From NCBI GenBank assembly GCA_016204695.1, contig JACQKD010000003.1:1-56071 (forward strand): a DNA stretch of 56,071 nt, read 5' to 3'. Made by a program: the position numbers and the translations under genes. Positions 1 through 56,071 of the stretch are shown one piece after another (the stretch's first letter is position 1; every line of letters starts with the position of its first letter). The notes beneath the pieces are model-generated. The model did no database searches. It was not told the origin of the DNA and was given only the letters and a program-made list of their open reading frames with translations. This DNA comes from Candidatus Kaiserbacteria bacterium. GTDB taxonomy: Bacteria; Patescibacteriota; Minisyncoccia; Phycocordibacterales; UBA918.

Positions 1-1086
1 GATATTGGTGTCTCCCACTCCGATACCGGTGGTGACGTATCCTCCTCCCACCACATGGAGGGCTTGGAGCGGTGCGGCGGTACCGATACCCACTCTGTTG
101 GTCTGGTAGTCGTATACCAGTCCGGTGGTCTCGACTGCGAGTCCTCCCGCGAAGGTGGAGGTGGCAGTGGTTGAGGTGGCGACGAGTGACGGAAGGTTGA
201 GTATGGGATAGAGGTATGAGTTCGTTGCGGCAAAGTTGGCGACTCCTTGGATGGACAAGAGAGAGCCGGGAGTGGTGGTGCCGATGCCGACGTTGCCGGA
301 GGCGTCTATCCTCACTCTCTCTGTTCCTCCCGTCGAGAAGTTCAGTATGTTTGCCGCAGATGACCACACACCCGTATCATTATCCATCTCGAAGGTGAAG
401 GCGGGAGCTCCCACGGTACCGCGGACTGATGCGGAGAAGTACGGAGCGGTGGTCGTCCCCGTCACGGTGAGGATGCCTCCCACATCAGCCGCTCCCGAGA
501 CCGAGAGGGTGAGCGTCTCCACTGCCTCGGCAAGTGCGGCCGCCAGTGGGTCGACATGGCTTGAGAGTGAATTGTATATGGCCTCTATCTGTCGTTCGTA
601 TGACTCCTGGGAGACGAAGTTGCCTCCTCCACCACCACTTCTCTCCACCACACGCTCGGTGAGGAGTTCTCTCACGGTCTCTTCCTTCACCACCATCACG
701 GGATTGGTGACGTTGGTGATGTATGAGATGTGGGGAGTGACGACCGTCTCTTCCTTGGGAGTGGTACTGCTACCGGAAGGGGAAACCGGAGAAGGTATCA
801 CTCGTTCCTCCTCAACAGGAACATCAACGACCGTCTCCGCTACCGCAGAGACATTGGCGGTGTTCTCCCCAAACGGACAGGAATCGAAGCCAAACCAGCT
901 GGTGACCCCGCAGAGGACGTTACCAACCTGCGGAATGGTGAAGGAATCGATGAAGGAAGAGGAGAAGGAAGAGAGGAAAGACGCGCGGGCGGGGAGAGGG
1001 AAAACCGAAAAGACCACTGCGAGTAGCACGGGAAACAGAACCCTTCGTGTCATGCCGTTGTGTTTAGGACTGTCTTTGTTATTCAT
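1..1086 (-). CDS. Secreted repeat-rich surface protein, N-terminal part (C-terminus runs off the window start)
   Basis: The minus-strand frame is open from the ATG at 1086-1084 down to position 1. It is absent from the ORF track because it has no stop in the window. Hand translation starts MNNKDSPKHNGMTRRVLFPVLLAVVFSVFPLPARA, which looks like a signal peptide. Later it contains RVRIDASGNVGIGTTTPGSLL and NRVGIGTAAPLQALHV repeats, typical of tail-fibre-like or large surface proteins. Confidence 0.55.
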   Translation of the reverse strand, partial: MNNKDSPKHNGMTRRVLFPVLLAVVFSVFPLPARASFLSSFSSSFIDSFTIPQVGNVLCGVTSWFGFDSCPFGENTANVSAVAETVVDVPVEEERVIPSPVSPSGSSTTPKEETVVTPHISYITNVTNPVMVVKEETVRELLTERVVERSGGGGGNFVSQESYERQIEAIYNSLSSHVDPLAAALAEAVETLTLSVSGAADVGGILTVTGTTTAPYFSASVRGTVGAPAFTFEMDNDTGVWSSAANILNFSTGGTERVRIDASGNVGIGTTTPGSLLSIQGVANFAATNSYLYPILNLPSLVATSTTATSTFAGGLAVETTGLVYDYQTNRVGIGTAAPLQALHVVGGGYVTTGIGVGDTNI

Positions 1087-1250
1087 GCAAACAAGGGCCT
1101 GACCATCGGAGGCAGGATTTAGCTCTATTTTATATGAAAATAGGCATTTCTGGTCGATGCAACCTGTGTATAGAAAAGTGCGATTGTCTCCATCAATCAA
1201 GCACCAAAAAACCCTGCGGCTCCGCCGAAAGGATCGACAGCTCGCCATAT

Positions 1251-2168
1251 CTACTCTGTTGTGCGGACCGGTACGGATACGGTCGTGGTGGTAGCGGTTG
1301 TTGAAGCGCTCCCCGTCTGCTCTATTTCGTCTTTTGATTCTTTTACAAATACTTTGTCGCCAAAACGTAAATCAATATATACAAATCCATCCGTAGATAT
1401 ATGCTTGAACTCATCAGAAGATAAGAGAGCGCCGAGGTTGCCGAGTACATCCCCTATGTCGGCGTCGCGTTTCAGGAGCAACTCCCCGCCTCCGCGCAAG
1501 CGATACCGCACGTCGCCATCCGGCGTCTCCACGATCGCAGATACGGAGAGGCCGTGCTTCTCGGCAAGCGCCGCGGCAAAGTCTCTCGTCGCTTTCATAT
1601 AGTCCGCCGGAGCGAGCATGGTCTGCACCTGCGGCTCCCGGCCTTCGGTGGCATATCGAAGCAATATCGCGCCTCGCAAGGACGGCGCCGGGGCAAACGC
1701 CCACCCTTCTTCGGTAACAAACAGACAATGACTGTCCCCCTCTACAGAATCTATGCTTTTGCACCAGAGCGCATACGGCATGTATTCGGTCACGATGACT
1801 GACAGCGCCGTCCCGGTGCGCTCGACAACGACATCCTGCACTCGCGTCACTTCTTTGGCCGCGGAGACGATGCTGTCATGCGGATAGGTATAGCTGAATC
1901 GCCGCGGGATCAGAAAAAAATAGCTCCCGTCGAGCGCGGACTGCACCTTGCGCTCGACCGCCGCGAGATCAACGGTCACTCCTCCTGTTACGGTAACCGT
2001 ACTGATGTTAAATGTGCGAAGACGGGTGCCGTATACGACACCTGCGGCTATCCCCGCACAGAGTAATCCCATGAGCATCATCCGACGCATGCGCCGCAGG
2101 CGCATGCGTCCGCGAGCTCGGCGGTCTCGAAAGGGCCCTTGCCTGTTTATAGTGCCCCATGCCGCCAT
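1251..2168 (-). CDS. ftsQ: FtsQ-like cell division protein (N-terminal TM anchor plus POTRA-type domain)
   Basis: A basic N-terminus is followed by the TM segment LMGLLCAGIAAGVVYG. Next comes FNISTVTVTGGVTVDLAAVERKVQSAL...YFFLIPRR...VVVERTGTALSVIVTEYMPYALW, which resembles the FtsQ/DivIB POTRA region. The gene sits directly downstream of serS on the same strand. Confidence 0.55.
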   Translation of the reverse strand: MAAWGTINRQGPFRDRRARGRMRLRRMRRMMLMGLLCAGIAAGVVYGTRLRTFNISTVTVTGGVTVDLAAVERKVQSALDGSYFFLIPRRFSYTYPHDSIVSAAKEVTRVQDVVVERTGTALSVIVTEYMPYALWCKSIDSVEGDSHCLFVTEEGWAFAPAPSLRGAILLRYATEGREPQVQTMLAPADYMKATRDFAAALAEKHGLSVSAIVETPDGDVRYRLRGGGELLLKRDADIGDVLGNLGALLSSDEFKHISTDGFVYIDLRFGDKVFVKESKDEIEQTGSASTTATTTTVSVPVRTTE

Positions 2169-2171
2169 AGG

Positions 2172-3449
2172 TCACTGCGCGCTACCTATTATCGATATCC
2201 CGCCCATGTACGGCACGAGTGCCTCCGGCACCTTGATCGAACCATCCTCTTGCTGATTGTTCTCGATAAGCGGGATAAGAAGACGCGGCGTTGCGGCGGC
2301 GGTGTTGTTGAGCGAATGGACGAACCGCAATGTGCCGTCGGCATCGCGATAACGAATGTTGAGCCGCCGCGTCTGAAAATCGTGGAAGTACGAAGCCGAA
2401 TGCGTTTCGCGATACGTCTTTTCGCTCGGCACCCACGCTTCGATATCGTACTTTTTCACTTGTCCGAGTCCGAGGTCGCCCGCACAATTGACGACGACAT
2501 GATACGGAATCTTCAATGCTTGCATGATCGACTCGGCATTTTCGAGCAATGCTTCATGGAAGGCCACCGACCGCTCGTGACTCGCTTCACACAGGATGAT
2601 TTGTTCGAATTTGAAAAATTCATGCACGCGCATGAGACCCTTCGTATCTTTGCCATGACTGCCCGCCTCGCGGCGAAAGCAGGGAGAGAAGCCGAGAAAT
2701 TTTATCGGCAGTGCGGAACGGTCGATGACCTCGTCCATGTAGTAGCCCATCGCGCCGACCTCCGCCGTACCCGCGAGGAAATCGCCGTCCTGTGTCTTGT
2801 AGAGGTCATCTTCACCTTGCGGCAGATACCCGGTACCGATGAACGGCTCGCGCCGCACCAAAGACGGTACAGTGAGCGGCACGAATGCCGGATCGCGTTT
2901 CTGTATGAAATCGAATACAAAATTCCAGATCGCAAAATTAAGCCGCACGCCCATCCCCTTGAGAAAATAGCCGCGGAAGCCGGAAACTTTCGCACCCCGC
3001 TCGAAGTCCGCCATGTCGTGAAGCTCTGCGAGCTCGATATGGCTTTTCGGCTCGAAGCCGAAGCGGGACTTTTCTCCCCATGTTCGCACCTCGGCGTTGT
3101 CCGCGTCGCTGTCACCCTCGGGTACCGAGATATCGGGAATGTTCGGCACCTGCACCATGACCTGCCGCCACTCGGTAAGTACGTCTTTCAATTCGTCCTC
3201 GGACTTTTGGATTTCTTCTTTCAGCGGCTTCATCCGCTCAATCAACGCCATGCGCGTCCCCGCGTCGGCAGTCGCAACTTCCTGCGACACTTTATTCTGC
3301 TCCGCTTTTTTCGCTTCAAGCTGTCCCGTAAGCTCACGCCGCTTTTCGTCGAGCGCCATGAGTGCGTCGAGGTCCACTTCGATATGTTTCTTTATCGCTC
3401 CCGCTTTGACGAGCTCAAGATTTTCCCGAATGAATTTAATATCCAACAT
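2172..3449 (-). CDS. serS: Seryl-tRNA synthetase
   Basis: MLDIKFIRENLELVKAGAIKKHIEVDLDALMALDEKRRELTGQLEAKKAEQNKVSQEV is the SerRS N-terminal coiled-coil arm, and a class II core follows. I trimmed the start to the internal ATG at 3449; the 504 aa track ORF carries an Arg/Ala-rich extension that is unlikely to be real. Confidence 0.93.
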   Translation of the reverse strand: MLDIKFIRENLELVKAGAIKKHIEVDLDALMALDEKRRELTGQLEAKKAEQNKVSQEVATADAGTRMALIERMKPLKEEIQKSEDELKDVLTEWRQVMVQVPNIPDISVPEGDSDADNAEVRTWGEKSRFGFEPKSHIELAELHDMADFERGAKVSGFRGYFLKGMGVRLNFAIWNFVFDFIQKRDPAFVPLTVPSLVRREPFIGTGYLPQGEDDLYKTQDGDFLAGTAEVGAMGYYMDEVIDRSALPIKFLGFSPCFRREAGSHGKDTKGLMRVHEFFKFEQIILCEASHERSVAFHEALLENAESIMQALKIPYHVVVNCAGDLGLGQVKKYDIEAWVPSEKTYRETHSASYFHDFQTRRLNIRYRDADGTLRFVHSLNNTAAATPRLLIPLIENNQQEDGSIKVPEALVPYMGGISIIGSAQ

Positions 3450-3481
3450 ATGTAGTGCAAATATATCATATACTATAGTCA

Positions 3482-4372
3482 ATGCAGTACCCGCTCTATG
3501 AAATAGCGAAGGACCGGTTTCCCGGCGCGCTTGCGGAGATTCCGGACAAGCCGAAGATGTTGTATGTGCGCGGAGCGTTGCCGCCCGCCGAGCACAAGCT
3601 CCTGGCTGTCGTCGGCTCGCGCAAGTACAGCACCTACGGCAAGCAGGCGGTGGAGCTTGTGCTCGGCGGGCTTTCCGGCTACCCAATCACCATTATTTCC
3701 GGACTTGCCATCGGCATTGACTGTCTTGCGCACCGCGCGGCGCTTGACCACACACTCAACACTATCGCCGTCCCCGGTTCCGGTCTCGCCGAGAGTGTGC
3801 TCTATCCGGCGCAAAACCGCGCTCTCGCGCACGAGATACTTGCAAGCGGCGGCGGACTCATCTCCGAGTTTGAGCCGGACTTCCGCGCGACTGACTGGTC
3901 GTTCCCCCAGCGCAACCGCATCATGGCCGGTATGGCGGACGCGGTGCTCGTCATTGAAGCGACGTTGAAATCCGGCACGCTCATTACGTCGCGCCTCGCG
4001 ACCGACTACAACCGCGACGTGCTCACCGTCCCCGGCTCCATTTTTTCACAAAATAGCGACGGCCCGCACATGCTCATCAAACTTGGCGCAACACCGGTCA
4101 CATCCGCCGAAGACGTCATCTTCGCCCTCGGTCTGAAACCGCATGAATCACCCGCACTTGAAGACATGAATCTGACGCCACAGGAAAAGAATCTTTTGGA
4201 ACTCTTGTCCTCACCCCGCTCCCAAGACGAGCTCATCCGCCACCTCGCGCTGTCTCACTCCCTTGCCGCCCCCGAAGCCAACGCCCTCATCATGACACTC
4301 GAACTCCAAGGCCATATCTCAAAATCAAACGGCACCTTTATTCGCAGACGGACAGCACCATCTACCTATTGA
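3482..4372 (+). CDS. dprA: DNA processing protein DprA/Smf
   Basis: VVGSRKYSTYGKQAVELV...ISGLAIGIDCLAHRAAL...FEPDFRATDWSFPQRNRIMAGMADAVLVIEATLKSGTLITSRLATDYNRDVLTVPGS matches the DprA Rossmann-like core. Confidence 0.9.
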   Translation: MQYPLYEIAKDRFPGALAEIPDKPKMLYVRGALPPAEHKLLAVVGSRKYSTYGKQAVELVLGGLSGYPITIISGLAIGIDCLAHRAALDHTLNTIAVPGSGLAESVLYPAQNRALAHEILASGGGLISEFEPDFRATDWSFPQRNRIMAGMADAVLVIEATLKSGTLITSRLATDYNRDVLTVPGSIFSQNSDGPHMLIKLGATPVTSAEDVIFALGLKPHESPALEDMNLTPQEKNLLELLSSPRSQDELIRHLALSHSLAAPEANALIMTLELQGHISKSNGTFIRRRTAPSTY

Positions 4373-4450
4373 CCGATAGGTCTGTTGTGTTCTAGTGTAC
4401 GACACAGTGAACGTGTGCGCACTAAAAAACCCTGTAGTGGAGAGCAGTCA

Positions 4451-4798
4451 ATGAAGAAGGGGCACAGAAAGGTTGAAAAAGAAGAAATCGTATCTAAAAT
4501 ACGCGAATTAAAACCAAAGGGGTGGTCAGACAGGGCGATTGCTACCGAACTTAAAGTGAAGATCGGTAAAATTGCCCGGTGTCGTAAGCAACTTCAAATC
4601 AAACGTGGAAATCTGTTCCCCCGACATTTCACAGAAACATACGGGGATGATGCGTTCACTCAACTACAGTCCATGGTTGAGAGCGGCGCAACGGGTGAAG
4701 AGATTGCCAAATGCTTTGGCTTTACTCGCCAAAACGCCTCTTTGGTAAAAATGAAATTGTTTGCATGGAGTTGGGAAACCACAAAAACTAAAACGTAG
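4451..4798 (+). CDS. Hypothetical small protein with two helix-turn-helix-like segments
   Basis: The start at MKKGH has a GGAGAG Shine-Dalgarno upstream. GWSDRAIATELKVKIGKIARCRK and GATGEEIAKCFGFTRQNASLVKMKL look like HTH units. The gene is visibly lower in GC than the flanking dprA and topA. I recognise no family confidently. Confidence 0.45.
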   Translation: MKKGHRKVEKEEIVSKIRELKPKGWSDRAIATELKVKIGKIARCRKQLQIKRGNLFPRHFTETYGDDAFTQLQSMVESGATGEEIAKCFGFTRQNASLVKMKLFAWSWETTKTKT

Positions 4799-4896
4799 TC
4801 CCGCCTGAAAGAGCTCTCTCATGAAGCTCCATCATGCGGGACTCTTTCGTTTCAAAATTTGACAGCATCCTGCTTTCCTAGTATTTGTTGGGTTCT

Positions 4897-7152
4897 ATGA
4901 GCACGCTCGTGATTGTGGAGTCTCCCGCGAAAGCGAAGACGATAGAAAAATATCTCGGCAGTGAGTATCGCGTGCGAGCGTCGGTCGGGCATGTGCGCGA
5001 CCTCCCGAAGTCGAACAAAGATGCCGTGGATATCGCGGGCGGTTTCGTGCCGCATTATGTTGTGTCAGAAGGAAAGCAGAAGATAATCACCGAGCTTCGC
5101 AAAGAAGCGAAAAAAGCCGATGCGGTCCTGCTCGCGACCGACCCCGACCGCGAGGGCGAGGCTATCGCTTGGCACATCGCCGAGCTTATCAAAAAAGACA
5201 ATAAGAACATCAAACGCGTCGCCTTTCACGAGATCACCGAGTCGGCGGTGACGGAGGCAATCAAGCACCCGCGCGAGATTGACCAGCATTTGCGGTCTGC
5301 GCAGGAAGCGCGTCGTGTGCTCGACCGGCTCGTCGGCTACGACCTCTCCGGGCTCATCTGGAAGAAAGTGCGATACGGACTTTCGGCCGGCCGCGTGCAG
5401 TCTCCCGCGCTTCGCATCCTTATGGAGCGCGAGCGCGAGATACGCGCGTTCAAACCGGAAGATTTTTGGACGATTACGGCCGAGACTGAAACGAAGAAGA
5501 AAGAGAAACTTTCGCTCACTTGCGTGGAAGAGCCGCGCGATGAAGAGGCGGTGAAAGATATCGTCGCGAAGGGTACGGATGCGGGAAAGAAGGGAGCGTG
5601 GGTGGTGACGGATGTAAAGGAGACGGAGATGAAGCGTGCGCCGCGCCCCCCGTTTACGACCTCCACGCTCCAGCAGACCGCCTCCACCCGTCTCGTCTTC
5701 TCGCCCTCGCGCACCATGGGCGCGGCGCAAAAGCTCTACGAAGCCGGCCTCATCACCTACATGCGCACCGACAGTGTGTCCATGAGTTCGGTCGCAGAGA
5801 AGCAAATCCTTGCGCTCGTCCACAGCGAGCACGGGGAACAATACGTCCAACCCCGCAGTTACAAAACAAAGAGCAAGTCCGCGCAGGAGGCGCACGAGGC
5901 CATTCGCCCGACCAACTTCGCAAAGCGCACTGCGGGCGCGACCGACGACCAGAAGAAACTCTACGCGCTCATCTTTGAACGCGCGGTCTCTTCGCAAATG
6001 GCGGACGCGCGCCTCCTGCGCACGAAAATCACCGCAAACATCACAGACAAAAGCATTCCCGATTTCACCGCAAACGGCTCCCGAGTCATGTTCGACGGCT
6101 GGCTCAAAGTGGATTACCGAGCGAGAGGGGAAGACGTCGAAGTGCCAAACGTTTCCGCACAAGACCCGCTCGCGTTGCTTTCAATCGAATCCTTCGCCAA
6201 ACAAACCCAGCCGCCTTCGCGGTACAGCGAAGCTGGTCTTATCAAAGAGCTTGAACAGCGTGGCATCGGCCGTCCGTCCACGTACGCCTCCATCATCAAG
6301 ACCATTGTTGACCGCGAGTATGTGACGAAAGAAGGCCGGACGCTCATCCCGACCGACACCGGCGATGTCGTCTCAAGCTTCCTCGAAGACAATTTCGCCG
6401 GATACATTAGCGACACATTTACGAGCGAGATGGAGGACGAGCTCGACGACATCGCCGCCGGCACGCGCGAATACGAAAAAACGCTTAAAGATTTTTATAC
6501 GCCGTTCACCAAGGACGTCGCGTCGAAAGAAACGATTGATAAGCTCACCACGCTCGGCGACGCGCCGAAGGAATTTCCCTGCCCGAAATGCGGAAAGGAT
6601 ATGGTGGTCAAGCTCGGCCGTGGCGGGAAATTTCTCTCCTGCTCCGACTTCCCCGCCTGCATGGGCGCGCGCATGAACGACGGGAGCGAGCTCAAGAGCG
6701 ATGAACCGCTCGGCAAACACCCCGAAACTGGCGAAGATATTTTCATCATGAACGGCCGATTCGGTCCGTATGTGCAACTAGGCAAGACACCGGAAAAAGT
6801 GAAACGGGGACGAAAAGGGAAAAAAGACAGCGCCGCCAAAGGCGAAAGCAATGTCGGCAACGGGACGGCCTCGCCCCGAAGGGCGAGCATCCCCAAAGGC
6901 AAGAAGCCGGAAGAAGTGACAGTCGAAGATGCCGTGCGCTATCTCGCGCTCCCCCGCATCCTCGGCCGGCACCCCGAAACCGGAGAAGATATCACCGCAA
7001 GCATCGGCCGTTTCGGTCCCTTCATCGTCCACCAAAAGGACTTCCGCTCGCTCAAAGGCGCCGACAACCCCTACGACATCACGCTCCCTCGCGCCCTCGA
7101 AATCCTCAAAGAAGAAAAGAAAACCAGAGGCAAACGTCCGGCCAAAAAATAG
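4897..7152 (+). CDS. topA: DNA topoisomerase I
   Basis: The Toprim start is MSTLVIVESPAKAKTIEKYLG, and DPDREGEAIAWH and LITYMRTDS (active-site Tyr region) are present. The C-terminus has zinc-ribbon motifs (CPKCGKDMVVKLGRGGKFLSCSDFPAC) and a Lys-rich tail. Confidence 0.95.
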   Translation: MSTLVIVESPAKAKTIEKYLGSEYRVRASVGHVRDLPKSNKDAVDIAGGFVPHYVVSEGKQKIITELRKEAKKADAVLLATDPDREGEAIAWHIAELIKKDNKNIKRVAFHEITESAVTEAIKHPREIDQHLRSAQEARRVLDRLVGYDLSGLIWKKVRYGLSAGRVQSPALRILMEREREIRAFKPEDFWTITAETETKKKEKLSLTCVEEPRDEEAVKDIVAKGTDAGKKGAWVVTDVKETEMKRAPRPPFTTSTLQQTASTRLVFSPSRTMGAAQKLYEAGLITYMRTDSVSMSSVAEKQILALVHSEHGEQYVQPRSYKTKSKSAQEAHEAIRPTNFAKRTAGATDDQKKLYALIFERAVSSQMADARLLRTKITANITDKSIPDFTANGSRVMFDGWLKVDYRARGEDVEVPNVSAQDPLALLSIESFAKQTQPPSRYSEAGLIKELEQRGIGRPSTYASIIKTIVDREYVTKEGRTLIPTDTGDVVSSFLEDNFAGYISDTFTSEMEDELDDIAAGTREYEKTLKDFYTPFTKDVASKETIDKLTTLGDAPKEFPCPKCGKDMVVKLGRGGKFLSCSDFPACMGARMNDGSELKSDEPLGKHPETGEDIFIMNGRFGPYVQLGKTPEKVKRGRKGKKDSAAKGESNVGNGTASPRRASIPKGKKPEEVTVEDAVRYLALPRILGRHPETGEDITASIGRFGPFIVHQKDFRSLKGADNPYDITLPRALEILKEEKKTRGKRPAKK

Positions 7153-7190
7153 CGTCCGGCGTATTTTGTCCGGCGGTTTCCCGTGTCTTC

Positions 7191-7218
7191 TTGACGGACA
7201 TACAGAATCGTGTATAAA
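7191..7218 (+). promoter_or_regulatory. Sigma70-like promoter (TTGACG, 16 nt spacer, TATAAA)
   Basis: TTGACG lies at 7191-7196 and TATAAA at 7213-7218, preceded by TG. The predicted transcription start falls at or just before the ATG at 7226. Confidence 0.4.
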
Positions 7219-7225
7219 CAATTTT

Positions 7226-7342
7226 ATGGATCGCAATTATCGCAAGCCGAATACGGAGCGTATGACCCGGGGCTACGAGGGGCTTATTTCCTTCGTGTGT
7301 GCTTTCACGCTTATGTTCGGCCGCGATATGTCTATTGTATAA
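7226..7342 (+). CDS. Candidate leaderless 38 aa micro-ORF (possible leader peptide)
   Basis: It encodes MDRNYRKPNTERMTRGYEGLISFVCAFTLMFGRDMSIV. There is no SD sequence, but the start sits about 8 nt after the -10 box. A stem-loop with a T-run follows at 7373-7400, immediately upstream of the MFS gene. Confidence 0.3.
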   Translation: MDRNYRKPNTERMTRGYEGLISFVCAFTLMFGRDMSIV

Positions 7343-7372
7343 ACTCCTCCACCTAATACATGTAGAAGAATT

Positions 7373-7400
7373 CCGGCTGAACGAAAGCCGGTTTTTGTTT
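7373..7400 (+). terminator. Rho-independent terminator or attenuator hairpin
   Basis: The structure is ccggct-gaacgaa-agccgg followed by tttttgttt. Confidence 0.55.
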
Positions 7401-7446
7401 TCGTTTGGCGCTGTCCTTTCACATACACCCACACAAGGAGGTTCCG

Positions 7447-8628
7447 ATGATCGAGACAACGATCCGCCAGTATTTCGTCCTCACCGCCCTATCGAGGTTC
7501 GGCGTCGGCTTCATCATGGCCATCTACACGATGTACCTAATGGAGAAAGGCCTGACGTTGTTCGAAGTCAACTTGGTGAACTGCGCCTATTTCGCGACAT
7601 TGTTCATATGCGAAATACCCACGGGCGCGATCGCCGATGTCTTCGGGAGAAAGATGTCGTATGTCCTATCATGCGTGCTCTACGGCATCGGCATGCTCGT
7701 ATACGGAATATCAGACTCTTTTTTCGGCTTTATTGCCGCAGAAATGATCTGTGCGGTCGGCTCGACATGCGCCACCGGCGCATTCCAAGGATGGTTCGTA
7801 TCATCTCTTCGCCATTATGGCTACACGGGTAGGACGACCCGCCTTCTGTCGAGAGAGCACATGATCGGCCAAGCGGCAAGTATCGCAGGGGCGGTGATGG
7901 GACCGTTTCTCCTTGGTATATCAGCCGGCCTGCCGTGGATAGTAGGCGGGATGATACATCTGGTCGCCGCCGTGCTCTCGACCTACTGGATGAAAGAGGA
8001 GTACTTCACGCGCGGCACATTGTCTCTCCGAGACCGCCTTCTCAAAATGAAAGCGGTAACTCGTACGAGTATGCGCTATGTCCGCAGTGAGCAGAACTTT
8101 CGTTTCGTCATATGTCTCGGCATAGCGCAACTCATTGCGATCAAAAGCCCGGATATGCAATGGCAACCATTCTTCTCGACAGCGTTCGGTACTCCCGCAC
8201 TGCTGGGAATACTGTGGGCCGGCATAATCGCCGCGAGCATAGCGGGTGCGTGGTTGGCACCGTGCTTTCTCTCGCTTGTGCATGGAAACGAGCGATGGGC
8301 TCTTGTGGTTGCCAACATCGGTATCGGCGTAGGTATCGTCGCGACAATACTCTTTAATCTTCCGTTCGGACTCGCCGCGTTTCTGCTCCACGAGGCGGCT
8401 CGGGGACTATGGAAGCCTTTGAAGGACTCCTATCTCCAAGACACCATGCCGGACGCGGAACGAGCGACCATCGCATCGTTCGAGTCTATGTTTACACATC
8501 ATCTCGGCGGACTGCTTGGTCTCCTTCTCGGCGGACTGCTGGTCAAGTACACCAGTATTCCAACAACATGGACCGTCGTGAGTGTCGTACTTATCGCCGC
8601 GACACTCACGGTCGCGCGCAAACGGTAG
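7447..8628 (+). CDS. MFS transporter
   Basis: An AAGGAGG Shine-Dalgarno lies 5 nt upstream of the ATG at 7447. The protein has multiple TM helices and the GAIADVFGRKMS motif (MFS loop 2-3 signature). Confidence 0.85.
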   Translation: MIETTIRQYFVLTALSRFGVGFIMAIYTMYLMEKGLTLFEVNLVNCAYFATLFICEIPTGAIADVFGRKMSYVLSCVLYGIGMLVYGISDSFFGFIAAEMICAVGSTCATGAFQGWFVSSLRHYGYTGRTTRLLSREHMIGQAASIAGAVMGPFLLGISAGLPWIVGGMIHLVAAVLSTYWMKEEYFTRGTLSLRDRLLKMKAVTRTSMRYVRSEQNFRFVICLGIAQLIAIKSPDMQWQPFFSTAFGTPALLGILWAGIIAASIAGAWLAPCFLSLVHGNERWALVVANIGIGVGIVATILFNLPFGLAAFLLHEAARGLWKPLKDSYLQDTMPDAERATIASFESMFTHHLGGLLGLLLGGLLVKYTSIPTTWTVVSVVLIAATLTVARKR

Positions 8629-8639
8629 AAGTAACCGTG

Positions 8640-8667
8640 GTGGCATACGCATGTATGCCACTTTTTT
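8640..8667 (+). terminator. Rho-independent terminator
   Basis: The structure is gtggcatac-gcat-gtatgccac followed by tttttt. Confidence 0.75.
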
Positions 8668-8707
8668 GCGTCTTGCTTTGTAAAAATGCAGGGTCTAGAA
8701 TGGAAAG

Positions 8708-10261
8708 ATGACCGACTTGGAGAGCATTTTCACCAATCTCTCGACAGCGGCAACTAAAGAAGACCGCGATCTCATAACGCGCGCCTACGAATGCGCCAAA
8801 ACGGCACACAAGGACCACATGCGCCGTTCCGGAGAGCCGTATCTCACCCACCTTGTCGCCGTCGCCAAAACCCTTGCCGAGATCGGTATGGGACCAAAAA
8901 CCATCGCCGCAGGGCTCCTCCATGACACCATCGAGGACACAGACGTCACACCGGAAGAAATAAAAGAGCAGTTCGGCGACGAAGTGCTCTTTTTGGTAGA
9001 GGGGGTGACAAAGCTCGGTAGCGTGCGCTACCACGGCGTCGACCGCCATAATGAAAGTTTGCGAAAACTTTTTGTCGCAACATCGCAGGAGATCCGCGTC
9101 TTGATGGTCAAGCTCGCCGACCGCCTGCACAACATGCAGACCCTGGAGTATGTGCCGAAAGAGAAGCAGAAACGTATCGCGCAAGAGACACTCGAAATTT
9201 ATGTCCCTGTCGCACATCGGCTGGGCATGGGGCGTTTTCGTAAAGAGCTTGAGGACCTTGCCTTTCCTTATGTGTATCCTGAAGAGTACGCGCATGTAAA
9301 ACAAGTCGCCGGCGGGCATCTCAAGCACGCACTGGAGACGCTTGAAAAATTGCGCAAAACGCTCCAGAAAAAACTCGCGGAGGCGGGCATTAAAGATTTC
9401 AAGACTTCAAGCCGCGTGAAAGGCATGTACAGTCTGTTCCGGAAGCTTGAGCAACGCGACTGGGACATCGACAAGATCTACGACCTCCTCGCAATCCGCG
9501 TCGTCGTCCCCACGGTTGAAGACTGCTATCACATCTTCGGCATTGTGCATGAGCTGTGGCGGCCGCTCCCCCATCGTGTCAAAGACTATATCGCTTTCCC
9601 GGAGCCGAACGGCTATCAATCGCTCCATACGACCGTGATCGCCCAAGACCGCACGATCCTTGAAGTGCAGATCCGCACCGAAGACATGCACAAGAATGCC
9701 GAATTCGGCGTCGCTTCACACCTTGTGTATAAGCAAACGCAAAGCGGCGACAAATCCGCACTCGCCCAGTATCGGGCATGGGCGGGAAGTCTCATCCCCT
9801 CACTTTTTTATTCATCGTTTTGGCGATGGAGTCGAAAACCTGTCTCCGGCTCTGCGGAAAAAAACAAGGAGTCGATACCGCAATGGATACAAGAAATTGC
9901 CGCCGCCCACCAGGAAAGTGCCAACACCGAGCGCTTTGTGACCGACCTGCGGCAAGATTTCTTCAGTCAGCGGATTTTCATATTCACCCCCGAAGGCGAC
10001 GTCGTCGATCTGCCGGTTGGCGCGACACCGATCGACTTCGCATACGCAATACACACCGACATCGGAGATCATATCGCGGGAGCAAAGGTCAATAACAAAT
10101 TAGTGCACATCGACACCGCTTTGAGAAACGGCGACATCGTGGAAATTATTACCCGCCCGTCGAGCAGGCCGACCGCAAAATGGCTCTCATTTACAAAAAC
10201 CGCACTGGCACGGCGAAGAATCCGCATAGCATTAGGCGAAATTGCAGAGAAAAAGGCGTAG
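8708..10261 (+). CDS. relA: Bifunctional (p)ppGpp synthetase/hydrolase, RelA/SpoT family (HD, synthetase and TGS domains)
   Basis: The HD domain shows RRSGEPYLTHLVAVA...LLHDTIEDT. The synthetase region shows DLLAIRVVV...WRPLPHRVKDYIAFPEPNGYQSLHTTV...LEVQIRT. A C-terminal TGS domain is present (IFIFTPEGDVVDLPVGATPIDFAYAIHTDIG). Confidence 0.92.
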   Translation: MTDLESIFTNLSTAATKEDRDLITRAYECAKTAHKDHMRRSGEPYLTHLVAVAKTLAEIGMGPKTIAAGLLHDTIEDTDVTPEEIKEQFGDEVLFLVEGVTKLGSVRYHGVDRHNESLRKLFVATSQEIRVLMVKLADRLHNMQTLEYVPKEKQKRIAQETLEIYVPVAHRLGMGRFRKELEDLAFPYVYPEEYAHVKQVAGGHLKHALETLEKLRKTLQKKLAEAGIKDFKTSSRVKGMYSLFRKLEQRDWDIDKIYDLLAIRVVVPTVEDCYHIFGIVHELWRPLPHRVKDYIAFPEPNGYQSLHTTVIAQDRTILEVQIRTEDMHKNAEFGVASHLVYKQTQSGDKSALAQYRAWAGSLIPSLFYSSFWRWSRKPVSGSAEKNKESIPQWIQEIAAAHQESANTERFVTDLRQDFFSQRIFIFTPEGDVVDLPVGATPIDFAYAIHTDIGDHIAGAKVNNKLVHIDTALRNGDIVEIITRPSSRPTAKWLSFTKTALARRRIRIALGEIAEKKA

Positions 10262-10294
10262 AATCTGGCCGAAAAGGCCATCTGTGTTGTTGCA

Positions 10295-10520
10295 ACGATG
10301 TACACCCGCATTCTCTCGCTCCTTACAGGAGCAGTACACCGTGCGGATATTTTTCTTCCTTACAGGAACTGTCCACTCATTGGATCTTTTGTTTCGACAT
10401 TCGTCTCACAAAAGCTCTCAACGAGTCTTGCGGCAGTATGCCATACTGCCTCACGCTTCGCTCCAAAACTATCTCGCACGGTCTTCCGAAGCTCCACGTA
10501 TTCGCTTCGGAACCTAGCAT
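10295..10520 (-). repeat. Orphan copy of the mosaic structured repeat family (minus sense), with a nested insert
   Basis: The minus strand reads GAAGACCGTGCGAGATAGTTTTGGAGCGAAGCG...AAAAATATCCGCACGGTGTACTGCTCCTGTAAGGAGCGAG. This is collinear with the Leu-UAG module at 27545-27620. It is interrupted by a block (10369-10432) that recurs at 33285-33345. Confidence 0.8.
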
Positions 10521-10542
10521 CCGGAGCTTTTCTGACAGATTC

Positions 10543-11523
10543 TTACAATGAAAAATGAGTGATGGCGTAGAGATCCGCGTCCTCTTCTTGTTCTTCACGC
10601 GACCGATCGTCGACGATCCCTTCCGCTTCCGCCGCAGAAGTGTCCTCTTGCGCCGAGGCTGTTTCCCCTCCGGCATCCTTTTCTTCCGCAAGAATAAGCG
10701 AGAGTATCTTCCGAAGGTCGTCCGGAGTGAAATAGTCGATGACGAGCTTGCCGCCGAAATCCTTGCGCTCGATCTGCACGCGCGTCCCGAGCGACTCGGT
10801 AAGCTGACGCTCCATCTCAATGAGCTCCGGATCAACGCCGTAATCCTTCTTTCGCACGCGATCGACAGCAATCTTGCGCGAGATCCGCTCCACCTCGCGG
10901 ACAGACAATTTTTTCAGAAGTATTTCCTTGAATACCGTCTCCATTTCCTCGTCTCTGCCGGTGAGCATCAACAGCGCTCTGCCGTGACCTTCGGTGATCT
11001 GTCCTCCGCGCACCGAGTCAAGCATATGTTGCGGTAGCCCGAGAAGCCGGACCGAGTTGGATACATATTCGCGGCTACGCCCCACTTTCGCCGCCACTTG
11101 GGTGAACGAGAGGTTGAATTTGTCGGCGAGCTGTCGGAACGCTTCGGCACGATCGACGGGATTGAGATCCTCACGCTGGAGATTTTCGATGATCGCGAGT
11201 TCGAGCTTCATCAGATCGCTCTCTTCACCGGTGCGAATGATGACCGGAAGTTGGGAAAGGCCCGCGAGCTTGGCGGCGCGAAGACGCCGCTCTCCGGCGA
11301 TCAGCTCATATTCCGTACGGAACGTCCCGTCTTCCCGCCCGATTTCTTTGCGCGTCACGGTCACCGGCTGAAGCAGGCCGTACATTCGTATGGACTCGCT
11401 CAACTCTTTCAGCTTTTGTTCGTCAAACTCGCGCCGCGGCTGATACGGATTGGGAACGATCTTTTGAATCTCAACCCAAAAAATAGAATCGCCTTGGTAC
11501 GCCATTGGTGCGTATTGTAGCAT
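10543..11523 (-). CDS. parB: Chromosome partitioning protein ParB/Spo0J
   Basis: IVPNPYQPRREFDEQKLKELSESIRMYGLLQPVTV and ELIAGERRLRAAKLAGL are ParB box motifs, and an HTH follows. No parA gene is adjacent. Confidence 0.9.
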   Translation of the reverse strand: MLQYAPMAYQGDSIFWVEIQKIVPNPYQPRREFDEQKLKELSESIRMYGLLQPVTVTRKEIGREDGTFRTEYELIAGERRLRAAKLAGLSQLPVIIRTGEESDLMKLELAIIENLQREDLNPVDRAEAFRQLADKFNLSFTQVAAKVGRSREYVSNSVRLLGLPQHMLDSVRGGQITEGHGRALLMLTGRDEEMETVFKEILLKKLSVREVERISRKIAVDRVRKKDYGVDPELIEMERQLTESLGTRVQIERKDFGGKLVIDYFTPDDLRKILSLILAEEKDAGGETASAQEDTSAAEAEGIVDDRSREEQEEDADLYAITHFSL

Positions 11524-11568
11524 ATGCCATTTGAGCGCAAAGAAAAATGTTGTACACTCACCGGAGTC

Positions 11569-11650
11569 GCCCGGGTGGCGGAACTGGTATACGCGTACGA
11601 CTCAAAATCGTATGTCGCAAGGCATGTGGGTTCGATTCCCACCCCGGGCA
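11569..11650 (+). tRNA. tRNA-Leu (anticodon CAA), long variable arm, no encoded CCA
   Basis: Hand-folded. Acceptor GCCCGGG/CCCGGGC; anticodon stem TACGA/TCGTA with loop CTCAAAA; variable arm TGTCGCAAGGCAT; T arm GTGGG-TTCGATT-CCCAC. Confidence 0.9.
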
Positions 11651-11879
11651 CAGCAAAAGAGCGGAGTGATTTTGCTGTGCCCGGGAGGAAGCGCGGGGCG
11701 CTTCCGTGTGGGAATCGAAACCCGATTGAGCATTTTCTGTAGCACTTTGTGCGAACAGAAAATCCAATCGGGGTACTGCTCCTGTATACTTCGCTCTCTG
11801 GCACGGCACTCGAAGTTTGTGAAAGCAAAGCTTTCCCAACTTCTCGTTTGTACCAGTAAGGAGCGATCCCACCAGGACA
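11651..11879 (+). repeat. tRNA-Leu(CAA)-anchored pseudo-tRNA module
   Basis: TGTGCCCGGG is the complement of the tRNA 3' end. It is followed by hairpin ggaagcgc-gggg-cgcttcc, GT, GTGGGAATCGAAA, the long hairpin cccgattgag...caatcggg, GTACTG, a CTCCTGTA...TAAGGAG hairpin split by about 70 nt, and CGATCCCACC. Confidence 0.8.
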
Positions 11880-11927
11880 TCAACAAAAAGGGACAGGTGG
11901 ATTCTGTCCTTTTATGTCGCGCAAATA

Positions 11928-12608
11928 CTACAATTTCAACAGTAGCATCTGCGACTCTCCGTCGAGACAGCCGTCCGAATCGAGTCCTTGATTGAGCATT
12001 TGTTGTTCGGAGGCCGCAGGAATAGTGTTTGCGTTGCTGTAGTCACCCTGCACGCCGATATACATGCCCGCAGGCACCGTACATCCATACCGCCCAGCTC
12101 CGGTACCCCAATAGTTGTAATCATATTCACCTCCCCACGGTGTCGCCCCCGGCCATACGGAAAGATAAGGACCCCGCCAGCGCGCCTGCGCCTGCGCGAC
12201 CCAATCAGAAGGACAGTGGGCGCACGCGCCACAACTTCCCGGAGTCAGGTTGCAGTCCACTCCGGCATCAGGATTGTACGGAAGCGCTTTTGCAAGTCCC
12301 GGGTCCCACCCCCGACCGACATCGGGAGGATAAAATCCCATGTCGTCATAATACAGCGCAAGCGCGCGTTCCATCTGCCGCTGTGTCTGTACGCTCGCCG
12401 CAATTCGCCCCTTATCTCGCGCGGAGTTAAGCGACGCCATCACCACCGACGCAAGCAGGCCGATAATCGCAATGACAACAAGGAGCTCAATAAGAGTGAA
12501 ACCGCTTCGCGGTTTCACTCCGGCAGCAGTCGGACAAAATGTATGTGAACACCCACTTTGCTCCTCGTTTGTCGGAGTGAAGCCTCTTTTTGACCGCATT
12601 GCCTGCAT
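11928..12608 (-). CDS. Type IV pilin/pseudopilin-like protein (prepilin N-terminal cleavage/methylation motif)
   Basis: GFTLIELLVVIAIIGLLASVVMASLNSARDKGR is the class III signal and hydrophobic helix. The leader is unusually long if the ATG at 12608 is used, so the start is uncertain. Confidence 0.8.
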   Translation of the reverse strand: MQAMRSKRGFTPTNEEQSGCSHTFCPTAAGVKPRSGFTLIELLVVIAIIGLLASVVMASLNSARDKGRIAASVQTQRQMERALALYYDDMGFYPPDVGRGWDPGLAKALPYNPDAGVDCNLTPGSCGACAHCPSDWVAQAQARWRGPYLSVWPGATPWGGEYDYNYWGTGAGRYGCTVPAGMYIGVQGDYSNANTIPAASEQQMLNQGLDSDGCLDGESQMLLLKL

Positions 12609-12639
12609 TATAACAGGCAGAGCGGTCGATCAACGGCTA

Positions 12640-13251
12640 TTAGAGCTTCCCGACGAGATCAAGCCCCGGCGTGAGTGTCTCTCCGCCTTCCTCCCAGCTC
12701 GCGGGACAGACCGTACCCGGATTGTCGAGCGCGTGTTTTGCCGCTCTGAACTTGCGCAATGTCTCTTTCCCTGATCGGCCGACAGCATCGTCGTTGACCT
12801 CAAGTGTTTTTATCACCCCTTCCGGACTGATGATGAACGTTCCGCGGTGCGTGATACCCTTCTCGGCAATAAGCACTCCGAAGAGATCGGAGAGCTCATG
12901 CGCCGGATCAGCCGCCATCGGGAAGCTGACTTTCTTCACCATTGCTGACGTATCATGCCATGCTTTGTGGACGTGCACCGTATCAGTCGAAACCGACACG
13001 ATTTCCGCGCCATCTTTTTTAAACGTCTCATAGAGATCCGCCATCTCACCGAGCTCCGTCGGACAGACGAAGGTGAAATCGGCCGGATAGAAAAAGAGTA
13101 TGGTCCACCCGCCACGCAGATCCTTGAAACTCATCTGTCTGATCCGATCTTCGTGGTATACCTCAAAACCGATCTCCTCCGGCACAACATCGCCAACAGT
13201 GAGCGGCGACCATATGTCATCGAGTGTATCGTCTGTATGTGTATCCGTCAT
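12640..13251 (-). CDS. Peroxiredoxin (AhpC/TSA, 2-Cys type)
   Basis: FFYPADFTFVCPTELGE is the peroxidatic Cys motif, and a C-terminal VCPASW resolving Cys region is present. Confidence 0.9.
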   Translation of the reverse strand: MTDTHTDDTLDDIWSPLTVGDVVPEEIGFEVYHEDRIRQMSFKDLRGGWTILFFYPADFTFVCPTELGEMADLYETFKKDGAEIVSVSTDTVHVHKAWHDTSAMVKKVSFPMAADPAHELSDLFGVLIAEKGITHRGTFIISPEGVIKTLEVNDDAVGRSGKETLRKFRAAKHALDNPGTVCPASWEEGGETLTPGLDLVGKL

Positions 13252-13265
13252 GCCTCTATGCTACC

Positions 13266-14174
13266 ATGGCCGCACCTATGCGTACAAAGCTCAAGAAAAT
13301 CGTTGCGATCGTCGGCCCGACCGCTTCGGGAAAGACCGCCTTGGCCATCACACTGGCAAAGCAGTTTGATGGAGAAATCGTCTCCGCCGATTCCCGACAG
13401 GTATACCGCGGACTCGATATCGGTACCGAAAAGATCACCATGAGCGCGAGAGACGGCGTGACCCATCACCTCATCGACATCGCCGACCCGCGCGAGGTGT
13501 ATACCGCCGCCGACTTTCTCCGAGACGCGTCTGCGGCAATCGCCGACATCGTCTCGCGCGGCAAGCTCCCCGTCGTCGCCGGAGGCACGTTTTTCTACGT
13601 CGATGTCCTTCTTGGCAACCGCTCCGTCGCGGACGTGCCTGCCGATCCCGTGTTGCGCTCCGAACTTGAAACACTATCCGTCGAAACCTTGTACCAAAAA
13701 CTTCTCGCGCTCGATCCCGAATACGCCGAACACGTTGACCGGCATAATTCGAGACGACTCGTCCGCGCAATCGAAATCGCCGCCGCAAAAGGCCGGATGC
13801 CTGTCGGTACGGTAACCCGAAGATATGACGCATGCGTCATCGGTATCGATATGCCAACCACGATATTGCGCGAGCGCACCGAGAGGCGCCTCGATGCGAC
13901 CCTCGGTGCCGGTCTCGTCGAAGAAACCAAAAAACTGCTCGCCGAGGGCGTGCCCGAAGAGCGGCTCGAAGAGATCGGCCTTGAGTATCGCGTCGTACTC
14001 GCGTATCTTCGCGGCGAATACGCCCGTGAGGAAATGCGTACGGTCCTTGCACAAAAAATTTGGCAATACGCAAAGCGCCAGCTGACCTGGCTGAAGAAAA
14101 TGAAGGGTGTGCAGTGGGTACTTTCTTCAGAGCCAGAACAAGCCTGGGAACTCGTGAAGAATTTTATCTCGTGA
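13266..14174 (+). CDS. miaA: tRNA dimethylallyltransferase
   Basis: The P-loop IVGPTASGKTALAITLA is followed by IVSADSRQVYRGLDIGTEKIT. I chose the ATG at 13266 so the gene does not overlap the divergent peroxiredoxin gene. Confidence 0.9.
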   Translation: MAAPMRTKLKKIVAIVGPTASGKTALAITLAKQFDGEIVSADSRQVYRGLDIGTEKITMSARDGVTHHLIDIADPREVYTAADFLRDASAAIADIVSRGKLPVVAGGTFFYVDVLLGNRSVADVPADPVLRSELETLSVETLYQKLLALDPEYAEHVDRHNSRRLVRAIEIAAAKGRMPVGTVTRRYDACVIGIDMPTTILRERTERRLDATLGAGLVEETKKLLAEGVPEERLEEIGLEYRVVLAYLRGEYAREEMRTVLAQKIWQYAKRQLTWLKKMKGVQWVLSSEPEQAWELVKNFIS

Positions 14175-14192
14175 TAGGATTACCCATGTTTA

Positions 14193-14263
14193 GGGCAATT
14201 AGTTTAGTGGTAGAACGTCGGTCTCCAAAACCGATAACGGGGGTTCGATTCCCTCATTGCCCG
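14193..14263 (+). tRNA. tRNA-Trp (anticodon CCA), no encoded CCA
   Basis: Hand-folded. Acceptor GGGCAAT/ATTGCCC; anticodon stem TCGGT/ACCGA with loop CTCCAAA; T arm GGGGG-TTCGATT-CCCTC. Confidence 0.9.
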
Positions 14264-14267
14264 CAAA

Positions 14268-14309
14268 ATGAAACACCAGACGCTTCTGCGTCTGGTGTTT
14301 CATTTCTTG
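14268..14309 (+). terminator. Rho-independent terminator after tRNA-Trp
   Basis: A 16 bp stem, atgaaacaccagacgc-ttct-gcgtctggtgtttcat, is followed by ttcttg. Confidence 0.7.
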
Positions 14310-14445
14310 CGATGGCGTGGGAAGATCGAAAAGCGGAAAAAACAGTCTGGGGGACTGTTTTCGAGCTGGGGTCGCAAGCATTTAGTTTTTGCGAATACTT
14401 GGAGCAAAAACTAAATGGCTCGTGACCGATTCCCTCATTGCCCGC
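14310..14445 (+). repeat. tRNA-Trp-anchored module (type with GGAAAAAA-hairpin core)
   Basis: It reads GTGGGAAGATCGAAAAGCGGAAAAAACAGTCTGGGGGACTGTTTTCGAG...GGCTCGTGACCGATTCCCTCATTGCCCGC. The last 19 nt (14427-14445) are an exact copy of the tRNA-Trp end at 14246-14264. Confidence 0.8.
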
Positions 14446-14474
14446 CGAGCGTAACAATTTTCCCTCAGGAAAAA

Positions 14475-15032
14475 CTACGGGAGCTTCACGCTACCCGGGC
14501 AAGAACTGAAACCAAGATTCTGTCCTTCATAAAATTGATTTACATACGTTGTTGCGCCAATAGAGTAATTGAGAGTACAGAGCGCCATAGTATCAATACC
14601 TAGCCGTTCCATAAGGAATCGCTCTGCGGCAAGACGATTATTGCGAAGCGGTTCTTCCAGTGTGATGTTGAATAGATCATGCGGTCTGTCGTAATCAATA
14701 CTGAAACCACTTACCTTCGCACCGGAAGGACAGCTACCATCGCCAAGGCAATATCCCAGTGAACCCGCTAAAATATAGTGTGTAGGATTGACAGTATCTT
14801 GAATTGTCTCGCCATTGCTTATGAAATCCTTTACGATGATTTGTGATCCGTTACTTCCCTTGATCTGCATCGACGGAGTGCTCACTGGAGGCAAAACGGG
14901 ACCATCAGGAACAGGTAACGACACCGGTTGGTCAGGTACTTGAGGGTCTTTATCTCCCCAAAAAGTAGTAGCGAGGACAACGATGAGCACCACGAGAATA
15001 ACTATCCCTATTATAATGATTGCCTTTTTCAT
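14475..15032 (-). CDS. Hypothetical membrane-anchored protein
   Basis: The N-terminal TM segment is MKKAIIIIGIVILVVLIVVLATTFW. A Pro-rich linker and a Cys-containing extracellular domain follow. GC is lower than in the neighbours. Confidence 0.6.
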   Translation of the reverse strand: MKKAIIIIGIVILVVLIVVLATTFWGDKDPQVPDQPVSLPVPDGPVLPPVSTPSMQIKGSNGSQIIVKDFISNGETIQDTVNPTHYILAGSLGYCLGDGSCPSGAKVSGFSIDYDRPHDLFNITLEEPLRNNRLAAERFLMERLGIDTMALCTLNYSIGATTYVNQFYEGQNLGFSSCPGSVKLP

Positions 15033-15058
15033 ATCTTAGCGAATATTGTATCACTCTT

Positions 15059-16120
15059 TTATATATTCAATGTCCGAATGCACCGAGCCTGCGCAGAGGA
15101 TCGAGAATCCGCCGTCCACGCACTAAAGGAGCCTTTGTTTTGTTTCAAAAGACATGCAGCTGCGGACGCATTGCAGGTAAAGTTGCTCGCAGCGGCTTCG
15201 CAGGCCCGCCCAAGTTCTTGCCTATCGGGACGCATCGAACCGCCCCGATATGCAGTCGAACAATTTAAATTTCCTGAAATATTATATCCAGCCGCTTGCG
15301 CTGCAGCCGTACAGACCGGAAGATTTAGACTATGACAATCATCAGACAATCCGAGTACAACCTGAAATACACCTCGGGCAGATGTCTCCTTCCCATCGGG
15401 CGTTCGAGGGATGCCCGGGTTGTTTCTACAACGACTTTCCGGGATGGATAAGCATGAAAACGTGCGCGCCTGCGCTTCAGTCAAACTATATCCCCCTTGT
15501 TGTGCCGCCGCCTGGATATTTTGTGGATTGCAGTCCGCCATCTGAAGCGGTGCGTTATTGGGCGCTGATGTCTGACTCACAGGAGTCCCCGTCTGTGAGC
15601 CGGTTCCGGTTGCCGGCGCATCCGACGGCGGTTTGTTCGGCGGCAATTCGACGCATTTGATCTCATTCCAGAATCCAAAGTTATCTTTCATGGCTTTGTA
15701 GAGCTCGCTTCCTTCCCCTTCTTTATTTCCCTGGAACGCCCATTTCATGACCGTATCTATGACGAGCCACCCGGCAAGCGTAATAACGAGGCCGAGAAGT
15801 ACGTTCCAGAACATGCCCTTCGCTTTGGTCACCTGTCCTTCGTTGCCGGCGGCCGTCATCATCAAAAAACCCGCCCATGCGAAGATTGCGACCGCGATAG
15901 ACGAGGCGATAATAACGAGAAAGTTGATAATCCGTTGTCCGAGCTCGACCGCGTGGCAGATCTGACAGACGGGATACGGCATCGTGCCGATCGTCTCCGC
16001 TACGCCACTGCATGGCACCAGAGAACTCTCCGCAAATGAAAAAGCGGGGAGAGCAAAAACGATGCCGATCGCCAGTACTAGAAATGTCCCCCGCATAGAT
16101 ATTGGTATTGCTTCCATCAT
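15059..16120 (-). CDS. Pilin-like two-TM domain (TrbC/VirB2 or T4SS-pilin type) fused to a Cys-rich C-terminal domain with a lytic-transglycosylase-like motif
   Basis: A signal-like MMEAIPISMRGTFLVLAIGIVFALPAFSFA begins the protein. FLVIIASSIAVAIFAWAGFLMMTAAGNEGQVTKAKGMFWNVLLGLVITLAGWLVIDTVM resembles the small pilin-like proteins at 29807-31388. A P/T/S linker follows. The C-terminal IPES...TSARGVFQVVLG recalls the ES...GLMQ motif of SLT domains. Confidence 0.55.
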   Translation of the reverse strand: MMEAIPISMRGTFLVLAIGIVFALPAFSFAESSLVPCSGVAETIGTMPYPVCQICHAVELGQRIINFLVIIASSIAVAIFAWAGFLMMTAAGNEGQVTKAKGMFWNVLLGLVITLAGWLVIDTVMKWAFQGNKEGEGSELYKAMKDNFGFWNEIKCVELPPNKPPSDAPATGTGSQTGTPVSQTSAPNNAPLQMADCNPQNIQAAAQQGGYSLTEAQARTFSCLSIPESRCRNNPGIPRTPDGKETSARGVFQVVLGLSDDCHSLNLPVCTAAAQAAGYNISGNLNCSTAYRGGSMRPDRQELGRACEAAASNFTCNASAAACLLKQNKGSFSAWTADSRSSAQARCIRTLNI

Positions 16121-16246
16121 ACGGATTACTGCCCGCTTGCCAAGCCGGTAATGCACTGTTCGAGTTTTCAACGCAGAGAGACAATGTCTTGCTGTTGATA
16201 AAAACAGGCACACAAAATCGCTCCTCGCACACGAGCCGAGGAGCGA

Positions 16247-16654
16247 TTATTTTCTCTTGAAGATAGCAGGGGTGCATCTGACAATTATAATTGTAGTGAC
16301 TCCCTGCATGATCAAGAGAGCATATGCCGACAACATGCCAAGCCACTCAACGAGAAAAAACAGGCCCAGCATGATGAGAAGCTGATTCGCAAAATGTAGG
16401 ACGAAATGCGCCACTACTTGCCTTCGTATCCTCCCACTGCTCTTAAATGTCCATAAGCGATGGAGTGAAAAGTTTATGATCCAATAGACCATAAAATTCA
16501 CCATCGACGCTGTTTGGTAGTGCATACCAAGGTTGACGAGCACCACGTATACAACATATGCCACGCCCGTGCTCACCCATCCGGCCAGCAACATTCGCGG
16601 CGTGGAAAATCCGAGAACGTTCGGAAGCCGCATCTTCCTGCCCCTCCTAAGCAA
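16247..16654 (-). CDS. GtrA-family membrane protein
   Basis: There are four TM segments, and INFSLHRLWTFKS is the typical GtrA motif. Confidence 0.75.
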   Translation of the reverse strand: MLRRGRKMRLPNVLGFSTPRMLLAGWVSTGVAYVVYVVLVNLGMHYQTASMVNFMVYWIINFSLHRLWTFKSSGRIRRQVVAHFVLHFANQLLIMLGLFFLVEWLGMLSAYALLIMQGVTTIIIVRCTPAIFKRK

Positions 16655-16734
16655 AGAACTTTTTTGCTATGCGTATCCAGCGTGGAAAACGCATCGCTAT
16701 ACAATACACGCAATAGAAATTGTGGGAACTTCCG

Positions 16735-16920
16735 GGTAGGATTCCACTCTTGCAGGATTAGTACAGGTTTCGTATCGCGCTCGTAAATTAATTGGGCAGG
16801 ATTCGAAACTTACAGTTTCAGTACAGGTTTCGTATCGTACTCGCCTCTGCTTCGCTCCGGCTCCGTGCGATATACTCAACCTCTTCGAATCCTGCACGAA
16901 AGCTTCGCTTTCTCCGGCGC
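16735..16920 (-). repeat. tRNA-Tyr-anchored module plus a decayed partial second copy
   Basis: The minus strand reads TGTGCGCCGGA, gaaagc-gaa-gctttc, GT, GCAGGATTCGAAG, AGGTTGAGTATATCGCACGGAGCCGGAGCGAAGCAGAGGCGAGTACGATACGAAACCTGTACTG, GAAACTGTAAGTTTC, GAATCCTGCCC. 16794-16807 is an exact copy of 16965-16978 in the tRNA. Confidence 0.8.
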
Positions 16921-16959
16921 ACATTTTAAAAACGCCCAGTTTGGGCGTTTTTAAAATGT
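16921..16959 (-). terminator. Perfect 18 bp palindromic hairpin immediately 3' of tRNA-Tyr (bidirectional terminator-like)
   Basis: The structure is acattttaaaaacgccca-gtt-tgggcgtttttaaaatgt. Confidence 0.6.
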
Positions 16960-17042
16960 GCGCCGGGCAGGATTCGAACCTGCGTAGCCCGTAGGGCGAC
17001 AGATTTACAGTCTGTTGCGATTGACCACTCCGCCACCGACGC
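16959..17042 (-). tRNA. tRNA-Tyr (anticodon GTA), long variable arm, no encoded CCA
   Basis: Hand-folded on the minus strand. Acceptor GCGTCGG/CCGGCGC (one G-U pair); anticodon stem ACAGA/TCTGT with loop CTGTAAA; T arm GCAGG-TTCGAAT-CCTGC. Confidence 0.88.
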
Positions 17043-17126
17043 ATTTTCAATCCACAAGGACGCTATCACCGTATCATATGCGTACGTATCAGTGAAGCGC
17101 AAAAATACGCGCGAGCCGCAAAATCT

Positions 17127-17155
17127 CTTGACATTGGAGCTGATCTGTAGTATCT
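17127..17155 (+). promoter_or_regulatory. Sigma70-like promoter (TTGACA, 17 nt spacer, TATCTT)
   Basis: TTGACA lies at 17127-17132 and TATCTT at 17150-17155. This would give a roughly 230 nt leader ahead of the DEAD-box helicase gene. Confidence 0.45.
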
Positions 17156-17388
17156 TATGATCAACTTGAGATTCTCGTGTAGGGCTCTTGAGCTGCGAAC
17201 AGGCTGAAAATACAGATTGATTCGGTTATATACCTGCACACAAGACCCTAAGTGTGTTCAAAAATCCTCCAGATGCGAGGCGCTGAGGAGTGAAAAACTG
17301 AGGCGTACTTTGTTGTACGATGAAGTTTTGAACGACAAAAGCAACGAAGCAGATGGAGATTTTGGGACATACGTAAAATATACACTAC

Positions 17389-18693
17389 ATGAACTATACC
17401 CATACCCGACCAAGTCGGTCACCTTCTCGTCGGAGAAGTTATTCACCGTCAGCACGACCTTCGTACCATAACAACCGTCCCCGAAGCAATCATTCGGATC
17501 GAGCAAACGACCGGAGCCGCTCCCGAGATGGCGGTCGTCGTGCCTTTTCAAGCGCTCCTCGCCAAAGCGGCCGCGGGGGACGCAAGACAAGCGCCTTCGA
17601 CGTCTCGCAGTTTATCAACCGAAATCCTGCGCCCCGCGTCGTCGAGGAGGCGTACGTCCCGAAGCATCGCTTCGAAGATTTCAATCTTCCGGCGCCGCTC
17701 CTTGCCGCCATCAAGGCCGCACGGATTGACGCGCCGACACCTATCCAAGACGAGATTATCGAGCATATTCTCGTCGGACGCGACGTCGTCGGTCTTGCGA
17801 ATACCGGCACCGGAAAAACCGCCGCGTTTCTCATTCCGCTCATTACTCGTACACTACAATCTCCGAAACACCAGACCTTGATTCTCACGCCGACGCGCGA
17901 GCTCGCAATCCAAATCGAGCAAGAATTACGGAAGCTTTCCGCCGGCATGCACCTGTACTCGACGACCGTCGTCGGCGGGGCAAACATCCGTCCGCAGATC
18001 GAAAGTCTCAGACGGAAGAATCACTTCATCGTCGGCACGCCCGGACGCGTCCAAGACCTTATCGATCGCCGCGCCTTGCGCACCGACGGCATTTCGACAG
18101 TCGTCCTCGACGAAGCGGACCGCATGCTCGACATGGGATTCATCCACGCGATGAAGCGGATTCTTAAAGACATTCCCGCCGGACATGAGACACTCTTCTT
18201 TTCGGCGACAATGTCAAAAAATATCGAAGTGCTCATTCACGACTTCCTCCGCGACCCGATCGTCATCTCCGTGAAAAAACAGGACATCACTTCAAACATT
18301 GAGCAGGACGTGATCCGGTGCGTCGGAAAAGATAAATTCTCAACACTTGTCGACCTTTTGAAACAGGAAAGTTGCACCCGTGTCTTGCTTTTCGGTGCGA
18401 TGAAGCACAGTGTTGAAAAGCTTGGGAAACAGCTCAATGTTGCCGGCATCCCCGCCGAATCGATTCACGGCAATAAATCGCATCCCCAACGCCAGCGCGC
18501 CCTGAAACGTTTTAAGGACGGACAGGTCAAGGTACTGGTCGCCACCGACGTCGCTTCACGCGGCATCCATGTCGACAACGTCTCGCACGTCATCAATTAC
18601 GATCTCCCGACCACGTATGAAGACTACGTCCACCGCATCGGCCGCACCGGTCGAAGCCAAAACAGCGGCAAAGCACTGACATTCGTCGAATAA
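17389..18693 (+). CDS. DEAD-box ATP-dependent RNA helicase with Arg/Ser-rich N-terminal extension
   Basis: The Q-motif region is FEDFNLPAPLLAAIKAARIDAPTPIQ. Also present are motif I ANTGTGKTAAF, VLDEADRMLD (DEAD), SAT and HRIGRTGR. Confidence 0.93.
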   Translation: MNYTHTRPSRSPSRRRSYSPSARPSYHNNRPRSNHSDRANDRSRSRDGGRRAFSSAPRQSGRGGRKTSAFDVSQFINRNPAPRVVEEAYVPKHRFEDFNLPAPLLAAIKAARIDAPTPIQDEIIEHILVGRDVVGLANTGTGKTAAFLIPLITRTLQSPKHQTLILTPTRELAIQIEQELRKLSAGMHLYSTTVVGGANIRPQIESLRRKNHFIVGTPGRVQDLIDRRALRTDGISTVVLDEADRMLDMGFIHAMKRILKDIPAGHETLFFSATMSKNIEVLIHDFLRDPIVISVKKQDITSNIEQDVIRCVGKDKFSTLVDLLKQESCTRVLLFGAMKHSVEKLGKQLNVAGIPAESIHGNKSHPQRQRALKRFKDGQVKVLVATDVASRGIHVDNVSHVINYDLPTTYEDYVHRIGRTGRSQNSGKALTFVE

Positions 18694-18712
18694 AAACTGC
18701 ATCGCAGTCACC

Positions 18713-18752
18713 AAAAAACCGCCCTGCGCCTCTTGGCGCGGGGCGGTTTTAT
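18713..18752. terminator. Bidirectional terminator between the convergent helicase and clpB genes
   Basis: The structure is aaaaaa-ccgccctgcgcc-tctt-ggcgcggggcgg-tttt. Confidence 0.75.
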
Positions 18753-18758
18753 ATGTGA

Positions 18759-21485
18759 TCAGATCACCGCAACCGGTTCTTTTTTCTCAACCTGCGTCTT
18801 GGTTTGTTTTTCGGTCTGCGATGTCGGCATTTTGCGCTTGCGACTACCTTTTTTCTTGACGTCGAAAGTAAACTGGCCGTTTTTCATTCCCACCGAGACC
18901 GCCCCGCCCTGCAACATGCCCTCGCCGACCATCATGCTGGCAACCGGTGTGAGAATCTTCGACTGGATGAGTCGCTTGAGCGGTCGTGCGCCGAACTTGG
19001 GATCGTATCCTTGTGCCGCGAGATATTCGAGCACTTCGTCCGAAACCGTGAGCTCGATTTCCTTGACGCGCAGTCGCTCCCGCACCATTTCCACCTGCAT
19101 CCCGACGATCTTCCTTATCGTTTCCTTGGAAAGAATGTCGAAGACGATCACCTCATCGAGACGATTGAGGAATTCCGGACGGAAATACTGCTTCAACGAT
19201 TCCATCACTTTGTCCTTGGCGTGCGCGTATTGGGTTTCTTCGTCACGCGTCTTCGAGAAGCCGAATTGCGACATGCGGTCGATGTGTTCCGCTCCGATAT
19301 TCGACGTCATGACAATGACGGTATTTTTGAAATTGACCTTGCGGCCTTTCGCATCGGTAAGGTGTCCGGAGTCGAGCACTTGAAGCAGGATATTGAACAC
19401 TTCAGGATGCGCCTTCTCGATCTCGTCAAGAAGAATGACCGCATACGGACGATGCCGCACGAGCTCGGTGATCGCGCCGCCTTCTTCATATCCGACATAT
19501 CCCGGCGGCGAACCGATGATTTTCGAAACCGAGTGTTTTTCCATATATTCGGACATGTCGATGCGTATGAGCGCCCGTTCATCGTCGAACATAAACGCCG
19601 CGAGCGCCCGCGACAGCTCGGTTTTCCCGACACCGGTGGGACCCAAAAAGAGAAACGAACCGATCGGACGATTCGGGTCGGCAATACCTGCGCGCGAGCG
19701 TTTGACCGCGTCCGCAATGAGTGTCACCGCCTTGTCCTGGCCGACGATTCGTTCCCGGAGGTGCTCTTCCATGCGGGCGAGTTTTGAGGCCTCTTCTTCA
19801 AGCATGCGCGCGACCGGTATGCCCGTCCACTGCGATACGACAGCCGCGATGTCTTCTTCCGTCACCTCTTCTTTCAACAGGCGGCGGCCATGCTGGAGCT
19901 TCTTGAGCTTCGCTGTTTTCTGTTCAAGGTCTCGTTCAAGTTTCGGAATGAGCGCATACCGTATCTCGGCCGCGCGCGGATTATCCGCCCTCGCTTCCGC
20001 AGACTCCGCTTCAAGCCGAAGCCCTTCGAGTTCTTTTTTCATGCCTCGCATGCCGTCGAGCGCATCCTTCTCGTTGTTCCATTTGGTTTCGAGTGCGGCT
20101 GTTTTTTCTTTCAGTTCCGCAATTTCGGCGTCGATGTCTTTTATACGCTGTGCGTGTTTCCGTTTGTTGATCTCGGATTCCTCCTCTTTTTTCAACGCCT
20201 CTTTCTCTATTTCGAGCCGGCGAATCTTGCGGTCGGCCTCTTCGAGTTCCGGTGGTTTGTTCTCAAGCGAAATGCGGAGGGCGGAAGCGGCTTCGTCGAT
20301 GAGGTCCACCGCTTTGTCGGGAAGGAAACGATCGGAGATGTACCGCGAAGAGAGATTGACGGCGCTCATGATGGCATCGTCGGTGATGCGTACGCCGTGA
20401 AAGATTTCGTATTTCTCCGCAAGGCCGCGCAAGATGGCGATTGCGTCCTCCTGCGAGGGCTCGTTGACGTAGACCGATTGGAAACGGCGTGTGAGGGCGG
20501 GATCGCGTTCGATGTGCTTTTGATATTCTTTCAACGTCGTTGCGCCGATGACGCGAAGCTCTCCGCGAGCAAGCGCGGGCTTCAGCATGTTGGACGCGTC
20601 CATGGCTCCCTCGGCGCCGCCGGCACCCACGATCGTATGCAATTCATCGATAAAAAGGATGACGTTGCCTTCGGCCTGTTCCACTTCTTTCATAATGGCC
20701 TTGAGGCGGTCTTCGAACTCGCCGCGAAACTTCGTGCCGGCGATCAAAAGACCGAGATCAAGCGAAAGCAATTCTTTCTGCTTCACCGAATCGGGCACCG
20801 CGTTTTGCGCAATGGCGATGGCGAGTCCTTCGGCGACTGCGGTCTTGCCGACACCCGCCTCGCCGATGAGCACCGGATTGTTTTTCGTGCGGCGAGAAAG
20901 TATCTGAATTACGCGCTGGATTTCCGCATCGCGGCCGATCACCGGATCGAGCTTGTTCTCCTGCGCAAGCTTGGTGAGATTTCTGGTGTATTTCGCAAGC
21001 GCGCGGAATTTCTTCGGATGCGTGACATCCTGCACATTCTTTTCGCGCATTTCTTTCAGTGTCGCGAGTACCTGACGCTTGTCGATGCCGGCGCGCTGGA
21101 TGATCTCGACGGCCGGCCCCGGATGCTCAAGTACCGCAAGAAAGAGATGCTCGACGCCGATGTATGAGTCTCCCAAGTCTTGGGCGATGCGTCCCGCATA
21201 TTCGAGAGCCGAGGCAAGATCAGGCGTGAGGTAGAGTTGGTACGAGGGAGAAATAGTCTGGCCGATTTCGGACCCCTCAAGCCCCTCCAGCACCATATCG
21301 GTAAGGACAATAACATCCACATCGATCCGATCGAGAATGGAGATCACGGCCGTCTCTTCTTGCATGACAAGAGCGGCAAAAAGGTGTACGGGGCTGACAT
21401 GATTCTGTCCTCGCTCAATGGCGAGTTCATGCGCCTTACGCACCGCTTCTTTCGCTTTTGAAGTAAAACTTGCAAATGGTGGCAT
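18759..21485 (-). CDS. clpB: ATP-dependent chaperone ClpB
   Basis: The Clp N domain starts [39 protein letters not shown]1 has [10 protein letters not shown], a long coiled-coil M domain follows, and NBD2 has [11 protein letters not shown] trimmed the start to the ATG at 21485. Confidence 0.95.
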
Positions 21486-21579
21486 ATATACAGAACAGTA
21501 TACAAAACGGCCGTGACAATGCAACTATTCTGAACATCAGTCAAGAGAATAGACTTGCCTGCCGCCCTTAAGTATACCT

Positions 21580-22773
21580 CTACAAAGCCATCTTGGGAGT
21601 ATTCGCATGTTCAGAAAGCGCCATGGCGACATGAACAAGGTCTTCCCGAGTCGTCTCTTCTCCAAGGGTGAAGCGGATGGTGTTGCCCGCGCGGTCGGCG
21701 TCATGGGTGATGGCCGCGACAACGTGCGAGCCGCTGCCTTTTCCTCCGGCGCATGCGCTCCGGGTAGACGCGGCAATGCCGTGAGTATCGAGCGTGACAA
21801 CCGCAAACTCGCCGTCGATGCCCGGGATAGAGATGTTGCAGTTATTTGCGACGCGATGCTCGCGCGAGCCGTTTATGAGTACGTTTGGAATTTTCTCCTC
21901 CAATGTTTTGAAAAAGAAGTCACGGAGCGCGCCGACTTTGTCGGCGCGCTCTTCGTAGTTTTCTTGCGCAATATGCAACGCCTCCGCGCAACCGACAATG
22001 AGCGGCACGTTTTCGGTGCCGGCTCGTAAGCCGCCCTCTTGGTCTCCACCGAAAGACTGCGAGCGAAGCGGCACATGCCGCTTGTGCGCGAGCACACCGG
22101 CCCCTTTGGGGCCGTAGCATTTCCCCGCATCAAGCGTCATGAGGTCGACGCCGAGTGCATCCATCGCACACGGGAGCCACAGCGGCGCCTGGCTTGCATC
22201 GAGATGTATAAAAACTTTCCGACCTTCGGCGCTTTTTCTTTCATACTCACGCACGGTGCGCACGACACGCTTCACGTCCTCAACGACGCCAACTTCACTG
22301 TTGACGTATGCAAATGTAACGAGCAGTGTCTTTGGCGAAAGCAGTGTTTCAAATCCGCGCATGTCGATGCGACCTTCTTCCGTCACGGGCGCAAGACGTA
22401 CACCGACCCCGCGCTTTTCGAGCACATCAAGCGCTTCAAGTACGGACGGATGTTCAATCATCGTACTGATAACTTCTATGTCTTTCGGATGTGCACCGCC
22501 TGCGACCGCGGCTTCGACAACTCCGAAAAGAGCAAGATTATTCGCTTCGGTGCCGCCGCTCGTACACGTCACTTCTTCAAGACGAATCTTGAGAAGCTTC
22601 GCGACAATTGCCCGCGCGGCCTCGACGGCCGCGCGGGCAACGCGCCCTTCTTCATGTATCGCACTTGGATTTGCGAACCGTTCGGAAAAATACGGTTGCA
22701 TGGCGGCAAACACTTCAGGTCGCACGGGCGTCGCCGCCGCGTAGTCGAGGTAGATTCGATCAGATGCGTGCAT
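21580..22773 (-). CDS. Cysteine desulfurase (NifS/IscS-like class V aminotransferase)
   Basis: It contains MHASDRIYLDYAAATPVRPEVFAAMQPYFSERFANPSAIHEEG, the PLP-Lys region DAGKCYGPKG, and the active-site loop STRSACAGG. The 592 aa track ORF is over-extended, so I used the ATG at 22773. Confidence 0.9.
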   Translation of the reverse strand: MHASDRIYLDYAAATPVRPEVFAAMQPYFSERFANPSAIHEEGRVARAAVEAARAIVAKLLKIRLEEVTCTSGGTEANNLALFGVVEAAVAGGAHPKDIEVISTMIEHPSVLEALDVLEKRGVGVRLAPVTEEGRIDMRGFETLLSPKTLLVTFAYVNSEVGVVEDVKRVVRTVREYERKSAEGRKVFIHLDASQAPLWLPCAMDALGVDLMTLDAGKCYGPKGAGVLAHKRHVPLRSQSFGGDQEGGLRAGTENVPLIVGCAEALHIAQENYEERADKVGALRDFFFKTLEEKIPNVLINGSREHRVANNCNISIPGIDGEFAVVTLDTHGIAASTRSACAGGKGSGSHVVAAITHDADRAGNTIRFTLGEETTREDLVHVAMALSEHANTPKMAL

Positions 22774-22923
22774 AACAATAGTAGAACCTACCGCAACATA
22801 CGCCGCAATGCAACGCTGTTCCCCCCGATAGAAAGAAAAGGCACTCTGTGCTATAGTACTGCCACTCTTTCGCACTCCCCTGCATAAGCAGTGAGCTCTG
22901 CGGCTCAAGCGATTTTTTGCAAT

Positions 22924-24417
22924 ATGGCTAACGCATCGCACAACTCCAATAGTGTACCCCGGCCGCCGATCGTGGTGGTTATGGGTCATATCGACCACGG
23001 TAAGTCGACCTTGCTTGACTATATCCGCAAAACGAACGTTGTCGAAGGAGAGGCCGGCGGTATCACTCAGCGCCTTTCGGCGTATGTGGTCGAGCATACG
23101 ACCAAGGAAGGAGAGACAAAAAAGATCACCTTCCTTGATACGCCGGGCCATGAAGCATTCCAAAAGATGCGTCTGCGCGGAGCGGATGTCGCGGATGTCG
23201 CCATCCTCGTCGTATCGGCGGAAGACGCCGTTATGCCGCAAACACTCGAAGCTCTCGCATCCATCAAAACGGCATCTATTCCCTATATCGTCGCCATCAA
23301 CAAAATAGACAAGCCGAGCGCCGACATCGCGCGGACACAGGCGAGCTTGATCGAGCATGAAATCTATATCGAAGGCATGGGCGGCGATGTCCCTTGGGTC
23401 GCCATTTCCGCAAAAGTCGGTACGGGCGTGGCCGAGCTTCTCGATGTCCTTCTGCTTGCCGCCGAGCTTGCTGAACTCAAAGGTGACGAAAACGCTTCAG
23501 CTTCCGGCAAGGTGATCGAAGCGCACCTCGACCAAAAGCGCGGTACGCACGCCACACTCCTTATCACCGATGGCAGACTCAAAGGCGGCCAGTATGTCGT
23601 ATCCGGACGCAGTATCGCGCCGGTACGCATCATGGAGGACTTCCGCGGCAAGTCGATCAAAGAAGCCGGGCTTTCCGAGCCGGTCGGCGTCGTAGGATGG
23701 AACAGTGTCCCCAAAGTCGGCGCGCGCTTTATGTCCGTGGCTTCGAAAAAAGAAGCCGAAGCGGCGGCGACAGAGGACGTGACGCTTGCATCCGCGGAAC
23801 AATTCGATCCGTCCTTGCCGCTTATCCCCATCCTCGTCAAAGTAGACCGCCTCGGCACCGGCGAAGCCATAGAACATGAGCTCGGCAAACTGAAATCCGA
23901 ACGGGTACAGGTGCGCGTAATCGACAAACGCGTCGGTTCGATCACCGCAAGCGACGTCCAAAACATACAGGCGACCGATCATGCGATCATTGTCGGTTTC
24001 AACGTGCCGGTCGAGCGCGGCGCGGCGGATCTCGCCGAACGCCTGGGCGTTGAGATTAAGACATTTTCCGTCATTTACGAACTTTCCGAATGGCTCGAAG
24101 CCGCGATCAAAGCTCGTACTCCCGAAACCGAAGTCGAGCGCCGTACCGGCCGCGCGAAAATACTGAAAACATTCAGTGTGCAGAAAAACGTGCAGGTGCT
24201 CGGCGGTCGTGTCGAAGAAGGGATGCTTGCGGTTGGCAATCCTGTTAAGATCACGCGCCGAGACATGGAGATCGGCAGAGGAAAAGTACAAAATCTTCAA
24301 CAGCAAAAGGCGGACGTGCAGTCGGTGTCGACTGACGAGTTCGGCATGCAGATTTCCTCGACGACCGAAATCGCCGCCGGCGATTATATCGAGGCGTTCA
24401 CCATAGAAACCGTATGA
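22924..24417 (+). CDS. infB: Translation initiation factor IF-2 (short form without the long N-terminal region)
   Basis: The G domain shows [45 protein letters not shown] and NKID. The domain II and C-terminal domain layout is present. Confidence 0.93.
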
Positions 24418-24752
24418 GCTTGCAACGCATGGGCCGTGTCAATTCCCTCTTGCGCGAGCTTGCGGCCACCTTCATCGCAGATGAGGCAAACCCGTCGCCG
24501 CTCATTACGGTGATCGCCGTGGAAACCACTCCCGATCTGAAACAGGCAACCGTACTGGTATCCGTGTTTCCCGAAGCGCAAGAACATGAAGCGCTCACAT
24601 TCCTCAAACGTAAAGGAAGCGACCTTCGGGGGTTCGTAAAGCAAAAGGTCAATCTCAAAGATATTCCTTTCTTCGAATTCAAGATCGACTATGGTGAAAG
24701 AAACCGACAGCAGATCGACCGTATTTCAAACGAACAAAAGGGACAAGCATAA
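24414..24752 (+). CDS. rbfA: Ribosome-binding factor A
   Basis: RMGRVNSLLRELAATFI...ITVIAVETTPDLKQATVLVSV is RbfA-like. The gene overlaps the infB stop by 4 nt, which is the classic infB-rbfA order. Confidence 0.85.
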   Translation: MSLQRMGRVNSLLRELAATFIADEANPSPLITVIAVETTPDLKQATVLVSVFPEAQEHEALTFLKRKGSDLRGFVKQKVNLKDIPFFEFKIDYGERNRQQIDRISNEQKGQA

Positions 24753-24799
24753 GCGGTATTTGCCCTCCGGGTGTTGTCGTGTAGTATCATGGTGGTTGC

Positions 24800-24871
24800 G
24801 GCCTGGTGGTGAAGAGGTAACACAGGAGTCTGCAAAACTCCCACGCGCGGGTTCGATTCCCGCCCAGGCCT
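24800..24871 (+). tRNA. tRNA-Cys (anticodon GCA), no encoded CCA
   Basis: Hand-folded. Acceptor GGCCTGG/CCAGGCC; anticodon stem GGAGT/ACTCC with loop CTGCAAA; T arm GCGGG-TTCGATT-CCCGC. Confidence 0.9.
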
Positions 24872-25330
24872 CACGAAGTGAACAGAGTGAACGAGTGGGG
24901 CCTGGAGCAAGTGCCCTACGGCACTTGCGTGCGGGAATCGAAGAGGTTGAGTATATCGCGCGGAGCCGGAGCGAAGCAGAGGCGAGCACGATACGAAACC
25001 TGTACTGATCCTGTAAGGATCGATCCCGCCCAGGCCTCAAAGAGAGCGTAGCGAACGTAGAGGATTGGGCGGGAATCGAAAGCCGGAAAAAAGATGCTGG
25101 GAGCATCTTTTTGAGGCGGGGATGAAAAGCAAACTGCTTTGCTTTTCATCCGATTTCGACCGAAGGGAGAAATGCGCCACTGTCGAGCGAAGCGAGGCGG
25201 GCGCAAGGAGGACGAGAGCGCTTAGTATAAATGTGAGCGGAGCGAAACATTTTACTTAGCGACTCGTGACCGATTCCTTACAGAAACCGTATACCTTGCG
25301 AAGCTCCAAGTATTCACTTCTCCCCACAAC
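24872..25330 (+). repeat. tRNA-Cys-anchored cassette: two modules plus an abutting inverted fragment
   Basis: Module 1 (about 24896-25039) ends in cccgcccaggcctca, an exact copy of 24859-24873. Module 2 (about 25066-25273) carries the 190 nt core that is also found at 27141-27329. 25274-25330 reads as a minus-sense fragment of the orphan repeat type. Confidence 0.85.
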
Positions 25331-25377
25331 AAAAAAGACCCTGCCCAGGGTCTTTTTTGTTCAGAGGATACTCAAAA

Positions 25378-26346
25378 TCAATCCTCGATCGCATCAACCG
25401 CATCGTCCGCCTTTTCCTCCGCTTCTTCGGCCTTATCTTCCGCTTCGTCAAAATCATCGTCATCAAACGCATCCTGTGCCTTTTCAAGGAGTTCCTGCGC
25501 GTCGGCGAGAATCTCCTCGGCCTCGTCGACATCTCTGCCGTCGCCATCCGCAGTGTTGACTTCGTCTTCCGCCTCGTCAATGGCATTCTGCGCGCTAGTA
25601 ATCGCTTCTTGTGCTTGATCCTCGTCCTCGTCTTCATCATCGCAATCATCGTCCTCATCGAGAGCGGAACATTCCTCATCCTCATCTTCGTCATCGCATT
25701 CATCAGTATCATCATTGTTGGCGTCCTCCCCATCATCATCCTCATCATCGTCGTCGTTACCCTCGTCCTCATCATCCTCTTCGTCATCGTCGTTTGCTTC
25801 ATCATCGCCATCCTCGTCATCGTCATCTTCCACACATTCCCCGTCTATCTCATGGCGAGCATCGTTTGCAATCTCTTTTGCTTCTTTTGCAAGCTCTTTT
25901 GCTGTGCCATAGTCCGCATCGTCAAACGCATCTTGAGCTTCTGTAAGCTTCGCCTTTGCATCGGCGATGAGACTCTCTGCATCACCGGTATCACGCCCGC
26001 CAATCTCTTCCGCGAGCGCCGTTTCGGCTTTATCTATCTCATTCTGCGCATTCGTGATGGCAGACGATGCGCTCTGCTTACTGCCTTTATTTGTCTCGTT
26101 CGCATTGTCGGCCCTTATCTTGTCCCAATCAACCTGCGGCCGCCACTCTTTCAAAAGCGCGATCAACTGCTCAAGGAGCGCCTCAAGCCGTGCGATTTTT
26201 ACCTCATTGGCCGTCTGCCCTGTCGTCTGCGCCGCGGCAATGCGGGGAAATGCAAAAGGTGCGAGGATGATGCCCGCCCCGAGCATTATCGTCAATAGCG
26301 CTACGACGATACGATTGGTAAAGAAGATTTTAAAACTTTGAATCAT
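25378..26346 (-). CDS. Membrane-anchored or secreted, extremely acidic repeat protein
   Basis: The ATG at 26346 gives MIQSFKIFFTNRIVVALLTIMLGAGIILAPFAFPRIAAA, a signal or anchor. Three helical repeats of the form A.xxLxxAQDAFDDxD(Y/F)xxA follow, surrounding a long Asp/Glu run with interspersed Cys. The opposite-strand 313 aa ORF is its antisense shadow. Confidence 0.6.
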   Translation of the reverse strand: MIQSFKIFFTNRIVVALLTIMLGAGIILAPFAFPRIAAAQTTGQTANEVKIARLEALLEQLIALLKEWRPQVDWDKIRADNANETNKGSKQSASSAITNAQNEIDKAETALAEEIGGRDTGDAESLIADAKAKLTEAQDAFDDADYGTAKELAKEAKEIANDARHEIDGECVEDDDDEDGDDEANDDDEEDDEDEGNDDDDEDDDGEDANNDDTDECDDEDEDEECSALDEDDDCDDEDEDEDQAQEAITSAQNAIDEAEDEVNTADGDGRDVDEAEEILADAQELLEKAQDAFDDDDFDEAEDKAEEAEEKADDAVDAIED

Positions 26347-26399
26347 ATGTTGTTTCTTGTGCGATCTATAATGAATAATCGCTTCCCAATAAACGGGCA

Positions 26400-26494
26400 A
26401 AACGTCCGTTCATTACCACAGTATACTCCGGTACCGCACTCCGACACCCGTCATTTTCCACTTTTTCCGCTTTTCGACTCCCGCGACCTTGAGC
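26400..26494 (-). repeat. Partial module downstream of tRNA-Leu(UAA)
   Basis: The minus strand reads GCGGGAGTCGAAAAGCGGAAAAAGTGG...GTATACTG. This has a T-stem-like 5' strand, TCGAAAAGCGGAAAAA as in the Trp module, and the RTACTG motif. No matching 3' frame was found. Confidence 0.45.
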
Positions 26495-26538
26495 AACATA
26501 AAAAGAGTACGGTTAGAAAACCGTACTCTTTTTATGTT
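26495..26538. terminator. 18 bp hairpin terminator 3' of tRNA-Leu(UAA)
   Basis: The structure is aacataaaaagagtacgg-ttagaaaa-ccgtactctttttatgtt. Confidence 0.7.
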
Positions 26539-26539
26539 G

Positions 26540-26622
26540 TGCCGAGGGTGGGAGTCGAACCCACATGAGCGTGCGCTCCGGGAATTTTAAGTCCCCTACG
26601 TCTACCATTCCGTCACCTCGGC
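26540..26622 (-). tRNA. tRNA-Leu (anticodon TAA), long variable arm, no encoded CCA
   Basis: Hand-folded on the minus strand. Acceptor GCCGAGG/CCTCGGC; anticodon loop CTTAAAA; T arm GTGGG-TTCGACT-CCCAC. Confidence 0.88.
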
Positions 26623-26726
26623 ATGTCCTGACAGATGATAGCAAACTAGGCGGGTAAGCGAAATGCGGCCGTATTTTTCTCTTGTTCTGTACAGTATTGC
26701 ATAGTACACTCTCGAAGAAGCAATAT

Positions 26727-26799
26727 CCGCCTGTAGCTCAGTTGGTAGAGCAGGGGACTCTTAATCCCAAGGTCGAAGGTTCAAATCCTTCCAGGCGGA
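26727..26799 (+). tRNA. tRNA-Lys (anticodon CTT), no encoded CCA
   Basis: Hand-folded. Acceptor CCGCCTG/CAGGCGG; D arm GCTC-AGTTGGTA-GAGC; anticodon loop CTCTTAA; T arm GAAGG-TTCAAAT-CCTTC. Confidence 0.9.
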
Positions 26800-27345
26800 C
26801 TTGGAACGGAGTGGAAAGTCCGCCTGGAGCGTGCGAACTGCTTCGCTCGCGTGGAGGATTTGAAGACCTCGAGTATATTTTTGAAAAGCTCTGCTTTGAA
26901 AAAATACGAAAGGTGTACCGTTCCTGTAAGGAAAGAACCCTTCCAGGCGGACACGGAGCGTAGCGGAGTGTCCGCCTGAGAAAGCGCGGGGCGCTTTCGT
27001 GAAGGGCTCGAAGCCCGATTGAGCATTTTCCGGAGCGTTTGACGCGACGGAAAATGCTCAATCGGGATACTGCTTCTGTAAGAAGCGAGCTCTTCCATGC
27101 GGACTTGAACGAAGTGAAAGGACGGCTGGAAGGGCTCGAAAGCCGGAAAAAAGATGCTGGAGCGTCTTTTGAGGTGGGGATGAAAAGCAAACTGCTTTGC
27201 TTTTCATCCGGTTTCGACCGAAGGGAGAAATGCGCCACTGTCGAGCGAAGCGAGACCGGCGCAAGGAGGCCGAGAGCGCTTAGTGAATGTGAGCGGAGCG
27301 AAACATTTTACTTAGCGACTCGTGACCGAGCCCTTCCATGCGGAC
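26800..27345 (+). repeat. tRNA-Lys-anchored cassette of three tandem modules
   Basis: The modules are at 26818-26952, 26970-27104 and about 27120-27345. Each ends in (c)cttcca(g/t)gcggac, a copy of the tRNA-Lys 3' end. The three inserts belong to three different shared families. Confidence 0.88.
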
Positions 27346-27390
27346 ACGGTCTGCGCAAATGTAACAAAAAAATTCTATAATACCCCCGAT

Positions 27391-27473
27391 GGGCAAGTGG
27401 CGGAATTGGCTATACGCGCCAGTCTTAGGAACTGGTTCCGAAAGGATTGAGGGTTCGAGTCCCTCCTTGCCCA
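27391..27473 (+). tRNA. tRNA-Leu (anticodon TAG), long variable arm, no encoded CCA
   Basis: Hand-folded. Acceptor GGGCAAG/CTTGCCC; anticodon stem CCAGT/ACTGG with loop CTTAGGA; T arm GAGGG-TTCGAGT-CCCTC. Confidence 0.9.
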
Positions 27474-27835
27474 CAGATTTGAACACAGTGAAAAGCTGTG
27501 GGGGAATGAAGCACATCTTTTGCGAAGCAAAAGATGTAGGACTCGAAGACCGTGCGAGATAGTTTGGAGCGCGAAGCGCGAACAAAATATCCACACGGTG
27601 TACTGAACATGTAATGTTCGAGTCCCTCCTTGCCCACAAAATAAGGAGAAAAGGCAAAGCGTTTTCGACTATATTTTGTGAGACAAGAAGGGACGAGAAC
27701 GGCGGAGGCGGTACACAAGACGACGAGCTTGCGAGAAGTGCTTGTCGCCGAGCCGTGACCCGCGGCGCTTATGAGCGAAGTGCAATGAAGCGAATTAGTG
27801 ACCGTCAGGTCGAGTCCTCTCGTCTCCACCAAACC
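27474..27835 (+). repeat. tRNA-Leu(UAG)-anchored cassette (one intact module, one diverged)
   Basis: The module at 27497-27638 ends in a perfect 20 nt copy (27619-27638) of 27456-27475. A second, diverged unit ends ...GTGACCGTCAGGTCGAGTCCTCTCGTCTCCACC. Confidence 0.8.
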
Positions 27836-27881
27836 ACCCCAAATACCCTTCTATTAAGGGCTATTTTAGATGTATCAAAAA

Positions 27882-27909
27882 CTTGACTTTTTATATTTTT
27901 ATGGTACAA
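27882..27909 (+). promoter_or_regulatory. Strong sigma70-like promoter (TTGACT, 16 nt spacer, TGgTACAAT)
   Basis: TTGACT lies at 27882-27887 and an extended -10 TGGTACAAT at 27901-27909, within an AT-rich stretch upstream of the SPFH gene. Confidence 0.55.
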
Positions 27910-27989
27910 TCCCCGCCAGAAGTGCGTCATGTTGACGCATTGATAGATAACTGCTTGTAAGTAAACCAGCTCACGGAAGGAAAAAGACG

Positions 27990-29099
27990 ATGGCAGATCC
28001 ACGACAGCTTGAACCAGAGGATAGTATGGTGACCCGACGCAGAGAAGAGCGAACCCAGAATTTCTGGATGTATATCGTTCCGGCAGTGACTGGGCCTCCC
28101 CTGCTGATGGCGGCGGTCTCATGGGGCCTACTTGATCGATGGAAGGAAGGATTGTTCCTTGGATTGATTATTAGTACGATTGTCGTATCCAAGACGATTC
28201 ACCGTTTCATTATTCAAGTAGGACCTGCTCGGGGGTTTGTAACACTCGATCAGCTCAGGAACACCAGATCGTATGTCCCCTACGGACCGGGCCTGCATTT
28301 CTCCAAACCTCAAGAGAAACGAGAGGCAAGAAACAATATCTCACTTGAGGAAGGGAGTGAAGACTTTCAGGTTACCGTAAGAGCCCAAGATGGGTTTCTA
28401 ACCGTACGCGGGTCTATCCGCATGCGGCCTGACATCGGAAGGATGGTCCCATTTATCACTGGTGTGGCTTCCCTGGCGTCAGAGGTGACTGCGCTTCTGC
28501 GAGCATTCCTTTCTGACATCATGTCGGGGGAGACGATAGACACCGCCACTAGCGGTGTCCAGCGAATCAACGGGCTCTTGAGTGCAGCCTTTGCAAATGG
28601 TCCCAGGAGAACTGATTTCGAGGAGCGGTTCGGAGTCGTGGTGGGAGACGTAACAATTGAGGAAATTCTACCGTCCGCGGACGTGCAGGCAACCCTCAGT
28701 GGTCTCTTTGAAGCAGACGTTATCGCTCGGGGAACTTCGCGCCTGCTCGGTCACGGAGATGACGTGGTTACCGCCCGGGTAGCAGTAAGCGAAGAAGAAT
28801 GGAGACGGGCGCAGGACAGATTCATGGCAGCGAGTAAAAATCTGACCATGAACCTCGACGCAAATGAATACGTCATCGACATCCGGGGGCTCGAAAACCT
28901 GGACCCGGAAACCGCACGAGCGATCATGGCTGGTGCGAGTCGTGTATTCACAGGCACAACAGTTCGCGGGGGGCGGGGAAGAGGCGGTGCTCCCAGGACT
29001 CCCGCAACCCCCCCAGTTGCGTCACCACCAGCTCCGGGAGCTTCCACCTCATCTCCTGCACTGCCCGCCCCTCCTGACCCAGATCCTCCTCTCTGCTAA
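27990..29099 (+). CDS. SPFH/Band 7 (stomatin/HflK-like) domain membrane protein with Pro-rich C-terminal tail
   Basis: N-terminal TM helices are present. VPYGPGLHFSKP, FQVTVRAQDGFLTVRGSIRMRPD and FEERFGVVVGDVTIEEILPSADVQ follow the usual SPFH strand/helix pattern. Confidence 0.6.
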   Translation: MADPRQLEPEDSMVTRRREERTQNFWMYIVPAVTGPPLLMAAVSWGLLDRWKEGLFLGLIISTIVVSKTIHRFIIQVGPARGFVTLDQLRNTRSYVPYGPGLHFSKPQEKREARNNISLEEGSEDFQVTVRAQDGFLTVRGSIRMRPDIGRMVPFITGVASLASEVTALLRAFLSDIMSGETIDTATSGVQRINGLLSAAFANGPRRTDFEERFGVVVGDVTIEEILPSADVQATLSGLFEADVIARGTSRLLGHGDDVVTARVAVSEEEWRRAQDRFMAASKNLTMNLDANEYVIDIRGLENLDPETARAIMAGASRVFTGTTVRGGRGRGGAPRTPATPPVASPPAPGASTSSPALPAPPDPDPPLC

Positions 29100-29132
29100 C
29101 TTCCTAACCAATATAATCCGGAGGATATAAAA

Positions 29133-29687
29133 GTGGCGGAATCAGAAGTAACACGAGGGATCGCAGGGAATAACCGACGCGCCGCAGTAGAAGGGACGGA
29201 AATTCGAGAAGGGTTGTACGATGGCATACGATGGTGGAGAAATGTTGCGTTGCTGATCATTATCCCCACCTACGTTTTGTGGTTAATGTTCGAAATCAAA
29301 TACAGGAGCGACACCACCACGCCAGGTAGTGCCGGGGCGGGGCGGGGCGTTCGGAGTTCGATTGTTACGGTGGCTCCTCCCAAAGCCCCCACCTGCACGA
29401 ACGTCAACTCCCTCTCCGAAATCTCGGGGAAAGATGGGCACTACTGTGTCCATCTCAAGGCGGGAGTTGACTCCGGCATATACCGGCCGCCGGGCGGTCG
29501 GAAGATGGACATCACGATTAACGCCCCGGGTGAGGTCTCTTATTTCGACTCGAAAAACAACCTCATCGACAAGCCGGTTCTAGTTGCCGGCACGGGGGAC
29601 AATTTGAGGTTCCTGCCCGGCTGGGCCGCCTTCAGCGTCAAGCTTGCGGTCGATGGTACGGTGACCCTACTCTTGGAAAAAATTTAG
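29133..29687 (+). CDS. Hypothetical single-TM protein with beta-rich C-terminal domain (possible SPFH partner)
   Basis: The TM segment is WWRNVALLIIIPTYVLWLMF. The gene is on the same strand, 33 nt after the SPFH gene. Any analogy to NfeD is positional only. Confidence 0.5.
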   Translation: MAESEVTRGIAGNNRRAAVEGTEIREGLYDGIRWWRNVALLIIIPTYVLWLMFEIKYRSDTTTPGSAGAGRGVRSSIVTVAPPKAPTCTNVNSLSEISGKDGHYCVHLKAGVDSGIYRPPGGRKMDITINAPGEVSYFDSKNNLIDKPVLVAGTGDNLRFLPGWAAFSVKLAVDGTVTLLLEKI

Positions 29688-29806
29688 ATCTTTCATGAAC
29701 CTTTAACGGCGGTATGGAGAACCGCCACAGGCCATTGTCTCTTAGTTTGAGACAATGGTCTGTTGTATTTTTAGTGAATATTCTTCTCTTTGCGACGGTA
29801 GATTTT

Positions 29807-30121
29807 CTACAGCGGCGGCATCGGGATATCGAACGTGCGGAGGGCGATGGCAAGGATAGCGTAGGCGGACACCATGATCACGAGACCGATGATCCCGAAC
29901 ATCATGTGTTTCTGGCCGGTCTTGCGGGCCTCGTCTCCTTCCGCGTGGGTGATATACGTAAACACTCCCCATAGAAATATGAGGAGTGCTACACCTAAAA
30001 GCAGTGCTATCAGAGGAACGAGAATCGCCACTTTCAGCTTGTCCACGAAGGGGCCGACGACCGTCGTTGCGCTAGGCGCCGCTGCGTAGGCTACGTTCAT
30101 ACAATTACTCCACCAAACCAC
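29807..30121 (-). CDS. Small two-TM pilin-like protein (T4SS-pilin / TrbC-VirB2-like), paralogue 4
   Basis: ILVPLIALLLGVALLIFLWGVFTYITHAEGDEARKTGQKHMMFGIIGLVIMVSAYAIL has the same helix-loop-helix layout as its three neighbours. The start is either GTG at 30121 or ATG at 30100. Confidence 0.7.
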   Translation of the reverse strand: MVWWSNCMNVAYAAAPSATTVVGPFVDKLKVAILVPLIALLLGVALLIFLWGVFTYITHAEGDEARKTGQKHMMFGIIGLVIMVSAYAILAIALRTFDIPMPPL

Positions 30122-30489
30122 TATATGCTCTGGGTCCTCGCTTTCGGAAGCTGTTCGAGTGTGTCGTCGTTAAAGCCAAAGCCGCTTGACAATACATTGA
30201 CGATGCCCCAGATCGAAACCATGAGGAGAAAGGCGATAATGGCCCAGAGCATGAGCTGTTTCCCCTCCTCACGTTTCTCCTCTTCACCGCCTCCCCAGAA
30301 GAAGTACTTGAACATTCCCCAAAGAAAGAGGAGAAATGCAAGCGCGAAGATGAGCGGAACAAGAGTGGTATTGAGTACATCGATGAAACTTTCAAGCACA
30401 TCGGTGATCTGCTCGAATCGGGCAAACGCCACTGCCGGGAGAAGATACATGCTTGCTACCCCGATAACTGATACGACTGTTTTCTTCAT
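30121..30489 (-). CDS. Small two-TM pilin-like protein, paralogue 3
   Basis: A signal peptide (MKKTVVSVIGVASMYLLPAVAFA) is followed by LVPLIFALAFLLFLWGMFKYFFWGGGEEEKREEGKQLMLWAIIAFLLMVSIWGIV. Confidence 0.75.
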   Translation of the reverse strand: MKKTVVSVIGVASMYLLPAVAFARFEQITDVLESFIDVLNTTLVPLIFALAFLLFLWGMFKYFFWGGGEEEKREEGKQLMLWAIIAFLLMVSIWGIVNVLSSGFGFNDDTLEQLPKARTQSI

Positions 30490-30581
30490 AAAAACAATTA
30501 ATGATTAATGACTCGGTACTTATTGTACCCGATTATCGCATGTATAACACAATCCCTGTGGATAGTCCAGAAAGAACTCCC

Positions 30582-30890
30582 TTAATGGAATACGCTGCCG
30601 AAGAGGGCTACGATGCCCCAGACTCCGGCCATGACGACAAGACCGATGACGCCCGCAAGGGCGATCTTCTTGCCATGCTCGATCTTTGTTTCGTCTCCTC
30701 CTCCCAAAATCCAGGCATTGGTAATGCCCCAGAGGAATACGATAAGCGCGAGTCCGAATAGAAACGGAATGAGTAAACCAATAATATCGAGAAATCGGGT
30801 AACGAGCTGGCTGAAGTTACACGGCGCGGCGCCCTCGCAAGGAAGCGGGGTGGCGGGCGACGTGACCAGTGCGAAGAAAGAAAGAAACAT
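30582..30890 (-). CDS. Small two-TM pilin-like protein, paralogue 2
   Basis: LLIPFLFGLALIVFLWGITNAWILGGGDETKIEHGKKIALAGVIGLVVMAGVWGIV shows the shared layout. Confidence 0.75.
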   Translation of the reverse strand: MFLSFFALVTSPATPLPCEGAAPCNFSQLVTRFLDIIGLLIPFLFGLALIVFLWGITNAWILGGGDETKIEHGKKIALAGVIGLVVMAGVWGIVALFGSVFH

Positions 30891-30896
30891 ATGCGG

Positions 30897-31388
30897 TTAC
30901 GTAGGTGGCATAAGAGAATGCACGGTGTTGGTAATGATGGTGAGCAGTACTTGCGCCCCGAGTACGATGACCGCCCCGATGATAGTCCAGGTAAAGGCCT
31001 TCGTCGCTTTGGTGATCTGATCGGGCTTGCCTTGGGCGGTGACGTAGAGGAAGCCGGAGTACATGATCATGAACACGACGATCGGAACGGCAAATATGAT
31101 GACAATTTGGAGGATAAGCTTTAGAAGGTCTCCGATGGAGTCGACGGTGAGGGGATTCTTTAATTCAATCCTAGTACCGGGAGTAATTGTAGTACCAGTA
31201 GTACCGGGGGTATTAGTATTCCCCGTAGTCCCCGGAGTGGGAGTGGTCCCAGTAGTTCCGGGAGTAACAGTACTTCCGGTTGTACCTGGAGTTTGTGCGC
31301 TGGATACAAGGGGGAGAACTATCAACATCATGGCCAGAAAAACCAGGAAAATGATGGGGACTGTTCTTTTTTTGACGAGTGTTTTCAT
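30897..31388 (-). CDS. Two-TM pilin-like protein, paralogue 1, with N-terminal PGTTG tandem repeats
   Basis: It has a signal peptide and five tandem copies of an 8 aa PGTTGxTx unit (DNA 31173-31292). Then comes LILQIVIIFAVPIVVFMIMYSGFLYVTAQGKPDQITKATKAFTWTIIGAVIVLGAQVLL. Confidence 0.75.
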   Translation of the reverse strand: MKTLVKKRTVPIIFLVFLAMMLIVLPLVSSAQTPGTTGSTVTPGTTGTTPTPGTTGNTNTPGTTGTTITPGTRIELKNPLTVDSIGDLLKLILQIVIIFAVPIVVFMIMYSGFLYVTAQGKPDQITKATKAFTWTIIGAVIVLGAQVLLTIITNTVHSLMPPT

Positions 31389-32704
31389 CGTAGAAGCAAA
31401 AGATTAAACCGATCCGCCGCGTCTTGGGCCGACTCGCTTGCGCTCATGCGCCCGGACGTAACGTCCTCGATCATCGTCTTGATAATATCCTCACTGGCGG
31501 ACGGCTCCGGGTTCAAAAAGCCGCGTGCGATAAGCGCCAAGGTGTATGCGGTCTGCAGGTATGGATTGGCGTTGCCGCCAGCGAGCGCCTGCCGGGAGAC
31601 CGGTGCAAGAGCAAGCTCCTCACTGATCATCTTCTGTTCCTCGACTCCATTGAGACGGCTGATTGCGGCGTACGTCCCAGCGAGATTGTCACTGCTTTTA
31701 AGCAGAGCGAGCGCGTAGAACGTGCCGTACCCCCGCTTGAGTACACCATCCGCTCCTTGCGGAATCGGCGCCGCGTCGAAATCGAGATTGGCGTTGCCGG
31801 CACGCAGGCCCGGGAATTCGCTTCCGAATCCGAAATACATGGCAAGGTCGCCGGCAAGGAAAGCGTTGCGATCTCCGGTAAGCGAGCGATTCCATGTGTA
31901 GACGGGACGTGCGGGATTGGCAAACTGGGTATAGAAATCGAGCGCGGCTTGCGCCGGAGGGCGGGTGGTCTGGCCAACCGACCGGTTGACGTTTGCCTCG
32001 TAGCCGATTGCGTTTTCAGTGATCAGATTGCTTCCCGCTTGCAGAATCAGCATGTACATGATTTCCGAGGCATTCTGCACGTTGGCATACTCGCCGAAAG
32101 CGAGTGCGGCTTTGTCGACCGCAAAAATGGGACTCTGCTTGACGCGAACGAGCGCCGGTACCGCCTGTGCTACGAGTGATTCCCACGTTGAGGGCGGCGC
32201 GGCAAGCCCCGCACTTGCAAAAAGACTCCTGTTCCAATACATCAGGAGCGGGTCGACGGCAAACGGCAGGCCGTAGAGACCATCCTTGAGCGCAAAGATC
32301 TCGACGCCGTCCACATACGCATCCTTGATGTCGCGCAAAGGGAGCGTTTTGTACGATATGGGATAGATCTTGGCGCGTTCCGTGATGAGAAAGTCGCTCG
32401 AAAGCACGATGGCATCCGGCCCCCTGCCTTCGGCTATCGCATCGGCGAGGGCCGCATGAAATGTCCGCGGATCCTTCTGAATGTACGAAACTACTTTGTA
32501 GTCGTTTTCCGTATCCCCGATAGCTCGAATAACCTCGCTGAAGGCCCGATCGTCAAGCGTGCCCCATATCTCAACACTATTGCCGTATGGATTGGCCGTG
32601 CCGCCGAATCCCCGGTACATCATAAACAAGATGACACCGCCGACCGCGAGCGCGAGAAAGATGCCGATGAGGATGATTTGAAACGGACGGAGCGATGAAG
32701 ACAT
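31385..32704 (-). CDS. Membrane-anchored extracellular solute-binding protein (ABC family 1 SBP-like), no adjacent permease or ATPase
   Basis: The N-terminal TM anchor is FQIILIGIFLALAVGGVILFMMY. PDAIVLSSDFL...GLYGLPFAVDPLLMYWNRSLF...PSTWESL is typical of sugar-type SBPs. Confidence 0.75.
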   Translation of the reverse strand: MSSSLRPFQIILIGIFLALAVGGVILFMMYRGFGGTANPYGNSVEIWGTLDDRAFSEVIRAIGDTENDYKVVSYIQKDPRTFHAALADAIAEGRGPDAIVLSSDFLITERAKIYPISYKTLPLRDIKDAYVDGVEIFALKDGLYGLPFAVDPLLMYWNRSLFASAGLAAPPSTWESLVAQAVPALVRVKQSPIFAVDKAALAFGEYANVQNASEIMYMLILQAGSNLITENAIGYEANVNRSVGQTTRPPAQAALDFYTQFANPARPVYTWNRSLTGDRNAFLAGDLAMYFGFGSEFPGLRAGNANLDFDAAPIPQGADGVLKRGYGTFYALALLKSSDNLAGTYAAISRLNGVEEQKMISEELALAPVSRQALAGGNANPYLQTAYTLALIARGFLNPEPSASEDIIKTMIEDVTSGRMSASESAQDAADRFNLLLLR

Positions 32705-32719
32705 GAAAATAAAGAATGT

Positions 32720-33253
32720 TTAGACGGCTTGAAAGGCAAGGCCGTAGTGATGCTCGCCCGCAGGAAACGACCGAACGAAACGGAAGTGGTGCTGTTCGAC
32801 GAGTGCCTGCGCCTTGTCTTCCGGGACGACAGCGGCCGGACCTATGCCCGGCGCTTTGTCGCTCCAGTCGAGCACAAAAAATTTCCCTCCCTTGCGAAGC
32901 AAACGGCGTATCTCTTCGAGCGCCGACGCCTTATTGTCAAGCTGAAACAGTGTATTGGAAAGTATGCCGGCGTCAAGGATGCCGTCTTTAAGCTTGCATC
33001 CGTCGGGCGTCTCTATGTCGCACCAGAGGACTTCCGCGTTGTCTATTTTTTCGCTGTCGAGCAGGGAGGCGATTCGCTCTATAAGCGCCTTCTGTATTTC
33101 GCAGACATATACCTTGCCGGTCTTGCCGACCATCTTCGAAAGCGCCTTTTCAAAAAAACCGCTCCCCGCGCCGAAGTCGCCGACCGCGTCTCCGTCGCGC
33201 AAGTGAAAATGTGTTGCTACGTTTTCCGGTACGACAAATTGCATCAAAAACAT
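32720..33253 (-). CDS. Class I SAM-dependent methyltransferase
   Basis: Motif I is VGDFGAGSGFF, and an acidic loop and VLD...PGG-like post-I motifs are present. I trimmed the start to an internal ATG to avoid the upstream repeat. Confidence 0.75.
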   Translation of the reverse strand: MFLMQFVVPENVATHFHLRDGDAVGDFGAGSGFFEKALSKMVGKTGKVYVCEIQKALIERIASLLDSEKIDNAEVLWCDIETPDGCKLKDGILDAGILSNTLFQLDNKASALEEIRRLLRKGGKFFVLDWSDKAPGIGPAAVVPEDKAQALVEQHHFRFVRSFPAGEHHYGLAFQAV

Positions 33254-33254
33254 T

Positions 33255-33420
33255 ATACCTCGACCTCGCCGCTCCCTACAGGAGCTGTCCACTCATTGGA
33301 TCTTTTGTTTCGCTCCGCTCACAAAAGCTCTCAATGAGTCTTGCGAAGCTCCAAGTATTCGCTTCTCACGCAAAGCGGCCGGCGGGTGGTGGACAGGAAA
33401 TTGCAAGGGTCTCGATAAGA
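33255..33420 (-). repeat. Orphan copy of the mosaic repeat family (minus sense)
   Basis: The minus strand reads GAGAAGCGAATACTTGGAGCTTCGCAAGACTCATTGAGAGCTTTTGTGAGCGGAGCGAAACAAAAGATCCAATGAGTGGACAGCTCCTGTAGGGAGC. 33285-33345 matches 10369-10432. Confidence 0.75.
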
Positions 33421-33424
33421 AATC

Positions 33425-35938
33425 TCAAAAGTATACGACCGAAGCGATAGAATCCCCCTCCCGCAATTTCATCACCCGCACGCCCTGCGTCTGTCTGCCG
33501 AGCGAGGGCACGTCCTTGACGGGGAGACGGATCACCTGCCCCTTTTTGCTCATGACGACGAGTTCGCCGAGTTCGAGGTCTTCAGGCGAGATTGCCGAGC
33601 CGCTCACCACCGCGCCGGTCTTTGACGTGAGCTTCGCGGTCTTGATGCCACTGCCGCCGCGACCTTGCACTTTGTATTCCTTGGCGGATGTCGTCTTGCC
33701 GTAGCCGTTCTCGGTTATGATCAAAATCTCGGCGGTCGCGGCGGCGTCTTTTCGGATCACATCCGCCGACACCACATAGTCGCTCTTGCCGAGCTTCACG
33801 CCGCGCACACCTGCGGCGGCGCGGCCCATCTGCCGGATATCCGATTCCTTGAATCGGATAGACTGGCCACGCGAAGTCACGAGCGAAACCGTGTCTCCCT
33901 TGCCCACAAACCGCGCCGCAATCAACGAGTCGTTGTCATTGAGACCGATCGCGATAAGCCCGCTACGGCGCACGTCTTTGAAGCTTGCCACGTCCGTTTT
34001 TTTCGCCACGCCCTCGCGCGTCACCATCAACATGGCGCTCTCGGCATCTTTCGCCCCTTCCCACGTCTCCTTGCGTACAGCGAGCACGGAGGTCACCGAC
34101 TCTTCGGCCGAGAGCGAGAGGAAATTCATGATTGACTTCCCTTTCGTGGCGCGCCGTCCCTCGGGGATCTCATACATCTTGATGCTGTATACCTTGCCTT
34201 TATTGGTGAAAAAGAGGAGGTCGCTATGGAGCGAGGTTGTGAGCAAGGTAGTGACAAAATCTTCCTCCTTGGTATCCAAATCCACGACGCCGACGCCGCC
34301 GCGTTTCTGCGTGCGGTATTCGCTCGGATTGGTACGCTTTATGTAGCCACCCTGCGTGAGTACGAGCACACTCTCGTCGTCGGGCACGAGATCTTCGGGA
34401 TTGAGCACTTTGACGCCGCCCGCAACGATCTTTGTCCTTCGAACATCGCCGTACTTCTCCGCGACCTCTCCAAGCTCCTTCTTGATCAGCGAGCGCATCT
34501 TGGCGACACTTTTGAGAATCGTTTCAAGCTCCTCGATCAACGCCTGCACTTCCCGCAATTCGTCTTCTATCTTCTTTCGCTCAAGACCGGCGAGCTTCGC
34601 GAGCCGCATCTCAAGAATCGCCGCCGCCTGAAGGTCGGAGAATTTAAACTTCTTCATGAGCTCGGCGTGCGCGGTCGGCACATCCTTGGCCGCGCGGATG
34701 AGCTTGATGATCTCCTCGATATGATCAAGCGCCTTTTTGAGACCGAGGAGGATATGCTCACGATCTTTGGCTTTGGTGAGATCAAACTGCGTCCTTCGGC
34801 GCACCACCTCCTCGCGATGCTTCACGTATTCCTGGAGGATCGACTTTAACGAAAGAGTCTGCGGCACACCGCCGACGATCGCCACCATATTGTAGTGGAA
34901 GGTATCTTCAAGCTGGGTGTGCTTGTAGAGTTTGTTGAGCACGGTCTGCGGTTGTGCGCCACTTTTGAGCTCGACCACCACGCGGATGTCCTTCGTCGAC
35001 TCGTCCCGCAGATCTTTAATGCCCTCTATCTTCTTGTCGCGGACGAGGTCGGCGATCTTCATCAACATGTCCGCTTTGTTCACGCGATACGGAATGGAAG
35101 TGATAATAATTGAAAACGCACCCTTTTTGTCCTCAATGATCTCCGCTTCGCCGCGGACGACTACGCCGCCCTTGCCGTTTGCGTAGGCATGCGCGATATC
35201 TTTCTTGTTAAATGCGATACCGCCGACCGGGAAGTCGGGACCTTTGACGAATTTCAAAAGATCGTCCGTCGTCGCCTCCGGGTTGTCGATGAGATGCGTG
35301 GTTGCCTCCACGACTTCGCGGAGATTGTGCGGCGGAATATTTGTCGCCATGCCAACCGCGATGCCAAGCGTGCCTTGCAATAAAAGATTCGGTACCGCCG
35401 CCGGTAGGACTTCCGGTTCGCGTTTCGTGCCGTCGAAGTTCGGCCGCCAGTTCACCGTCTCTTTCTCGATGTCGCGAAGCATCTCCTCCGCGATACGCGA
35501 CATTTTCGCCTCGGTGTATCGGTACGCGGCGGCCGGGTCCCCGTCAAGCGATCCGAAGTTGCCCTGCCCCATGATGAGCGGATAGCGCGTACTAAACGGC
35601 TGGGCGAGCTTCACGAGCGCGTCATAGACCGCCACCTCGCCGTGCGGATGGAAGCTTCCGATCACGTCGCCCACCACCGTCGCCGACTTCCTGAACCGCG
35701 CGCTTGGCGTCAGACCATTGAGCCGCATAGAATAGAGCACGCGACGATGCACGGGCTTCAGACCGTCACGCACGTCCGGAAGGGCTCGGTCGGTGATCAC
35801 CGACATCGCATAATCGAGGTACGCGCGGCGCATCTCGTCGCTGATCTCCTGTATTAAAACACCGCGCACGGGTTCCGCCGCGCGATCACCGCCGTCTCCG
35901 GGCACAGCATCTTCCTCCGTCTGATTCTTCCGAGCCAT
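33425..35938 (-). CDS. gyrA: DNA gyrase subunit A
   Basis: It contains [30 protein letters not shown] and [12 protein letters not shown] (active-site Tyr region), with C-terminal beta-pinwheel repeats. Confidence 0.96.
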
Positions 35939-36016
35939 GAAAAATTAAGAAAATGAAGCGGCTCTATTATAACACAAAAACGAGATTTTTTCGCCCGAAG
36001 AAACGACTGAAAAGCG

Positions 36017-36433
36017 TCAGTCGGAGCCGGTAGTCGTACCGATGAGGACTTCGCGGCGATCGACGGGCATGACGACGGGCTTTTCTTGAAAGGACGATTC
36101 ACCGTAGCTCGGTTCTTCGGGAGACGGAGTTCCCTCGCGATAAGTGCCGGCATCCCCAAACGGAGCTTCTTCGGGACTTGCCGGCGTCTCGCCGGACGCG
36201 CCGATGAGCTGGCCGAGGTTGTCTCGCGTATCGGAAAAGAAATTTTTCAGCTCGGTACCCGGCTCCGTCTCAAGCGGATCGGCATGCTCCGAGAGTACCT
36301 GCATCCGAGCAGGCAGTGTCACTCCCCACAAGACCACAACGACACCCGTCACACACAACGCACCCAGAAATGACATCTGCACTCGAAACTCTTTTGGTTT
36401 TTCACGTAATCGTTCGAGAAAGGGACGCTTCAT
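36017..36433 (-). CDS. Hypothetical membrane-anchored protein
   Basis: It has a single TM segment (MSFLGALCVTGVVVVLWGV) and an acidic, Pro-rich tail. It lies in the operon between the MBL hydrolase and gyrA. Confidence 0.5.
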   Translation of the reverse strand: MKRPFLERLREKPKEFRVQMSFLGALCVTGVVVVLWGVTLPARMQVLSEHADPLETEPGTELKNFFSDTRDNLGQLIGASGETPASPEEAPFGDAGTYREGTPSPEEPSYGESSFQEKPVVMPVDRREVLIGTTTGSD

Positions 36434-36439
36434 GGTGTG

Positions 36440-37060
36440 CTAATTCTTCAGCACAAGTATATCACCCTCCTTTTCAAGTAAGTCCTTCTTCTTCACAGTC
36501 AACTTCTCTTCGGGCTTTACGCCGTCAGCTCCTTCTTCTTTCAAAAATGCGGCGAGTGTTTTCGTATCGTAATGCATCGGAATGATAAGATGCGGTTCGA
36601 GTTTGACTCCGAGCGCGGAGGCCGCCGACGGATCAAGCACGTCCCCTCCGCCGACCGGTACAAACAAAATATCTACGTCTCCGAGCTCTTGGAGGATTTT
36701 CGCATCAATGGAACTCTGCGACAGAGCACCTAAAAACAAAAGTGTGATCCCCTCAAGCGTCACCTGGTAGATCGTATTGAAATAGGAAATGCCGTCGTAG
36801 GTGGTCTGTACCCCCCAGCCGCGCGCGGTTACCTCGCCGATTTCATATTCGCCCGGACCGGATACCACAAACGGTACCCGTTCACCGTAGGTGACCTGCT
36901 CGATACCGTTGAAATCCGGATGATTGAGCGATACAAACGCGATATCCGCGCCAAACTTTACTGCCGGAAAGTTCGATCCTTTGGCAATCGGGTTAAAGAC
37001 AAGCGTCAGATTGCCCGAAGAAACCTTGAAACACTCCCCGCCGTGGTAGGTGATAATCAT
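36440..37060 (-). CDS. Metal-dependent hydrolase, MBL fold (UPF0173-like)
   Basis: It reads MIITYHGGECFKVSSGNLTLVFNP...DIAFVSLNHPDFNG...DILFVPVGGGDVLD...IIPMHYD. The 343 aa track ORF is over-extended, so I used the ATG at 37060. Confidence 0.75.
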   Translation of the reverse strand: MIITYHGGECFKVSSGNLTLVFNPIAKGSNFPAVKFGADIAFVSLNHPDFNGIEQVTYGERVPFVVSGPGEYEIGEVTARGWGVQTTYDGISYFNTIYQVTLEGITLLFLGALSQSSIDAKILQELGDVDILFVPVGGGDVLDPSAASALGVKLEPHLIIPMHYDTKTLAAFLKEEGADGVKPEEKLTVKKKDLLEKEGDILVLKN

Positions 37061-37139
37061 ATGGAGGAGAGTATAGCATGATGCCAGACAGGCAAAAATT
37101 ATCGTTGCGAGCACCTCACGGGTAATATACACTGGGTGT

Positions 37140-37454
37140 ATGTTAGATGATCGAGACATACAAAAACTTTCTGACGTGTTCGTTACCAAGGCCGAACATA
37201 AGGAACTAAAAGATACCACCGTACGCATTGCGGAAATGGTGACAAAACATGATATCCAGTTGGATCGTCTTGAAAAGAAAGTTGAGAATATCGAGACTGC
37301 TACCAAAGCGATTCTAACTGCCGTAGACAAAATCAGTAAGAGTGTTGACGACTTACGGCACGAATACATCGCTATCAAATTACAGCTCGACCGGCACGAG
37401 AAATGGATCAAAGAAATCGCCGAAAAGACCGGTGTGGCTCTTTCTCCGGCGTAA
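37140..37454 (+). CDS. Hypothetical small coiled-coil protein
   Basis: It is low in GC and has a heptad-like sequence (KELKDTTVRIAEMVTKHDIQLDRLEKKVENIETATKAILTAVDKISKSVDDLRHEYIAIKLQLDRHEKWIKEIAEK). The overlapping minus ORF is the spurious extension of the MBL gene. Confidence 0.5.
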   Translation: MLDDRDIQKLSDVFVTKAEHKELKDTTVRIAEMVTKHDIQLDRLEKKVENIETATKAILTAVDKISKSVDDLRHEYIAIKLQLDRHEKWIKEIAEKTGVALSPA

Positions 37455-37594
37455 CACAATAGGATGGACAAAGCGGAATTTTTGTTCTACACTCTTTTCG
37501 TTCTCATTATTAATTCTCATGGGGCGCCGGTAATCCCGGCATGCGCACACGGCAACGAGTCATGGATAGCCGGGGCGGCGCCTCACGGATACAT

Positions 37595-38758
37595 ATGGAT
37601 GAAAAAAATACCGCAGTGACGGACGAGTTTGTCGCTCTTCCGATGACGGACGAAGAAGACGACGTCGAGAATAACAAAAAAAGCTCCCCGATGGGGGCCC
37701 TTGTAGTACAGAGTCCCCAGCCGCCGCAGGCGGGTGATCTTGTCGAGGGTATCGTTTCGGCTATCGGCCGGGCAAGGGTATTCGTTGATCTGCCTCCGTT
37801 CGGGAGCGGCATCATCTACGGCCGCGAGTATCTGAACGCCCGCGACATTCTCCGGAAAGTACAGGTTGGCGACACGATCGCGGCAAAAGTGGTCGACACG
37901 GAAAACGAAGACGGCTATCTTGAGCTGTCGCTCAAGGAAGCTCGGCAAGCGCTCATCTGGAGCGATGCCGAAGAAGCGCAGAAGAAGCAGACGATTCTCA
38001 ATCTGCCGGTCAAGGAAGCCAATAAGGGCGGCCTCATCCTGACATGGCAGGGTATCGCGGGCTTCCTCCCCGCCTCACAGCTTGCGGCCGAGCACTACCC
38101 GCGCGTCGAGGACGGCGACAAGGATAAGATCTACAGTGAGCTTCAGAAGATGGTCGGCCAGGCGCTGAACGTCGTTATCATTACCGCCGACCAGAAAGAA
38201 GGCAAACTTATCTTCTCGGAAAAGGGTCCGCAGGAAAAAGAAGAGAAGGAAGAAAAAGTCAGCCGCTACGCGGTCGGCGACACGCTTGAGGGTACCGTCA
38301 CCGGTGCAGTTGATTTTGGCATCTTTGTAAAGCTCGAAGAAGGACTCGAGGGACTGGTGCATATCTCCGAGCTTGACTGGGGACTCGTCGAAGACACTCG
38401 AGCGCTGTATAAAGTCGGCGACAAGGTAAAAGTGAAAATCATCGAAGTCAAAGACGACAAAATTTCCCTCTCGATCAAACAACTTGAAGAAAATCCGTGG
38501 GTCGGCGCAGGAAAGAAATACGCAAAAGACCAGACGGTGCAGGGCGTCATCATCAAATACAACAAGCATGGCGCACTCGCCTCGATTGAGGAAGGCGTCG
38601 CGGGCCTTGTACATATCTCGGAATTTGCTTCGGAGCAAGAGCTTCGCAACACGCTTGAGCTCGGCAAGAGCTATCCCTTGAAGATCACGCTCTTCGAGCC
38701 GAAAGAACAGCGCATGACCTTCTCATACAAAGAGGCCCTCGCGGAGCAAGCGAAATAA
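37595..38758 (+). CDS. rpsA: 30S ribosomal protein S1 (four S1 domains)
   Basis: S1/OB units repeat: G..VEG.V, GFLPASQL, GTVTGAVDFGIFVKLEEGLEGLVHISEL and GVIIKYNKHGALASIEEGVAGLVHISEF. The start is uncertain (37541, 37562 or 37595). Confidence 0.85.
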   Translation: MDEKNTAVTDEFVALPMTDEEDDVENNKKSSPMGALVVQSPQPPQAGDLVEGIVSAIGRARVFVDLPPFGSGIIYGREYLNARDILRKVQVGDTIAAKVVDTENEDGYLELSLKEARQALIWSDAEEAQKKQTILNLPVKEANKGGLILTWQGIAGFLPASQLAAEHYPRVEDGDKDKIYSELQKMVGQALNVVIITADQKEGKLIFSEKGPQEKEEKEEKVSRYAVGDTLEGTVTGAVDFGIFVKLEEGLEGLVHISELDWGLVEDTRALYKVGDKVKVKIIEVKDDKISLSIKQLEENPWVGAGKKYAKDQTVQGVIIKYNKHGALASIEEGVAGLVHISEFASEQELRNTLELGKSYPLKITLFEPKEQRMTFSYKEALAEQAK

Positions 38759-38762
38759 TATA

Positions 38763-39026
38763 TCACTTGGCCAAATAATTATATAGGACAGCGACAGTGG
38801 CACCCAACAACCAAAATGCACCCGCTTCAATCACTGTGCCAAAAAGGATGTGCCCGAAACGAGAATCGAACTTCGTCACCTTGAGGTGAAGCCCGGCAAC
38901 AGATACATTCATAATCCACTCATAGGAACGTGGGAACAGAGAAATCCATACATGGAACAGTGTATGTAGAATGATATCAATAATAGCGAAGGTGTTTGCG
39001 AGACCGAGAACATTAAATTCTTGCAT
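38763..39026 (-). CDS. Hypothetical small membrane protein
   Basis: It has two to three hydrophobic segments and low GC. I recognise no family. Confidence 0.4.
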   Translation of the reverse strand: MQEFNVLGLANTFAIIDIILHTLFHVWISLFPRSYEWIMNVSVAGLHLKVTKFDSRFGHILFGTVIEAGAFWLLGATVAVLYNYLAK

Positions 39027-39059
39027 AAGTGTTTTTGATGTTATTACTATAACCTATTC

Positions 39060-39638
39060 TTATTCCTTCTTCGCCCACAGACTGGAAAAGTATTTCAGTA
39101 CGTTTGCGTTTTTATAGACCAATCCCAGTGTGGTAAGTCCAATCACAAATGTGATACCGAAATAAACTCCTTTGTTGAATGTTAAACCCCCGAAGTAATA
39201 AATGAGAAACATAAGAGGGAACGTTCCCAACACTGTCGAAAAGAGAAATGTACTCCATCTCATCTTCGTGAGTCCTGCAACGTAGCCCATATGGTCAAAA
39301 AATGGAACGGCGACAAGCCGAATAGCAACGAGTGCCCAAAACTTTTGGCGTTCTGAGTATTTTTCTTCCCACTCCTCCACCGTTCGCAAGAGGGTGAATC
39401 GTTTCACCAGAGGTTTTCTAAACCTTCTCGCAAGCCAAAAAGTCACCAAAGAACCGAGTATAATTCCCACCTCTCCCAAGACCAGTCCAACTATCCAACC
39501 AAACATCAGGATACCAATCAGATCAGTCAGAATCCCTGGAATAGGTGGGATAATAACAGCGATTGCCCGTACTGCTACAAAGAGCGCTGGGGCGAGTGTT
39601 GGGTATTCTGAAAACAGTTTTGTTAAAAATTCTTCCAC
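39060..39638 (-). CDS. TVP38/TMEM64 (DedA-related) family membrane protein
   Basis: FVAVRAIAVIIPPIPGILTDLIGILMFGW...GSLVTFWLARRFRKPLVKRF is the family signature region. Confidence 0.7.
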   Translation of the reverse strand: MEEFLTKLFSEYPTLAPALFVAVRAIAVIIPPIPGILTDLIGILMFGWIVGLVLGEVGIILGSLVTFWLARRFRKPLVKRFTLLRTVEEWEEKYSERQKFWALVAIRLVAVPFFDHMGYVAGLTKMRWSTFLFSTVLGTFPLMFLIYYFGGLTFNKGVYFGITFVIGLTTLGLVYKNANVLKYFSSLWAKKE

Positions 39639-39646
39639 GCTAGTTT

Positions 39647-40234
39647 TTAATTAAATTGATTCATTGCTTTTTGGAGACCGTCGGTGAGGATGGTTTCGAT
39701 TGCTTCCCCGACTTGTTTGGAGATTTTTTTGAGGGCCTCTTGTTCGGGTTTTTTAAATTCGCCCATGAGAAAGTCGATGATTTTCTCCTCATCTTTTGGC
39801 TTCTTCAGCTTGCCGGACGGAGTCGTGGGCGCGATGCCGACGCGAATGCGGATAAAATCTCTCGTTTTAAGGGCTTTGATAATGGACTCAACTCCTTTGT
39901 GTCCTCCCGAGCCGCGGCCAAAGGAAATTTTCATGGTGCCGAGCGGCAGGTCGAGATCATCGTAGACCACGATAAGATTTTTCGCTTTTTTTGCGCTCGA
40001 TATCGCCTTCGCGACCGCGCTCCCCGACTTGTTCATATATGTTTCGGGCCAGAGCACGAAAACATCTTCTCCGCCGCAATCACCTTCCGAAACAAGCGAC
40101 GCATATTTTTTTGATTCAATCGGCTCCGGCAGATGCTGTTTTTTCAAAAAGTACGCGAGTACGATGCGGCCGGTGTTGTGCCTTGTCGCTTCGTATTCTT
40201 CGCCGGGATTGCCGAGACCTACGATCCAATACAT
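39647..40234 (-). CDS. pth: Peptidyl-tRNA hydrolase
   Basis: It contains MYWIVGLGNPGEEYEATRHNTG and DDLDLPLGTMKISFGRGSGGHKGVESI. Confidence 0.92.
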   Translation of the reverse strand: MYWIVGLGNPGEEYEATRHNTGRIVLAYFLKKQHLPEPIESKKYASLVSEGDCGGEDVFVLWPETYMNKSGSAVAKAISSAKKAKNLIVVYDDLDLPLGTMKISFGRGSGGHKGVESIIKALKTRDFIRIRVGIAPTTPSGKLKKPKDEEKIIDFLMGEFKKPEQEALKKISKQVGEAIETILTDGLQKAMNQFN

Positions 40235-40347
40235 GCGATATATCGTATCACAACCGCGCACATCAGTGCCGGCACACGCTTCATCTCCGTCAGAACAGTT
40301 GTACCATCGCGCGATGCCTTGTATACTACACGCACTACGTGCTCTCT

Positions 40348-40953
40348 ATGGATGATCGCTTCACATCACCGTCGCCGCTCATACCACAGGAACATTTTTT
40401 TGCCGATCTGGTGCGCTTCGCCATCATTGCGGTGCTTGTCGTATTTCCGATACGTCTGTTCATCGCACAGCCATTCATCGTCGCGGGGGCTTCAATGGAG
40501 CCAACATTCGAAAACGGCCAGTATCTGATCATTGATGAGATCACCTATCGCCTTGAAGATCCGGAACGCGGCGACGTCATCATCTTCCGTTACCCGCGCG
40601 ACCCGTCGAAATTCTTCATAAAACGCATCATTGCCCTGCCTGGAGAAACAATTACGGTGGAGGGCGTCGAGGTCAGTATCCGCAACAAGACCCATCCTGA
40701 TGGATTTGTTCTCGACGAGCCGTATATCAATGACATGCGCCAGCCGACAACGCTCTCGCAGACCCTTGGCAAAGACGAATACTTCGTACTCGGCGACAAC
40801 CGCGACGCGAGTTCCGATTCGCGCGTCTGGGGAGTGCTCAAACGCGACCTCATCATCGGCCGCGCCTTTCTGCGCCTCCTGCCGATAGGTTCAGCGAGCG
40901 TGTTCCCCGGCTATAGCGTACCGACCGAGAGCACGTCTCCCCGGCAGGAATAA
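40348..40953 (+). CDS. lepB: Signal peptidase I
   Basis: A TM anchor is followed by VAGASMEPTF (catalytic Ser), KRIIALPGE (Lys box) and VLGDNRDASSDSR. I trimmed the start to the ATG at 40348. Confidence 0.9.
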   Translation: MDDRFTSPSPLIPQEHFFADLVRFAIIAVLVVFPIRLFIAQPFIVAGASMEPTFENGQYLIIDEITYRLEDPERGDVIIFRYPRDPSKFFIKRIIALPGETITVEGVEVSIRNKTHPDGFVLDEPYINDMRQPTTLSQTLGKDEYFVLGDNRDASSDSRVWGVLKRDLIIGRAFLRLLPIGSASVFPGYSVPTESTSPRQE

Positions 40954-40977
40954 TGCCGAAGATCGTATGTATACACT

Positions 40978-42153
40978 ATGACTTTGTTCTCTCCACTGGA
41001 GTTTCTCAAAGCGGCAAATCGCACCGCGCATCATTTTGGCTTTTTGCCGTTTGAAGTGCTCGCTTCATCAGCCGCACGACAGAAAAAAGAATCGGCTATC
41101 CAGAAAGCGACGGCGGAGGACCGCAAACTCGACGCCATGCACGGCCTGCTCACGAACGGCGTCAGCCTGTATTTCGAACGGGGCATACCGCTACCGACTC
41201 CCGGAAAACCGTCGTTCTTTTTTTCGACATGCGTACTGCCGAAAAACGGATCGATCGCGCTTGCGCTCCACATTGTCGGCGTGCGCAAAAGTATCGCCGA
41301 GGCGCTCCTCATCCAGGCACTTCGATCCCTGGCCCGCGACCTCACTCGGGAAACGTGTCATGTCCGGATCAATTCTCTCGGCGACTACGAGTCGGTGACG
41401 CGCTACACGCGCGAGCTGGGCACCTATTTCAGAAAGCGGCTTGATGACATGCCCCGCGAGGCGCGGGAACTCATGCGGACGGATGTAGCGGCGGCGTACC
41501 TCCACCTGCTCGATATCGACCATGAGCTATGCGCGAAGAGTCCCAGCCCTCTCGAATACTTGAGCGACCCGTCACGACGGCATTTCCGGGAAATCGTCGA
41601 ACATCTCGACATGACAGCGACACCCTACGAGATCGATCCGCGCCTCATGGGACATCACCATTGTTACAGTGATACGTTGTTCACGCTTGAATTCCATGAA
41701 AACGGCGAAGACCGCCCCGCACCCCCGCTTGTCATACGAGGCGGCCGGCTCGATGCGTTCGTCAAACACGCCTTTAAGACGGATGTGCCGGCGGCGGGCG
41801 CGGTGATCATCTTCAGCGGGAAAAAAGCGCCGGCGCGTATGCCGCGCCCGCGCCGCGCGACACCGTCCATCTTCATGGTGCAGATCGGCTTCGGACCGAA
41901 GATCAAGAGCTTGATACTGCTCGACATGTTGAAGTCAGCCGACATCCCCGTCCATCAGGCGCTCGTCAGCGATTCCTTGAGCGATCAACTGCGCCAAGCG
42001 GAGACGACAAACGTGCCGTTTTCCATCATTCTCGGTCAGAAAGAATTTGTCGAAAACAGCGTCATCCTGCGCGATATGCGCTCCCGCTCGCAACAACAAA
42101 TCCCGTTCGACACCCTTATCCCCCACCTCAAGCGCCTCCTGAAGAAGGTCTGA
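40978..42153 (+). CDS. Histidyl-tRNA synthetase-like protein with degenerate catalytic motifs
   Basis: It is collinear with HisRS. INSLGDYESVTRYTRELGTYF corresponds to LNSIG..., GGRLDAF to GGRYD, and there is a C-terminal anticodon-binding-like VPFSIILGQKEFVENSVILRDMRS. However, motif 2 (FRYERPQ.GR.R) reads YFERGIPLPTPGKPSFFF and RGLDYY reads GHHHCY. Confidence 0.6.
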   Translation: MTLFSPLEFLKAANRTAHHFGFLPFEVLASSAARQKKESAIQKATAEDRKLDAMHGLLTNGVSLYFERGIPLPTPGKPSFFFSTCVLPKNGSIALALHIVGVRKSIAEALLIQALRSLARDLTRETCHVRINSLGDYESVTRYTRELGTYFRKRLDDMPREARELMRTDVAAAYLHLLDIDHELCAKSPSPLEYLSDPSRRHFREIVEHLDMTATPYEIDPRLMGHHHCYSDTLFTLEFHENGEDRPAPPLVIRGGRLDAFVKHAFKTDVPAAGAVIIFSGKKAPARMPRPRRATPSIFMVQIGFGPKIKSLILLDMLKSADIPVHQALVSDSLSDQLRQAETTNVPFSIILGQKEFVENSVILRDMRSRSQQQIPFDTLIPHLKRLLKKV

Positions 42154-42221
42154 CATCGGTCCGGTCGACCTTCGGCCGCTCTTGCGGGGACTATAGAGCA
42201 TATGGTATGCTCATCCCCATT

Positions 42222-42461
42222 ATGGCAGTCAATGTAGAAGTAGAGAAAAACGGGCCTGAAAGCACGGCAAATCTGATTCGCCGCTTCACGAAGCGGATGC
42301 AAGGCGCCGGCATTGTCCAAAAAATTCGCGGCACGCGGTATTTTAAGCGCGACAAATCGGAAAATGTGCACCGGCACTCCAAGCTCCTCCGTCTCAAGCG
42401 TCAAAAAGAATACGAGCGACTGTTGAAACTGGGCAAAATCCAAGATCCCCGGCAACGCTAG
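42222..42461 (+). CDS. rpsU: 30S ribosomal protein S21
   Basis: MAVNVEVEKNGPESTANLIRRFTKRMQGAGIVQKIRGTRYFKRDKSENVHRHSK is basic and S21-like. Confidence 0.8.
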   Translation: MAVNVEVEKNGPESTANLIRRFTKRMQGAGIVQKIRGTRYFKRDKSENVHRHSKLLRLKRQKEYERLLKLGKIQDPRQR

Positions 42462-42475
42462 TAAATCTATCCCGT

Positions 42476-42865
42476 ATGATAGAGCGAGGCCGCGTTTCGA
42501 TTTCCTCTACCGCCCGGAGATACCCTCAGCTTCCCTACCAAGCAATAAAAGACGACATCCTCGGACGCACATACGCGCTTTCGCTCGTATTCGTGGGCAC
42601 CTCGCGCGCGCAAGCGATCAATCGGACCAATCGCGGCAAATCGTACATACCGAACGTACTCTCATTTCCGCTTGATGCGCACACCGGCGAGATTTTCATC
42701 ACACCGCAGATCGCGAGAAAAGAAGCATCCGCTCGCGACATGACCGTAAACGGATACACCGGTTTTCTTTTTATCCACGCACTCCTTCATTTGAAAGGAA
42801 TGCATCACGGCGATACAATGGATGTGCTTGAGAAGCGGTACTGCACCAAGTACCGTCTTGCATGA
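42476..42865 (+). CDS. ybeY: rRNA maturation endoribonuclease YbeY
   Basis: It has NVLSFPL and the metal site HALLHLKGMHHGD (H..LH..G..H). Confidence 0.8.
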   Translation: MIERGRVSISSTARRYPQLPYQAIKDDILGRTYALSLVFVGTSRAQAINRTNRGKSYIPNVLSFPLDAHTGEIFITPQIARKEASARDMTVNGYTGFLFIHALLHLKGMHHGDTMDVLEKRYCTKYRLA

Positions 42866-42920
42866 GGCACGGTTCTTACCCTGCGTTTTTTGTATCTCGG
42901 CTTCGACTCTCATTATTTCC

Positions 42921-44090
42921 ATGGCAGATCGTACGATAACAGGCATCGACATCGGCACCTACCAGGTGAAGGTCGTTATTGCGCGCCAACCGAAAAAAGG
43001 AAGTCCTCATGTACTCCCGCACATCCTCGGTACCGGCATCGCGGAGTCCCGCGGGATGCGACATGGCTATATCATCAATGAAAGCAACGTTGTAAAGAGT
43101 GTCCGTGCCGCAATGGCGCAAGCCCAGCAGGCGGCCGGCGTGGATGTGAAGCGGGCATACCTGGCTGTCGGCGGCATCGGTCTTGATGAAATCCATTCCT
43201 ATGGCGAAGTGATCACGTCCCGCGCCGATTCGGAGATCTCGCAGATCGATATCGATAAGGCCTTAAACGACAGCGAGGAGCGCATCCAAGAAAAAGTGCC
43301 GAATCGCAAAATTTTACACGCGATTCCCCTTTCGTACGCCATAGACAACGAGAAGGTGCTCGGGCGGCCGCACGGCATGAAAGGCACCAAGCTCGAAGTG
43401 GAATCTCTTTTTGTTACGTGTTTCGAACAACATATCAATGATCTTATGAGCGCCGTGGAGCATACGGGCATCATCGTCGACGACGTCATGGCCTCTCCGC
43501 TTGCGGGCTCGCTCGTCATGCTGACAAAAACCCAGCGGCGGGCGGGATGCGTGCTTGCAAATATCGGAGCCGAGACTGTTTCTATCGTTGTGTTCGAGAA
43601 CCACACGCCAATATCGCTCAAAGTCTTCCCCGTCGGCTCCACCGACATTACGAACGATATCGCGTTGGGCTTGAAGGTACCCCTTGAAGAAGCCGAAAAA
43701 CTCAAGCGCGGCCATGGGACGAGCGCCGCATACTCCAAACGCAAACTCGACGAAATCGTGGGTGCGCGTCTCTCCGACATATTCGAACTCATAGACGCAC
43801 ATCTCAAAAAGATCAAGCGCGACGGGCTTCTGCCCGCAGGCATCATCATCACAGGCGGAGGCTCGGGTATTGCTACCATACAAGATCTCGCACGCGCCTC
43901 GCTCCGGTTGCCATCGCGTATCGCAACGCTCGATCCGGGACAGAACGGGAAGGTGCGGGATGCTTCATGGGCCGTGGCATACGGGCTCTGTGTATGGGGC
44001 GCAAGCGGCGAAGTCGAAGATACCGGCATCAGGGTGGCGCGCAGCACCGGTAACTCGATTGTAAATTGGCTCAAACAATTTCTACCCTAG
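42921..44090 (+). CDS. ftsA: Cell division protein FtsA
   Basis: It contains ITGIDIGTYQVKVVIA, ANIGAETVSIVVF and IIITGGGSGI (actin-fold phosphate and adenosine motifs). It lies immediately upstream of ftsZ. Confidence 0.9.
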   Translation: MADRTITGIDIGTYQVKVVIARQPKKGSPHVLPHILGTGIAESRGMRHGYIINESNVVKSVRAAMAQAQQAAGVDVKRAYLAVGGIGLDEIHSYGEVITSRADSEISQIDIDKALNDSEERIQEKVPNRKILHAIPLSYAIDNEKVLGRPHGMKGTKLEVESLFVTCFEQHINDLMSAVEHTGIIVDDVMASPLAGSLVMLTKTQRRAGCVLANIGAETVSIVVFENHTPISLKVFPVGSTDITNDIALGLKVPLEEAEKLKRGHGTSAAYSKRKLDEIVGARLSDIFELIDAHLKKIKRDGLLPAGIIITGGGSGIATIQDLARASLRLPSRIATLDPGQNGKVRDASWAVAYGLCVWGASGEVEDTGIRVARSTGNSIVNWLKQFLP

Positions 44091-44094
44091 ATTA

Positions 44095-44290
44095 CGTCCC
44101 AAAATCTTCATCTGCTTTGTCGCCTTCGTCGCTCGAACCCTACAGGTTCTGTATACCTTGCGGATATTTTCGTTCGCTTCGCTCCGAAACTATCTCGCAA
44201 GGTCTTGCGAAAGCGCCCCGCGCTTTCTCTCCCTCATCGTATTATGTATACGTCTCGAGTTCTCGCTCCTCGGCTTCGCGCATCTGAAGG
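44095..44290 (-). repeat. Orphan complete module of the mosaic repeat family between ftsA and ftsZ (minus sense)
   Basis: The minus strand reads gaaagcgc-gggg-cgctttc, GCAAGA, CCTTGCGAGATAGTTTCGGAGCGAAGCGAACGAAAATATCCGCAAGG, TATACAG, AACCTGTAGGGTT, CGAG. There is no tRNA-matching frame. Confidence 0.75.
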
Positions 44291-44446
44291 ATTTTTGAAC
44301 GCAATCTTTTGCGAGATTTTTGCAACATATATCTTTACTTGGCAAACACACGCAAGAGCGTATCTGTCAATCTCGTGACAGATTTTTATATACCTGTATG
44401 ATAGTGGCTAACGGATGTTTAACCGGAGGTATCCCGATATACACAT

Positions 44447-45649
44447 ATGGAACAAGTAAAGTCTAATGTCGAATCGTTCGCGAGGATCCGCGTCGTGGGT
44501 GTGGGTGGATCGGGATGCAACGGCGTCAATCACATGGTCGCGTCAAAGGTGCAGGGTGTGGAGTTTATCGCAGTCAACAGCGATGCGCAGGATCTGCATC
44601 ACTCGCTCGCGAAGAAAAAAATCCACATCGGTAAAAACCTCACACGAGGACTCGGCGCCGGCGGCAATCCGGACGTAGGCAAGCGCGCGGCCGAAGAGAC
44701 GCGCGAAGAGATCGCAAACTCCATCAAAGGATCGGATATGATCTTCATCACCTGCGGCATGGGCGGCGGCACCGGCACGGGTGCGGCACCCATCGTTGCG
44801 AAGATCGCCCGCGAGAGCGGAGCGCTTACCGTAGGTGTGGTCACCAAGCCGTTCTCCTTTGAGGGACAGGAACGTATGCGACTTGCACTCGGCGGCATTG
44901 AAGAACTCAAAAAGGAAGTCGATGCGCTCATCACTATCCCGAACGACCGCCTGCTTGCAATCGTCGATAAAGAGACGACGGTTAAGAACGCGTTCGCGAT
45001 GTGCGACGACGTACTCAAACAAGCCGTCGAGGGTATCTCCGATCTCATCACCATGCCGGGCATCATCAACGTCGACTTTGCTGATATCCGCTCGGTCATG
45101 GAAAGCGCCGGCTCCGCGCTCATGGGCGTGGGCATCTCCGCAGGCGAAAAGCGCGCCGAGGAAGCCGCCCAGCTCGCGATCAATTCTCCGCTTCTTGAGG
45201 TGTCCATCACCGGCGCCAAGGGTGTGCTCTTTGCGGTCGCCGGCAGCGACGATCTCGGCATGCTCGAGATCCAGGATGCCGCACGCACGATCACCGAATC
45301 TATCGATCCGCACGCAAAGGTGATCTTCGGAGCGGTACGAGACGAGAAACTCAAGAAGAATGAGGTGAAGATCACGGTGATCGCCACCGGCTTCCCCGAA
45401 ATCAACTCGCACGCCGTCCACTCGGTCGTCCACGCTCCGCGCACGGAAGAACAAGTTGAAGAAGAACCGGTGCGCGGCCGCATCTTCAATTCACTTGGCA
45501 TACCAAGCAGAGAGAAGACAGTCGACGAGAAAGCACCCGTATCAGAAGAAAAAAATCCGCCGACAAGCGGAGAGCCGAAGCCGGTCGAAGACGATGACGA
45601 CGACTGGGGCGCCGTCCCGGCCTTCCTCCGCCGCTCGAAGTTGAAATAA
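44447..45649 (+). CDS. ftsZ: Cell division protein FtsZ
   Basis: It has [13 protein letters not shown], the tubulin signature [13 protein letters not shown], and the C-terminal [15 protein letters not shown] peptide. Confidence 0.96.
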
Positions 45650-45685
45650 TCTCCGGAATCTGTGCTATACTGACGACAGGAATTT

Positions 45686-45777
45686 GGCCCAGAAGCCCGC
45701 GATCCCCACAAAACCGGGTAGCGGCCCCCGGTGGGGATCCGTCCTCTGCTGTACAGAGGATGCGGACTTCTGGGTCT
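45686..45777 (+). ncRNA. Candidate structured RNA element (three-way junction) in the ftsZ 3' region
   Basis: ggcccagaagcccgc (45686-45700) pairs with gcggacttctgggtc (45763-45777). gatccccac (45701-09) pairs with gtggggatc (45731-39) and encloses ccggg-tagcggcc-cccgg. There is also a tcctctg-ctgta-cagagga hairpin (45742-60). A separate stem plus T-run terminator follows near 45784-45815. Confidence 0.35.
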
Positions 45778-45848
45778 GCTTTATGCAACCGTCAAATGGT
45801 GGTTGTGTATTTTTTTAAAAGCATCCTACTTATGATATTCTTTTCATC

Positions 45849-46772
45849 ATGTTAGACCTTATCATCATCGGCGGCGGCCCCGGAGGGGCCGCCGCCGGAG
45901 TATACGCCGCCCGCAAACAACTCAAAACAGAACTCGTCACCAAAGAGTGGGGCGGGCAGAGCGTCGTTTCTCCAGACATCCAAAATTGGATCGGCACTGT
46001 TTCCATAAGCGGCAACGACTTCTCCGAGGCGCTCAAAAAGCACCTTGAGGCGTACAAGGGCGACACGCTCACGATTACTCCGAACTCGCTTGTTGCAAAA
46101 GTCGAAAAAAAGGACGACGGCTTCGCTATCACACTCGACAACGGCTCGACACGCGAAACAAAGGCGGTACTTGTGACCTCCGGCTCAACCCGCCGCAAAC
46201 TTGCCGTCAAAGGCGCGGACATCTTTGAACAGAAAGGTCTCACCTATTGCGCCTCATGCGACGGCCCGCTCTTTTCCGGACAAGATGTCGTCGTCATCGG
46301 CGGCGGTAATGCCGGATTTGAGACAGCCGCCCAACTGCTTGCCTATACGAAAAGCGTCACCCTGCTCAACCGCAGTGCCGAATTCAAGGCGGACCCGATT
46401 ACTACCGAAAAGGTTCTTGCAAACTCTCATATGACCGCCATCCGCAATGCCGAACCAACGGAGGTTTTCGGCGATACCTTCGTCACCGGTATCCGCTACA
46501 AAGATACGGCAACGGGTGAAGAAAAAGAGCTCGCCGCCGGAGGCGTATTCGTCGAAATCGGCTTGGTTCCCAACACCGGCTTTATCAGCGACCTCGTCGA
46601 AGCGGACGAGTATCAGCGCATCAAAATCGACCCATGGACCCAAGCCACATCCGTCCCCGGCATCTGGGCCGCAGGCGATTGTACCAATATCAAATACCAC
46701 CAAAACAACATTTCCGCCGGCGACGCCGTCAAAGCGCTCGAGGACATTTACGTTAATCTTCGAACTAGATAA
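45849..46772 (+). CDS. trxB: Thioredoxin-disulfide reductase
   Basis: The FAD motif is IIIGGGPGGAAAGVYAAR, the redox CASC lies in YCASCDGPLF, the NADPH motif is VIGGGNAGFE, and GIWAAGDC is present. Confidence 0.92.
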   Translation: MLDLIIIGGGPGGAAAGVYAARKQLKTELVTKEWGGQSVVSPDIQNWIGTVSISGNDFSEALKKHLEAYKGDTLTITPNSLVAKVEKKDDGFAITLDNGSTRETKAVLVTSGSTRRKLAVKGADIFEQKGLTYCASCDGPLFSGQDVVVIGGGNAGFETAAQLLAYTKSVTLLNRSAEFKADPITTEKVLANSHMTAIRNAEPTEVFGDTFVTGIRYKDTATGEEKELAAGGVFVEIGLVPNTGFISDLVEADEYQRIKIDPWTQATSVPGIWAAGDCTNIKYHQNNISAGDAVKALEDIYVNLRTR

Positions 46773-46783
46773 CCAAAAAATAT

Positions 46784-47137
46784 ATGGAACACGCACCTGG
46801 TTCTAACCAAACTGAAACCGAAATTGTACAACAACTACATGATTCAGCTTTGACAAAAGCCCAAGAAGCAAGCAGGTTGTGGGCGAAGTACAGAAAGAGT
46901 GGTGTTCTAGAGAGATATCTGGAAGAGAATCCGGATCTTTGGACAATCTCTCAAATGGGAGACGAACCCGAAGCCGAAGGTGGAAGTGGTAAGACTGCTC
47001 TGCAGAAATACTTTGAGAGACAACTCCAATCAGCGCAACAGAACGGGAGAGTCAATAATCAACCTGCATACTACATGAGAGACTTGGAAAAACGAATGGA
47101 ACAGGCGTTGAACTCTCTCAAGAACCCCATACAGTAG
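46784..47137 (+). CDS. Hypothetical protein
   Basis: The ORF is low in GC, hydrophilic and helical. I recognise no family. Confidence 0.4.
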   Translation: MEHAPGSNQTETEIVQQLHDSALTKAQEASRLWAKYRKSGVLERYLEENPDLWTISQMGDEPEAEGGSGKTALQKYFERQLQSAQQNGRVNNQPAYYMRDLEKRMEQALNSLKNPIQ

Positions 47138-47283
47138 ACGAAATATCTTTGTTTCCAATCTACTGATCACCCCGACTACCGGGCATGATACCAAGTAAAA
47201 ATATTTTTTCAAAAATCGATATGCTCTTTAAAATAGAGAGCTTATTTTTGCAGTCAGTTAAATTATTTCTCCGACAACCGCGT

Positions 47284-47814
47284 TTACGCGGCAAGATTGA
47301 GTCCTCGCGCTTCTTCTTCGTTCAGCTCTTCCTTGGTGATATCAAGCTCGATTGCGCCGTTGATGCTCAAGTAGAAATGACGAATTTTGCCGGCAAACTC
47401 CGGATAGCGGGTGAGAATCGCCGCCTCTATTTCGCGATGCCGGGCGACATGAAAGAGAAACTGCTTTTGCCGATCGCCTCCGGCGGTCGCTCCCTCACCG
47501 TATGCGCCGCAATCCTCGTGCGTTATGGCGACGACACTGCGGGTGTGGTGGAGTTTGACCGATTTTGCGATTTGGCCCATGAGAGACGTCTGCTCGGGCG
47601 TGCCGTCCGCCGCAAGGTCTTTCGCTCCTCCGGCAGTAATGACGCGGTCAATATACACGACGGCTGTATCCCCTTCCCCCGCCGCCTCTTTCCCCAGCTC
47701 TTCCATCAAACGTTCATATAAATGAAAAAAACGGTCGTCAAAACATTGAAACACGATGACACCGGCCTGGTAATGCGTGAGGTCAACGCTGACCGGTACA
47801 GTAAGTTTATGCAT
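47284..47814 (-). CDS. Hypothetical protein with a beta-carbonic-anhydrase-like Zn motif pair
   Basis: The ATG at 47814 lies 4 nt after the atpC stop. It has CFDDR (C-x-D-x-R) and THEDCG (H-x-x-C-G) about 75 residues apart. The assignment is tentative. Confidence 0.4.
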   Translation of the reverse strand: MHKLTVPVSVDLTHYQAGVIVFQCFDDRFFHLYERLMEELGKEAAGEGDTAVVYIDRVITAGGAKDLAADGTPEQTSLMGQIAKSVKLHHTRSVVAITHEDCGAYGEGATAGGDRQKQFLFHVARHREIEAAILTRYPEFAGKIRHFYLSINGAIELDITKEELNEEEARGLNLAA

Positions 47815-47818
47815 ATTT

Positions 47819-48067
47819 TTATAGTGATTCTCCGATAAGAACAACCGCTTCGCTCTGGGGACGGACTTCGAGGACGCCGTTTTCGAGCGGGATATCAAGG
47901 TTTTGTTGGCCTTTTCTGACAACCGAAACGCATGGGCCGGTCAGCGTAGTGACAAGCGGAATATGCTCCGGAAGCACGGCAATTTGGCCTCCGCTCGTAT
48001 GCGCGATAAGCTCGTCGGCTTCGCCTTCGAAGAGAGTTTCAGAAATTGAATAGACTGCGATTTTCAT
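47819..48067 (-). CDS. atpC: F1 ATP synthase epsilon subunit (beta-sandwich domain only)
   Basis: MKIAVYSISETLFEGEADELIAHTSGGQIAVLPEHIPLVTTL is epsilon-like. It occupies the last position in the atp operon. Confidence 0.8.
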   Translation of the reverse strand: MKIAVYSISETLFEGEADELIAHTSGGQIAVLPEHIPLVTTLTGPCVSVVRKGQQNLDIPLENGVLEVRPQSEAVVLIGESL

Positions 48068-48363
48068 GAATCAAGTTTTAATTTCTCCTTCGTTTCTATT
48101 ATTTTCTGTTTCAGTTCTTCTACGGTAGAGTAGGCACGAGGACCTACTGCATGATCTTCTTCATGTTGAGAAAACCTGCTCGCCACCTTATCCAGTTCCG
48201 AAAATACTTTCCTCTCTATGTCACTAAGTATCTTGGGATCTATCTCTAACGAGTAGGAGTAATAAAACTCATCACAAAAGGTTGATTCGTCAATATTTCC
48301 GGAGAGATATTCATCAATCAGCCAATAGAGTCTCCGTCTGTCGTTTTTATCGTATATTATCAT
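48064..48363 (-). CDS. Hypothetical 99 aa helical protein inserted between atpD and atpC
   Basis: It is AT-rich relative to its neighbours, and its stop overlaps the atpC start (ATGA). The sequence LYWLIDEYLSGNIDESTFCDEFYYSYSLE... recalls small immunity or antitoxin-like helical proteins, but I am not confident of any family. Confidence 0.5.
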   Translation of the reverse strand: MIIYDKNDRRRLYWLIDEYLSGNIDESTFCDEFYYSYSLEIDPKILSDIERKVFSELDKVASRFSQHEEDHAVGPRAYSTVEELKQKIIETKEKLKLDS

Positions 48364-48394
48364 CCTTGGTATACTAAGCTTTCTGGACGAGACA

Positions 48395-50184
<1,790 letters not shown>

Positions 50185-50192
50185 GTAATTAA

Positions 50193-51125
50193 CTATACTT
50201 CTTGCAAGGCTTCAGCTCCGGCGCTTATTTCGGCGAGCTCGCGGGTGATGCCGGCCTGACGGACTTGGTTATACAGGCGAGTGAAATCGGTAATGAGCTC
50301 GCGGGCATTGTCCGACGCGCTCTTCATCGCGACCATCCGCGCCGAGTGCTCGGAGGCATTCGATTCGAGAATGACATGGTGAATGTGCAAGCGAATCAAC
50401 TGCGGCACGAGCACGGAGAGCACTTCCTCCGGAGACGGCTCGACGACATACTCGTAGCGATAGATACTTTCGGGAGATGCCGGAAGCGCCGACGCGGCAA
50501 ACTTCCCCGTCTCGGGAATGATGCCGCGCACGACCTCGAAGAGCCCGCCCTCGGTCGCCGGAAGTATGGGGCGTACGACGCTTTCTTGCAAGAGCGACGT
50601 GCGGAAGTTGGTATATACCGCCTCCACCTCGTCCCATGAACCGTCCAGATATCCGTTGACAAGCGTCTCGGCAACGGGACGAGTTTGCTCTTGTGTCGAG
50701 TAGTCGCCGAAGCCGGTGAACGCGTGTGCGATGGACACGCCCCGACGCTCATAATACTCTTTCGCTTTCTTCCCCACCACAATGAGTGCAAACGGCAGGT
50801 CGCCGTGGGCGGCAATCCACGCATCCGCTTTTTTCAAAATATTGGTATTGATGGCTCCGGCAAGACCCTTGTCCGCCGTGATGACAAGAAGCGCGCGGCG
50901 CGCTACCGCACGTTTTGAAAAAAGCGGATGCGTGACCTCTCCCTCCGTCCGCGTGAGAATATTGCGCATCAGCTCAAGCGACGCCACCGCATACGGCCGC
51001 GCACGAAGCGCAAACTGCTGGGACCGCCGCATCTTGGTCGCCGAAACCACCTCCATCGCCTTGGTAATCTTGGCGGTATTCTGCGCCCCCTTTATTCTCT
51101 GTTTTATCGACTTGATCGATGCCAT
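50193..51125 (-). CDS. atpG: F1 ATP synthase gamma subunit
   Basis: It begins MASIKSIKQRIKGAQNTAKITKAMEVVSATKMRR and ends ...RQAGITRELAEISAGAEAL. Confidence 0.93.
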   Translation of the reverse strand: MASIKSIKQRIKGAQNTAKITKAMEVVSATKMRRSQQFALRARPYAVASLELMRNILTRTEGEVTHPLFSKRAVARRALLVITADKGLAGAINTNILKKADAWIAAHGDLPFALIVVGKKAKEYYERRGVSIAHAFTGFGDYSTQEQTRPVAETLVNGYLDGSWDEVEAVYTNFRTSLLQESVVRPILPATEGGLFEVVRGIIPETGKFAASALPASPESIYRYEYVVEPSPEEVLSVLVPQLIRLHIHHVILESNASEHSARMVAMKSASDNARELITDFTRLYNQVRQAGITRELAEISAGAEALQEV

Positions 51126-51143
51126 ACGACATTCCGTTATCCT

Positions 51144-51401
51144 TTATCCATATAACTCGCTGTGCGTGCCGATCTCAAGGAAGAGTACCTGTTCGTCTTG
51201 CTGTCTGAATACCGCCCGGTAGTCGCCCGTGATGTTGATACTTCGGCAACCCGGAAATACGCCATCCACGGAGTGATTATGCAAAAGCGGATGAAATGGT
51301 TCTTGTATAAAGAGATTTTTCCGTTCAACAAACTGCACACGAATATTTCTCGGCAGCTTCGTATATTGTTTCAGAAACCGCCGATGAAGCCCGATTTTCA
51401 T
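51144..51401 (-). CDS. Type II toxin, RelE/YafQ-like mRNA interferase
   Basis: FKRQYKKL-like FLKQYTKLPRNIR is followed by PLLHNHSVDGVFPGCRSINITGDYRAVFRQQDEQVLFLEIGTHSELY, which follows the RelE/YafQ C-terminal pattern. Confidence 0.75.
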   Translation of the reverse strand: MKIGLHRRFLKQYTKLPRNIRVQFVERKNLFIQEPFHPLLHNHSVDGVFPGCRSINITGDYRAVFRQQDEQVLFLEIGTHSELYG

Positions 51402-51410
51402 ACTCGATTG

Positions 51411-51686
51411 CTAGAGTGAGAGCAGATACTTGTCCATCTCCGCGGCATTCTTGAAGGATATGATGTTCTTCCCCTGTTCCGCATCACGGAGCGCCGCTCG
51501 AATTTCTCGCCTCGTTTTCGCGTTAAAGCGCTCTTCGGGCGCAATATCCACGGAAAACCTGCCCTCGGCGAAGGCCTTGGTCGCCAGCTTCAAAACGGAG
51601 GCGAACGGAACCCCGGCCTGCTTCGCGCGTTTCATCGCTTGTGCTTTCACTTTTGGATCAATGGTGAATACGATTTGCGTTGTCAT
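51411..51686 (-). CDS. Type II antitoxin, DinJ/RelB-like (ribbon-helix-helix)
   Basis: IVFTIDPKVKAQAMKRAKQAGVPFASVLKLATKAFAEG resembles the DinJ N-terminus. The gene lies 9 nt upstream of the toxin gene. Confidence 0.65.
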   Translation of the reverse strand: MTTQIVFTIDPKVKAQAMKRAKQAGVPFASVLKLATKAFAEGRFSVDIAPEERFNAKTRREIRAALRDAEQGKNIISFKNAAEMDKYLLSL

Positions 51687-51743
51687 AAATATAGTTTATA
51701 CATAGCGTAAATATATGTCAACTTTTCTTCGTAGACGCCATGA

Positions 51744-53285
51744 TTACGAGAGTGTCTTGAATGTTTCCGCCGCACCTTTAAGCGCCGCCAGTGTTTCTTC
51801 GGAAAGGTCGCCGGAGGTGCGAATTGCTTCGAGGATTTCTTCGCGATAGAGTTTGTTGACGTATTCGAGAAACGCCCGGCCGCGCTCGCCCGCTTTTTCA
51901 GAGCCTGCGTCGTCGAAATACCCATTGGTCGCCGCCCAGATAAGCACCACTTGATACTCAAACGGTATCGGCTCAAGCTCGGGTTGTTTGAGTATCTCGG
52001 TCAGCACCTTGCCGCGCTCAATGCGCTTGCGCGTCGCCTCATCCAGCTCCGAGGAAAACTGCATGAATGCCGCAAGTTCGCGGAATTGCGCAAGCTCGAG
52101 ACGAAGCCGCCCGGCAACCTTCTTCATCGCCTTGGTCTGTGCCGAAGAACCCACGCGCGAGACGGAAAGTCCGGCATTCACCGCAGGACGATTGCCCTGA
52201 TGGAACAGCTCCGGCTCGAGATATATCTGGCCGTCGGTGATGGAGATGACGTTCGTCGGAATGTACGCCGAGACATCGCCGAGTTGCGTCTCAATGATGG
52301 GAAGCGCGGTCAAGGACCCCCCTCCATTTTCCTTGTTCAATTTCGCTGAACGCTCCAAGAGGCGTGAGTGAAGATAGAAGATATCTCCCGGATATGCCTC
52401 GCGACCCGGCGGGCGGCGCAGAAGGAGCGAGAGCTCGCGATACGCCCACGCGTGTTTTGAAAGGTCGTCGTAAATCACGAGCGCATCCTCTCCTTTTTCC
52501 ATGAAATACTCGCCGATTGCGGTCGCCGTATACGGCGCAAGATACCACAAGGTCGAAGCGGCGGATGCCGGAGCGGACACGACGATGGTGTACTCCATCG
52601 CACCGGCTTCTTTCAGTGTCGCGATGAGACGCGCGACTTTCGATTCCTTCTGACCGATGGCAACATAGATGCAGATCGGTCGGCGCCCGCGCGAATCATT
52701 CTTCTGGTTGATGATGGTGTCGAGCGCAATGGCGGTCTTCCCGAGTCCGCGGTCGCCGATAATGAGCTCGCGCTGGCCGCGGCCGATCGGAATAATCGCG
52801 TCAATGGCTTTGATGCCGGTATGGAGCGGCGTATTGACCGACTCGCGCGAGAGCACGCCCGGCGCTTTCTTCTCGACCGGATAGAAAATTTCCTCGCTAT
52901 TATTATCTTTTGCTTTTTCAAAAATATTTCCGCCGTTATCAAGCGGGTTGCCGAGCGGGTCGACCACCCGACCGACAAGTTCACTGCCCACCCGCACCGA
53001 AAGCACGCGGCCCGTCGGACGCACGAGCGCGCCTTCCTTGATACCGGAGGCATCGCCGAGCACCACCGCACCGACCGTCTCTTCCTCCAAGTTGAACGCA
53101 AGCGCGGTCACGGTGCCACCCTCGGTCTCTATCTCAAGCATTTCCTGCGACGCCGCTCCCGAGATGCCGGAGATTTTCGCGATGCCGTCGCCGACTTCAA
53201 GCACATGCCCGACCTTCTCGGCCCGGATCTCGTCCTTGAATCCTTCAATCTCTTTGCGCAACGTATCTATGACTGGATTATTCAT
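51744..53285 (-). CDS. atpA: F1 ATP synthase alpha subunit
   Basis: It has the P-loop [11 protein letters not shown], and the [43 protein letters not shown] block is diagnostic. Confidence 0.97.
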
Positions 53286-53299
53286 AAAACAATATAAAA

Positions 53300-53686
53300 T
53301 TATGCGGCATGTCGAAACATCTGTGCGAGACGGCGTTTTGCGCTCGCGTCGACGAGCGTCTCATCATCGACGAGGATGCGGACGCCGGCGAGGAGCTCCG
53401 GCCGGACTTTCTCCTCGATCCACGCCTTTCCGTCAAAAACATCGGAAACTTGTTTTTGCAACGCCGGGGCCGCGGACTCGGGTGTTTCGAGTGTGACACG
53501 CACGGCGCCGGCTCGCGAAGCGAGCCGGCGCTCGACAACCCGCATGATACTCTCCGCCTTGCCAAGCATCCGGTGTCTCCGAAGAAGCGCGGCGAATGCG
53601 CGAATGCGCGTGCGAGCGACCTCCGGTTCCGCATCTACGATCGACCCGACGAGCGCTTCGGCATACTGCGCCGCTTTGTACTTCAT
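53300..53686 (-). CDS. atpH: F1 ATP synthase delta (OSCP) subunit, short form
   Basis: It starts YAEALV... and ends ...[24 protein letters not shown], which is delta-like. It sits between atpF and atpA. Confidence 0.7.
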
Positions 53687-54204
53687 ACCTTTGCCGACTT
53701 AAGAGCGCTCAACGCCCCGCGAATAAGCTCCTCGTCGCGCTCGCCGGCGGGCATCCGCCGCAAGACCTGTTTGATGCCTTCTCGCACCAACACTTCGGCC
53801 TCTTCGAGCACCGCCGCTTCCATTTTTTCGACCTCCTTCCCCGCTTTCTGTTTTGCTTCAGAAATAAGTATCTCGCCGCGCGCGGTCGCCTCCCCGATAA
53901 TTTCATCCTTCCGCTCCACCGCCGTTTCCTCGGCGCGTTTGACGACCGCAAGCGCTTCCTCCTGCGCCTCGGTAATGCTTTTTGCTTTCAATGTCTCGAT
54001 CTCGCCGAGCGTCCGCTCCGCTTCCTCGCGCATCACAAGCCCCTCGGCAATTGTCTCCCGGCGTTTGCGGAGTATTGCAAGAATCGGCTGATACGCAAAC
54101 TTTTTCAACAGGAAAAACAGTATCGCAAAGTTGACCACTTGCGAAAGCAAGAGTTTCCAATCAACGCCGAAGTTATGCAGAAGTTCTGACACAGTCTGGA
54201 TCAA
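53683..54204 (-). CDS. atpF: Fo ATP synthase b subunit
   Basis: It has an N-terminal TM helix (DWKLLLSQVVNFAILFFLLKKFAY) and a long charged helix. Confidence 0.85.
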   Translation of the reverse strand: MIQTVSELLHNFGVDWKLLLSQVVNFAILFFLLKKFAYQPILAILRKRRETIAEGLVMREEAERTLGEIETLKAKSITEAQEEALAVVKRAEETAVERKDEIIGEATARGEILISEAKQKAGKEVEKMEAAVLEEAEVLVREGIKQVLRRMPAGERDEELIRGALSALKSAKV

Positions 54205-54638
54205 TTACTGGTATTAGGATTGCGATTTTGCTCCTCTACTGCGTTTGCAAGAATTCCTTGATCTATCTCCAGAGCCATCCTTAGTCGAGAGAGATCCCCT
54301 TCGATAGTTAACAAGGCTCTTGTGTAGAAATTCAGCCAACCTTCCGTTTTTACCATGGCTTCCCCTGCCACCTCTTCACCCTCTCTCGAAGATGACGGGC
54401 TGAAACGCGCCTCCCGTGCTCTTTCCGTACGAACTTTCAGTTCACCTTCAAGCTCTACTATGCGAGACTTGATGTCCCGTATCACTTCAAGCAATGCCCG
54501 TTCCTTTTCTATTTGTTCCTTCTCATCCCGGAAAAAGGTGTCTACCACTTCCTCGGCTCTCTCCGGATAAAAACCGCCTCCACTTTCTTTATCCGTGACA
54601 GTTGGAACAAAACGCCTCCTGTTGGGTTTCCGTTCCAT
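54201..54638 (-). CDS. Hypothetical 145 aa charged coiled-coil protein inserted between atpE and atpF
   Basis: It has no TM segment, and its stop overlaps the atpF start (ATGA). EKEQIEKERALLEVIRDIKSRIVELEGELKVRTERAREA looks like coiled coil. Confidence 0.5.
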   Translation of the reverse strand: MERKPNRRRFVPTVTDKESGGGFYPERAEEVVDTFFRDEKEQIEKERALLEVIRDIKSRIVELEGELKVRTERAREARFSPSSSREGEEVAGEAMVKTEGWLNFYTRALLTIEGDLSRLRMALEIDQGILANAVEEQNRNPNTSN

Positions 54639-54650
54639 ACGATAGAAGGC

Positions 54651-54887
54651 CTACTCTACGAATTTAACGACGAGTGCGATAACAAGCGCGTAAATCGCAA
54701 TCGCTTCCGCGAACGCAATCGCGAGCACCATCGCCGTCTGCACCTTTGATGCCGCTTCAGGATTGCGCCCGATCGCATCGAGGCCCCTGCCGCCAATCCA
54801 CGCGATTGCGAGCGCCGGTACGACGGTACCGCCGACAATCGCAAGCGCCGTCACAATAAGTCGTGCTACTTCTGGGTCTGCAAACAT
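54651..54887 (-). CDS. atpE: Fo ATP synthase c subunit
   Basis: It is a two-helix hairpin with the GRNPE loop (GLDAIGRNPEAASK) and the carboxylate helix AFAEAIAIYALVIALV. Confidence 0.93.
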   Translation of the reverse strand: MFADPEVARLIVTALAIVGGTVVPALAIAWIGGRGLDAIGRNPEAASKVQTAMVLAIAFAEAIAIYALVIALVVKFVE

Positions 54888-55036
54888 TGTATAAATACTT
54901 AAAGTTATTAATTCTGATCTTTTTCAAAGTTGATGAAATGCGAGAAACGGAGAAGGCGGTGAGGAAGACGTATGAATAATACGGCGACCGAGACGCAGAG
55001 GCTCCGCGACAGAGCAGATCGCGACTTTGGGAAAGA

Positions 55037-55777
55037 TCAGTGATGGTGAGCGACTGCAATACTAATAAACACCATAGTCAGCATCGCAAACACCAACGCT
55101 TGAATGAAGCCCACAAAGACCTCAAGCAACAAAAACGGAACCGGCGCCCCATACGGAGCCAAGAATCCGACGATAACCAACAGCACTTCCCCGGCAAACA
55201 CATTGCCGAAAAGGCGGAAGGAGAACGATATGATTTTAGCAAATTCCGAAAGAAGTTCAAGGATGCCCACAAAAAAGTTGATGGGGTTCGAGAAGGTGAA
55301 AAACTTTTTCAGATGAGCAAAGAGCCCGAGCGCGCCCACACCCGAGACGTTGACGAGCGTCATGGCGACGATGCCGAGCGCAAGCGTCACATTGAGGTCG
55401 CTCGCGGCCGAGCGCAAAAACGGCACAAAGACCTCATGCCCCTCTTTAGACTCAAAAAAACCGAACGCGCCGACGCCGGGCAATATCCCAAACCAGTTCG
55501 AGCAGATGATAAAAAGGAAGAGCGTCGCGATGATGGGGAGATACTGTTCGGCTCGCTCACGCGAGCCGAAAATCCCTTCCATGAGCCCGAGGAGCGATTC
55601 TATGACCACCTCAAACACATTCTGCGGGCCGACCGGCACGAGCCGAATCTTGCGGGAAAGCGCATACGCGCCGACGATCAAAAGCCCGGTCACGAGCCAT
55701 GCGGCGACAAACGTATTCGTGACCGAAAATCCGCCCACGCTCAAAAGCTCTTCAGCAGCAATTTCTATATGCGGCAT
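55037..55777 (-). CDS. atpB: Fo ATP synthase a subunit
   Basis: It is polytopic. SFSFRLFGNVFAGEVLL contains the conserved Arg of subunit a. Confidence 0.92.
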   Translation of the reverse strand: MPHIEIAAEELLSVGGFSVTNTFVAAWLVTGLLIVGAYALSRKIRLVPVGPQNVFEVVIESLLGLMEGIFGSRERAEQYLPIIATLFLFIICSNWFGILPGVGAFGFFESKEGHEVFVPFLRSAASDLNVTLALGIVAMTLVNVSGVGALGLFAHLKKFFTFSNPINFFVGILELLSEFAKIISFSFRLFGNVFAGEVLLVIVGFLAPYGAPVPFLLLEVFVGFIQALVFAMLTMVFISIAVAHHH

Positions 55778-55890
55778 ATGATGCGTGTAGAATAAGAACT
55801 TTTTCGAGAAAAAGCAATCACAGGCCGCAGAAGAGCCGTTGCCCCACCCTCTCTTTTATGACATAATTTCGGGGCTCGAAAGAGCGACAT

Positions 55891-55963
55891 GGTGCCTATA
55901 GTGTAGCGGTTAGCACTAGAGTTTGTGGAACTCTCAGCTCGGGTTCGAATCCCGGTAGGCACC
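55891..55963 (+). tRNA. tRNA-His (anticodon GTG) with genome-encoded G-1
   Basis: Hand-folded. G-1 plus acceptor GTGCCTA/TAGGCAC and C73; anticodon stem AGAGT/ACTCT with loop TTGTGGA; T arm CCGGG-TTCGAAT-CCCGG. Confidence 0.88.
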
Positions 55964-56071
55964 CAAGAATAACGGAGCAAATGCGGAGCATTTGTGGAGT
56001 ATATTCTTGGAGTGCCTACCGGGATGAGAAAGCCGGAGGCGGTATACAAGACGAGCGGAACGAAGTGGAGC
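55964..56071 (+). repeat. Start of a tRNA-His-anchored module (cut by the window end)
   Basis: GGAGTG is followed by CCTACCGGGA, the complement of tRNA-His TCCCGGTAGG. GCCGGAGGCGGTATACAAGACGAGCGGAACGAAGTGGAGC then matches the diverged unit at about 27700-27745. Confidence 0.6.

Follow-up and report, generated by a model that had tools for sequence, protein, structure and literature searches.

Elements that integrate into tRNA genes reportedly leave a classical signature (Williams 2002; the Islander paradigm): a direct repeat of the 3' part of the tRNA that begins in the T loop. Their attL/attR repeats have a sublocation in either the T loop or the anticodon loop. MITE-like palindromic elements, such as the RPE of Rickettsia and the Correia elements of Neisseria, are non-autonomous sequences with fixed terminal inverted repeats and short fixed target duplications. 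The REP/BIME/REPIN sequences with their RAYT, as well as the PATEs derived from IS200/IS605, are small, protein-less, hairpin-rich and present in many copies. In the cassette arrays of integrons, imperfect hairpins (attC sites) alternate with cassettes, and the recombination sites are read as folded single strands. At the RNA level, mascRNA, the tRNA-like domain of tmRNA and viral tRNA-like structures stack an acceptor stem on a T stem, with a simple hairpin replacing the D and anticodon arms. In the Ssn/NTS system, hairpin repeats are cut by a GIY-YIG single-strand nuclease, which offers only a possible analogy to the sequences described below (PMC11893778).

Here we describe small, gene-less modules located 3' of tRNA genes. 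The window, by which we mean the whole stretch of DNA analysed (56,071 nucleotides), is contig C10 of a 14-contig, 835-kb Patescibacteria genome with 45 tRNAs, 54% G+C and 96% estimated completeness; eight tRNA genes were found in it by ARAGORN and Rfam. The modules are 100-250 nt long, too small to encode a protein, and about half of the 45 tRNA genes have at least part of one at their 3' flank, in tandem arrays of up to three, although a genome of this size can ill afford junk. The original prediction was that T-loop sequence is present on both sides of the inserts behind the tRNA-Tyr, tRNA-Cys, tRNA-Leu-UAG and tRNA-Trp genes. All eight strings that it quoted are present in the window at the places given (Table 1), and the native T arms are as claimed, arm parsing giving GCAGG-TTCGAAT-CCTGC for tRNA-Tyr. 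T-loop letters do lie on both sides of each insert; the left flank had been taken for a second direct copy of the T loop, and it is instead a reverse-complement copy of the tRNA tail.

The repeating unit can be written a-L-a'-P-a, that is, a tRNA tail (a), a short loop or terminator hairpin (L), an inverted tail (a'), a payload (P) and a direct tail (a). Because a' extends into the complement of the upstream copy's trailer, without mismatch from position 85 to 66 in the case of Tyr, a-L-a' forms one long hairpin, and this defines the unit. L takes one of two forms, a terminator-like hairpin or a short loop of the GAGCGAAGCGA type; the latter motif also caps payload hairpins and occurs 28 times in the genome, 11 of these at most 900 nt downstream of a co-oriented tRNA. 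The payload families are few (A to E here) and common to different tRNAs and genomes; the arms are locus-specific. Type A/B modules carry a side hairpin, X, which is variable in sequence and always a hairpin, flanked by AG and (C)GT. In the Tyr module its place is exactly at the boundary between the complement of the acceptor strand and that of the T-stem strand, and the same is true of the other type A/B modules. The Tyr payload consists of a long hairpin with a tandem G-A/G-A internal loop (GAGUA...CGAA) and an apical loop containing GCGAAGC, then GTACTG, then the 5' strand and TGTA of a small hairpin, Z.

Table 1. Module features in the window, with the flank strings of the original prediction. 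Numbers such as 54-65 in the last column are tRNA positions.
Feature	Position	Strand	Description
tRNA-Leu-CAA module, type B	11652..11880	+	inverted copies 11670-11685 and 11708-11722; degenerate right arm CGATCCCACC; further insertion within the Z loop
tRNA-Trp module, type C	14265..14445	+	terminator-like L; degenerate left arm GTGGGAAGATCGAA; direct copy of 56-74 at 14427-14445
Trp module, left string	14317-14333		GTGGGAAGATCGAAAAG
Trp module, right string	14426-14436		CCGATTCCCTC
Tyr second module remnant, type A	16732..16793	-	3' third of payload only, and degenerate direct copy GAATCCTACCCGG
Tyr right flank	16794..16810	-	AGTTTCGAATCCTGCCC, direct copy of T loop, 3' T-stem strand and first acceptor bases, truncated after 67; contains 3' strand of hairpin Z
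Tyr module, right string	16796-16808	-	TTTCGAATCCTGC
Tyr payload P, type A	16811..16883	-	about 95% identical to the Cys payload
Tyr module, left string	16883-16895	-	GCAGGATTCGAAG
Tyr left flank	16884..16895	-	GCAGGATTCGAA, reverse complement of 54-65 (T loop and 3' T-stem strand)
Tyr side hairpin X and linkers	16896..16913	-	AG-AAAGC-GAAG-CTTTC-GT
Tyr L and first part of a'	16914..16957	-	terminator-like hairpin AAAAACGCCC-AAAC-TGGGCGTTTTT; descending arm runs on as exact complement of trailer and acceptor 3' strand (85 to 66, 16914-16933)
tRNA-Tyr (GUA)	16958..17042	-	ARAGORN, Rfam and arm parsing; acceptor 3' strand CCGGCGC; tail 54-75 plus trailer is a
tRNA-Cys module 1	24873..25039	+	complete tRNA-like frame: L, GGCCTGG, AG-X-CGT, GCGGGAATCGAA (24931-24942), type A payload
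Cys module, left string	24931-24943		GCGGGAATCGAAG
Cys module, right string	25017-25029		GGATCGATCCCGC
Cys module 1, direct copy	25024-25039		TCCCGCCCAGGCCTCA
tRNA-Cys module 2	25040..25275	+	inverted copy of 74 to 54 (25060-25080); type C payload ending CTCGTGAC; short direct copy CGATTCC
tRNA-Leu-UAA partial module	26473..26538	-	only terminator-like L and left arm GGGAGTCGAA
tRNA-Lys-CUU array	26801..27345	+	three modules, types A, B and C
tRNA-Leu-UAG, two modules	27475..27830	+	left flank at 27538-27548; direct copy 27616-27638; then type D module
Leu-UAG module, left string	27538-27548		AGGACTCGAAG
Leu-UAG module, right string	27616-27628		GTTCGAGTCCCTC
tRNA-His module, type D	55965..56071	+	inverted copy of 72 to 59, then GAGAA; cut by window end

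The left flank reproduces the adjacent tRNA in reverse complement; the copied segment extends from T-loop position 54/55 across the 3' T-stem strand and often takes in the acceptor strand and the trailer. The right flank repeats the tRNA in direct orientation, for the most part positions 56 to 74/75. Seven T loops that are not palindromic illustrate this: the left arm reads ATTTGAA where the loop is TTCAAAT, ACTTGAA for TTCAAGT, AATCGGA for TCCGATT, TTCGCA for TGCGAAT, GCTCGAA for TTCGAGC, GTTCGAA for TTCGAAC and AGTCGAA for TTCGACT, and none of these seven left arms contains a direct copy of the loop. Two of these tRNAs have an unusual base 55 (TCCGATT, TGCGAAT), and this base is mirrored in the left arm. 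In order to avoid circularity, we located 69 further copies in 12 other genomes through the payload motif TACYGNNNNTGTAAG only, and took 39 first modules from this arm-independent sample. With at most two mismatches allowed, an inverted 12-mer of the tRNA was found in 28 of the 39 and a direct one in a single module, with none in the reversed control (0/39). Where a G-U pair in the T stem distinguishes the two strands, the left arm is the complement of the 3' strand in five tRNAs, corresponds to the 5' strand in two and to neither in five; for example, tRNA-Arg-UCG has GTGGG as 5' strand and CCTGC as 3' strand, and its module has GCAGG. The proposed target-site duplication of TCGA at the junctions is therefore contradicted by the complement found on the left of non-palindromic loops and by the 28 inverted against one direct copy; the flanks look like a duplication because TCGA is self-complementary. 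A variant left arm has GAGAA in place of TCGAA, and there the inverted copy stops at position 59.

The boundaries of the copies were surveyed at 140 tRNA loci, comprising those of this genome and of two congeners (G001 and G003) and the tRNA-Tyr loci of 18 relatives. Positions 49-85 of each tRNA, which comprise the T arm, the 3' strand of the acceptor stem, the discriminator and 12 nt of trailer, were aligned both directly and as the reverse complement with about 900 nt of downstream DNA, a span in which an exact 10-nt match has a chance expectation of about 0.002 per tRNA. This gave 57 direct copies of the local T arm or 3' half, along with 43 inverted ones extending as far as the T arm. The inverted copies end exactly at position 54 in 32 of 43 cases. 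For the direct copies the commonest start is position 56 (19/57), with 46 of 57 starting within 53-58, and the commonest end is 74-75 (26/57). Since these limits remain at 54 and 56 however long L is, they must be set by the T loop and not by a ruler measured from L. The idea of insertion into, or templating from, the T loop is thus upheld insofar as both boundaries fall sharply inside it, at 54 for the inverted copy and mostly at 56 for the direct one, and it needs correction as to the direct repeat, which is the tRNA tail of about 20 nt (56-75) and not TCGA. Together with the Lys array discussed below, these sequence boundaries make such an origin plausible, short of proof. A comparison of a'(i) with a(i-1) or a(i) gave a score of 186 to 13 for the upstream copy, which is mostly ascertainment bias because a' had been identified through its resemblance to the tRNA; what can be used from it is limited to the trailer complement and the observations at positions 54-55. 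We also looked for 'empty' palindromes with a' directly abutting a, and found none.

It had also been suggested that the two flanks are halves of a split T loop able to pair and extend the T stem, and the folds of the Tyr and Cys modules bear this out. The Tyr fold contains a helix of 12 bp, GCAGGAUUCGAA/UUCGAAUCCUGC. For the Cys module the fold (z = -6.2) consists of a 7-bp acceptor stem lengthened by pairs on its flanks, the side hairpin X and an extended T stem; this stem runs on through N60'N59'UC/GAN59N60 and carries two payload helices. These models support a pairing of the flanks that lengthens the 5-bp T stem by 4-7 bp and closes a multi-helix junction carrying the payload. The last pair of hairpin Z in type A/B payloads joins C56 to the G of a conserved GUACUG, and the left GAA remains in the junction. 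One subfamily has one or two extra bases in the right arm between A58 and the stem strand. An ungapped test of left/right pairing was significant and weak, since many right arms have these 1-2 extra bases and the left arm is broken by X. Conservation is seen in the internal hairpins and in the Z loop TGTAA; the X, Y and Z stems covary between copies, and the outer arms are host-derived and different at each locus. Hammerhead, kink-turn and sarcin-ricin motifs were considered for the internal loop of type A; by inspection it fits only a tandem G-A loop, and Rfam gave no match. A scan for consensus promoters and terminators stayed at chance level and was uninformative.

The structure is specific to one strand. 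In 80 of 92 copies the more stable fold is that of the tRNA-sense strand (mean difference -5.4 kcal/mol, p ~1e-11), and this strand contains 324 G-U pairs against 16 A-C single mismatches, together with many G-G and G-A mismatches. A co-oriented tRNA lies at most 650 nt upstream of 42 of 69 copies, and an opposed one in two or three only. A double-stranded palindrome is therefore excluded as the functional form; RNA and single-stranded DNA are not separated by this argument. On the side of RNA are the tRNA-like layout and the placement of X at the acceptor/T-stem junction. On the side of DNA are the terminator-like L before several modules, the many degenerate acceptor arms, the reversed and in-gene copies and the GCGAAGC loops; GCGAAGC is the motif of an unusually stable DNA mini-hairpin. 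Rfam gave no match to the modules at the gathering threshold, nor at E <= 5 in a scan of positions 11400-28000 of the window, only the true tRNAs being matched, and in the same E-value scan no self-cleaving ribozyme (hammerhead, HDV-like/theta, twister or others) was found on the modules.

Several observations point to mobility. The Tyr and Cys payloads are about 95% identical despite their different arms, and they differ at two positions, which form a compensatory pair. tRNA-Gly-GCC is 100% identical in the three congeners, and only this genome has a module behind it. A module also follows tRNA-Phe in all three; its type differs from genome to genome, and its arms fit the local T arm in every case. 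Copies may be truncated (the second Tyr module), nested (in the Z loop of the Leu-CAA module) or reversed (after Cys module 2). Among 61 relatives, one payload family is present in 48, and type A/B copies number 0-22 per genome, with 16 in this one. Some nine copies of type B are found at a distance from tRNAs; one of them lies reversed and in frame within the leader of a pilin gene, where a 20-nt inverted repeat of host sequence flanks it; the orthologues of this leader are too divergent to show which flank is the original.

At the 3' end of rplK the same layout recurs in three genomes of three families: the stop codon is followed by L, an inverted copy of 8-10 nt of the gene end, the payload and a direct copy of the gene end with its stop codon. 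Gene-tail duplication is therefore a general rule. In this genome the rplK end has neither the element nor an inverted copy, so that the inverted copy must arrive with the element and does not pre-exist. In the Lys array, modules 2 and 3 retain the CGAGC version of the loop, which is still present in the tRNA-Lys of congener G003; in this genome the tRNA has TTCAAAT, matched by ATTTGAA in the module 1 left arm, and the copy after module 1 is followed by a trailer orthologous to that of the G003 tRNA. Judged from these sequences, the array is consistent with an insertion inside the T loop that would have supplied a new tail and displaced the old one, leaving the ancestral loop CGAGC distal. A different history is seen in one relative (G049), in which a single L + a' + P block stands behind both tRNA-Leu-CAA and tRNA-Leu-UAG and its a' fits tRNA-Leu-CAA only. 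The inverted copy is thus not always templated locally, and ectopic recombination best explains the doubled block.

Empty sites would define the junctions directly. The flanks of G001 and G003 are about 80% identical, and all alignable loci are filled or rearranged; the Gly-GCC, Cys and Glu loci are empty in some congeners, where the intergenic DNA is not alignable and the exact junctions are therefore unreadable. Contigs from four groundwater DNA runs break off at the repeats, and the joints proved to belong to other organisms; no RNA run containing the sequence was found. A metagenome scan with the promoter/5' junction of tRNA-Lys, in a collection from which near-identical genomes may be missing, gave no match.

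The genome was also searched for an enzyme whose copy number tracks the modules, as the original prediction had proposed, and none emerged among Y1/HUH transposases, reverse transcriptases and tyrosine and serine recombinases. This genome has no match to PF01797 (Y1/HUH) or to PF00078 (reverse transcriptase). It encodes a single tyrosine recombinase, on C11, and a single serine recombinase, next to tRNA-Asn on C8; neither is near modules. Across the 61 genomes, type A/B copy number correlates weakly with Y1 matches (Spearman rho 0.28, p 0.03) and shows no correlation with reverse transcriptase matches; Y1 is absent from 8 of the 28 genomes with at least five copies. Because the apparent TCGA duplication is a palindrome effect of the inverted copy, a search for a TCGA-specific transposase is misdirected.

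On balance, we lean towards reading the modules as non-autonomous, protein-less mobile elements, active as a folded single strand (single-stranded DNA or RNA), that would duplicate the 3' end of their host gene; we infer the following mechanism. The element would insert at the 3' end of a gene, which would be kept intact by the tail duplication. In the case of a tRNA, the duplicated tail would be about 20 nt and start inside the T loop. The element would carry or synthesise the inverted tail copy, for example through fold-back copying of a 3' overhang ending at a T-loop nick, with an enzyme that the elements do not encode. The absence of a candidate enzyme counts against the mobile-element reading. 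So does the side hairpin of types A/B at the acceptor/T-stem junction, with its conserved AG and GT linkers, which looks like the design of a tRNA-like RNA rather than a by-product of DNA copying.

The main rival follows from this last point, and we regard it as possible, though clearly the lesser likelihood: the modules may be functional tRNA-like non-coding RNAs. The a'-P-a segment would be an acceptor/T-stem minihelix, predicted to be released by RNase P and RNase Z (perhaps with the CCA-adding enzyme), in which the payload replaces the T loop. To a similar, limited degree of belief, the payload would have a function of its own, and the arms would match the neighbouring tRNA through their origin from it. 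The Cys module fits this description well, with a full 7-bp acceptor stem, discriminator and CA, an extended T stem (z = -6.2) and AG-X-(C)GT linkers where nucleotides 8-9 and 46-48 would stand in a tRNA. The covarying X, Y and Z stems, the stronger sense-strand structure with its conserved purine-purine mismatches, the co-orientation of copies with tRNAs and the many L loops without a T-run fit as well. Against it, a terminator-like hairpin with a T-run precedes the Tyr, Trp, Arg-TCG, Phe and Leu-UAA modules; many copies, the Tyr module among them, have a degenerate acceptor arm or none; and copies are reversed, truncated, in frame in a protein gene or at the rplK end. The variable presence within the genus, the GCGAAGC in apical loops and the failure to match Rfam even at E <= 5 also speak against it. 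The mobile-element and processed-RNA readings are not mutually exclusive. A more tentative proposal, to which we give a shade less credence than to the RNA rival, joins them in a new mobile element: a tRNA-like minihelix built from the tail of the landing gene (inverted and direct copy, with the side hairpin) might recruit RNase P, RNase Z, the CCA-adding enzyme and perhaps a ligase, or a host single-strand DNA activity, for its release or copying. Recruitment of such universal enzymes would explain an element without an enzyme of its own and its spread through much of the sampled Patescibacteria order.

Three further explanations were considered. The modules could be att-type repeats, in which small [a-L-a'-P] circles integrate in the tRNA tail in the Campbell manner, through a recombinase acting in trans or homologous recombination after DNA uptake. 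The direct repeats that start in the T loop, as in tRNA-integrating elements, the tail copies between the units of tandem arrays and the presence in the genome of one tyrosine recombinase and one serine integrase adjoining tRNA-Asn favour this. Such an element would give a replacement tail and push the old tail downstream, and arrays would grow by accretion; the Lys array, with its old loop version distal and the new one in the tRNA, agrees with this scheme, which we likewise rate as unlikely. Simple Campbell integration cannot account for one payload standing behind several tRNAs with different arms; the elements of 100-250 nt carry no integrase, their inverted copy has no counterpart in known att sites, and no recombinase tracks them in copy number, so that we consider integration of this kind improbable. 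It is very unlikely that there was no mobility at all, and that ancient local tandem or inverted duplications of each tRNA 3' half were kept alike by gene conversion. The block transplanted between two tRNA-Leu loci is consistent with ectopic conversion, and a payload hairpin that has become a full palindrome fits too. What does not fit is that near-identical payloads are shared by unrelated loci and by 48 of 61 genomes, that a module is present in one genome and absent in another behind an identical tRNA, and that copies occur in protein genes and at rplK; the Tyr/Cys pair already suggests that payload descent is at odds with host and tRNA identity. Least credible of all is classical cut-and-paste or copy-paste transposition with a short TCGA target-site duplication. 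TCGA or TTCGAA does stand at both junctions where the T loop is canonical; we rate this explanation as refuted by the non-palindromic loops, where the left junction is the complement, and the GAGAA variant in place of TCGAA on the left, the intactness of all tRNAs, which are never interrupted, and the lack of a Y1/HUH transposase in the genome weigh against it as well.

A search of the literature found no description of such elements, and the modules thus appear to be undescribed. If the modules move by fold-back copying or through the hijacking of tRNA-processing enzymes, this would represent a mobility strategy undescribed for bacterial repeats. The modules also matter for annotation, as they give rise to pseudo-tRNA tails, long hairpins and in-frame insertions and are points at which assemblies break.

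Compared with known systems, the modules resemble tRNA-gene integrative elements and genomic islands in the direct repeat of the tRNA 3' segment from the T loop, the intact tRNA and the tail copies between tandem units. They differ in their size of 100-250 nt, the lack of an integrase and the extra inverted tail copy, as well as in placing one payload behind many tRNAs, at rplK and in a pilin gene. With mascRNA, the tmRNA domain and viral tRNA-like structures they share the stacked acceptor and T stems, the replacement of the D and anticodon arms by a hairpin and the potential to be substrates of RNase P and RNase Z. Unlike these RNAs, they have a large insert in place of the T loop, match no Rfam family and lack an intact acceptor stem in many copies.

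As in integron arrays, imperfect hairpins alternate with cassette-like units; the modules have no context of an IntI-type integrase, and their stems are copies of the anchoring gene's tail, not cassette-borne sites. Like RPE and Correia elements, they are non-autonomous, adopt a rod-like fold, are tolerated in frame in genes and vary in presence among relatives, whereas their inverted repeats are the host tRNA tail and their direct repeat is about 20 nt. REP/BIME/REPIN sequences and PATEs are similar in being small, protein-less, hairpin-rich, strand-specific, multi-copy, often nested and probably active as a folded single strand. Unlike in those families, this genome has no Y1/HUH gene, and across the 61 genomes the copy-number correlation is weak. 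Moreover, the ends of REP are constant, whereas the arms of the modules are copied from the host gene at each locus.

We found elements of type B, one of the payload families of these small gene-less folded units, at protein genes as well as behind tRNA genes. In G000, the genome from which the window is taken, the element in the type IV pilin-like gene lies between the two arms of a 20-nt inverted repeat made up of the first codons of that gene itself. At the end of rplK, in each of three relatives (loci L074, L090, and L123), the last codons of the gene are present as both an inverted and a direct copy, and the stop codon itself is thereby duplicated. The rplK end of G000 (contig C2, near 56617-56680) is empty, with no type B element. 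At a tRNA-Glu locus of another relative (L092, genome G039), it is the 5' part of the gene that is duplicated: a copy of its first ~33 nt precedes the type B element, and the complete tRNA-Glu begins ~57 nt past it.

Positions of the elements and of the serine recombinase (G, genome; C, contig; L, locus)
Feature	Location	Details
Type B element in type IV pilin-like gene leader	G000 C2:34302-34470, outside the window	Reverse orientation, in frame
Type B elements at rplK stop codon	L074 (G053), L090 (G048), L123 (G041)	Three genomes, three families
Type B element with tRNA-Glu pieces	L092 (G039 C1:70120-71000)	
Split payload hairpin Z of tRNA-Leu-CAA module	Window 11780-11866	~85-nt insertion after TGTA, ending in AGTA
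Truncated type B element (CTTACAGAAAC...GCGAAGCTCCAAGTATTC)	Window about 25276-25330	Reverse orientation, directly 3' of Cys module 2
Sole serine recombinase of the genome	G000 C8:103467-103928	512-aa frame

Within the tRNA-Leu-CAA module, the insertion that splits the small hairpin Z looks like a nested element within the loop. A reversed piece comparable to that behind Cys module 2 follows tRNA-Cys in the congener G003 (L027). The loop motif GAGCGNAGCGA, which contains GCGAAGC, occurs 28 times in the 835 kb of the genome and caps hairpin tips both within the tRNA modules and outside them.

Across the genome, the discriminator is followed by CA, not CCA, in 31 of the 45 tRNA genes (for example, window 17042-16958 and 24800-24872); C74 is present in all 45 and CC in eight. 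Direct tail copies usually end just past this CA. The tRNA-Asn gene (C8:104943-105017) lies ~1 kb from the serine recombinase.

Near-identical blocks of loop, inverted tail copy, and payload stand behind tRNA-Leu-CAA and tRNA-Leu-UAG in G049, a further relative (L117, L118). The inverted arm of both blocks matches Leu-CAA only, which indicates that the two modules probably underwent ectopic recombination. The long payload hairpin of the second tRNA-Lys-CUU module (window 26936-27107; compared with L027 of G003) is a perfect palindrome in G000, whereas in other copies an asymmetric internal loop with GAGCA facing CC is conserved; judging from this difference in sequence, we suggest that the palindrome may have arisen by hairpin-templated correction.

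Follow-up and report, generated by a model that had tools for sequence, protein, structure and literature searches.

Each of the eight tRNA genes in the window, by which we mean the whole 56-kb stretch of DNA analysed here from a candidate-phyla-radiation bacterium, carries small, protein-less and tightly folded repeat elements on its 3′ side. These modules have a common layout, in which the end of the gene is followed by an inverted copy of that end, a core, and a direct copy of the same end. The layout is shared by 80 genomes of related Patescibacteria (Parcubacteria/Paceibacteria) and by at least 120 contigs from metagenomes, and at least 22 tRNA species have it behind them. The modules are best read as copies of a small (about 80-230 nt), protein-less, hairpin-rich interspersed repeat family endemic to Parcubacteria/Paceibacteria. 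We give a probability of roughly 40% to the explanation that this is a mobile, non-autonomous fold-back family that acts in a single-stranded, sense-strand form and duplicates the 3′ end of its target, so that the host gene stays intact.

Architecture of the modules

Each copy lies after the intact gene and consists of a conserved core within a fold-back built from the host gene's own 3′ end. If X is the copied segment, the arrangement runs from its reverse complement, into which the two hairpins H1 and P2 are inserted, to X in direct orientation; for most tRNAs X extends from G53/T54 to C74. A first-pass annotation of this DNA had described the left frame as the 5′ T-stem followed by TCGAA. 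In fact it is the reverse complement of the T-loop and 3′ T-stem (with the acceptor 3′ strand), as evident from 15 Leu-UAG modules of related genomes, none of which carries GGAGG (the tRNA 5′ T-stem) and five of which carry AGAGG, the exact Watson-Crick complement. Likewise, the 7-mer after the left T-stem copy changes with the local T-loop, to which it is complementary (AATCGAA, ACTTGAA, ATTTGAA and others). Within the window, seven of the eight tRNAs have an inverted copy of their own T-loop and 3′ T-stem 52-62 nt downstream (at most 2 mismatches in 12), compared with a chance expectation that we estimate at about 0.03 per tRNA; tRNA-Trp also has this copy, but with an indel.

H1 interrupts the inverted arm at a fixed place, the acceptor/T-stem junction, and the 5′ strand of the module pairs past the discriminator, with complementarity that continues into the genomic trailer and not into CCA. 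As a rule the direct copy stops where the tRNA does (mode T54 to C74), and the direct repeat ranges from 12 to more than 60 nt, often 44 to more than 60 nt. When only the 14-nt tail is considered, 32 of 130 tRNAs from the window and 80 related loci have a copy of their own tail within 800 nt (at most one mismatch), where by our own estimate ~0.02 would be expected by chance.

The class 1 core is a three-way junction, with strands of 3, 6 and 0 nt, that comprises AAR, a variable stem P2, GWACYG and P3, a 5-bp palindrome closing a GTA triloop. Some of these parts had been recognized in another guise: GWACYG is a better rendering of the motif first given as RTACYG, the hairpin thought to have the loop CTGTAAG is P3, and the inserts, which are indeed common to several loci, are conserved cores. 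The CGA that had been placed before the direct copy is present. At least two further core types use the same socket, and both open (P1-closed) and hairpin-capped permuted forms of the class 1 junction are found.

Frames mostly match the adjacent tRNA, as was originally proposed. However, Lys modules 2 and 3 carry the T-loop variant TTCGAGCCC versus TTCAAATCC in the adjacent tRNA-Lys, and tracking of the local tRNA is therefore imperfect, which by the first-pass annotation's own standard counts in part against it. In many species the frame behind tRNA-Lys takes in the final 3 nt of the tRNA, together with the trailer.

Modules of the window

ARAGORN and Rfam identify exactly the eight tRNAs listed in the first-pass annotation, whose central observations, that the modules are real and structured and that frames follow the local tRNA while cores recur among loci, are borne out. 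The two pairings it quoted between a module's 5′ strand and the acceptor 3′ strand are exact, as are all four of its direct copies, which are equated with their tRNA segments below.

The tRNA-Leu(CAA) gene (11569..11651, plus strand; Rfam 59.9 bits) is followed by a plus-strand module at 11670..11879 that gives a weak covariance-model match at 11708-11798. It includes X′, the complement of the acceptor 3′ strand and trailer (11670-11685), H1 (11687-11705), the inverted T-loop and 3′ T-stem GTGGGAATCGAA (11708-11719), a class 1 core in which roughly 70 nt interrupt the P3 GTA loop after 11786, and the P3 3′ arm with the direct copy (11855-11879). Behind tRNA-Trp(CCA) (14193..14264, plus) lies a class 2 core (...GCTGGGGTCGCAAG...CTCGTGAC) in a plus-strand module at 14317..14445, with left frame GTGGGAAGATCGAA (14317-14330) and an exact direct copy of part of the T-loop, the T-stem and the acceptor (14427-14445 = 14246-14264).

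On the minus strand, tRNA-Tyr(GUA) (16958..17042) has a class 1 module at 16794..16938 (68.4 bits), whose X′ (16914-16938) is the 25-nt arm of a perfect palindrome that it forms with the tRNA end and its trailer; H1 (16898-16912), the inverted T-loop and T-stem (16884-16895), J23 and P3 (16806-16824) and the direct copy (16794-16805) follow. A second, decayed and partial Tyr module found by repeat search (16732..16778, minus) retains the P2 3′ strand, GTACTA, a degenerate P3 and a degenerate copy.

Two plus-strand modules follow tRNA-Cys(GCA) (24800..24872, plus). The first, of class 1 (24899..25039; 59.9 bits), comprises acc′ (24899-24905), H1 (24907-24928), the inverted T-loop and T-stem (24931-24942), P2 (24943-25001), GTACTG (25002-25007), P3 (25008-25020) and the direct copy (25021-25039, within which 25025-25039 = 24859-24873). 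The second (25067..25277; repeat search) has a large class-2-type core, left frame GGGCGGGAATCGAA (25067-25080) and right end CTCGTGACCGATTCC (25263-25277), and is truncated by a converging minus-strand class 1 fragment downstream of an acidic-protein gene (25274..25320: H1, GCAAG, P2 deleted, ATACGG, P3). For tRNA-Leu(UAA) (26539..26622, minus), where only a fragment had been noted, the minus-strand remnant at 26430..26484 preserves the inverted T-loop and T-stem GCGGGAGTCGAA (26473-26484) and a class-2-like core start (AAAGCGGAAAAAG...), and lacks the direct copy.

Three modules, all on the plus strand, follow tRNA-Lys(CUU) (26727..26800, plus). Module 1 (class 1, 26818..26952; 60.7 bits) has acc′ (26818-26828), H1 (26829-26850), the inverted T-loop and T-stem (26853-26864), J23 and P3 (26915-26933) and the direct copy (26934-26952, within which 26939-26952 = 26787-26800). 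Module 2 (class 1, 26970..27104; 66.2 bits) has acc′ (26970-26979), H1 (26980-26998), a left frame (27001-27012), J23 and P3 (27067-27085) and the copy (27086-27104). Module 3 (27120..27345; repeat search) has a class-2-type core, a continuous inverted copy (27120-27140) and right end CTCGTGAC with the copy (27319-27345).

The plus-strand class 1 module 1 behind tRNA-Leu(UAG) (27391..27474, plus) has an exact direct copy, in which the equality of 27619-27638 and 27456-27475 extends to 23 nt (27616-27638). This module (27496..27638; 80.2 bits) also has acc′ (27496-27502), H1 (27512-27537), a left frame (27538-27547) and J23 with P3 (27600-27618). Module 2 (27690..27829, plus; repeat search) has decayed frames and a third core type (GAACGGCGGAG...GAGCCGTGAC...), which is 88% identical to the His module over the 34 nt in common. 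That module (55966..56071, plus; repeat search), behind tRNA-His(GUG) (55892..55964, plus), comprises a trailer hairpin, acc′, left frame CCGGGATGAGAA (56019-56030) and the start of the third core type; its truncation, noted previously, reflects the window end.

Copies beyond tRNA genes

When 1.36 Mb was scanned with a covariance model based on 28 modules, 83 copies scored at E ≤ 1. Of the 80 that were tabulated, 57 have a same-strand tRNA no more than 700 nt upstream and 23 lie more than 700 nt from any same-strand tRNA, many of the latter without a tRNA frame. Metagenome contigs provide an independent replicate, in which 96 of 133 exact J23 plus P3 matches lie no more than 300 nt downstream of a tRNA on their own strand, with 22 anticodons represented. 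Of these 96, 67 continue with 20 nt identical to their own tRNA from T54 onward, and 64 of the 96 carry the inverted copy. Just one further contig has the same ParB; it is identical in sequence to the window, and closely related strains yielded no pair of empty and filled sites that would define the insertion boundaries.

Three sites in the window, all on the minus strand, hold frameless class 1 copies. The first (10319..10510) lies just beyond parB, on the parB strand, and the apical loop of its P2 holds another complete copy (10356-10454); the two score 37.4 and 17.8 bits. Another (GTGAGAAG-H1-GCAAG-P2-GGACAG-P3; 33272..33369, 40.8 bits) lies on the strand of gyrA, 71 nt beyond that gene, and the third (44136..44229, 49.9 bits) lies between ftsA and ftsZ, antisense to both.

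In L003, L005 and L042 the full layout also occurs at the end of a protein-coding gene that lies upstream of gyrA. The frame is taken there from the gene's final ~20 nt including the stop codon, and the inverted copy tracks a synonymous change between L003 and L005 (ATT/AAT versus ATC/GAT). The module system is not tRNA-specific in principle; the anchoring to tRNAs proposed at first is contradicted by this site, by the trailer frames of tRNA-Lys and by the tRNA-distant copies.

Folding and a proposed single-stranded form

The proposed helices covary strongly, with 88% of cells paired versus 61% in shuffles and double changes in 29 of 30 pairs, whereas slid controls are only 38-49% paired. The P3 palindrome is 97-99% paired and covaries in five of five pairs. 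G.T mismatches are commoner than A.C (103 versus 52, p = 5e-5) in an alignment that is fitted to the model, is made of related sequences and leans towards G.U. Minimum-free-energy folds recover the architecture, with z = -5.0 (Lys module 1), -5.3 (Cys module 1) and -5.5 (Leu-UAG module 1) for the three fully framed plus-strand modules, and z = -2.3 to -4.6 for the Tyr module and the frameless copies. Covariation and the G.T excess are best read as support for a single-stranded, sense-strand form.

The same data can be explained by a host-beneficial, cis-acting RNA read through from the upstream gene, which is the main rival and which we consider doubtful though far from negligible. In such a tRNA-like minihelix, H1 would stand where a tRNA has its D and anticodon arms, next to an acceptor-like stem and a T-stem extended into the three-way junction. 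It might serve as a punctuation or processing signal (RNase P on the 5′ side; RNase Z or a CCA-adding enzyme at the C74 end), as a 3′-end protector, or as a decoy or antisense partner of the tRNA 3′ half that is masked by its own copy. Besides the covariation, the fold and the conserved junction nucleotides, orientation favors this idea, since 43 copies within 120 nt 3′ of a tRNA are on the tRNA strand and none is opposite, and 14 of 19 frameless copies share the orientation of the upstream ORF. It also accords with direct copies that stop at the tRNA end, with the closing helix of Lys modules 2 and 3, which pairs within the module despite divergence from the tRNA, and with the class 2 element found behind tRNA-Lys in many species.

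However, a terminator-like hairpin with a T-run precedes 31 of 43 first modules, which argues against efficient co-transcription with the tRNA, and tandem units each hold such a hairpin. RNase P, RNase Z and TruB or other T-arm enzymes read an acceptor-plus-T-arm geometry of 12 bp plus the T-loop. Because the left frame is the inverted 3′ strand including the T-loop, 5 further bp replace that loop in a continuous 10-bp helix and this geometry is lost, while pairing of the 5′ strand beyond the discriminator is a further difficulty. The first-pass annotation had put forward an idea close to this rival. Rapid turnover, the presence of several unrelated cores in one socket and the occurrence at a stop codon also speak against a cis-acting RNA.

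The stems are almost purely Watson-Crick (374 Watson-Crick, 10 G.T and 3 A.C cells in P3). Module loops are GNA triloops and GCGAAGC-type mini-hairpins, exceptionally stable motifs in DNA, whereas terminators of the same loci have GNRA or UUCG loops; GNRA and UNCG loops are typical of stable RNA hairpins. Upstream terminators, Watson-Crick stems and GNA loops are best read as counting for DNA over RNA.

Signatures of mobility and a proposed mechanism

Near-identical cores occur in different frames at different tRNAs of one genome, as in L040 (Leu and Lys) and in the window, where Cys module 2 matches Lys module 3 at 96% over 118 nt. The core of 21 of the 83 copies has its nearest neighbour in the same genome, and the nested pair at 10319-10510 is a further signature of this type. 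Insertions or truncations interrupt the GTA loop of P3 in the window (Leu-CAA), L013, L033 and L059; identical units form tandem arrays in L005, L028, L059, L226 and L289; and one chimeric unit in L028 terminates in the tail of another tRNA. The same tRNA can have different cores, or none, in different species.

We favor selfish, at most semi-domesticated, mobile DNA that would be moved in trans by an enzyme encoded elsewhere, in keeping with the earlier suggestion, which stays live, of a DNA element that copies its target. The elements would act through the single-stranded sense strand, possibly exposed through transcription of highly expressed genes, and hairpins such as the tRNA T-arm, terminators and the elements' own P2 and P3 loops could provide entry points. 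Insertion coupled to fold-back or gap-fill synthesis would place an inverted copy of the target segment before the core and a direct copy after it, and would never disrupt the host gene; tandem amplification and clean loss could then proceed via the flanking direct repeats. We found no known transposition chemistry that gives such products. Campbell integration, origin-dependent inverted-repeat amplification (ODIRA), simple snap-back synthesis and insertion into the T-loop, when worked through, do not reproduce the junctions. Against the mobile reading, the fixed place of H1 looks designed rather than copied, and gene co-orientation, G.T bias and conserved junction nucleotides are equally expected of a functional RNA.

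Comparison with known systems

As the first-pass annotation anticipated, the architecture exists in related genomes, its helices covary, and Rfam searches, including ribozyme, intron, omega-RNA and HEARO-type models, give no match to the modules. Viral contigs contain essentially no matches, and we found no description of such elements in the literature. The window encodes no transposase, HUH nuclease, integrase, reverse transcriptase, TnpB, IscB or Cas protein, and we identified no protein partner anywhere. The arrangement matches no RNA family or mobile element among those tested.

Integration at tRNA genes classically leaves the inserted DNA flanked by a direct repeat of the tRNA 3′ end, with the tRNA intact, and attL/attR scars of very small elements at tRNA 3′ ends, multiplied by successive rounds of integration, would fit this pattern and the tandem arrays. 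However, the same cores use at least 22 tRNAs, a protein-gene end and tRNA trailers, which one integrase/attP pair cannot explain, and this multiplicity of targets effectively refutes such an origin. Also against it are the small size of the inserted DNA (80-230 nt), the lack of an integrase, the variable length of the repeats, a sequence left of the repeat that is not a core-type half-site and an inverted copy that has no role in att recombination.

TnpB and Cas12 guides directly follow a scaffold hairpin, and the 16-22 nt after P3, matching 22 different tRNAs, could similarly be a flank-derived guide for an RNA-guided nuclease or transposase, the core being its scaffold (a TnpB/IscB omega-RNA or homing crRNA). 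We regard this as quite improbable, given that the would-be guide is fully paired with the module's own inverted arm, that its target adjoins intact and uncut, that the direct repeat is often far longer than a guide, that the window has no TnpB, IscB or Cas gene, and that the corresponding Rfam families give no match.

Somewhat less remote, and still unlikely, is an RNA-mediated (retro- or ribozyme-type) element whose active form would be the three-way junction and whose 5′ arm, acting like a primer-binding site or intron guide, would pair with the 3′-terminal strand of a tRNA or mRNA before the RNA was copied back into DNA beside the gene. Upstream terminators, the lack of a reverse transcriptase in the window and of ribozyme or intron matches in Rfam weigh against it, as do complementarity that enters the trailer and the CCA evidence, which is a single L005 Leu-UAA copy ending in CCA where the gene has CAAA, while other copies end in genomic C-A-A. 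The 3, 6 and 0 nt junction strands do not fit the hammerhead core. Nevertheless, open and permuted forms of one junction also occur among small ribozymes, nested copies are twintron-like, and the T54 to C74 direct copy approximates a 3′ tRNA fragment. The module's inverted arm, complementary to about the last 20 nt of its tRNA, also resembles a retroviral primer-binding site.

Framing of the modules by copies of the gene end

The eight tRNA genes reported in the first-pass annotation are exactly those called by ARAGORN and Rfam, and the structured repeats that follow them (modules) are framed by inverted and direct copies of the tRNA tail. The four direct copies listed in that annotation are all exact, with the Leu-UAG copy extendable to 23 nt, as are its two complementary pairs. 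The Leu-UAA unit is a fragment, as claimed, and comprises the left frame and part of a core only, and the His module is truncated because the window ends within it. For seven of the eight tRNAs, an inverted copy of the T-loop and 3′ T-stem strand is present 52-62 nt downstream on the same strand with no more than two mismatches in 12 positions, and the Trp tRNA is followed by the same inverted tail copy carrying an indel. We estimate that chance would yield about 0.03 such copies per tRNA.

The left frame had been described as a copy of the 5′ strand of the tRNA T-stem, but it is the reverse complement of the 3′ strand. This is most readily seen with the Leu-UAG modules of related genomes (n = 15), whose tRNAs carry GGAGG as the 5′ T-stem strand with a G.U pair to CCTCT. 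The sequence GGAGG occurs in 0/15 of these modules, and the exact complement AGAGG occurs in 5/15; AGAGG or TGAGG is found, GGAGG never, and the next 7-mer is the T-loop complement. These seven bases track the local T-loop (AATCGAA/TTCGATT, ACTTGAA/TTCAAGT, ATTTGAA/TTCAAAT). The resulting frame helix, P1, is 10 bp long and spans the T-stem plus five T-loop positions, and therefore no T-loop is left in the module. The earlier comparison with a tRNA minihelix was apt in that a single hairpin (H1, in the left arm) stands in place of the D and anticodon arms, but the T-loop gives way to a 10-bp helix and a three-way junction rather than to an insert alone. To the left of H1, at least 7 contiguous nucleotides complementary to the acceptor 3′ strand are present in 17/43 first modules (the units nearest their tRNAs), with a maximum of 27 nt, and an acceptor-like stem is present in more than these 17 when imperfect pairing is counted. 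The complement often continues through the discriminator into the trailer, as had been proposed from the original sequence.

Judged from sequence, each module is best written as the reverse complement of the copied 3′ segment of the host gene (X), interrupted by H1 and by AAR-P2-GWACYG, followed by P3 and then by X itself, where P2 is a variable stem and P3 is a palindrome with a GTA triloop. H1 is positioned at the acceptor/T-stem junction, and AAR-P2-GWACYG lies within the T-loop complement. For tRNAs, X typically runs from G53/T54 to C74; where P3 has its most frequent sequence (GAACATGTAATGTTC), its 3′ arm coincides with G53-C56 of X. On the left, duplication begins at T54 behind most tRNAs. 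The right limit varies, with a mode at C74 plus a few nucleotides, and can exceed 60 nt with the terminator included; duplication length ranges from 12 to more than 60 nt. The order of the product is thus gene end X, a loop or terminator, the complement of X carrying H1, the core, and X. Frames differ from their own tRNA at 1.6 of 12 positions on average, versus 4.0 for other tRNAs.

Several details of tRNA ends and frames were recorded alongside. Among the 133 tRNA genes of the window and the related Patescibacteria gyrA loci (L001-L080), the nucleotide immediately after the discriminator is C in 132, CCA is encoded in only 10, and the commonest continuation is C-A-A (64/133). Position 74 therefore appears to be genome-encoded and the rest of CCA not. 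In locus L005, the direct copy behind tRNA-Leu(UAA) (~19400-19560, minus strand) ends ...GGACACCA, which includes CCA, and the gene continues ...GGACACAAAC; this is the only case found in which a copy has CCA and the gene lacks it. At window positions 26970-27345, the direct copies after the second and third Lys modules both have T in place of G at one site (CCATGCGGAC), a change found neither in the tRNA nor in the first copy nor in either pairing partner; neighbouring copies therefore homogenise with each other. At 25263-25320, the plus-strand class-2 module Cys-2 collides with a minus-strand class-1 fragment (classes denote core types), and CGATTCC there has two roles: on the plus strand it opens the T-loop copy, and for the minus strand it is the complement of the P3 arm plus TCG.

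A conserved, structured core

The first-pass annotation held that the inserts are drawn from a few families shared between loci. They are indeed shared, but they are better described as conserved structured cores, 60-200 nt in length. Class 1 is a three-way junction whose strands are AAR, GWACYG (J23) and 0 nt, with an invariant GTA triloop on P3. In an alignment of 28 modules, taken both from the window and from related genomes, 85.7% of cells are paired versus 63.6% in shuffles, a value that no shuffle reached, and controls with slid pairing give 35-49%; changes on both sides of the pair are present in 25/30 pairs. An 83-sequence alignment made with the class-1 covariance model, which is fitted to the structure and so leans towards it, gives 88.3% versus 60.6%, with both-side changes in 29/30 pairs and slid controls at 38-49%. 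P3 is 97-99% paired, and all five of its pairs covary. The idea that its CTGTAAG sequence mimics an anticodon loop was discarded, as base-pair covariation links position 32 with 38 and position 33 with 37.

Minimum free energy folding of six window modules, four tRNA-linked and two frameless, recovered P2 and P3 in every case, and the folds of the three fully framed modules (Lys-1, Cys-1 and Leu-UAG-1, each numbered by its order after the tRNA) also recovered the acceptor-like stem, H1 and P1. For these three the fold z-scores are -5.0, -5.3 and -5.5; the Tyr module scores -2.3 and the frameless copies score -4.6 and -3.3. Two other cores, a second with the pattern …AGCCGGA-hairpin-GAGGCGGGGTCGNG-hairpin-YNGTGAC and a third with GAACGGCGGAG…GAGCCGYG…, occupy the same socket between inverted and direct copies.

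Smaller hairpin units with conserved loops and covarying stems also recur (loop CTGGGAG; AGCAAACTGCTTTGCT; CTGCCCTGCGGCAG; GCGCGGGGCGC; loop GAATACYTGGA), serving as H1, within class-2 cores or in tRNA trailers (e.g. window 14335-14356 and 25091-25110, and H1 in the related loci L028, L029 and L038). A GCGAAGC-type mini-hairpin with GA/GAA on its flanks, GARCGNAGYGA, caps P2 and class-2 hairpins as their apical loop and also makes up the loop linking a tRNA end to its inverted copy (P2 apical loops and tRNA trailers, e.g. window 26801-26817, 27476-27495 and 24966-24976).

Distribution among Patescibacteria and relation to tRNA genes

The architecture is present in related genomes; its absence there had been named beforehand as what would count against it. 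A search with the window GyrA retrieved 80 loci at 66-84% identity, all from Patescibacteria (Parcubacteria, Paceibacteria, Kaiserbacteria, Nomurabacteria and others). Two of these, L050 and L058, are the same 22-kb gyrA region, which a single 127-kb contig contains in two copies of opposite orientation (CAXRCZ010000007.1, 98392-120806 and 5911-28325 reversed), probably through palindromic mis-assembly. In the window and the 80 loci, 32/130 tRNAs are followed by a copy of their own 14-nt tail (at most one mismatch), mostly 98-195 nt downstream. The class-1 model yields 83 matches with E ≤ 1 in 1.36 Mb; 80 of these were tabulated, and a same-strand tRNA is found no more than 700 nt upstream of 57 but not of the other 23. 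In the first 120 nt 3′ of tRNA genes, 43 matches are on the tRNA strand and 0 on the opposite strand. There are dozens of module copies per genome region.

As an independent replicate, metagenome contigs were scanned for one exact J23+P3 sequence, which gave at least 133 matches on at least 120 contigs. Among the 133 matches listed, a same-strand tRNA ends within 300 nt upstream in 96, and 16 more are too near a contig end to tell; many of the other 21 are later tandem units or follow a tRNA-like 3′ end that ARAGORN does not call. The upstream tRNAs represent at least 22 anticodons. For 67 of the 96 listed matches, the next 20 nt are those of the local tRNA from T54 onward (at most two mismatches), and for 64 of the 96 the inverted copy is present. 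The exact pattern had 0 matches in viral contigs, and among 80 loci scanned from a looser pattern (at least 119 loci) the class-1 model gave one weak match (23.8 bits). Viral contigs are thus essentially without matches, which indicates that the elements are not phage-borne in IMG/VR. The feature is real, strongly non-random and widespread.

Modules away from tRNA ends

The description of the modules as tRNA-anchored captures their association with tRNA genes but not their specificity, since a protein-gene end is also used and frameless copies exist. In the related loci L003, L005 and L042, the same layout is present at a conserved protein gene (…MEGEIVVLKA*) directly upstream of gyrA. The last ~20 nt of the ORF, including the stop codon, are followed by a loop, the complement, a class-1 core and a repeat of the ORF end. 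Between L003 and L005 the complement follows a synonymous ATT/ATC difference, and L005 carries two identical tandem units at this site. In many species, the class-2 core downstream of tRNA-Lys takes its frame from the final three tRNA nucleotides plus trailer, not from the T-loop. A frameless form also exists (GTGA, closed hairpin H1, GCAAG, P2, GNACNG, P3), which is a permuted version whose closing helix is capped by a loop; where an upstream ORF can be identified, 14/19 frameless copies are co-oriented with it.

A conserved ORF 3′ end (...KLK*) lies in a perfect palindrome with the stop codon at its centre (e.g. AAAACTTAAGTAAGTTTT) in L004 (~1090-1130), L042 (~480-520) and L064 (~700-740), all strand-specific, with class-1 and class-2 elements coming after it. 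Hairpin-folded gene ends therefore seem to be common in these genomes.

Signs of mobility or recombination

Within one genome, cores can be near-identical although their frames differ. The Leu-UAG and Lys-CUU modules of related locus L040 differ at 4/12 frame positions and at 1/~70 core positions, and the window modules Cys-2 and Lys-3 match at 96% of positions over 118 nt. Which core follows a given tRNA, if any, varies between species. The nearest core relative lies in the same genome for 21/83 copies and, for 19/83, in another genome behind a tRNA of the same type; intragenomic spread (or concerted evolution) and vertical inheritance therefore both occur. At 10319-10510, the P2 loop of one copy contains a second, complete copy; the nested copy itself (10356-10454) sits inside a GARCGNAGYGA-type loop. 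Breaks recur in the GTA loop of P3: window Leu-CAA and locus L013 each have a 70-nt insertion at this point, and the second tandem units of L033 and L059 end at this loop. One unit in L028 is chimeric, with the tail of another tRNA at its end, and L289 has at least three identical units of ~171 nt.

No ORF-bearing split or autonomous copies were found: 60 of 66 strict J23+P3 sites lie in ordinary model matches, and the rest are nested or due to chance. A search for strain polymorphism among contigs encoding the window ParB returned only an identical 2.1-kb contig. In an all-against-all comparison of tRNA flanks made to find empty and filled sites, flanks were 65-75% identical between species, which is too divergent to define boundaries.

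By Pfam, the window encodes no transposase, integrase, reverse transcriptase or Cas/TnpB gene, and its genes are housekeeping only (parB, gyrA, topA, ftsA/Z, clpB, the ATP synthase operon, miaA, relA/spoT and others). A 340-aa ORF (25378-26400, minus strand), located between the module clusters of Cys and of Leu-UAA/Lys, has an extremely Asp/Glu-rich, internally repetitive middle (a 46-nt repeat in 16 overlapping copies) and a weak DUF4398 match at its C-terminus. Two minus-strand ORFs (15059-16213 and 30897-31388) match the type IV secretion pilin family PF18895, one of them weakly (24.0 bits versus a cut-off of 26.6).

RNA or DNA

An excess of G.T over A.C cells (103 versus 52, p = 5e-5; 26 versus 6 in P2a plus P3) is present in the model-fitted alignment of related sequences, and the small hand-made alignment gives 37 versus 23, with significance reached only in the former. 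Together with the fixed orientation, this excess was counted in favour of a single-stranded structure of the sense strand. The Trp (plus) and Tyr (minus) modules lie 3 kb apart, each behind its own tRNA, which indicates that orientation tracks the gene and not the replichore and makes targeting of the replicating strand (lagging template) unlikely.

If the modules functioned as RNAs, they might be expressed along with the upstream gene. A terminator-like hairpin with a T-run is located upstream of 31/43 first modules and downstream of 29/43, and each of the tandem units has one, which argues against an efficiently co-transcribed RNA. The stems are almost wholly Watson-Crick, and the apical loops are GNA triloops and GCGAAGC-type mini-hairpins, whereas the terminators at the same loci have GNRA or UUCG loops. 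The GCGAAGC-type hairpin is the classic ultra-stable DNA mini-hairpin, and these features point to DNA hairpins. By a small margin over RNA, we therefore favour a DNA-level, sense-strand, hairpin-based process.

Such a process might rely on a trans-acting activity that recognises the hairpin loops of the T-arm, terminators, P2 and P3, with insertion coupled to fold-back or gap-fill synthesis, and the flanking direct repeats could then permit amplification and loss. Attempts to derive the junctions by hand from standard models did not succeed. Were a core inserted into the T-loop of a duplicated tRNA, the left junction would be wrong, and Campbell integration of a circle carrying X leaves the many targets unexplained. 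Template switching of the ODIRA or snap-back type, acting at the terminator and T-arm, would give an inverted T-arm without a core and without the direct T-loop copy, and hairpin opening of the P-nucleotide type would give a contiguous palindrome with no core. Because no standard model yields the junctions, we hold the DNA-level, mobile explanation at a probability of only about 0.4. The fixed position of H1 in the inverted arm looks more designed than copied. Overall, the first-pass description was accurate and its interpretation right in part only.

At odds similarly short of even, we propose that the modules may represent a new class of genetic element, in which a protein-less core re-programs itself to any gene end by means of a closing helix made of inverted and direct copies of the target 3′ terminus, with the T-arm (G53/T54) as universal entry. 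This would imply either a new target-copying insertion chemistry, using a hairpin-specific enzyme or an RNA template, or a new family of tRNA-tail-mimicking RNAs for tRNA 3′ ends in CPR bacteria. If mobile, the elements would use an insertion mechanism that always spares the host gene while copying ~20-60 nt of target in direct and inverted form; we know of no transposon, intron or integrative element that does so. The enzyme or ribozyme responsible would represent a new, tool-like activity with specificity for hairpin loops, the tRNA T-arm among them. If functional RNAs, the modules would constitute a lineage-wide tRNA-linked RNA system in Parcubacteria, where RNA processing is, to our knowledge, barely known. 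On either reading, they take up a noticeable fraction of the scarce intergenic space in ~1-Mb genomes, and their tandem and inverted repeats can break assemblies and drive rearrangements such as the chimeric unit of L028. They are missed by current annotation, and the class-1 covariance model provides a handle for finding them.

Comparison with known systems

The initial view that the layout belongs to no known RNA family agrees with Rfam, which at gathering thresholds reports only the eight tRNAs across the whole window; with Rfam 15 at E ≤ 10, positions 24780-27900 return only noise (e.g. RT-3 at 13 bits versus a threshold of 40.5). Full-text searching of the literature gave no description of such elements, and one candidate published motif (Methanopyrus) is unrelated.

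The same view held that the modules are not MITEs, att scars or CRISPR-like arrays, and this stands for all three. MITEs such as Correia elements and Rickettsia palindromic elements are likewise small, non-coding, multi-copy and non-autonomous, with inverted-repeat ends that form a long hairpin and with nested or tandem copies. However, their inverted repeats are element-specific and identical between copies, whereas module arms are the host gene 3′ end and differ per locus (the 1.6 versus 4.0 mismatches in 12); moreover, the short, fixed-length target duplication of MITEs contrasts with the variable duplication at modules, and modules keep a constant orientation with respect to the gene. Integrative elements at tRNA and tmRNA genes share with modules a direct repeat of the tRNA 3′ end, from T-loop to end, that flanks the insert and leaves the tRNA functional, and they form arrays by repeated events. 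Such a repeat is present at 32/130 tRNAs, mostly from T54, but inserts of integrative elements are 100 times larger, and modules have an extra inverted copy, no integrase in the window, and the same P3 and cores behind at least 22 anticodons and a protein-gene end. As for CRISPR arrays, which interleave one constant repeat with unique spacers, tandem units in L289 and L059 are identical throughout, and successive window modules have different cores and decaying frames.

The IS200/IS605 TnpB omega-RNAs and type V-K homing crRNAs also carry a structured scaffold followed by ~16-20 nt from or matching the flanking target, and type V-K CRISPR-associated transposons home downstream of tRNA genes. 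In modules, by contrast, there is no associated nuclease or transposon (Pfam finds no TnpB, IscB or Cas gene in the window), the guide-like copy is fully paired to its own anti-guide, the target is intact nearby, and the scaffold is unlike any Rfam family. For retrons, the closing helix is matched, but the window has no reverse transcriptase and the copies number in the dozens.

Among RNA-level relatives, a tRNA or tRNA pseudogene is rejected, as ARAGORN and the Rfam tRNA model call no module. Plant mitochondrial t-elements and mascRNA resemble modules in having an acceptor-like stem ending at a discriminator-like position, and group I introns (P1/P10) in having an internal strand that pairs with upstream and downstream copies of exon-like sequence. 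Modules differ in that they have no intact T-loop or T-arm geometry, with pairing that passes the discriminator, and no intron catalytic core or Rfam intron match in their 60-200-nt cores; both ‘exons’ are identical, and the upstream gene is already complete. A hammerhead or other small self-cleaving ribozyme is disfavoured on sequence grounds, as there is no Rfam ribozyme match and the strand order and lengths of the junction (3, 6 and 0 nt) do not fit the hammerhead, in which CUGANGA, GAA and H surround the three-way junction.

REP/BIME sequences and REPINs, with their RAYT (a Y1 HUH enzyme), are also short, protein-less, multi-copy hairpin repeats found mostly just 3′ of genes, and are mosaics of a few hairpin types. 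A conserved motif precedes the hairpin in both (GTAG in REPs, GWACYG 5′ of P3 in modules), and modules may share the behaviour proposed for REPs, which are thought to act as single-stranded hairpins mobilised in trans by one enzyme. Nevertheless, REPs have the same sequence everywhere, occur in both orientations, leave the neighbouring gene uncopied and have no known three-way junction, whereas modules are oriented 43:0 with the tRNA. We found the joint presence of a conserved structured core, a socket of inverted and direct copies of the gene 3′ end, and strict gene-sense orientation in no other known element or RNA family.

What the first reader, a model, noticed from the sequence alone, without database searches (positions are those of the whole stretch)
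25007..25021. Conserved 7-nt loop CTGTAAG on stems that covary: an anticodon-loop look-alike present in at least 10 copies
The short hairpin just before the 3' frame keeps its loop while the stem changes in a compensatory way:
- gatc-CTGTAAG-gatc (25007-25021)
- ttc-CTGTAAG-gaa (26921-26933)
- gctt-CTGTAAG-aagc (27072-27086)
- gaac-ATGTAAT-gttc (27605-27619)
- gaaa-CTGTAAG-tttc (minus, 16805-16819)
- gctc-CTGTAAG-gagc (minus, 10318-10332)
- ttc-CTGTAAG-gaa (minus, 10355-10367)
- gctc-CTGTAGG-gagc (minus, 33271-33285)
- gaac-CTGTAGG-gttc (minus, 44135-44149)

The loop obeys the canonical anticodon-loop rule (pyrimidine-32, U33, three nucleotides, purine-37) with anticodon GUA (Tyr). Its reverse complement CTTACAG also obeys the rule (UAC). 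A conserved loop on variable paired stems argues for selection on a folded nucleic acid, either RNA or ssDNA, rather than repeat decay.
Basis: seen in the sequence. Interest (0 to 1): 0.7.

Follow-up and report, generated by a model that had tools for sequence, protein, structure and literature searches.

The report
tRNA-flank mobile element's end hairpin
The reported hairpin is real, but it is not an anticodon-loop mimic: it is the conserved end hairpin (a GTA three-base loop) of an apparently undescribed family of small mobile non-coding elements that sit just after tRNA genes across the Patescibacteria, each bracketed by an inverted and a direct copy of that tRNA's 3' half.

Summary
All nine hairpins are at the stated coordinates: 10 in the window against 0.4 in shuffles.

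- **Loop.** The "7-nt loop" is two more base pairs closing an invariant GTA triloop. Positions 1:7 are CG, AU, GC or UA. Positions 2:6 are UA, CG or UG. This rules out the anticodon-loop reading.
- **What it belongs to.** The hairpin ends an ~88-nt structured core: TCGAA, a long hairpin, GUAC, then this hairpin, then GA. The window holds nine full copies.
- **Distribution.** Nearly all are Patescibacteria MAGs, and 115 of 123 matches have complementary stems.
- **Context.** Copies lie about 100-140 nt downstream of tRNA genes of 32 anticodon types.
- **Layout.** tRNA, trailer, reverse complement of that tRNA's T-loop, T-stem and acceptor 3' strand, core, then a direct copy of the same segment.
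- **Mobility.** Syntenic clusters without elements, exact tandem duplications and fresh insertions between 98%-identical genomes show that the elements move.
- **Enzyme.** No transposase or integrase gene lies nearby.
- **Known families.** No match in Rfam, the phage or plasmid collections, or the papers searched.
- **Open questions.** Whether the folded strand is ssDNA or RNA, and which enzyme acts on it.

The parts
25007..25021 (+). Reported hairpin H3 of the tRNA-Cys unit: stem GATC/GATC, inner pairs C:G and T:A, GTA triloop at 25013-25015
24929..25025 (+). Type-A core of the Cys unit (TCGAA, P1/H2 long hairpin, TGTACTG, H3, CGA)
   Evidence: covariance-model hit, 61.5 bits; 90% identical to the Tyr copy
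24800..24872 (+). tRNA-Cys(GCA), the host gene. T-loop 24852-24858, T-stem 3' strand 24859-24863, acceptor 3' strand 24864-24870, discriminator 24871; no encoded CCA
24895..24942 (+). A': reverse complement of the tRNA-Cys 3' half. It consists of GTG+G+GGCCTGG (24895-24905), the inserted hairpin H1 with its AG..CGT flanks (24906-24930), and GCGGGAATCGAA (24931-24942), which complements the T-loop and T-stem
25022..25039 (+). A copy: direct repeat of tRNA-Cys from G57 to the discriminator +2 (GA-TCCCGC-CCAGGCC-T-CA), one T shorter in the T-loop part
26851..26938 (+). Type-A core, first unit after tRNA-Lys(CTT) at 26727-26800; H3 at 26921-26933
26999..27090 (+). Type-A core, second (older) tandem unit after tRNA-Lys; H3 at 27072-27086; followed by a diverged A copy
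27534..27623 (+). Type-A core after tRNA-Leu(TAG) at 27391-27474; H3 at 27605-27619 with the compensatory ATGTAAT variant
16801..16897 (-). Type-A core after tRNA-Tyr (16958-17042, minus strand); H3 at 16805-16819. A decayed, truncated older unit lies at 16741-16782
11706..11815 (+). Degenerate type-A core after tRNA-Leu(CAA) at 11569-11651, preceded by a perfect A-loop-A' hairpin
10314..10510 (-). Composite copy downstream of parB. An outer core (H3 at 10318-10332) carries a complete inner unit (H1, core, H3 at 10355-10367) inserted in the tip of its long hairpin
33267..33365 (-). Copy downstream of gyrA, not next to a tRNA; H1 carries a GAATACTTGGA loop; H3 at 33271-33285 is the CTGTAGG variant
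44131..44249 (-). Copy in the ftsA-ftsZ spacer, antisense to both genes; H3 at 44135-44149. The paralogous sequence at 17253-17371 (+) lacks these ~112 nt
25273..25326 (-). Partial copy (H1-like hairpin plus H3, no long hairpin) downstream of the acidic-protein gene; it abuts the end of a type-B element on the opposite strand
25076..25272 (+). Type-B core, which ends ..CTCGTGACC|GA. This second core family uses the same A'/A bracket. Further copies at 27136-27330 and 14320-14427 (after tRNA-Trp)
   Evidence: (D2, D4, D14)

Best explanation
**What it is.** The hairpin is the right-end hairpin of a small, non-autonomous mobile element that is widespread in Patescibacteria. The movable part is about 70-110 nt, laid out as follows:
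- (T)GAG, hairpin H1, CG(T/C);
- AAGA(C/G)(C/G), then a long hairpin (P1/H2) whose tip carries tandem G.A pairs and a GNA triloop;
- (G)UAC-N-G;
- H3, a 6-bp stem closing a GUA triloop;
- (C)GA.

**Where it sits.** Beside tRNA genes the element joins T-loop-derived TCGA on both sides. To its left lies a reverse-complement copy (A') of the host tRNA's T-loop, T-stem 3' strand, acceptor 3' strand and trailer. A' can pair with the tRNA gene's own 3' half across the trailer. To its right lies a direct copy (A) that runs from G57 to the discriminator.

**How I think it works.**
- A trans-encoded enzyme recognises the element as a folded single strand, most likely ssDNA, possibly RNA.
- H3's invariant GUA triloop and the GUAC just before it would be the sequence-specific contacts at the right-end junction.
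- The stems need only pair, which is why they covary.
- New copies enter exposed G|A steps in hairpin loops or tips: the T-loop, the H1 loop and the H2 tip.
- At tRNA genes, only products that keep an intact tRNA survive.
- The direct copy A is the duplicated footprint.
- A' arises by fold-back copying at the trailer hairpin, or is carried as a folded attachment hairpin.

**Shown.** The structure and its covariation, strand specificity, mobility, and the T-loop junctions with the A/A' bracket.

**Inferred.** ssDNA rather than RNA, the identity of the enzyme, and how A' is made.
For: **Structure**
- P1 and H3 covary in copies collected independently of the search pattern (91.6% paired against 61%, 0/500 shuffles).
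- GTA, AC and G are 71-72 of 72 conserved.

**Strand**
- Purine motifs occur on the sense strand only.
- G.T wobble outnumbers A.C 19 to 8 in the clean pairs.

**Distribution**
- 120 stretches in genome contigs, nearly all Patescibacteria.
- Of 123 matches, 86 lie 13-457 nt downstream of a same-strand tRNA, with 32 anticodon types.

**Bracket**
- A' matches the unit's own tRNA at 11 or more of 12 positions in 54 of 82 units, against 1 of 82 when tRNAs are swapped.
- The A copy matches at 11 or more of 12 in 44 of 82, against 0.
- A' is present after 94 of 157 tRNAs, against 5 of 151 in upstream controls.
- The direct repeat usually ends at the discriminator, give or take 2 nt.

**Mobility**
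- Syntenic Cys-Leu-Lys-Leu clusters without elements exist, for example L131 and L130.
- L167 differs from L170 by an exact 162-nt tandem duplication.
- L161 differs from L160 (97.7% identical) by a 72-84-nt unit inserted in an H1 loop and by 52 nt inserted at TCG|AA.
- The window holds a nested copy downstream of parB and a filled/empty paralogue pair.
- Copies at different tRNAs in one genome are 85-90% identical, and the homology starts at TCGAA and ends at TTCGA.

**No enzyme in cis**
- All window genes scanned against Pfam, those that matched a family are housekeeping genes.

**A':downstream-A pairing is not maintained**
- Where the two copies differ, A' matches the tRNA better in 18 units and the downstream copy better in 3.
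Against: - No transposase, HUH, recombinase or RT gene was found in the window or in the cargo islets. I could not search whole genomes for one.
- The exact conservation of about 17 nt across very divergent lineages (IF-2 only 50-70% identical) is more typical of a functional RNA than of a selfish repeat.
- In the window the units have no terminator between themselves and the tRNA, so they should be co-transcribed. An RNA role is therefore open.
- The route by which A' acquires the sequence of each of more than 30 different tRNAs is not demonstrated. No bare A'-A palindrome intermediate was found.
- Orientation in the window follows the tRNA or upstream gene. It shows no obvious replication-strand bias, which a strict lagging-strand ssDNA transposon would predict.
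- One insertion target alignment (ftsA-ftsZ spacer) rests on diverged paralogues.
Confidence: 0.45

Rival explanations
1. A functional non-coding RNA linked to tRNAs. The unit is co-transcribed with the tRNA and released by RNase Z and RNase P. It folds so that A' and the downstream A form an acceptor/T-stem 'top half' mimic of the neighbouring tRNA. H1 takes the place of the D and anticodon arms, and the core (P1/H2 plus H3) fills an expanded T-loop. H3's GUA triloop and the GAAR and GUACU junction strands would form a protein- or RNA-binding core. Mobility would be secondary, as with SINEs.
For: - Deep sequence and structure conservation.
- Sense-strand-only motifs, including tandem G.A tips that resemble K-loops.
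- No terminator between the tRNA and the unit in the window.
- The direct copy ends at the discriminator, where RNase Z would cut.
- The predicted fold is a three-way junction with conserved junction strands; z = -6.9.
- Three of the four window copies away from tRNAs are sense and 3' of genes.
Against: - In many genomes a strong terminator lies between the tRNA and the unit.
- A' tracks the upstream tRNA, not its supposed partner the downstream A (18 against 3).
- The downstream A is often decayed: only 38 of 82 are perfect.
- Copy number varies, copies nest inside one another, and one is antisense in the ftsA-ftsZ spacer.
- The element-specific hairpin tips are GNA triloops, which I know best as a stable DNA hairpin motif (my knowledge).
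- No Rfam family matches.
Confidence: 0.3
2. A folded attachment site for integration at tRNA genes, like the CTX-phage attP(+) or an integron attC. On this view the A-trailer-A' hairpin in ssDNA mimics the duplex 3' half of the tRNA gene. A host recombinase would exchange strands in the T-loop. That would insert [A-trailer-A'-core-H3], with or without cargo genes, and displace the old 3' half downstream. H3 and the long hairpin would be accessory or replication signals.
For: - The A/A' inverted repeat is interrupted by an extra-helical hairpin, H1.
- Direct repeats run from the T-loop to the tRNA end, as for classical tRNA-integrating elements.
- Arrays are polar, with the more diverged A copies distal.
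- Displaced units keep matched A/A' pairs.
- Small cargo islets lie between the tRNA and a distal unit in L078, L100 and L104. In L104 a 37-nt repeat ends at the foot of H1.
- The window genome encodes DprA and type IV pilin-like proteins, which fits ssDNA uptake.
Against: - Each element would have to be specific for one tRNA, yet near-identical cores sit at different tRNAs in one genome.
- No integrase lies in or near units or islets.
- No free copy was found in viral contigs, phage records or plasmid records.
- Copies without A/A' insert elsewhere.
Confidence: 0.12
3. One reading: an anticodon stem-loop mimic (Tyr, GUA) recognised by tRNA-modifying enzymes, TyrRS or anticodon nucleases.
For: - The commonest form, CUGUAAG, resembles the window tRNA-Tyr loop CUGUAAA.
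- UGU is the motif I know as the recognition element of tRNA-guanine transglycosylase (my knowledge).
Against: - Loop positions 1:7 and 2:6 covary as Watson-Crick pairs.
- 'U33' is C in 7 of 72 copies, and 'purine 37' changes with it.
- Folding programs close the loop to three bases.
Confidence: 0.02

Closest known systems
REP/BIME mosaics with their RAYT (TnpA-REP) enzyme; also the hairpin-ended non-autonomous derivatives (PATEs) of IS200/IS605
   Same: - Short, non-coding, hairpin-forming repeats in intergenic 3' regions.
- Stems covary around a few fixed bases.
- The fold is strand-specific, as expected for recognition as a single strand.
- Modules combine into mosaics and insert into one another.
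- The enzyme, if any, is encoded elsewhere.
   Different: - No RAYT or Y1 transposase gene was seen (window only).
- The fixed bases sit in a triloop, not in a GTAG at the stem foot.
- Copies are tied to tRNA genes.
- Copies are bracketed by an inverted and a direct copy of the host tRNA's 3' half. I know of no REP or PATE with that feature.
Integrative elements that target the T-loop sublocation of tRNA genes (tyrosine integrases)
   Same: - The insertion is flanked by a direct repeat running from the T-loop to the 3' end of the tRNA, so the gene stays intact.
- Tandem arrays and small cargo islets occur at the same site.
   Different: - The units are about 150 nt with no integrase.
- One core family serves more than 30 different tRNAs.
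- There is an additional inverted copy of the tRNA 3' half.
Folded single-strand recombination sites: integron attC and CTX-phage attP(+)
   Same: - Function would depend on a hairpin in one strand.
- Structure is conserved while stem sequences vary.
- There are extra-helical features (H1).
- Arrays are polar.
   Different: - No GTTRRRY/RYYYAAC boxes, no IntI and no dif-like site.
- The stem is a copy of a tRNA gene segment.
Tandem inversion duplications formed by snap-back template switching at quasi-palindromes (described in Salmonella; my knowledge)
   Same: Direct-inverted-direct order (A, A', A), with the first junction centred on a hairpin (the trailer or terminator).
   Different: - Here the triplicated piece is only about 20 nt.
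- It is always the same tRNA segment.
- It always carries a conserved core at the second junction.
- It recurs in hundreds of independent loci.
GNA-triloop mini-hairpins such as d(GCGAAGC) (my knowledge)
   Same: - H3 closes on G-T-A.
- Other tips of the element are C-GAA-G, C-GTA-G and C-GGA-G.
- These motifs occur on one strand only.
   Different: Those are generic stability motifs, not a family of elements. Their presence does not settle DNA against RNA.

Membership tests
tRNA anticodon stem-loop (mimic) | Seven unpaired loop bases with invariant U33 and a purine at 37 | tested here: not met
   Positions 1:7 are CG 37, AU 16, GC 10, UA 5. Positions 2:6 are UA 58, CG 7, UG 4. The variants ATGTAAT, TCGTAGA and GTGTAAC occur.
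tRNA / tRNA-like gene | Cloverleaf recognised by ARAGORN or the Rfam tRNA model | tested here: not met
   Only the 8 true tRNAs are called. The units are not, even at E up to 10.
Any Rfam 15 family, including hammerhead, twister, pistol, hatchet, HDV-like, HEARO and IS605-orfB RNAs | Covariance-model match | tested here: not met
   No match over the units at the gathering threshold or at E up to 10.
REP/BIME | High-copy intergenic imperfect palindromes with a few fixed bases, forming mosaics | tested here: met
   Nine full copies in 56 kb, nested and tandem arrangements, covarying stems.
REP/BIME | A cognate single-copy RAYT (Y1 HUH) gene in the genome | not testable with these tools
   None in the window. 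Whole genomes could not be scanned.
IS200/IS605-type non-autonomous elements (PATEs) | Subterminal hairpins at both ends, no terminal inverted repeats, no target duplication, insertion 3' of a fixed 4-5-nt site | tested here: inconclusive
   Hairpins lie near both ends (H1, H3). Insertions occur at G|A in GGG|AG, TCG|AA and GCG|AA. At tRNAs, however, an 18-23-nt direct repeat flanks the insert.
Classical MITE | Terminal inverted repeats and a fixed-length target-site duplication | tested here: not met
   Only the 5-6-bp TCGAA/TTCGA termini are inverted. The flanking repeat is the tRNA 3' half, not a fixed short duplication.
tRNA-targeting integrative element | Direct repeat of the tRNA 3' part flanking the insert | tested here: met
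   The A copy matches at 11 or more of 12 positions in 44 of 82 units, against 0 of 82 with swapped tRNAs.
tRNA-targeting integrative element | Integrase gene inside the element | tested here: not met
   Units are about 150 nt. The islets in L078, L100 and L104 carry no integrase.
Integron attC | R''/L''-L'/R' boxes (RYYYAAC .. GTTRRRY) next to cassette ORFs and an intI gene | tested here: not met
   The boxes are absent from the consensus, and there is no IntI in the window.
TIGR arrays (TIGR-Tas) | Alternating 8-12-nt repeats with 9-nt dual spacers, next to a Nop-domain Tas gene (PMC12045711) | tested here: not met
   The unit is about 150 nt with long hairpins and no adjacent Tas gene.

The most novel reading that the evidence does not exclude
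A previously unrecognised kind of hairpin-loop-targeting element, specific to Patescibacteria, that retargets itself. Wherever its core lands in or beside a tRNA T-loop, it ends up with a templated antisense copy and a sense copy of that tRNA's T-loop-to-discriminator segment. The result is either a self-made attachment or guide hairpin, or a tRNA top-half mimic processed by RNase P and RNase Z. This would be a new way for a mobile element to live inside essential single-copy tRNA genes of minimal genomes. It could also be a new class of structured RNA or ssDNA with a GUA-triloop recognition hairpin.
Probability: 0.3. Interest if true: 0.9.

Novelty: new variant of a known kind. Interest (0 to 1): 0.72.

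Why it matters
- **Scale.** Patescibacteria have tiny genomes and single-copy tRNA genes. Even so, almost half of the tRNA genes sampled here carry these modules (171 of 378 have A'), and 7 of the 8 in the window do.
- **What follows if they are mobile elements.** They would reveal a route for colonising essential genes without killing them. They would also point to an unidentified structure-specific enzyme.
- **What follows if they are RNAs.** They would be an abundant family of tRNA-linked structured RNAs, unknown to Rfam, in a major uncultivated lineage.
- **Genome dynamics.** Either way, they help explain why tRNA clusters in these genomes are hot spots of inversion, tandem duplication and small gene-cassette gain.
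- **Practical use.** They give a sequence tag (TGTACTG-nnn-CTGTAAG-nnn-CGA) that is almost diagnostic for the group.

Tried and rejected
- **TnpB/IscB guide RNA ending in a guide sequence.** The upstream ORFs are ParB, GyrA, FtsZ and an acidic protein, not TnpB.
- **Known RNA families and ribozymes.** Nothing in Rfam, even at E up to 10.
- **Hammerhead-like three-way junction.** The order and sequence of the junction strands do not fit.
- **Group II intron domains V/VI, box C/D or K-turn, and TIGR arrays.** The resemblances are partial only.
- **Retroviral-type primer-binding site copied from mature tRNA.** A' complements the gene's trailer, not CCA.
- **A' as a direct copy of the tRNA 5' strands.** Its T-loop and trailer parts are reverse complements.
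- **tRNA-like minihelix with A' paired to the downstream A.** A' does not track the downstream copy.
- **Bare A'-A palindromes as a pre-insertion scaffold.** None found.
- **Phage or plasmid origin.** No hits in IMG/VR, INPHARED or PLSDB.
- **Exact-protein look-ups for strain-level relatives of the window.** Both failed.
- **Literature.** Five full-text searches found no description.
- **G.T against A.C counts in raw alignments.** Confounded by bulges. Only the clean pairs were used.
Full report
**1. The observation**

A scan for a 3-bp perfect stem around [C/A]TGTA[A/G][G/T] finds 10 in the window. Three hundred dinucleotide-preserving shuffles give 0.41 on average and at most 3. The tenth, at 17142-17154, lies in the tRNA-Tyr promoter region without the element context and is probably chance.

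**2. What the hairpin belongs to**

The flanks of the hairpins align. Upstream lies a long hairpin enclosed by a covarying stem, P1. In the window its strands read AGGTT/AACCT, ACCT/AGGT, CCCGA/TCGGG, CCGTG/CACGG, CCTTG/CAAGG and CTCAT/ATGAG. Next comes (G)TAC-N-G, then the reported hairpin H3, then (C)GA.

A covariance model built from 99 copies finds nine full and two partial copies in the 56-kb window. Seven of the eight tRNA genes are followed by a unit of this or a sister type:
- Cys, Lys (two tandem units), Leu-TAG, Tyr and Leu-CAA carry type A.
- Trp carries type B, and type B also follows the Cys and Lys arrays.
- His carries a third type.

Other copies lie downstream of parB (one nested in another), downstream of gyrA, downstream of an acidic-protein gene, and antisense in the ftsA-ftsZ spacer.

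**3. The tRNA bracket**

Right after H3 comes GA and then a copy of the upstream tRNA's T-stem 3' strand, acceptor 3' strand and discriminator. I call this copy A. For tRNA-Cys it is 25022-25039.

Shortly after the tRNA lies the reverse complement, A', of the tRNA's trailer, acceptor 3' strand, T-stem 3' strand and T-loop. In type A units a hairpin H1 of about 25 nt, flanked by GAG and CGT, is inserted exactly at the acceptor/T-stem junction.

A' is a true reverse complement. It follows the T-loop (ATTTGAA for TTCAAAT, AATCGAA for TTCGATT), and the complementarity continues into the trailer.

**4. Distribution**

By record title nearly all are Patescibacteria MAGs: Paceibacterota/Parcubacteria, Kaiser-, Nomura-, Wolfe- and Taylorbacteria, 'Saccharibacteria' and Minisyncoccia. 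One Anaerolineae hit looks random.

By my own calculation, a pattern of about 33 bits would give on the order of 100 random hits spread over all phyla. The restriction to one group is therefore itself strong evidence.

- Of 123 matches, 115 have perfectly complementary NNN.
- Of 123, 86 lie 13-457 nt (mode about 105-145) downstream of a same-strand tRNA, with 32 anticodon types. Most of the rest sit at locus edges.
- A' matches the unit's own tRNA at 11 or more of 12 positions in 54 of 82 units, against 1 of 82 when tRNAs are swapped.
- The A copy matches at 11 or more of 12 in 44 of 82, against 0.
- Over all tRNAs in these loci, A' is found downstream of 94 of 157, against 5 of 151 in the upstream control.
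- The direct repeat typically stops at the discriminator, give or take 2 nt.

The window itself is very probably a Patescibacteria genome. This is an inference from four things: tRNA genes without CCA, pilin-like and DprA genes, IF-2 62-70% identical to the best metagenome relatives, and a shared tRNA-cluster synteny.

**5. The loop is a triloop**

RNAalifold pairs C:G and U:A inside the '7-nt loop'. A regex scan of all loci shows these variants in full element context: CTGTAAG (132), ATGTAAT (16), TCGTAGA (10), CTGTAGG (5) and GTGTAAC (5).

In 72 distinct copies collected from IF-2-syntenic loci, independently of the pattern:
- position 1:7 is CG 37, AU 16, GC 10, UA 5;
- position 2:6 is UA 58, CG 7, UG 4, GC 1;
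- GTA is 71-72 of 72;
- the preceding AC and G are 71 of 72.

The whole structure is 91.6% paired against 61.1% in shuffles. No shuffle of 500 reaches the observed percentage paired or covariation score. Sliding the partners drops pairing to 30-45%. That alignment is model-fitted, but searches do not depend on the model.

The anticodon-loop reading is therefore refuted. The hairpin is a 6-bp stem on a GUA triloop.

**6. One strand folds**

Within the units:
- GCGNAGC (a C-GNA-G mini-hairpin) occurs 16 times on the tRNA-sense strand and never on the other.
- TGAG..CGAA tips (tandem G.A) occur 39 against 1.
- In cleanly aligned pairs, G.T wobble outnumbers A.C 19 to 8.

The tRNA-Cys region with its unit folds far better than shuffles as RNA (z = -6.9) and as DNA (z = -6.4). 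These data fix the strand. They do not decide between RNA and ssDNA.

**7. The units are mobile insertions**

The IF-2/RbfA/tRNA-Cys-Leu-Lys-Leu neighbourhood is syntenic in 80 metagenome loci.
- Some clusters are compact and free of elements (L131, L130, L121, L178).
- Others carry one to five units.
- Individual tRNA genes flip orientation between genomes.

Further evidence of movement:
- L167 and L170 are identical except for an exact 162-nt tandem duplication of a unit.
- L161 and L160 are 97.7% identical. They differ by a 72-84-nt unit [(T)GAG-H1-TGC-AAGAGG-P1/H2-TGTACC-H3] inserted in the loop CTGGG|AG of a resident H1, and by a 52-nt insert at TCG|AA.
- The same unit composition is seen in the window's nested parB copy, inserted in the tip GCG|AA of a long hairpin.
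- It is seen again in the ftsA-ftsZ spacer, whose paralogue at 17253-17371 lacks about 112 nt.
- Copies at different tRNAs in one genome are 85-90% identical (window Cys/Tyr, L142 Leu/Lys, L166 Cys/Leu). The homology begins at TCGAA and ends at TTCGA, the two T-loop-derived junctions.
- Orthologous copies in different species are also about 87% identical. So there is both vertical inheritance and spread within a genome.

**8. Cargo and arrays**

- In L078 a 1.7-kb islet sits between the tRNA and the first A copy.
- In L104 three genes are inserted right after H1's CGT, with a 37-nt repeat.
- In L100 two genes lie between two units.
- None of these islets encodes an integrase.
- In the window's Lys array the distal A copies are the more diverged.

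**9. No enzyme in cis**

Of the window ORFs of about 180 aa or more that I scanned against Pfam, those that matched a family are housekeeping genes (for example SerRS, DprA, TopA, RelA/SpoT, ClpB, IF-2, GyrA, S1, Pth, FtsA/Z, ATP synthase). Several ORFs matched no Pfam family.

The element is absent from IMG/VR, INPHARED phage records and PLSDB plasmid records. It is absent from Rfam. The literature searches found no description. The closest paper, on TIGR-Tas, describes a different architecture.

**10. Interpretation**

Shown:
- a conserved, strand-specific, covarying structure;
- mobility;
- junctions at T-loop TCGA;
- the A/A' bracket.

The downstream A behaves like a decaying footprint: only 38 of 82 copies are perfect. 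A' does not co-vary with it. Where the two differ, A' matches the tRNA in 18 units and the downstream copy in 3. This argues against a conserved A':A(downstream) helix and so weakens the tRNA-mimic RNA model.

The coherent module is A-trailer-A', which includes part of the tRNA gene itself. As RNA, that pairing would compete with tRNA folding. In many genomes a terminator sits inside it.

I therefore favour a DNA-level (single-strand) element recognised by a trans-acting enzyme, with H3 as its right-end recognition hairpin. A' would be produced by fold-back copying at the trailer hairpin or carried as a folded attachment hairpin. This mechanism is inferred, not shown.

Four things keep the RNA alternative alive at about 0.3:
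- the deep sequence conservation;
- co-transcription in the window;
- the K-loop-like tips;
- the end of the repeat at the RNase Z site.

**11. Novelty**

In kind, this is a hairpin-based non-autonomous repeat at tRNA genes, related in logic to REP/PATE elements and to tRNA-integrating islands. I found no precedent for three features:
- the inverted-plus-direct copy of the host tRNA's 3' half;
- one core serving more than 30 tRNAs;
- restriction to Patescibacteria.

Noticed in passing
window 25076-25272, 27136-27330, 14320-14427 (+); start of a third type at 56011-56071 and 27690-27723: At least two further core families use the same A'/A bracket. Type B starts AGCCGG plus an A6-stem-T5 hairpin and ends CTCGTGACC|GA. 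A third type starts AGCCGGAGGCGGTAYACAAGACGA. In other genomes another variant ends GTACC-YGC-CGA-YGTAG-TCG-GC-GA, again with a GTA triloop.
   Followed up: partly
L121-L200 (syntenic IF-2/RbfA/tRNA clusters): The four tRNA genes Cys, Leu-TAA, Lys-CTT and Leu-TAG keep their neighbourhood. However, each flips strand and changes order between related genomes, and a Leu-CAG gene comes and goes. In L170, what looks like the 3' half of a lost Leu tRNA remains fused behind a unit.
   Followed up: partly
L078:2740-4430, L104:4230-7400, L100:4410-5700: Small accessory-gene islets of 1-3 genes sit between a tRNA and a distal element or A copy, without any integrase. The genes include an IucA/IucC-like protein, hydrolases, DUF6671, a zinc-ribbon protein and a HAD-like protein. 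In L104 the islet is flanked by a 37-nt repeat that ends at the foot of hairpin H1.
   Followed up: partly
many loci, e.g. L020, L025, L036, L047, L100 (after ..CGA): In many copies a 14-nt mini-hairpin is inserted between the GA and the T-stem part of the A copy. It reads TAAGCGTACTCGCGG, and its 3-bp stem covaries (gcg/cgc, atg/cat, gtg/cac, acg/cgt) around TACT or TAAT.
   Followed up: no
window 25378-26400 (-): A 340-aa ORF with a long, highly acidic, repetitive D/E-rich region. The DNA shows 16 overlapping copies of a 46-nt motif. Its only Pfam signal is a weak DUF4398 hit.
   Followed up: no
window 17253-17371 (+) and 44093-44303 (-): The leader of the DEAD-box helicase gene and the ftsA-ftsZ spacer share a paralogous ~120-nt sequence in opposite orientations. 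It begins with a decayed tRNA-Lys-like T-arm/acceptor remnant (GTTCAAAAATCCTCCAGATGCG).
   Followed up: partly
window, all 8 tRNA genes; L001-L120: The tRNA genes of this genome, and most tRNA genes in the related MAGs, do not encode the 3' CCA. Trailers in other genomes are symmetric A-run/stem/T-run hairpins. In the window they are mostly short loops with a repeated GAACGGAGYGAA-type motif.
   Followed up: no
L058:6333-6647 (-), L018:6967-7192 (-), L015:7213-7607 (-): Group I introns lie just upstream of an element in L058 (probably inside a tRNA gene that ARAGORN missed) and also in L018. A tmRNA gene lies about 700 nt upstream of an element in L015.
   Followed up: no
window 17142-17154 (+): A tenth hairpin, GAT-CTGTAGT-ATC, lies in the region upstream of tRNA-Tyr. 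It has no GTAC or core context and is probably a chance match.
   Followed up: yes
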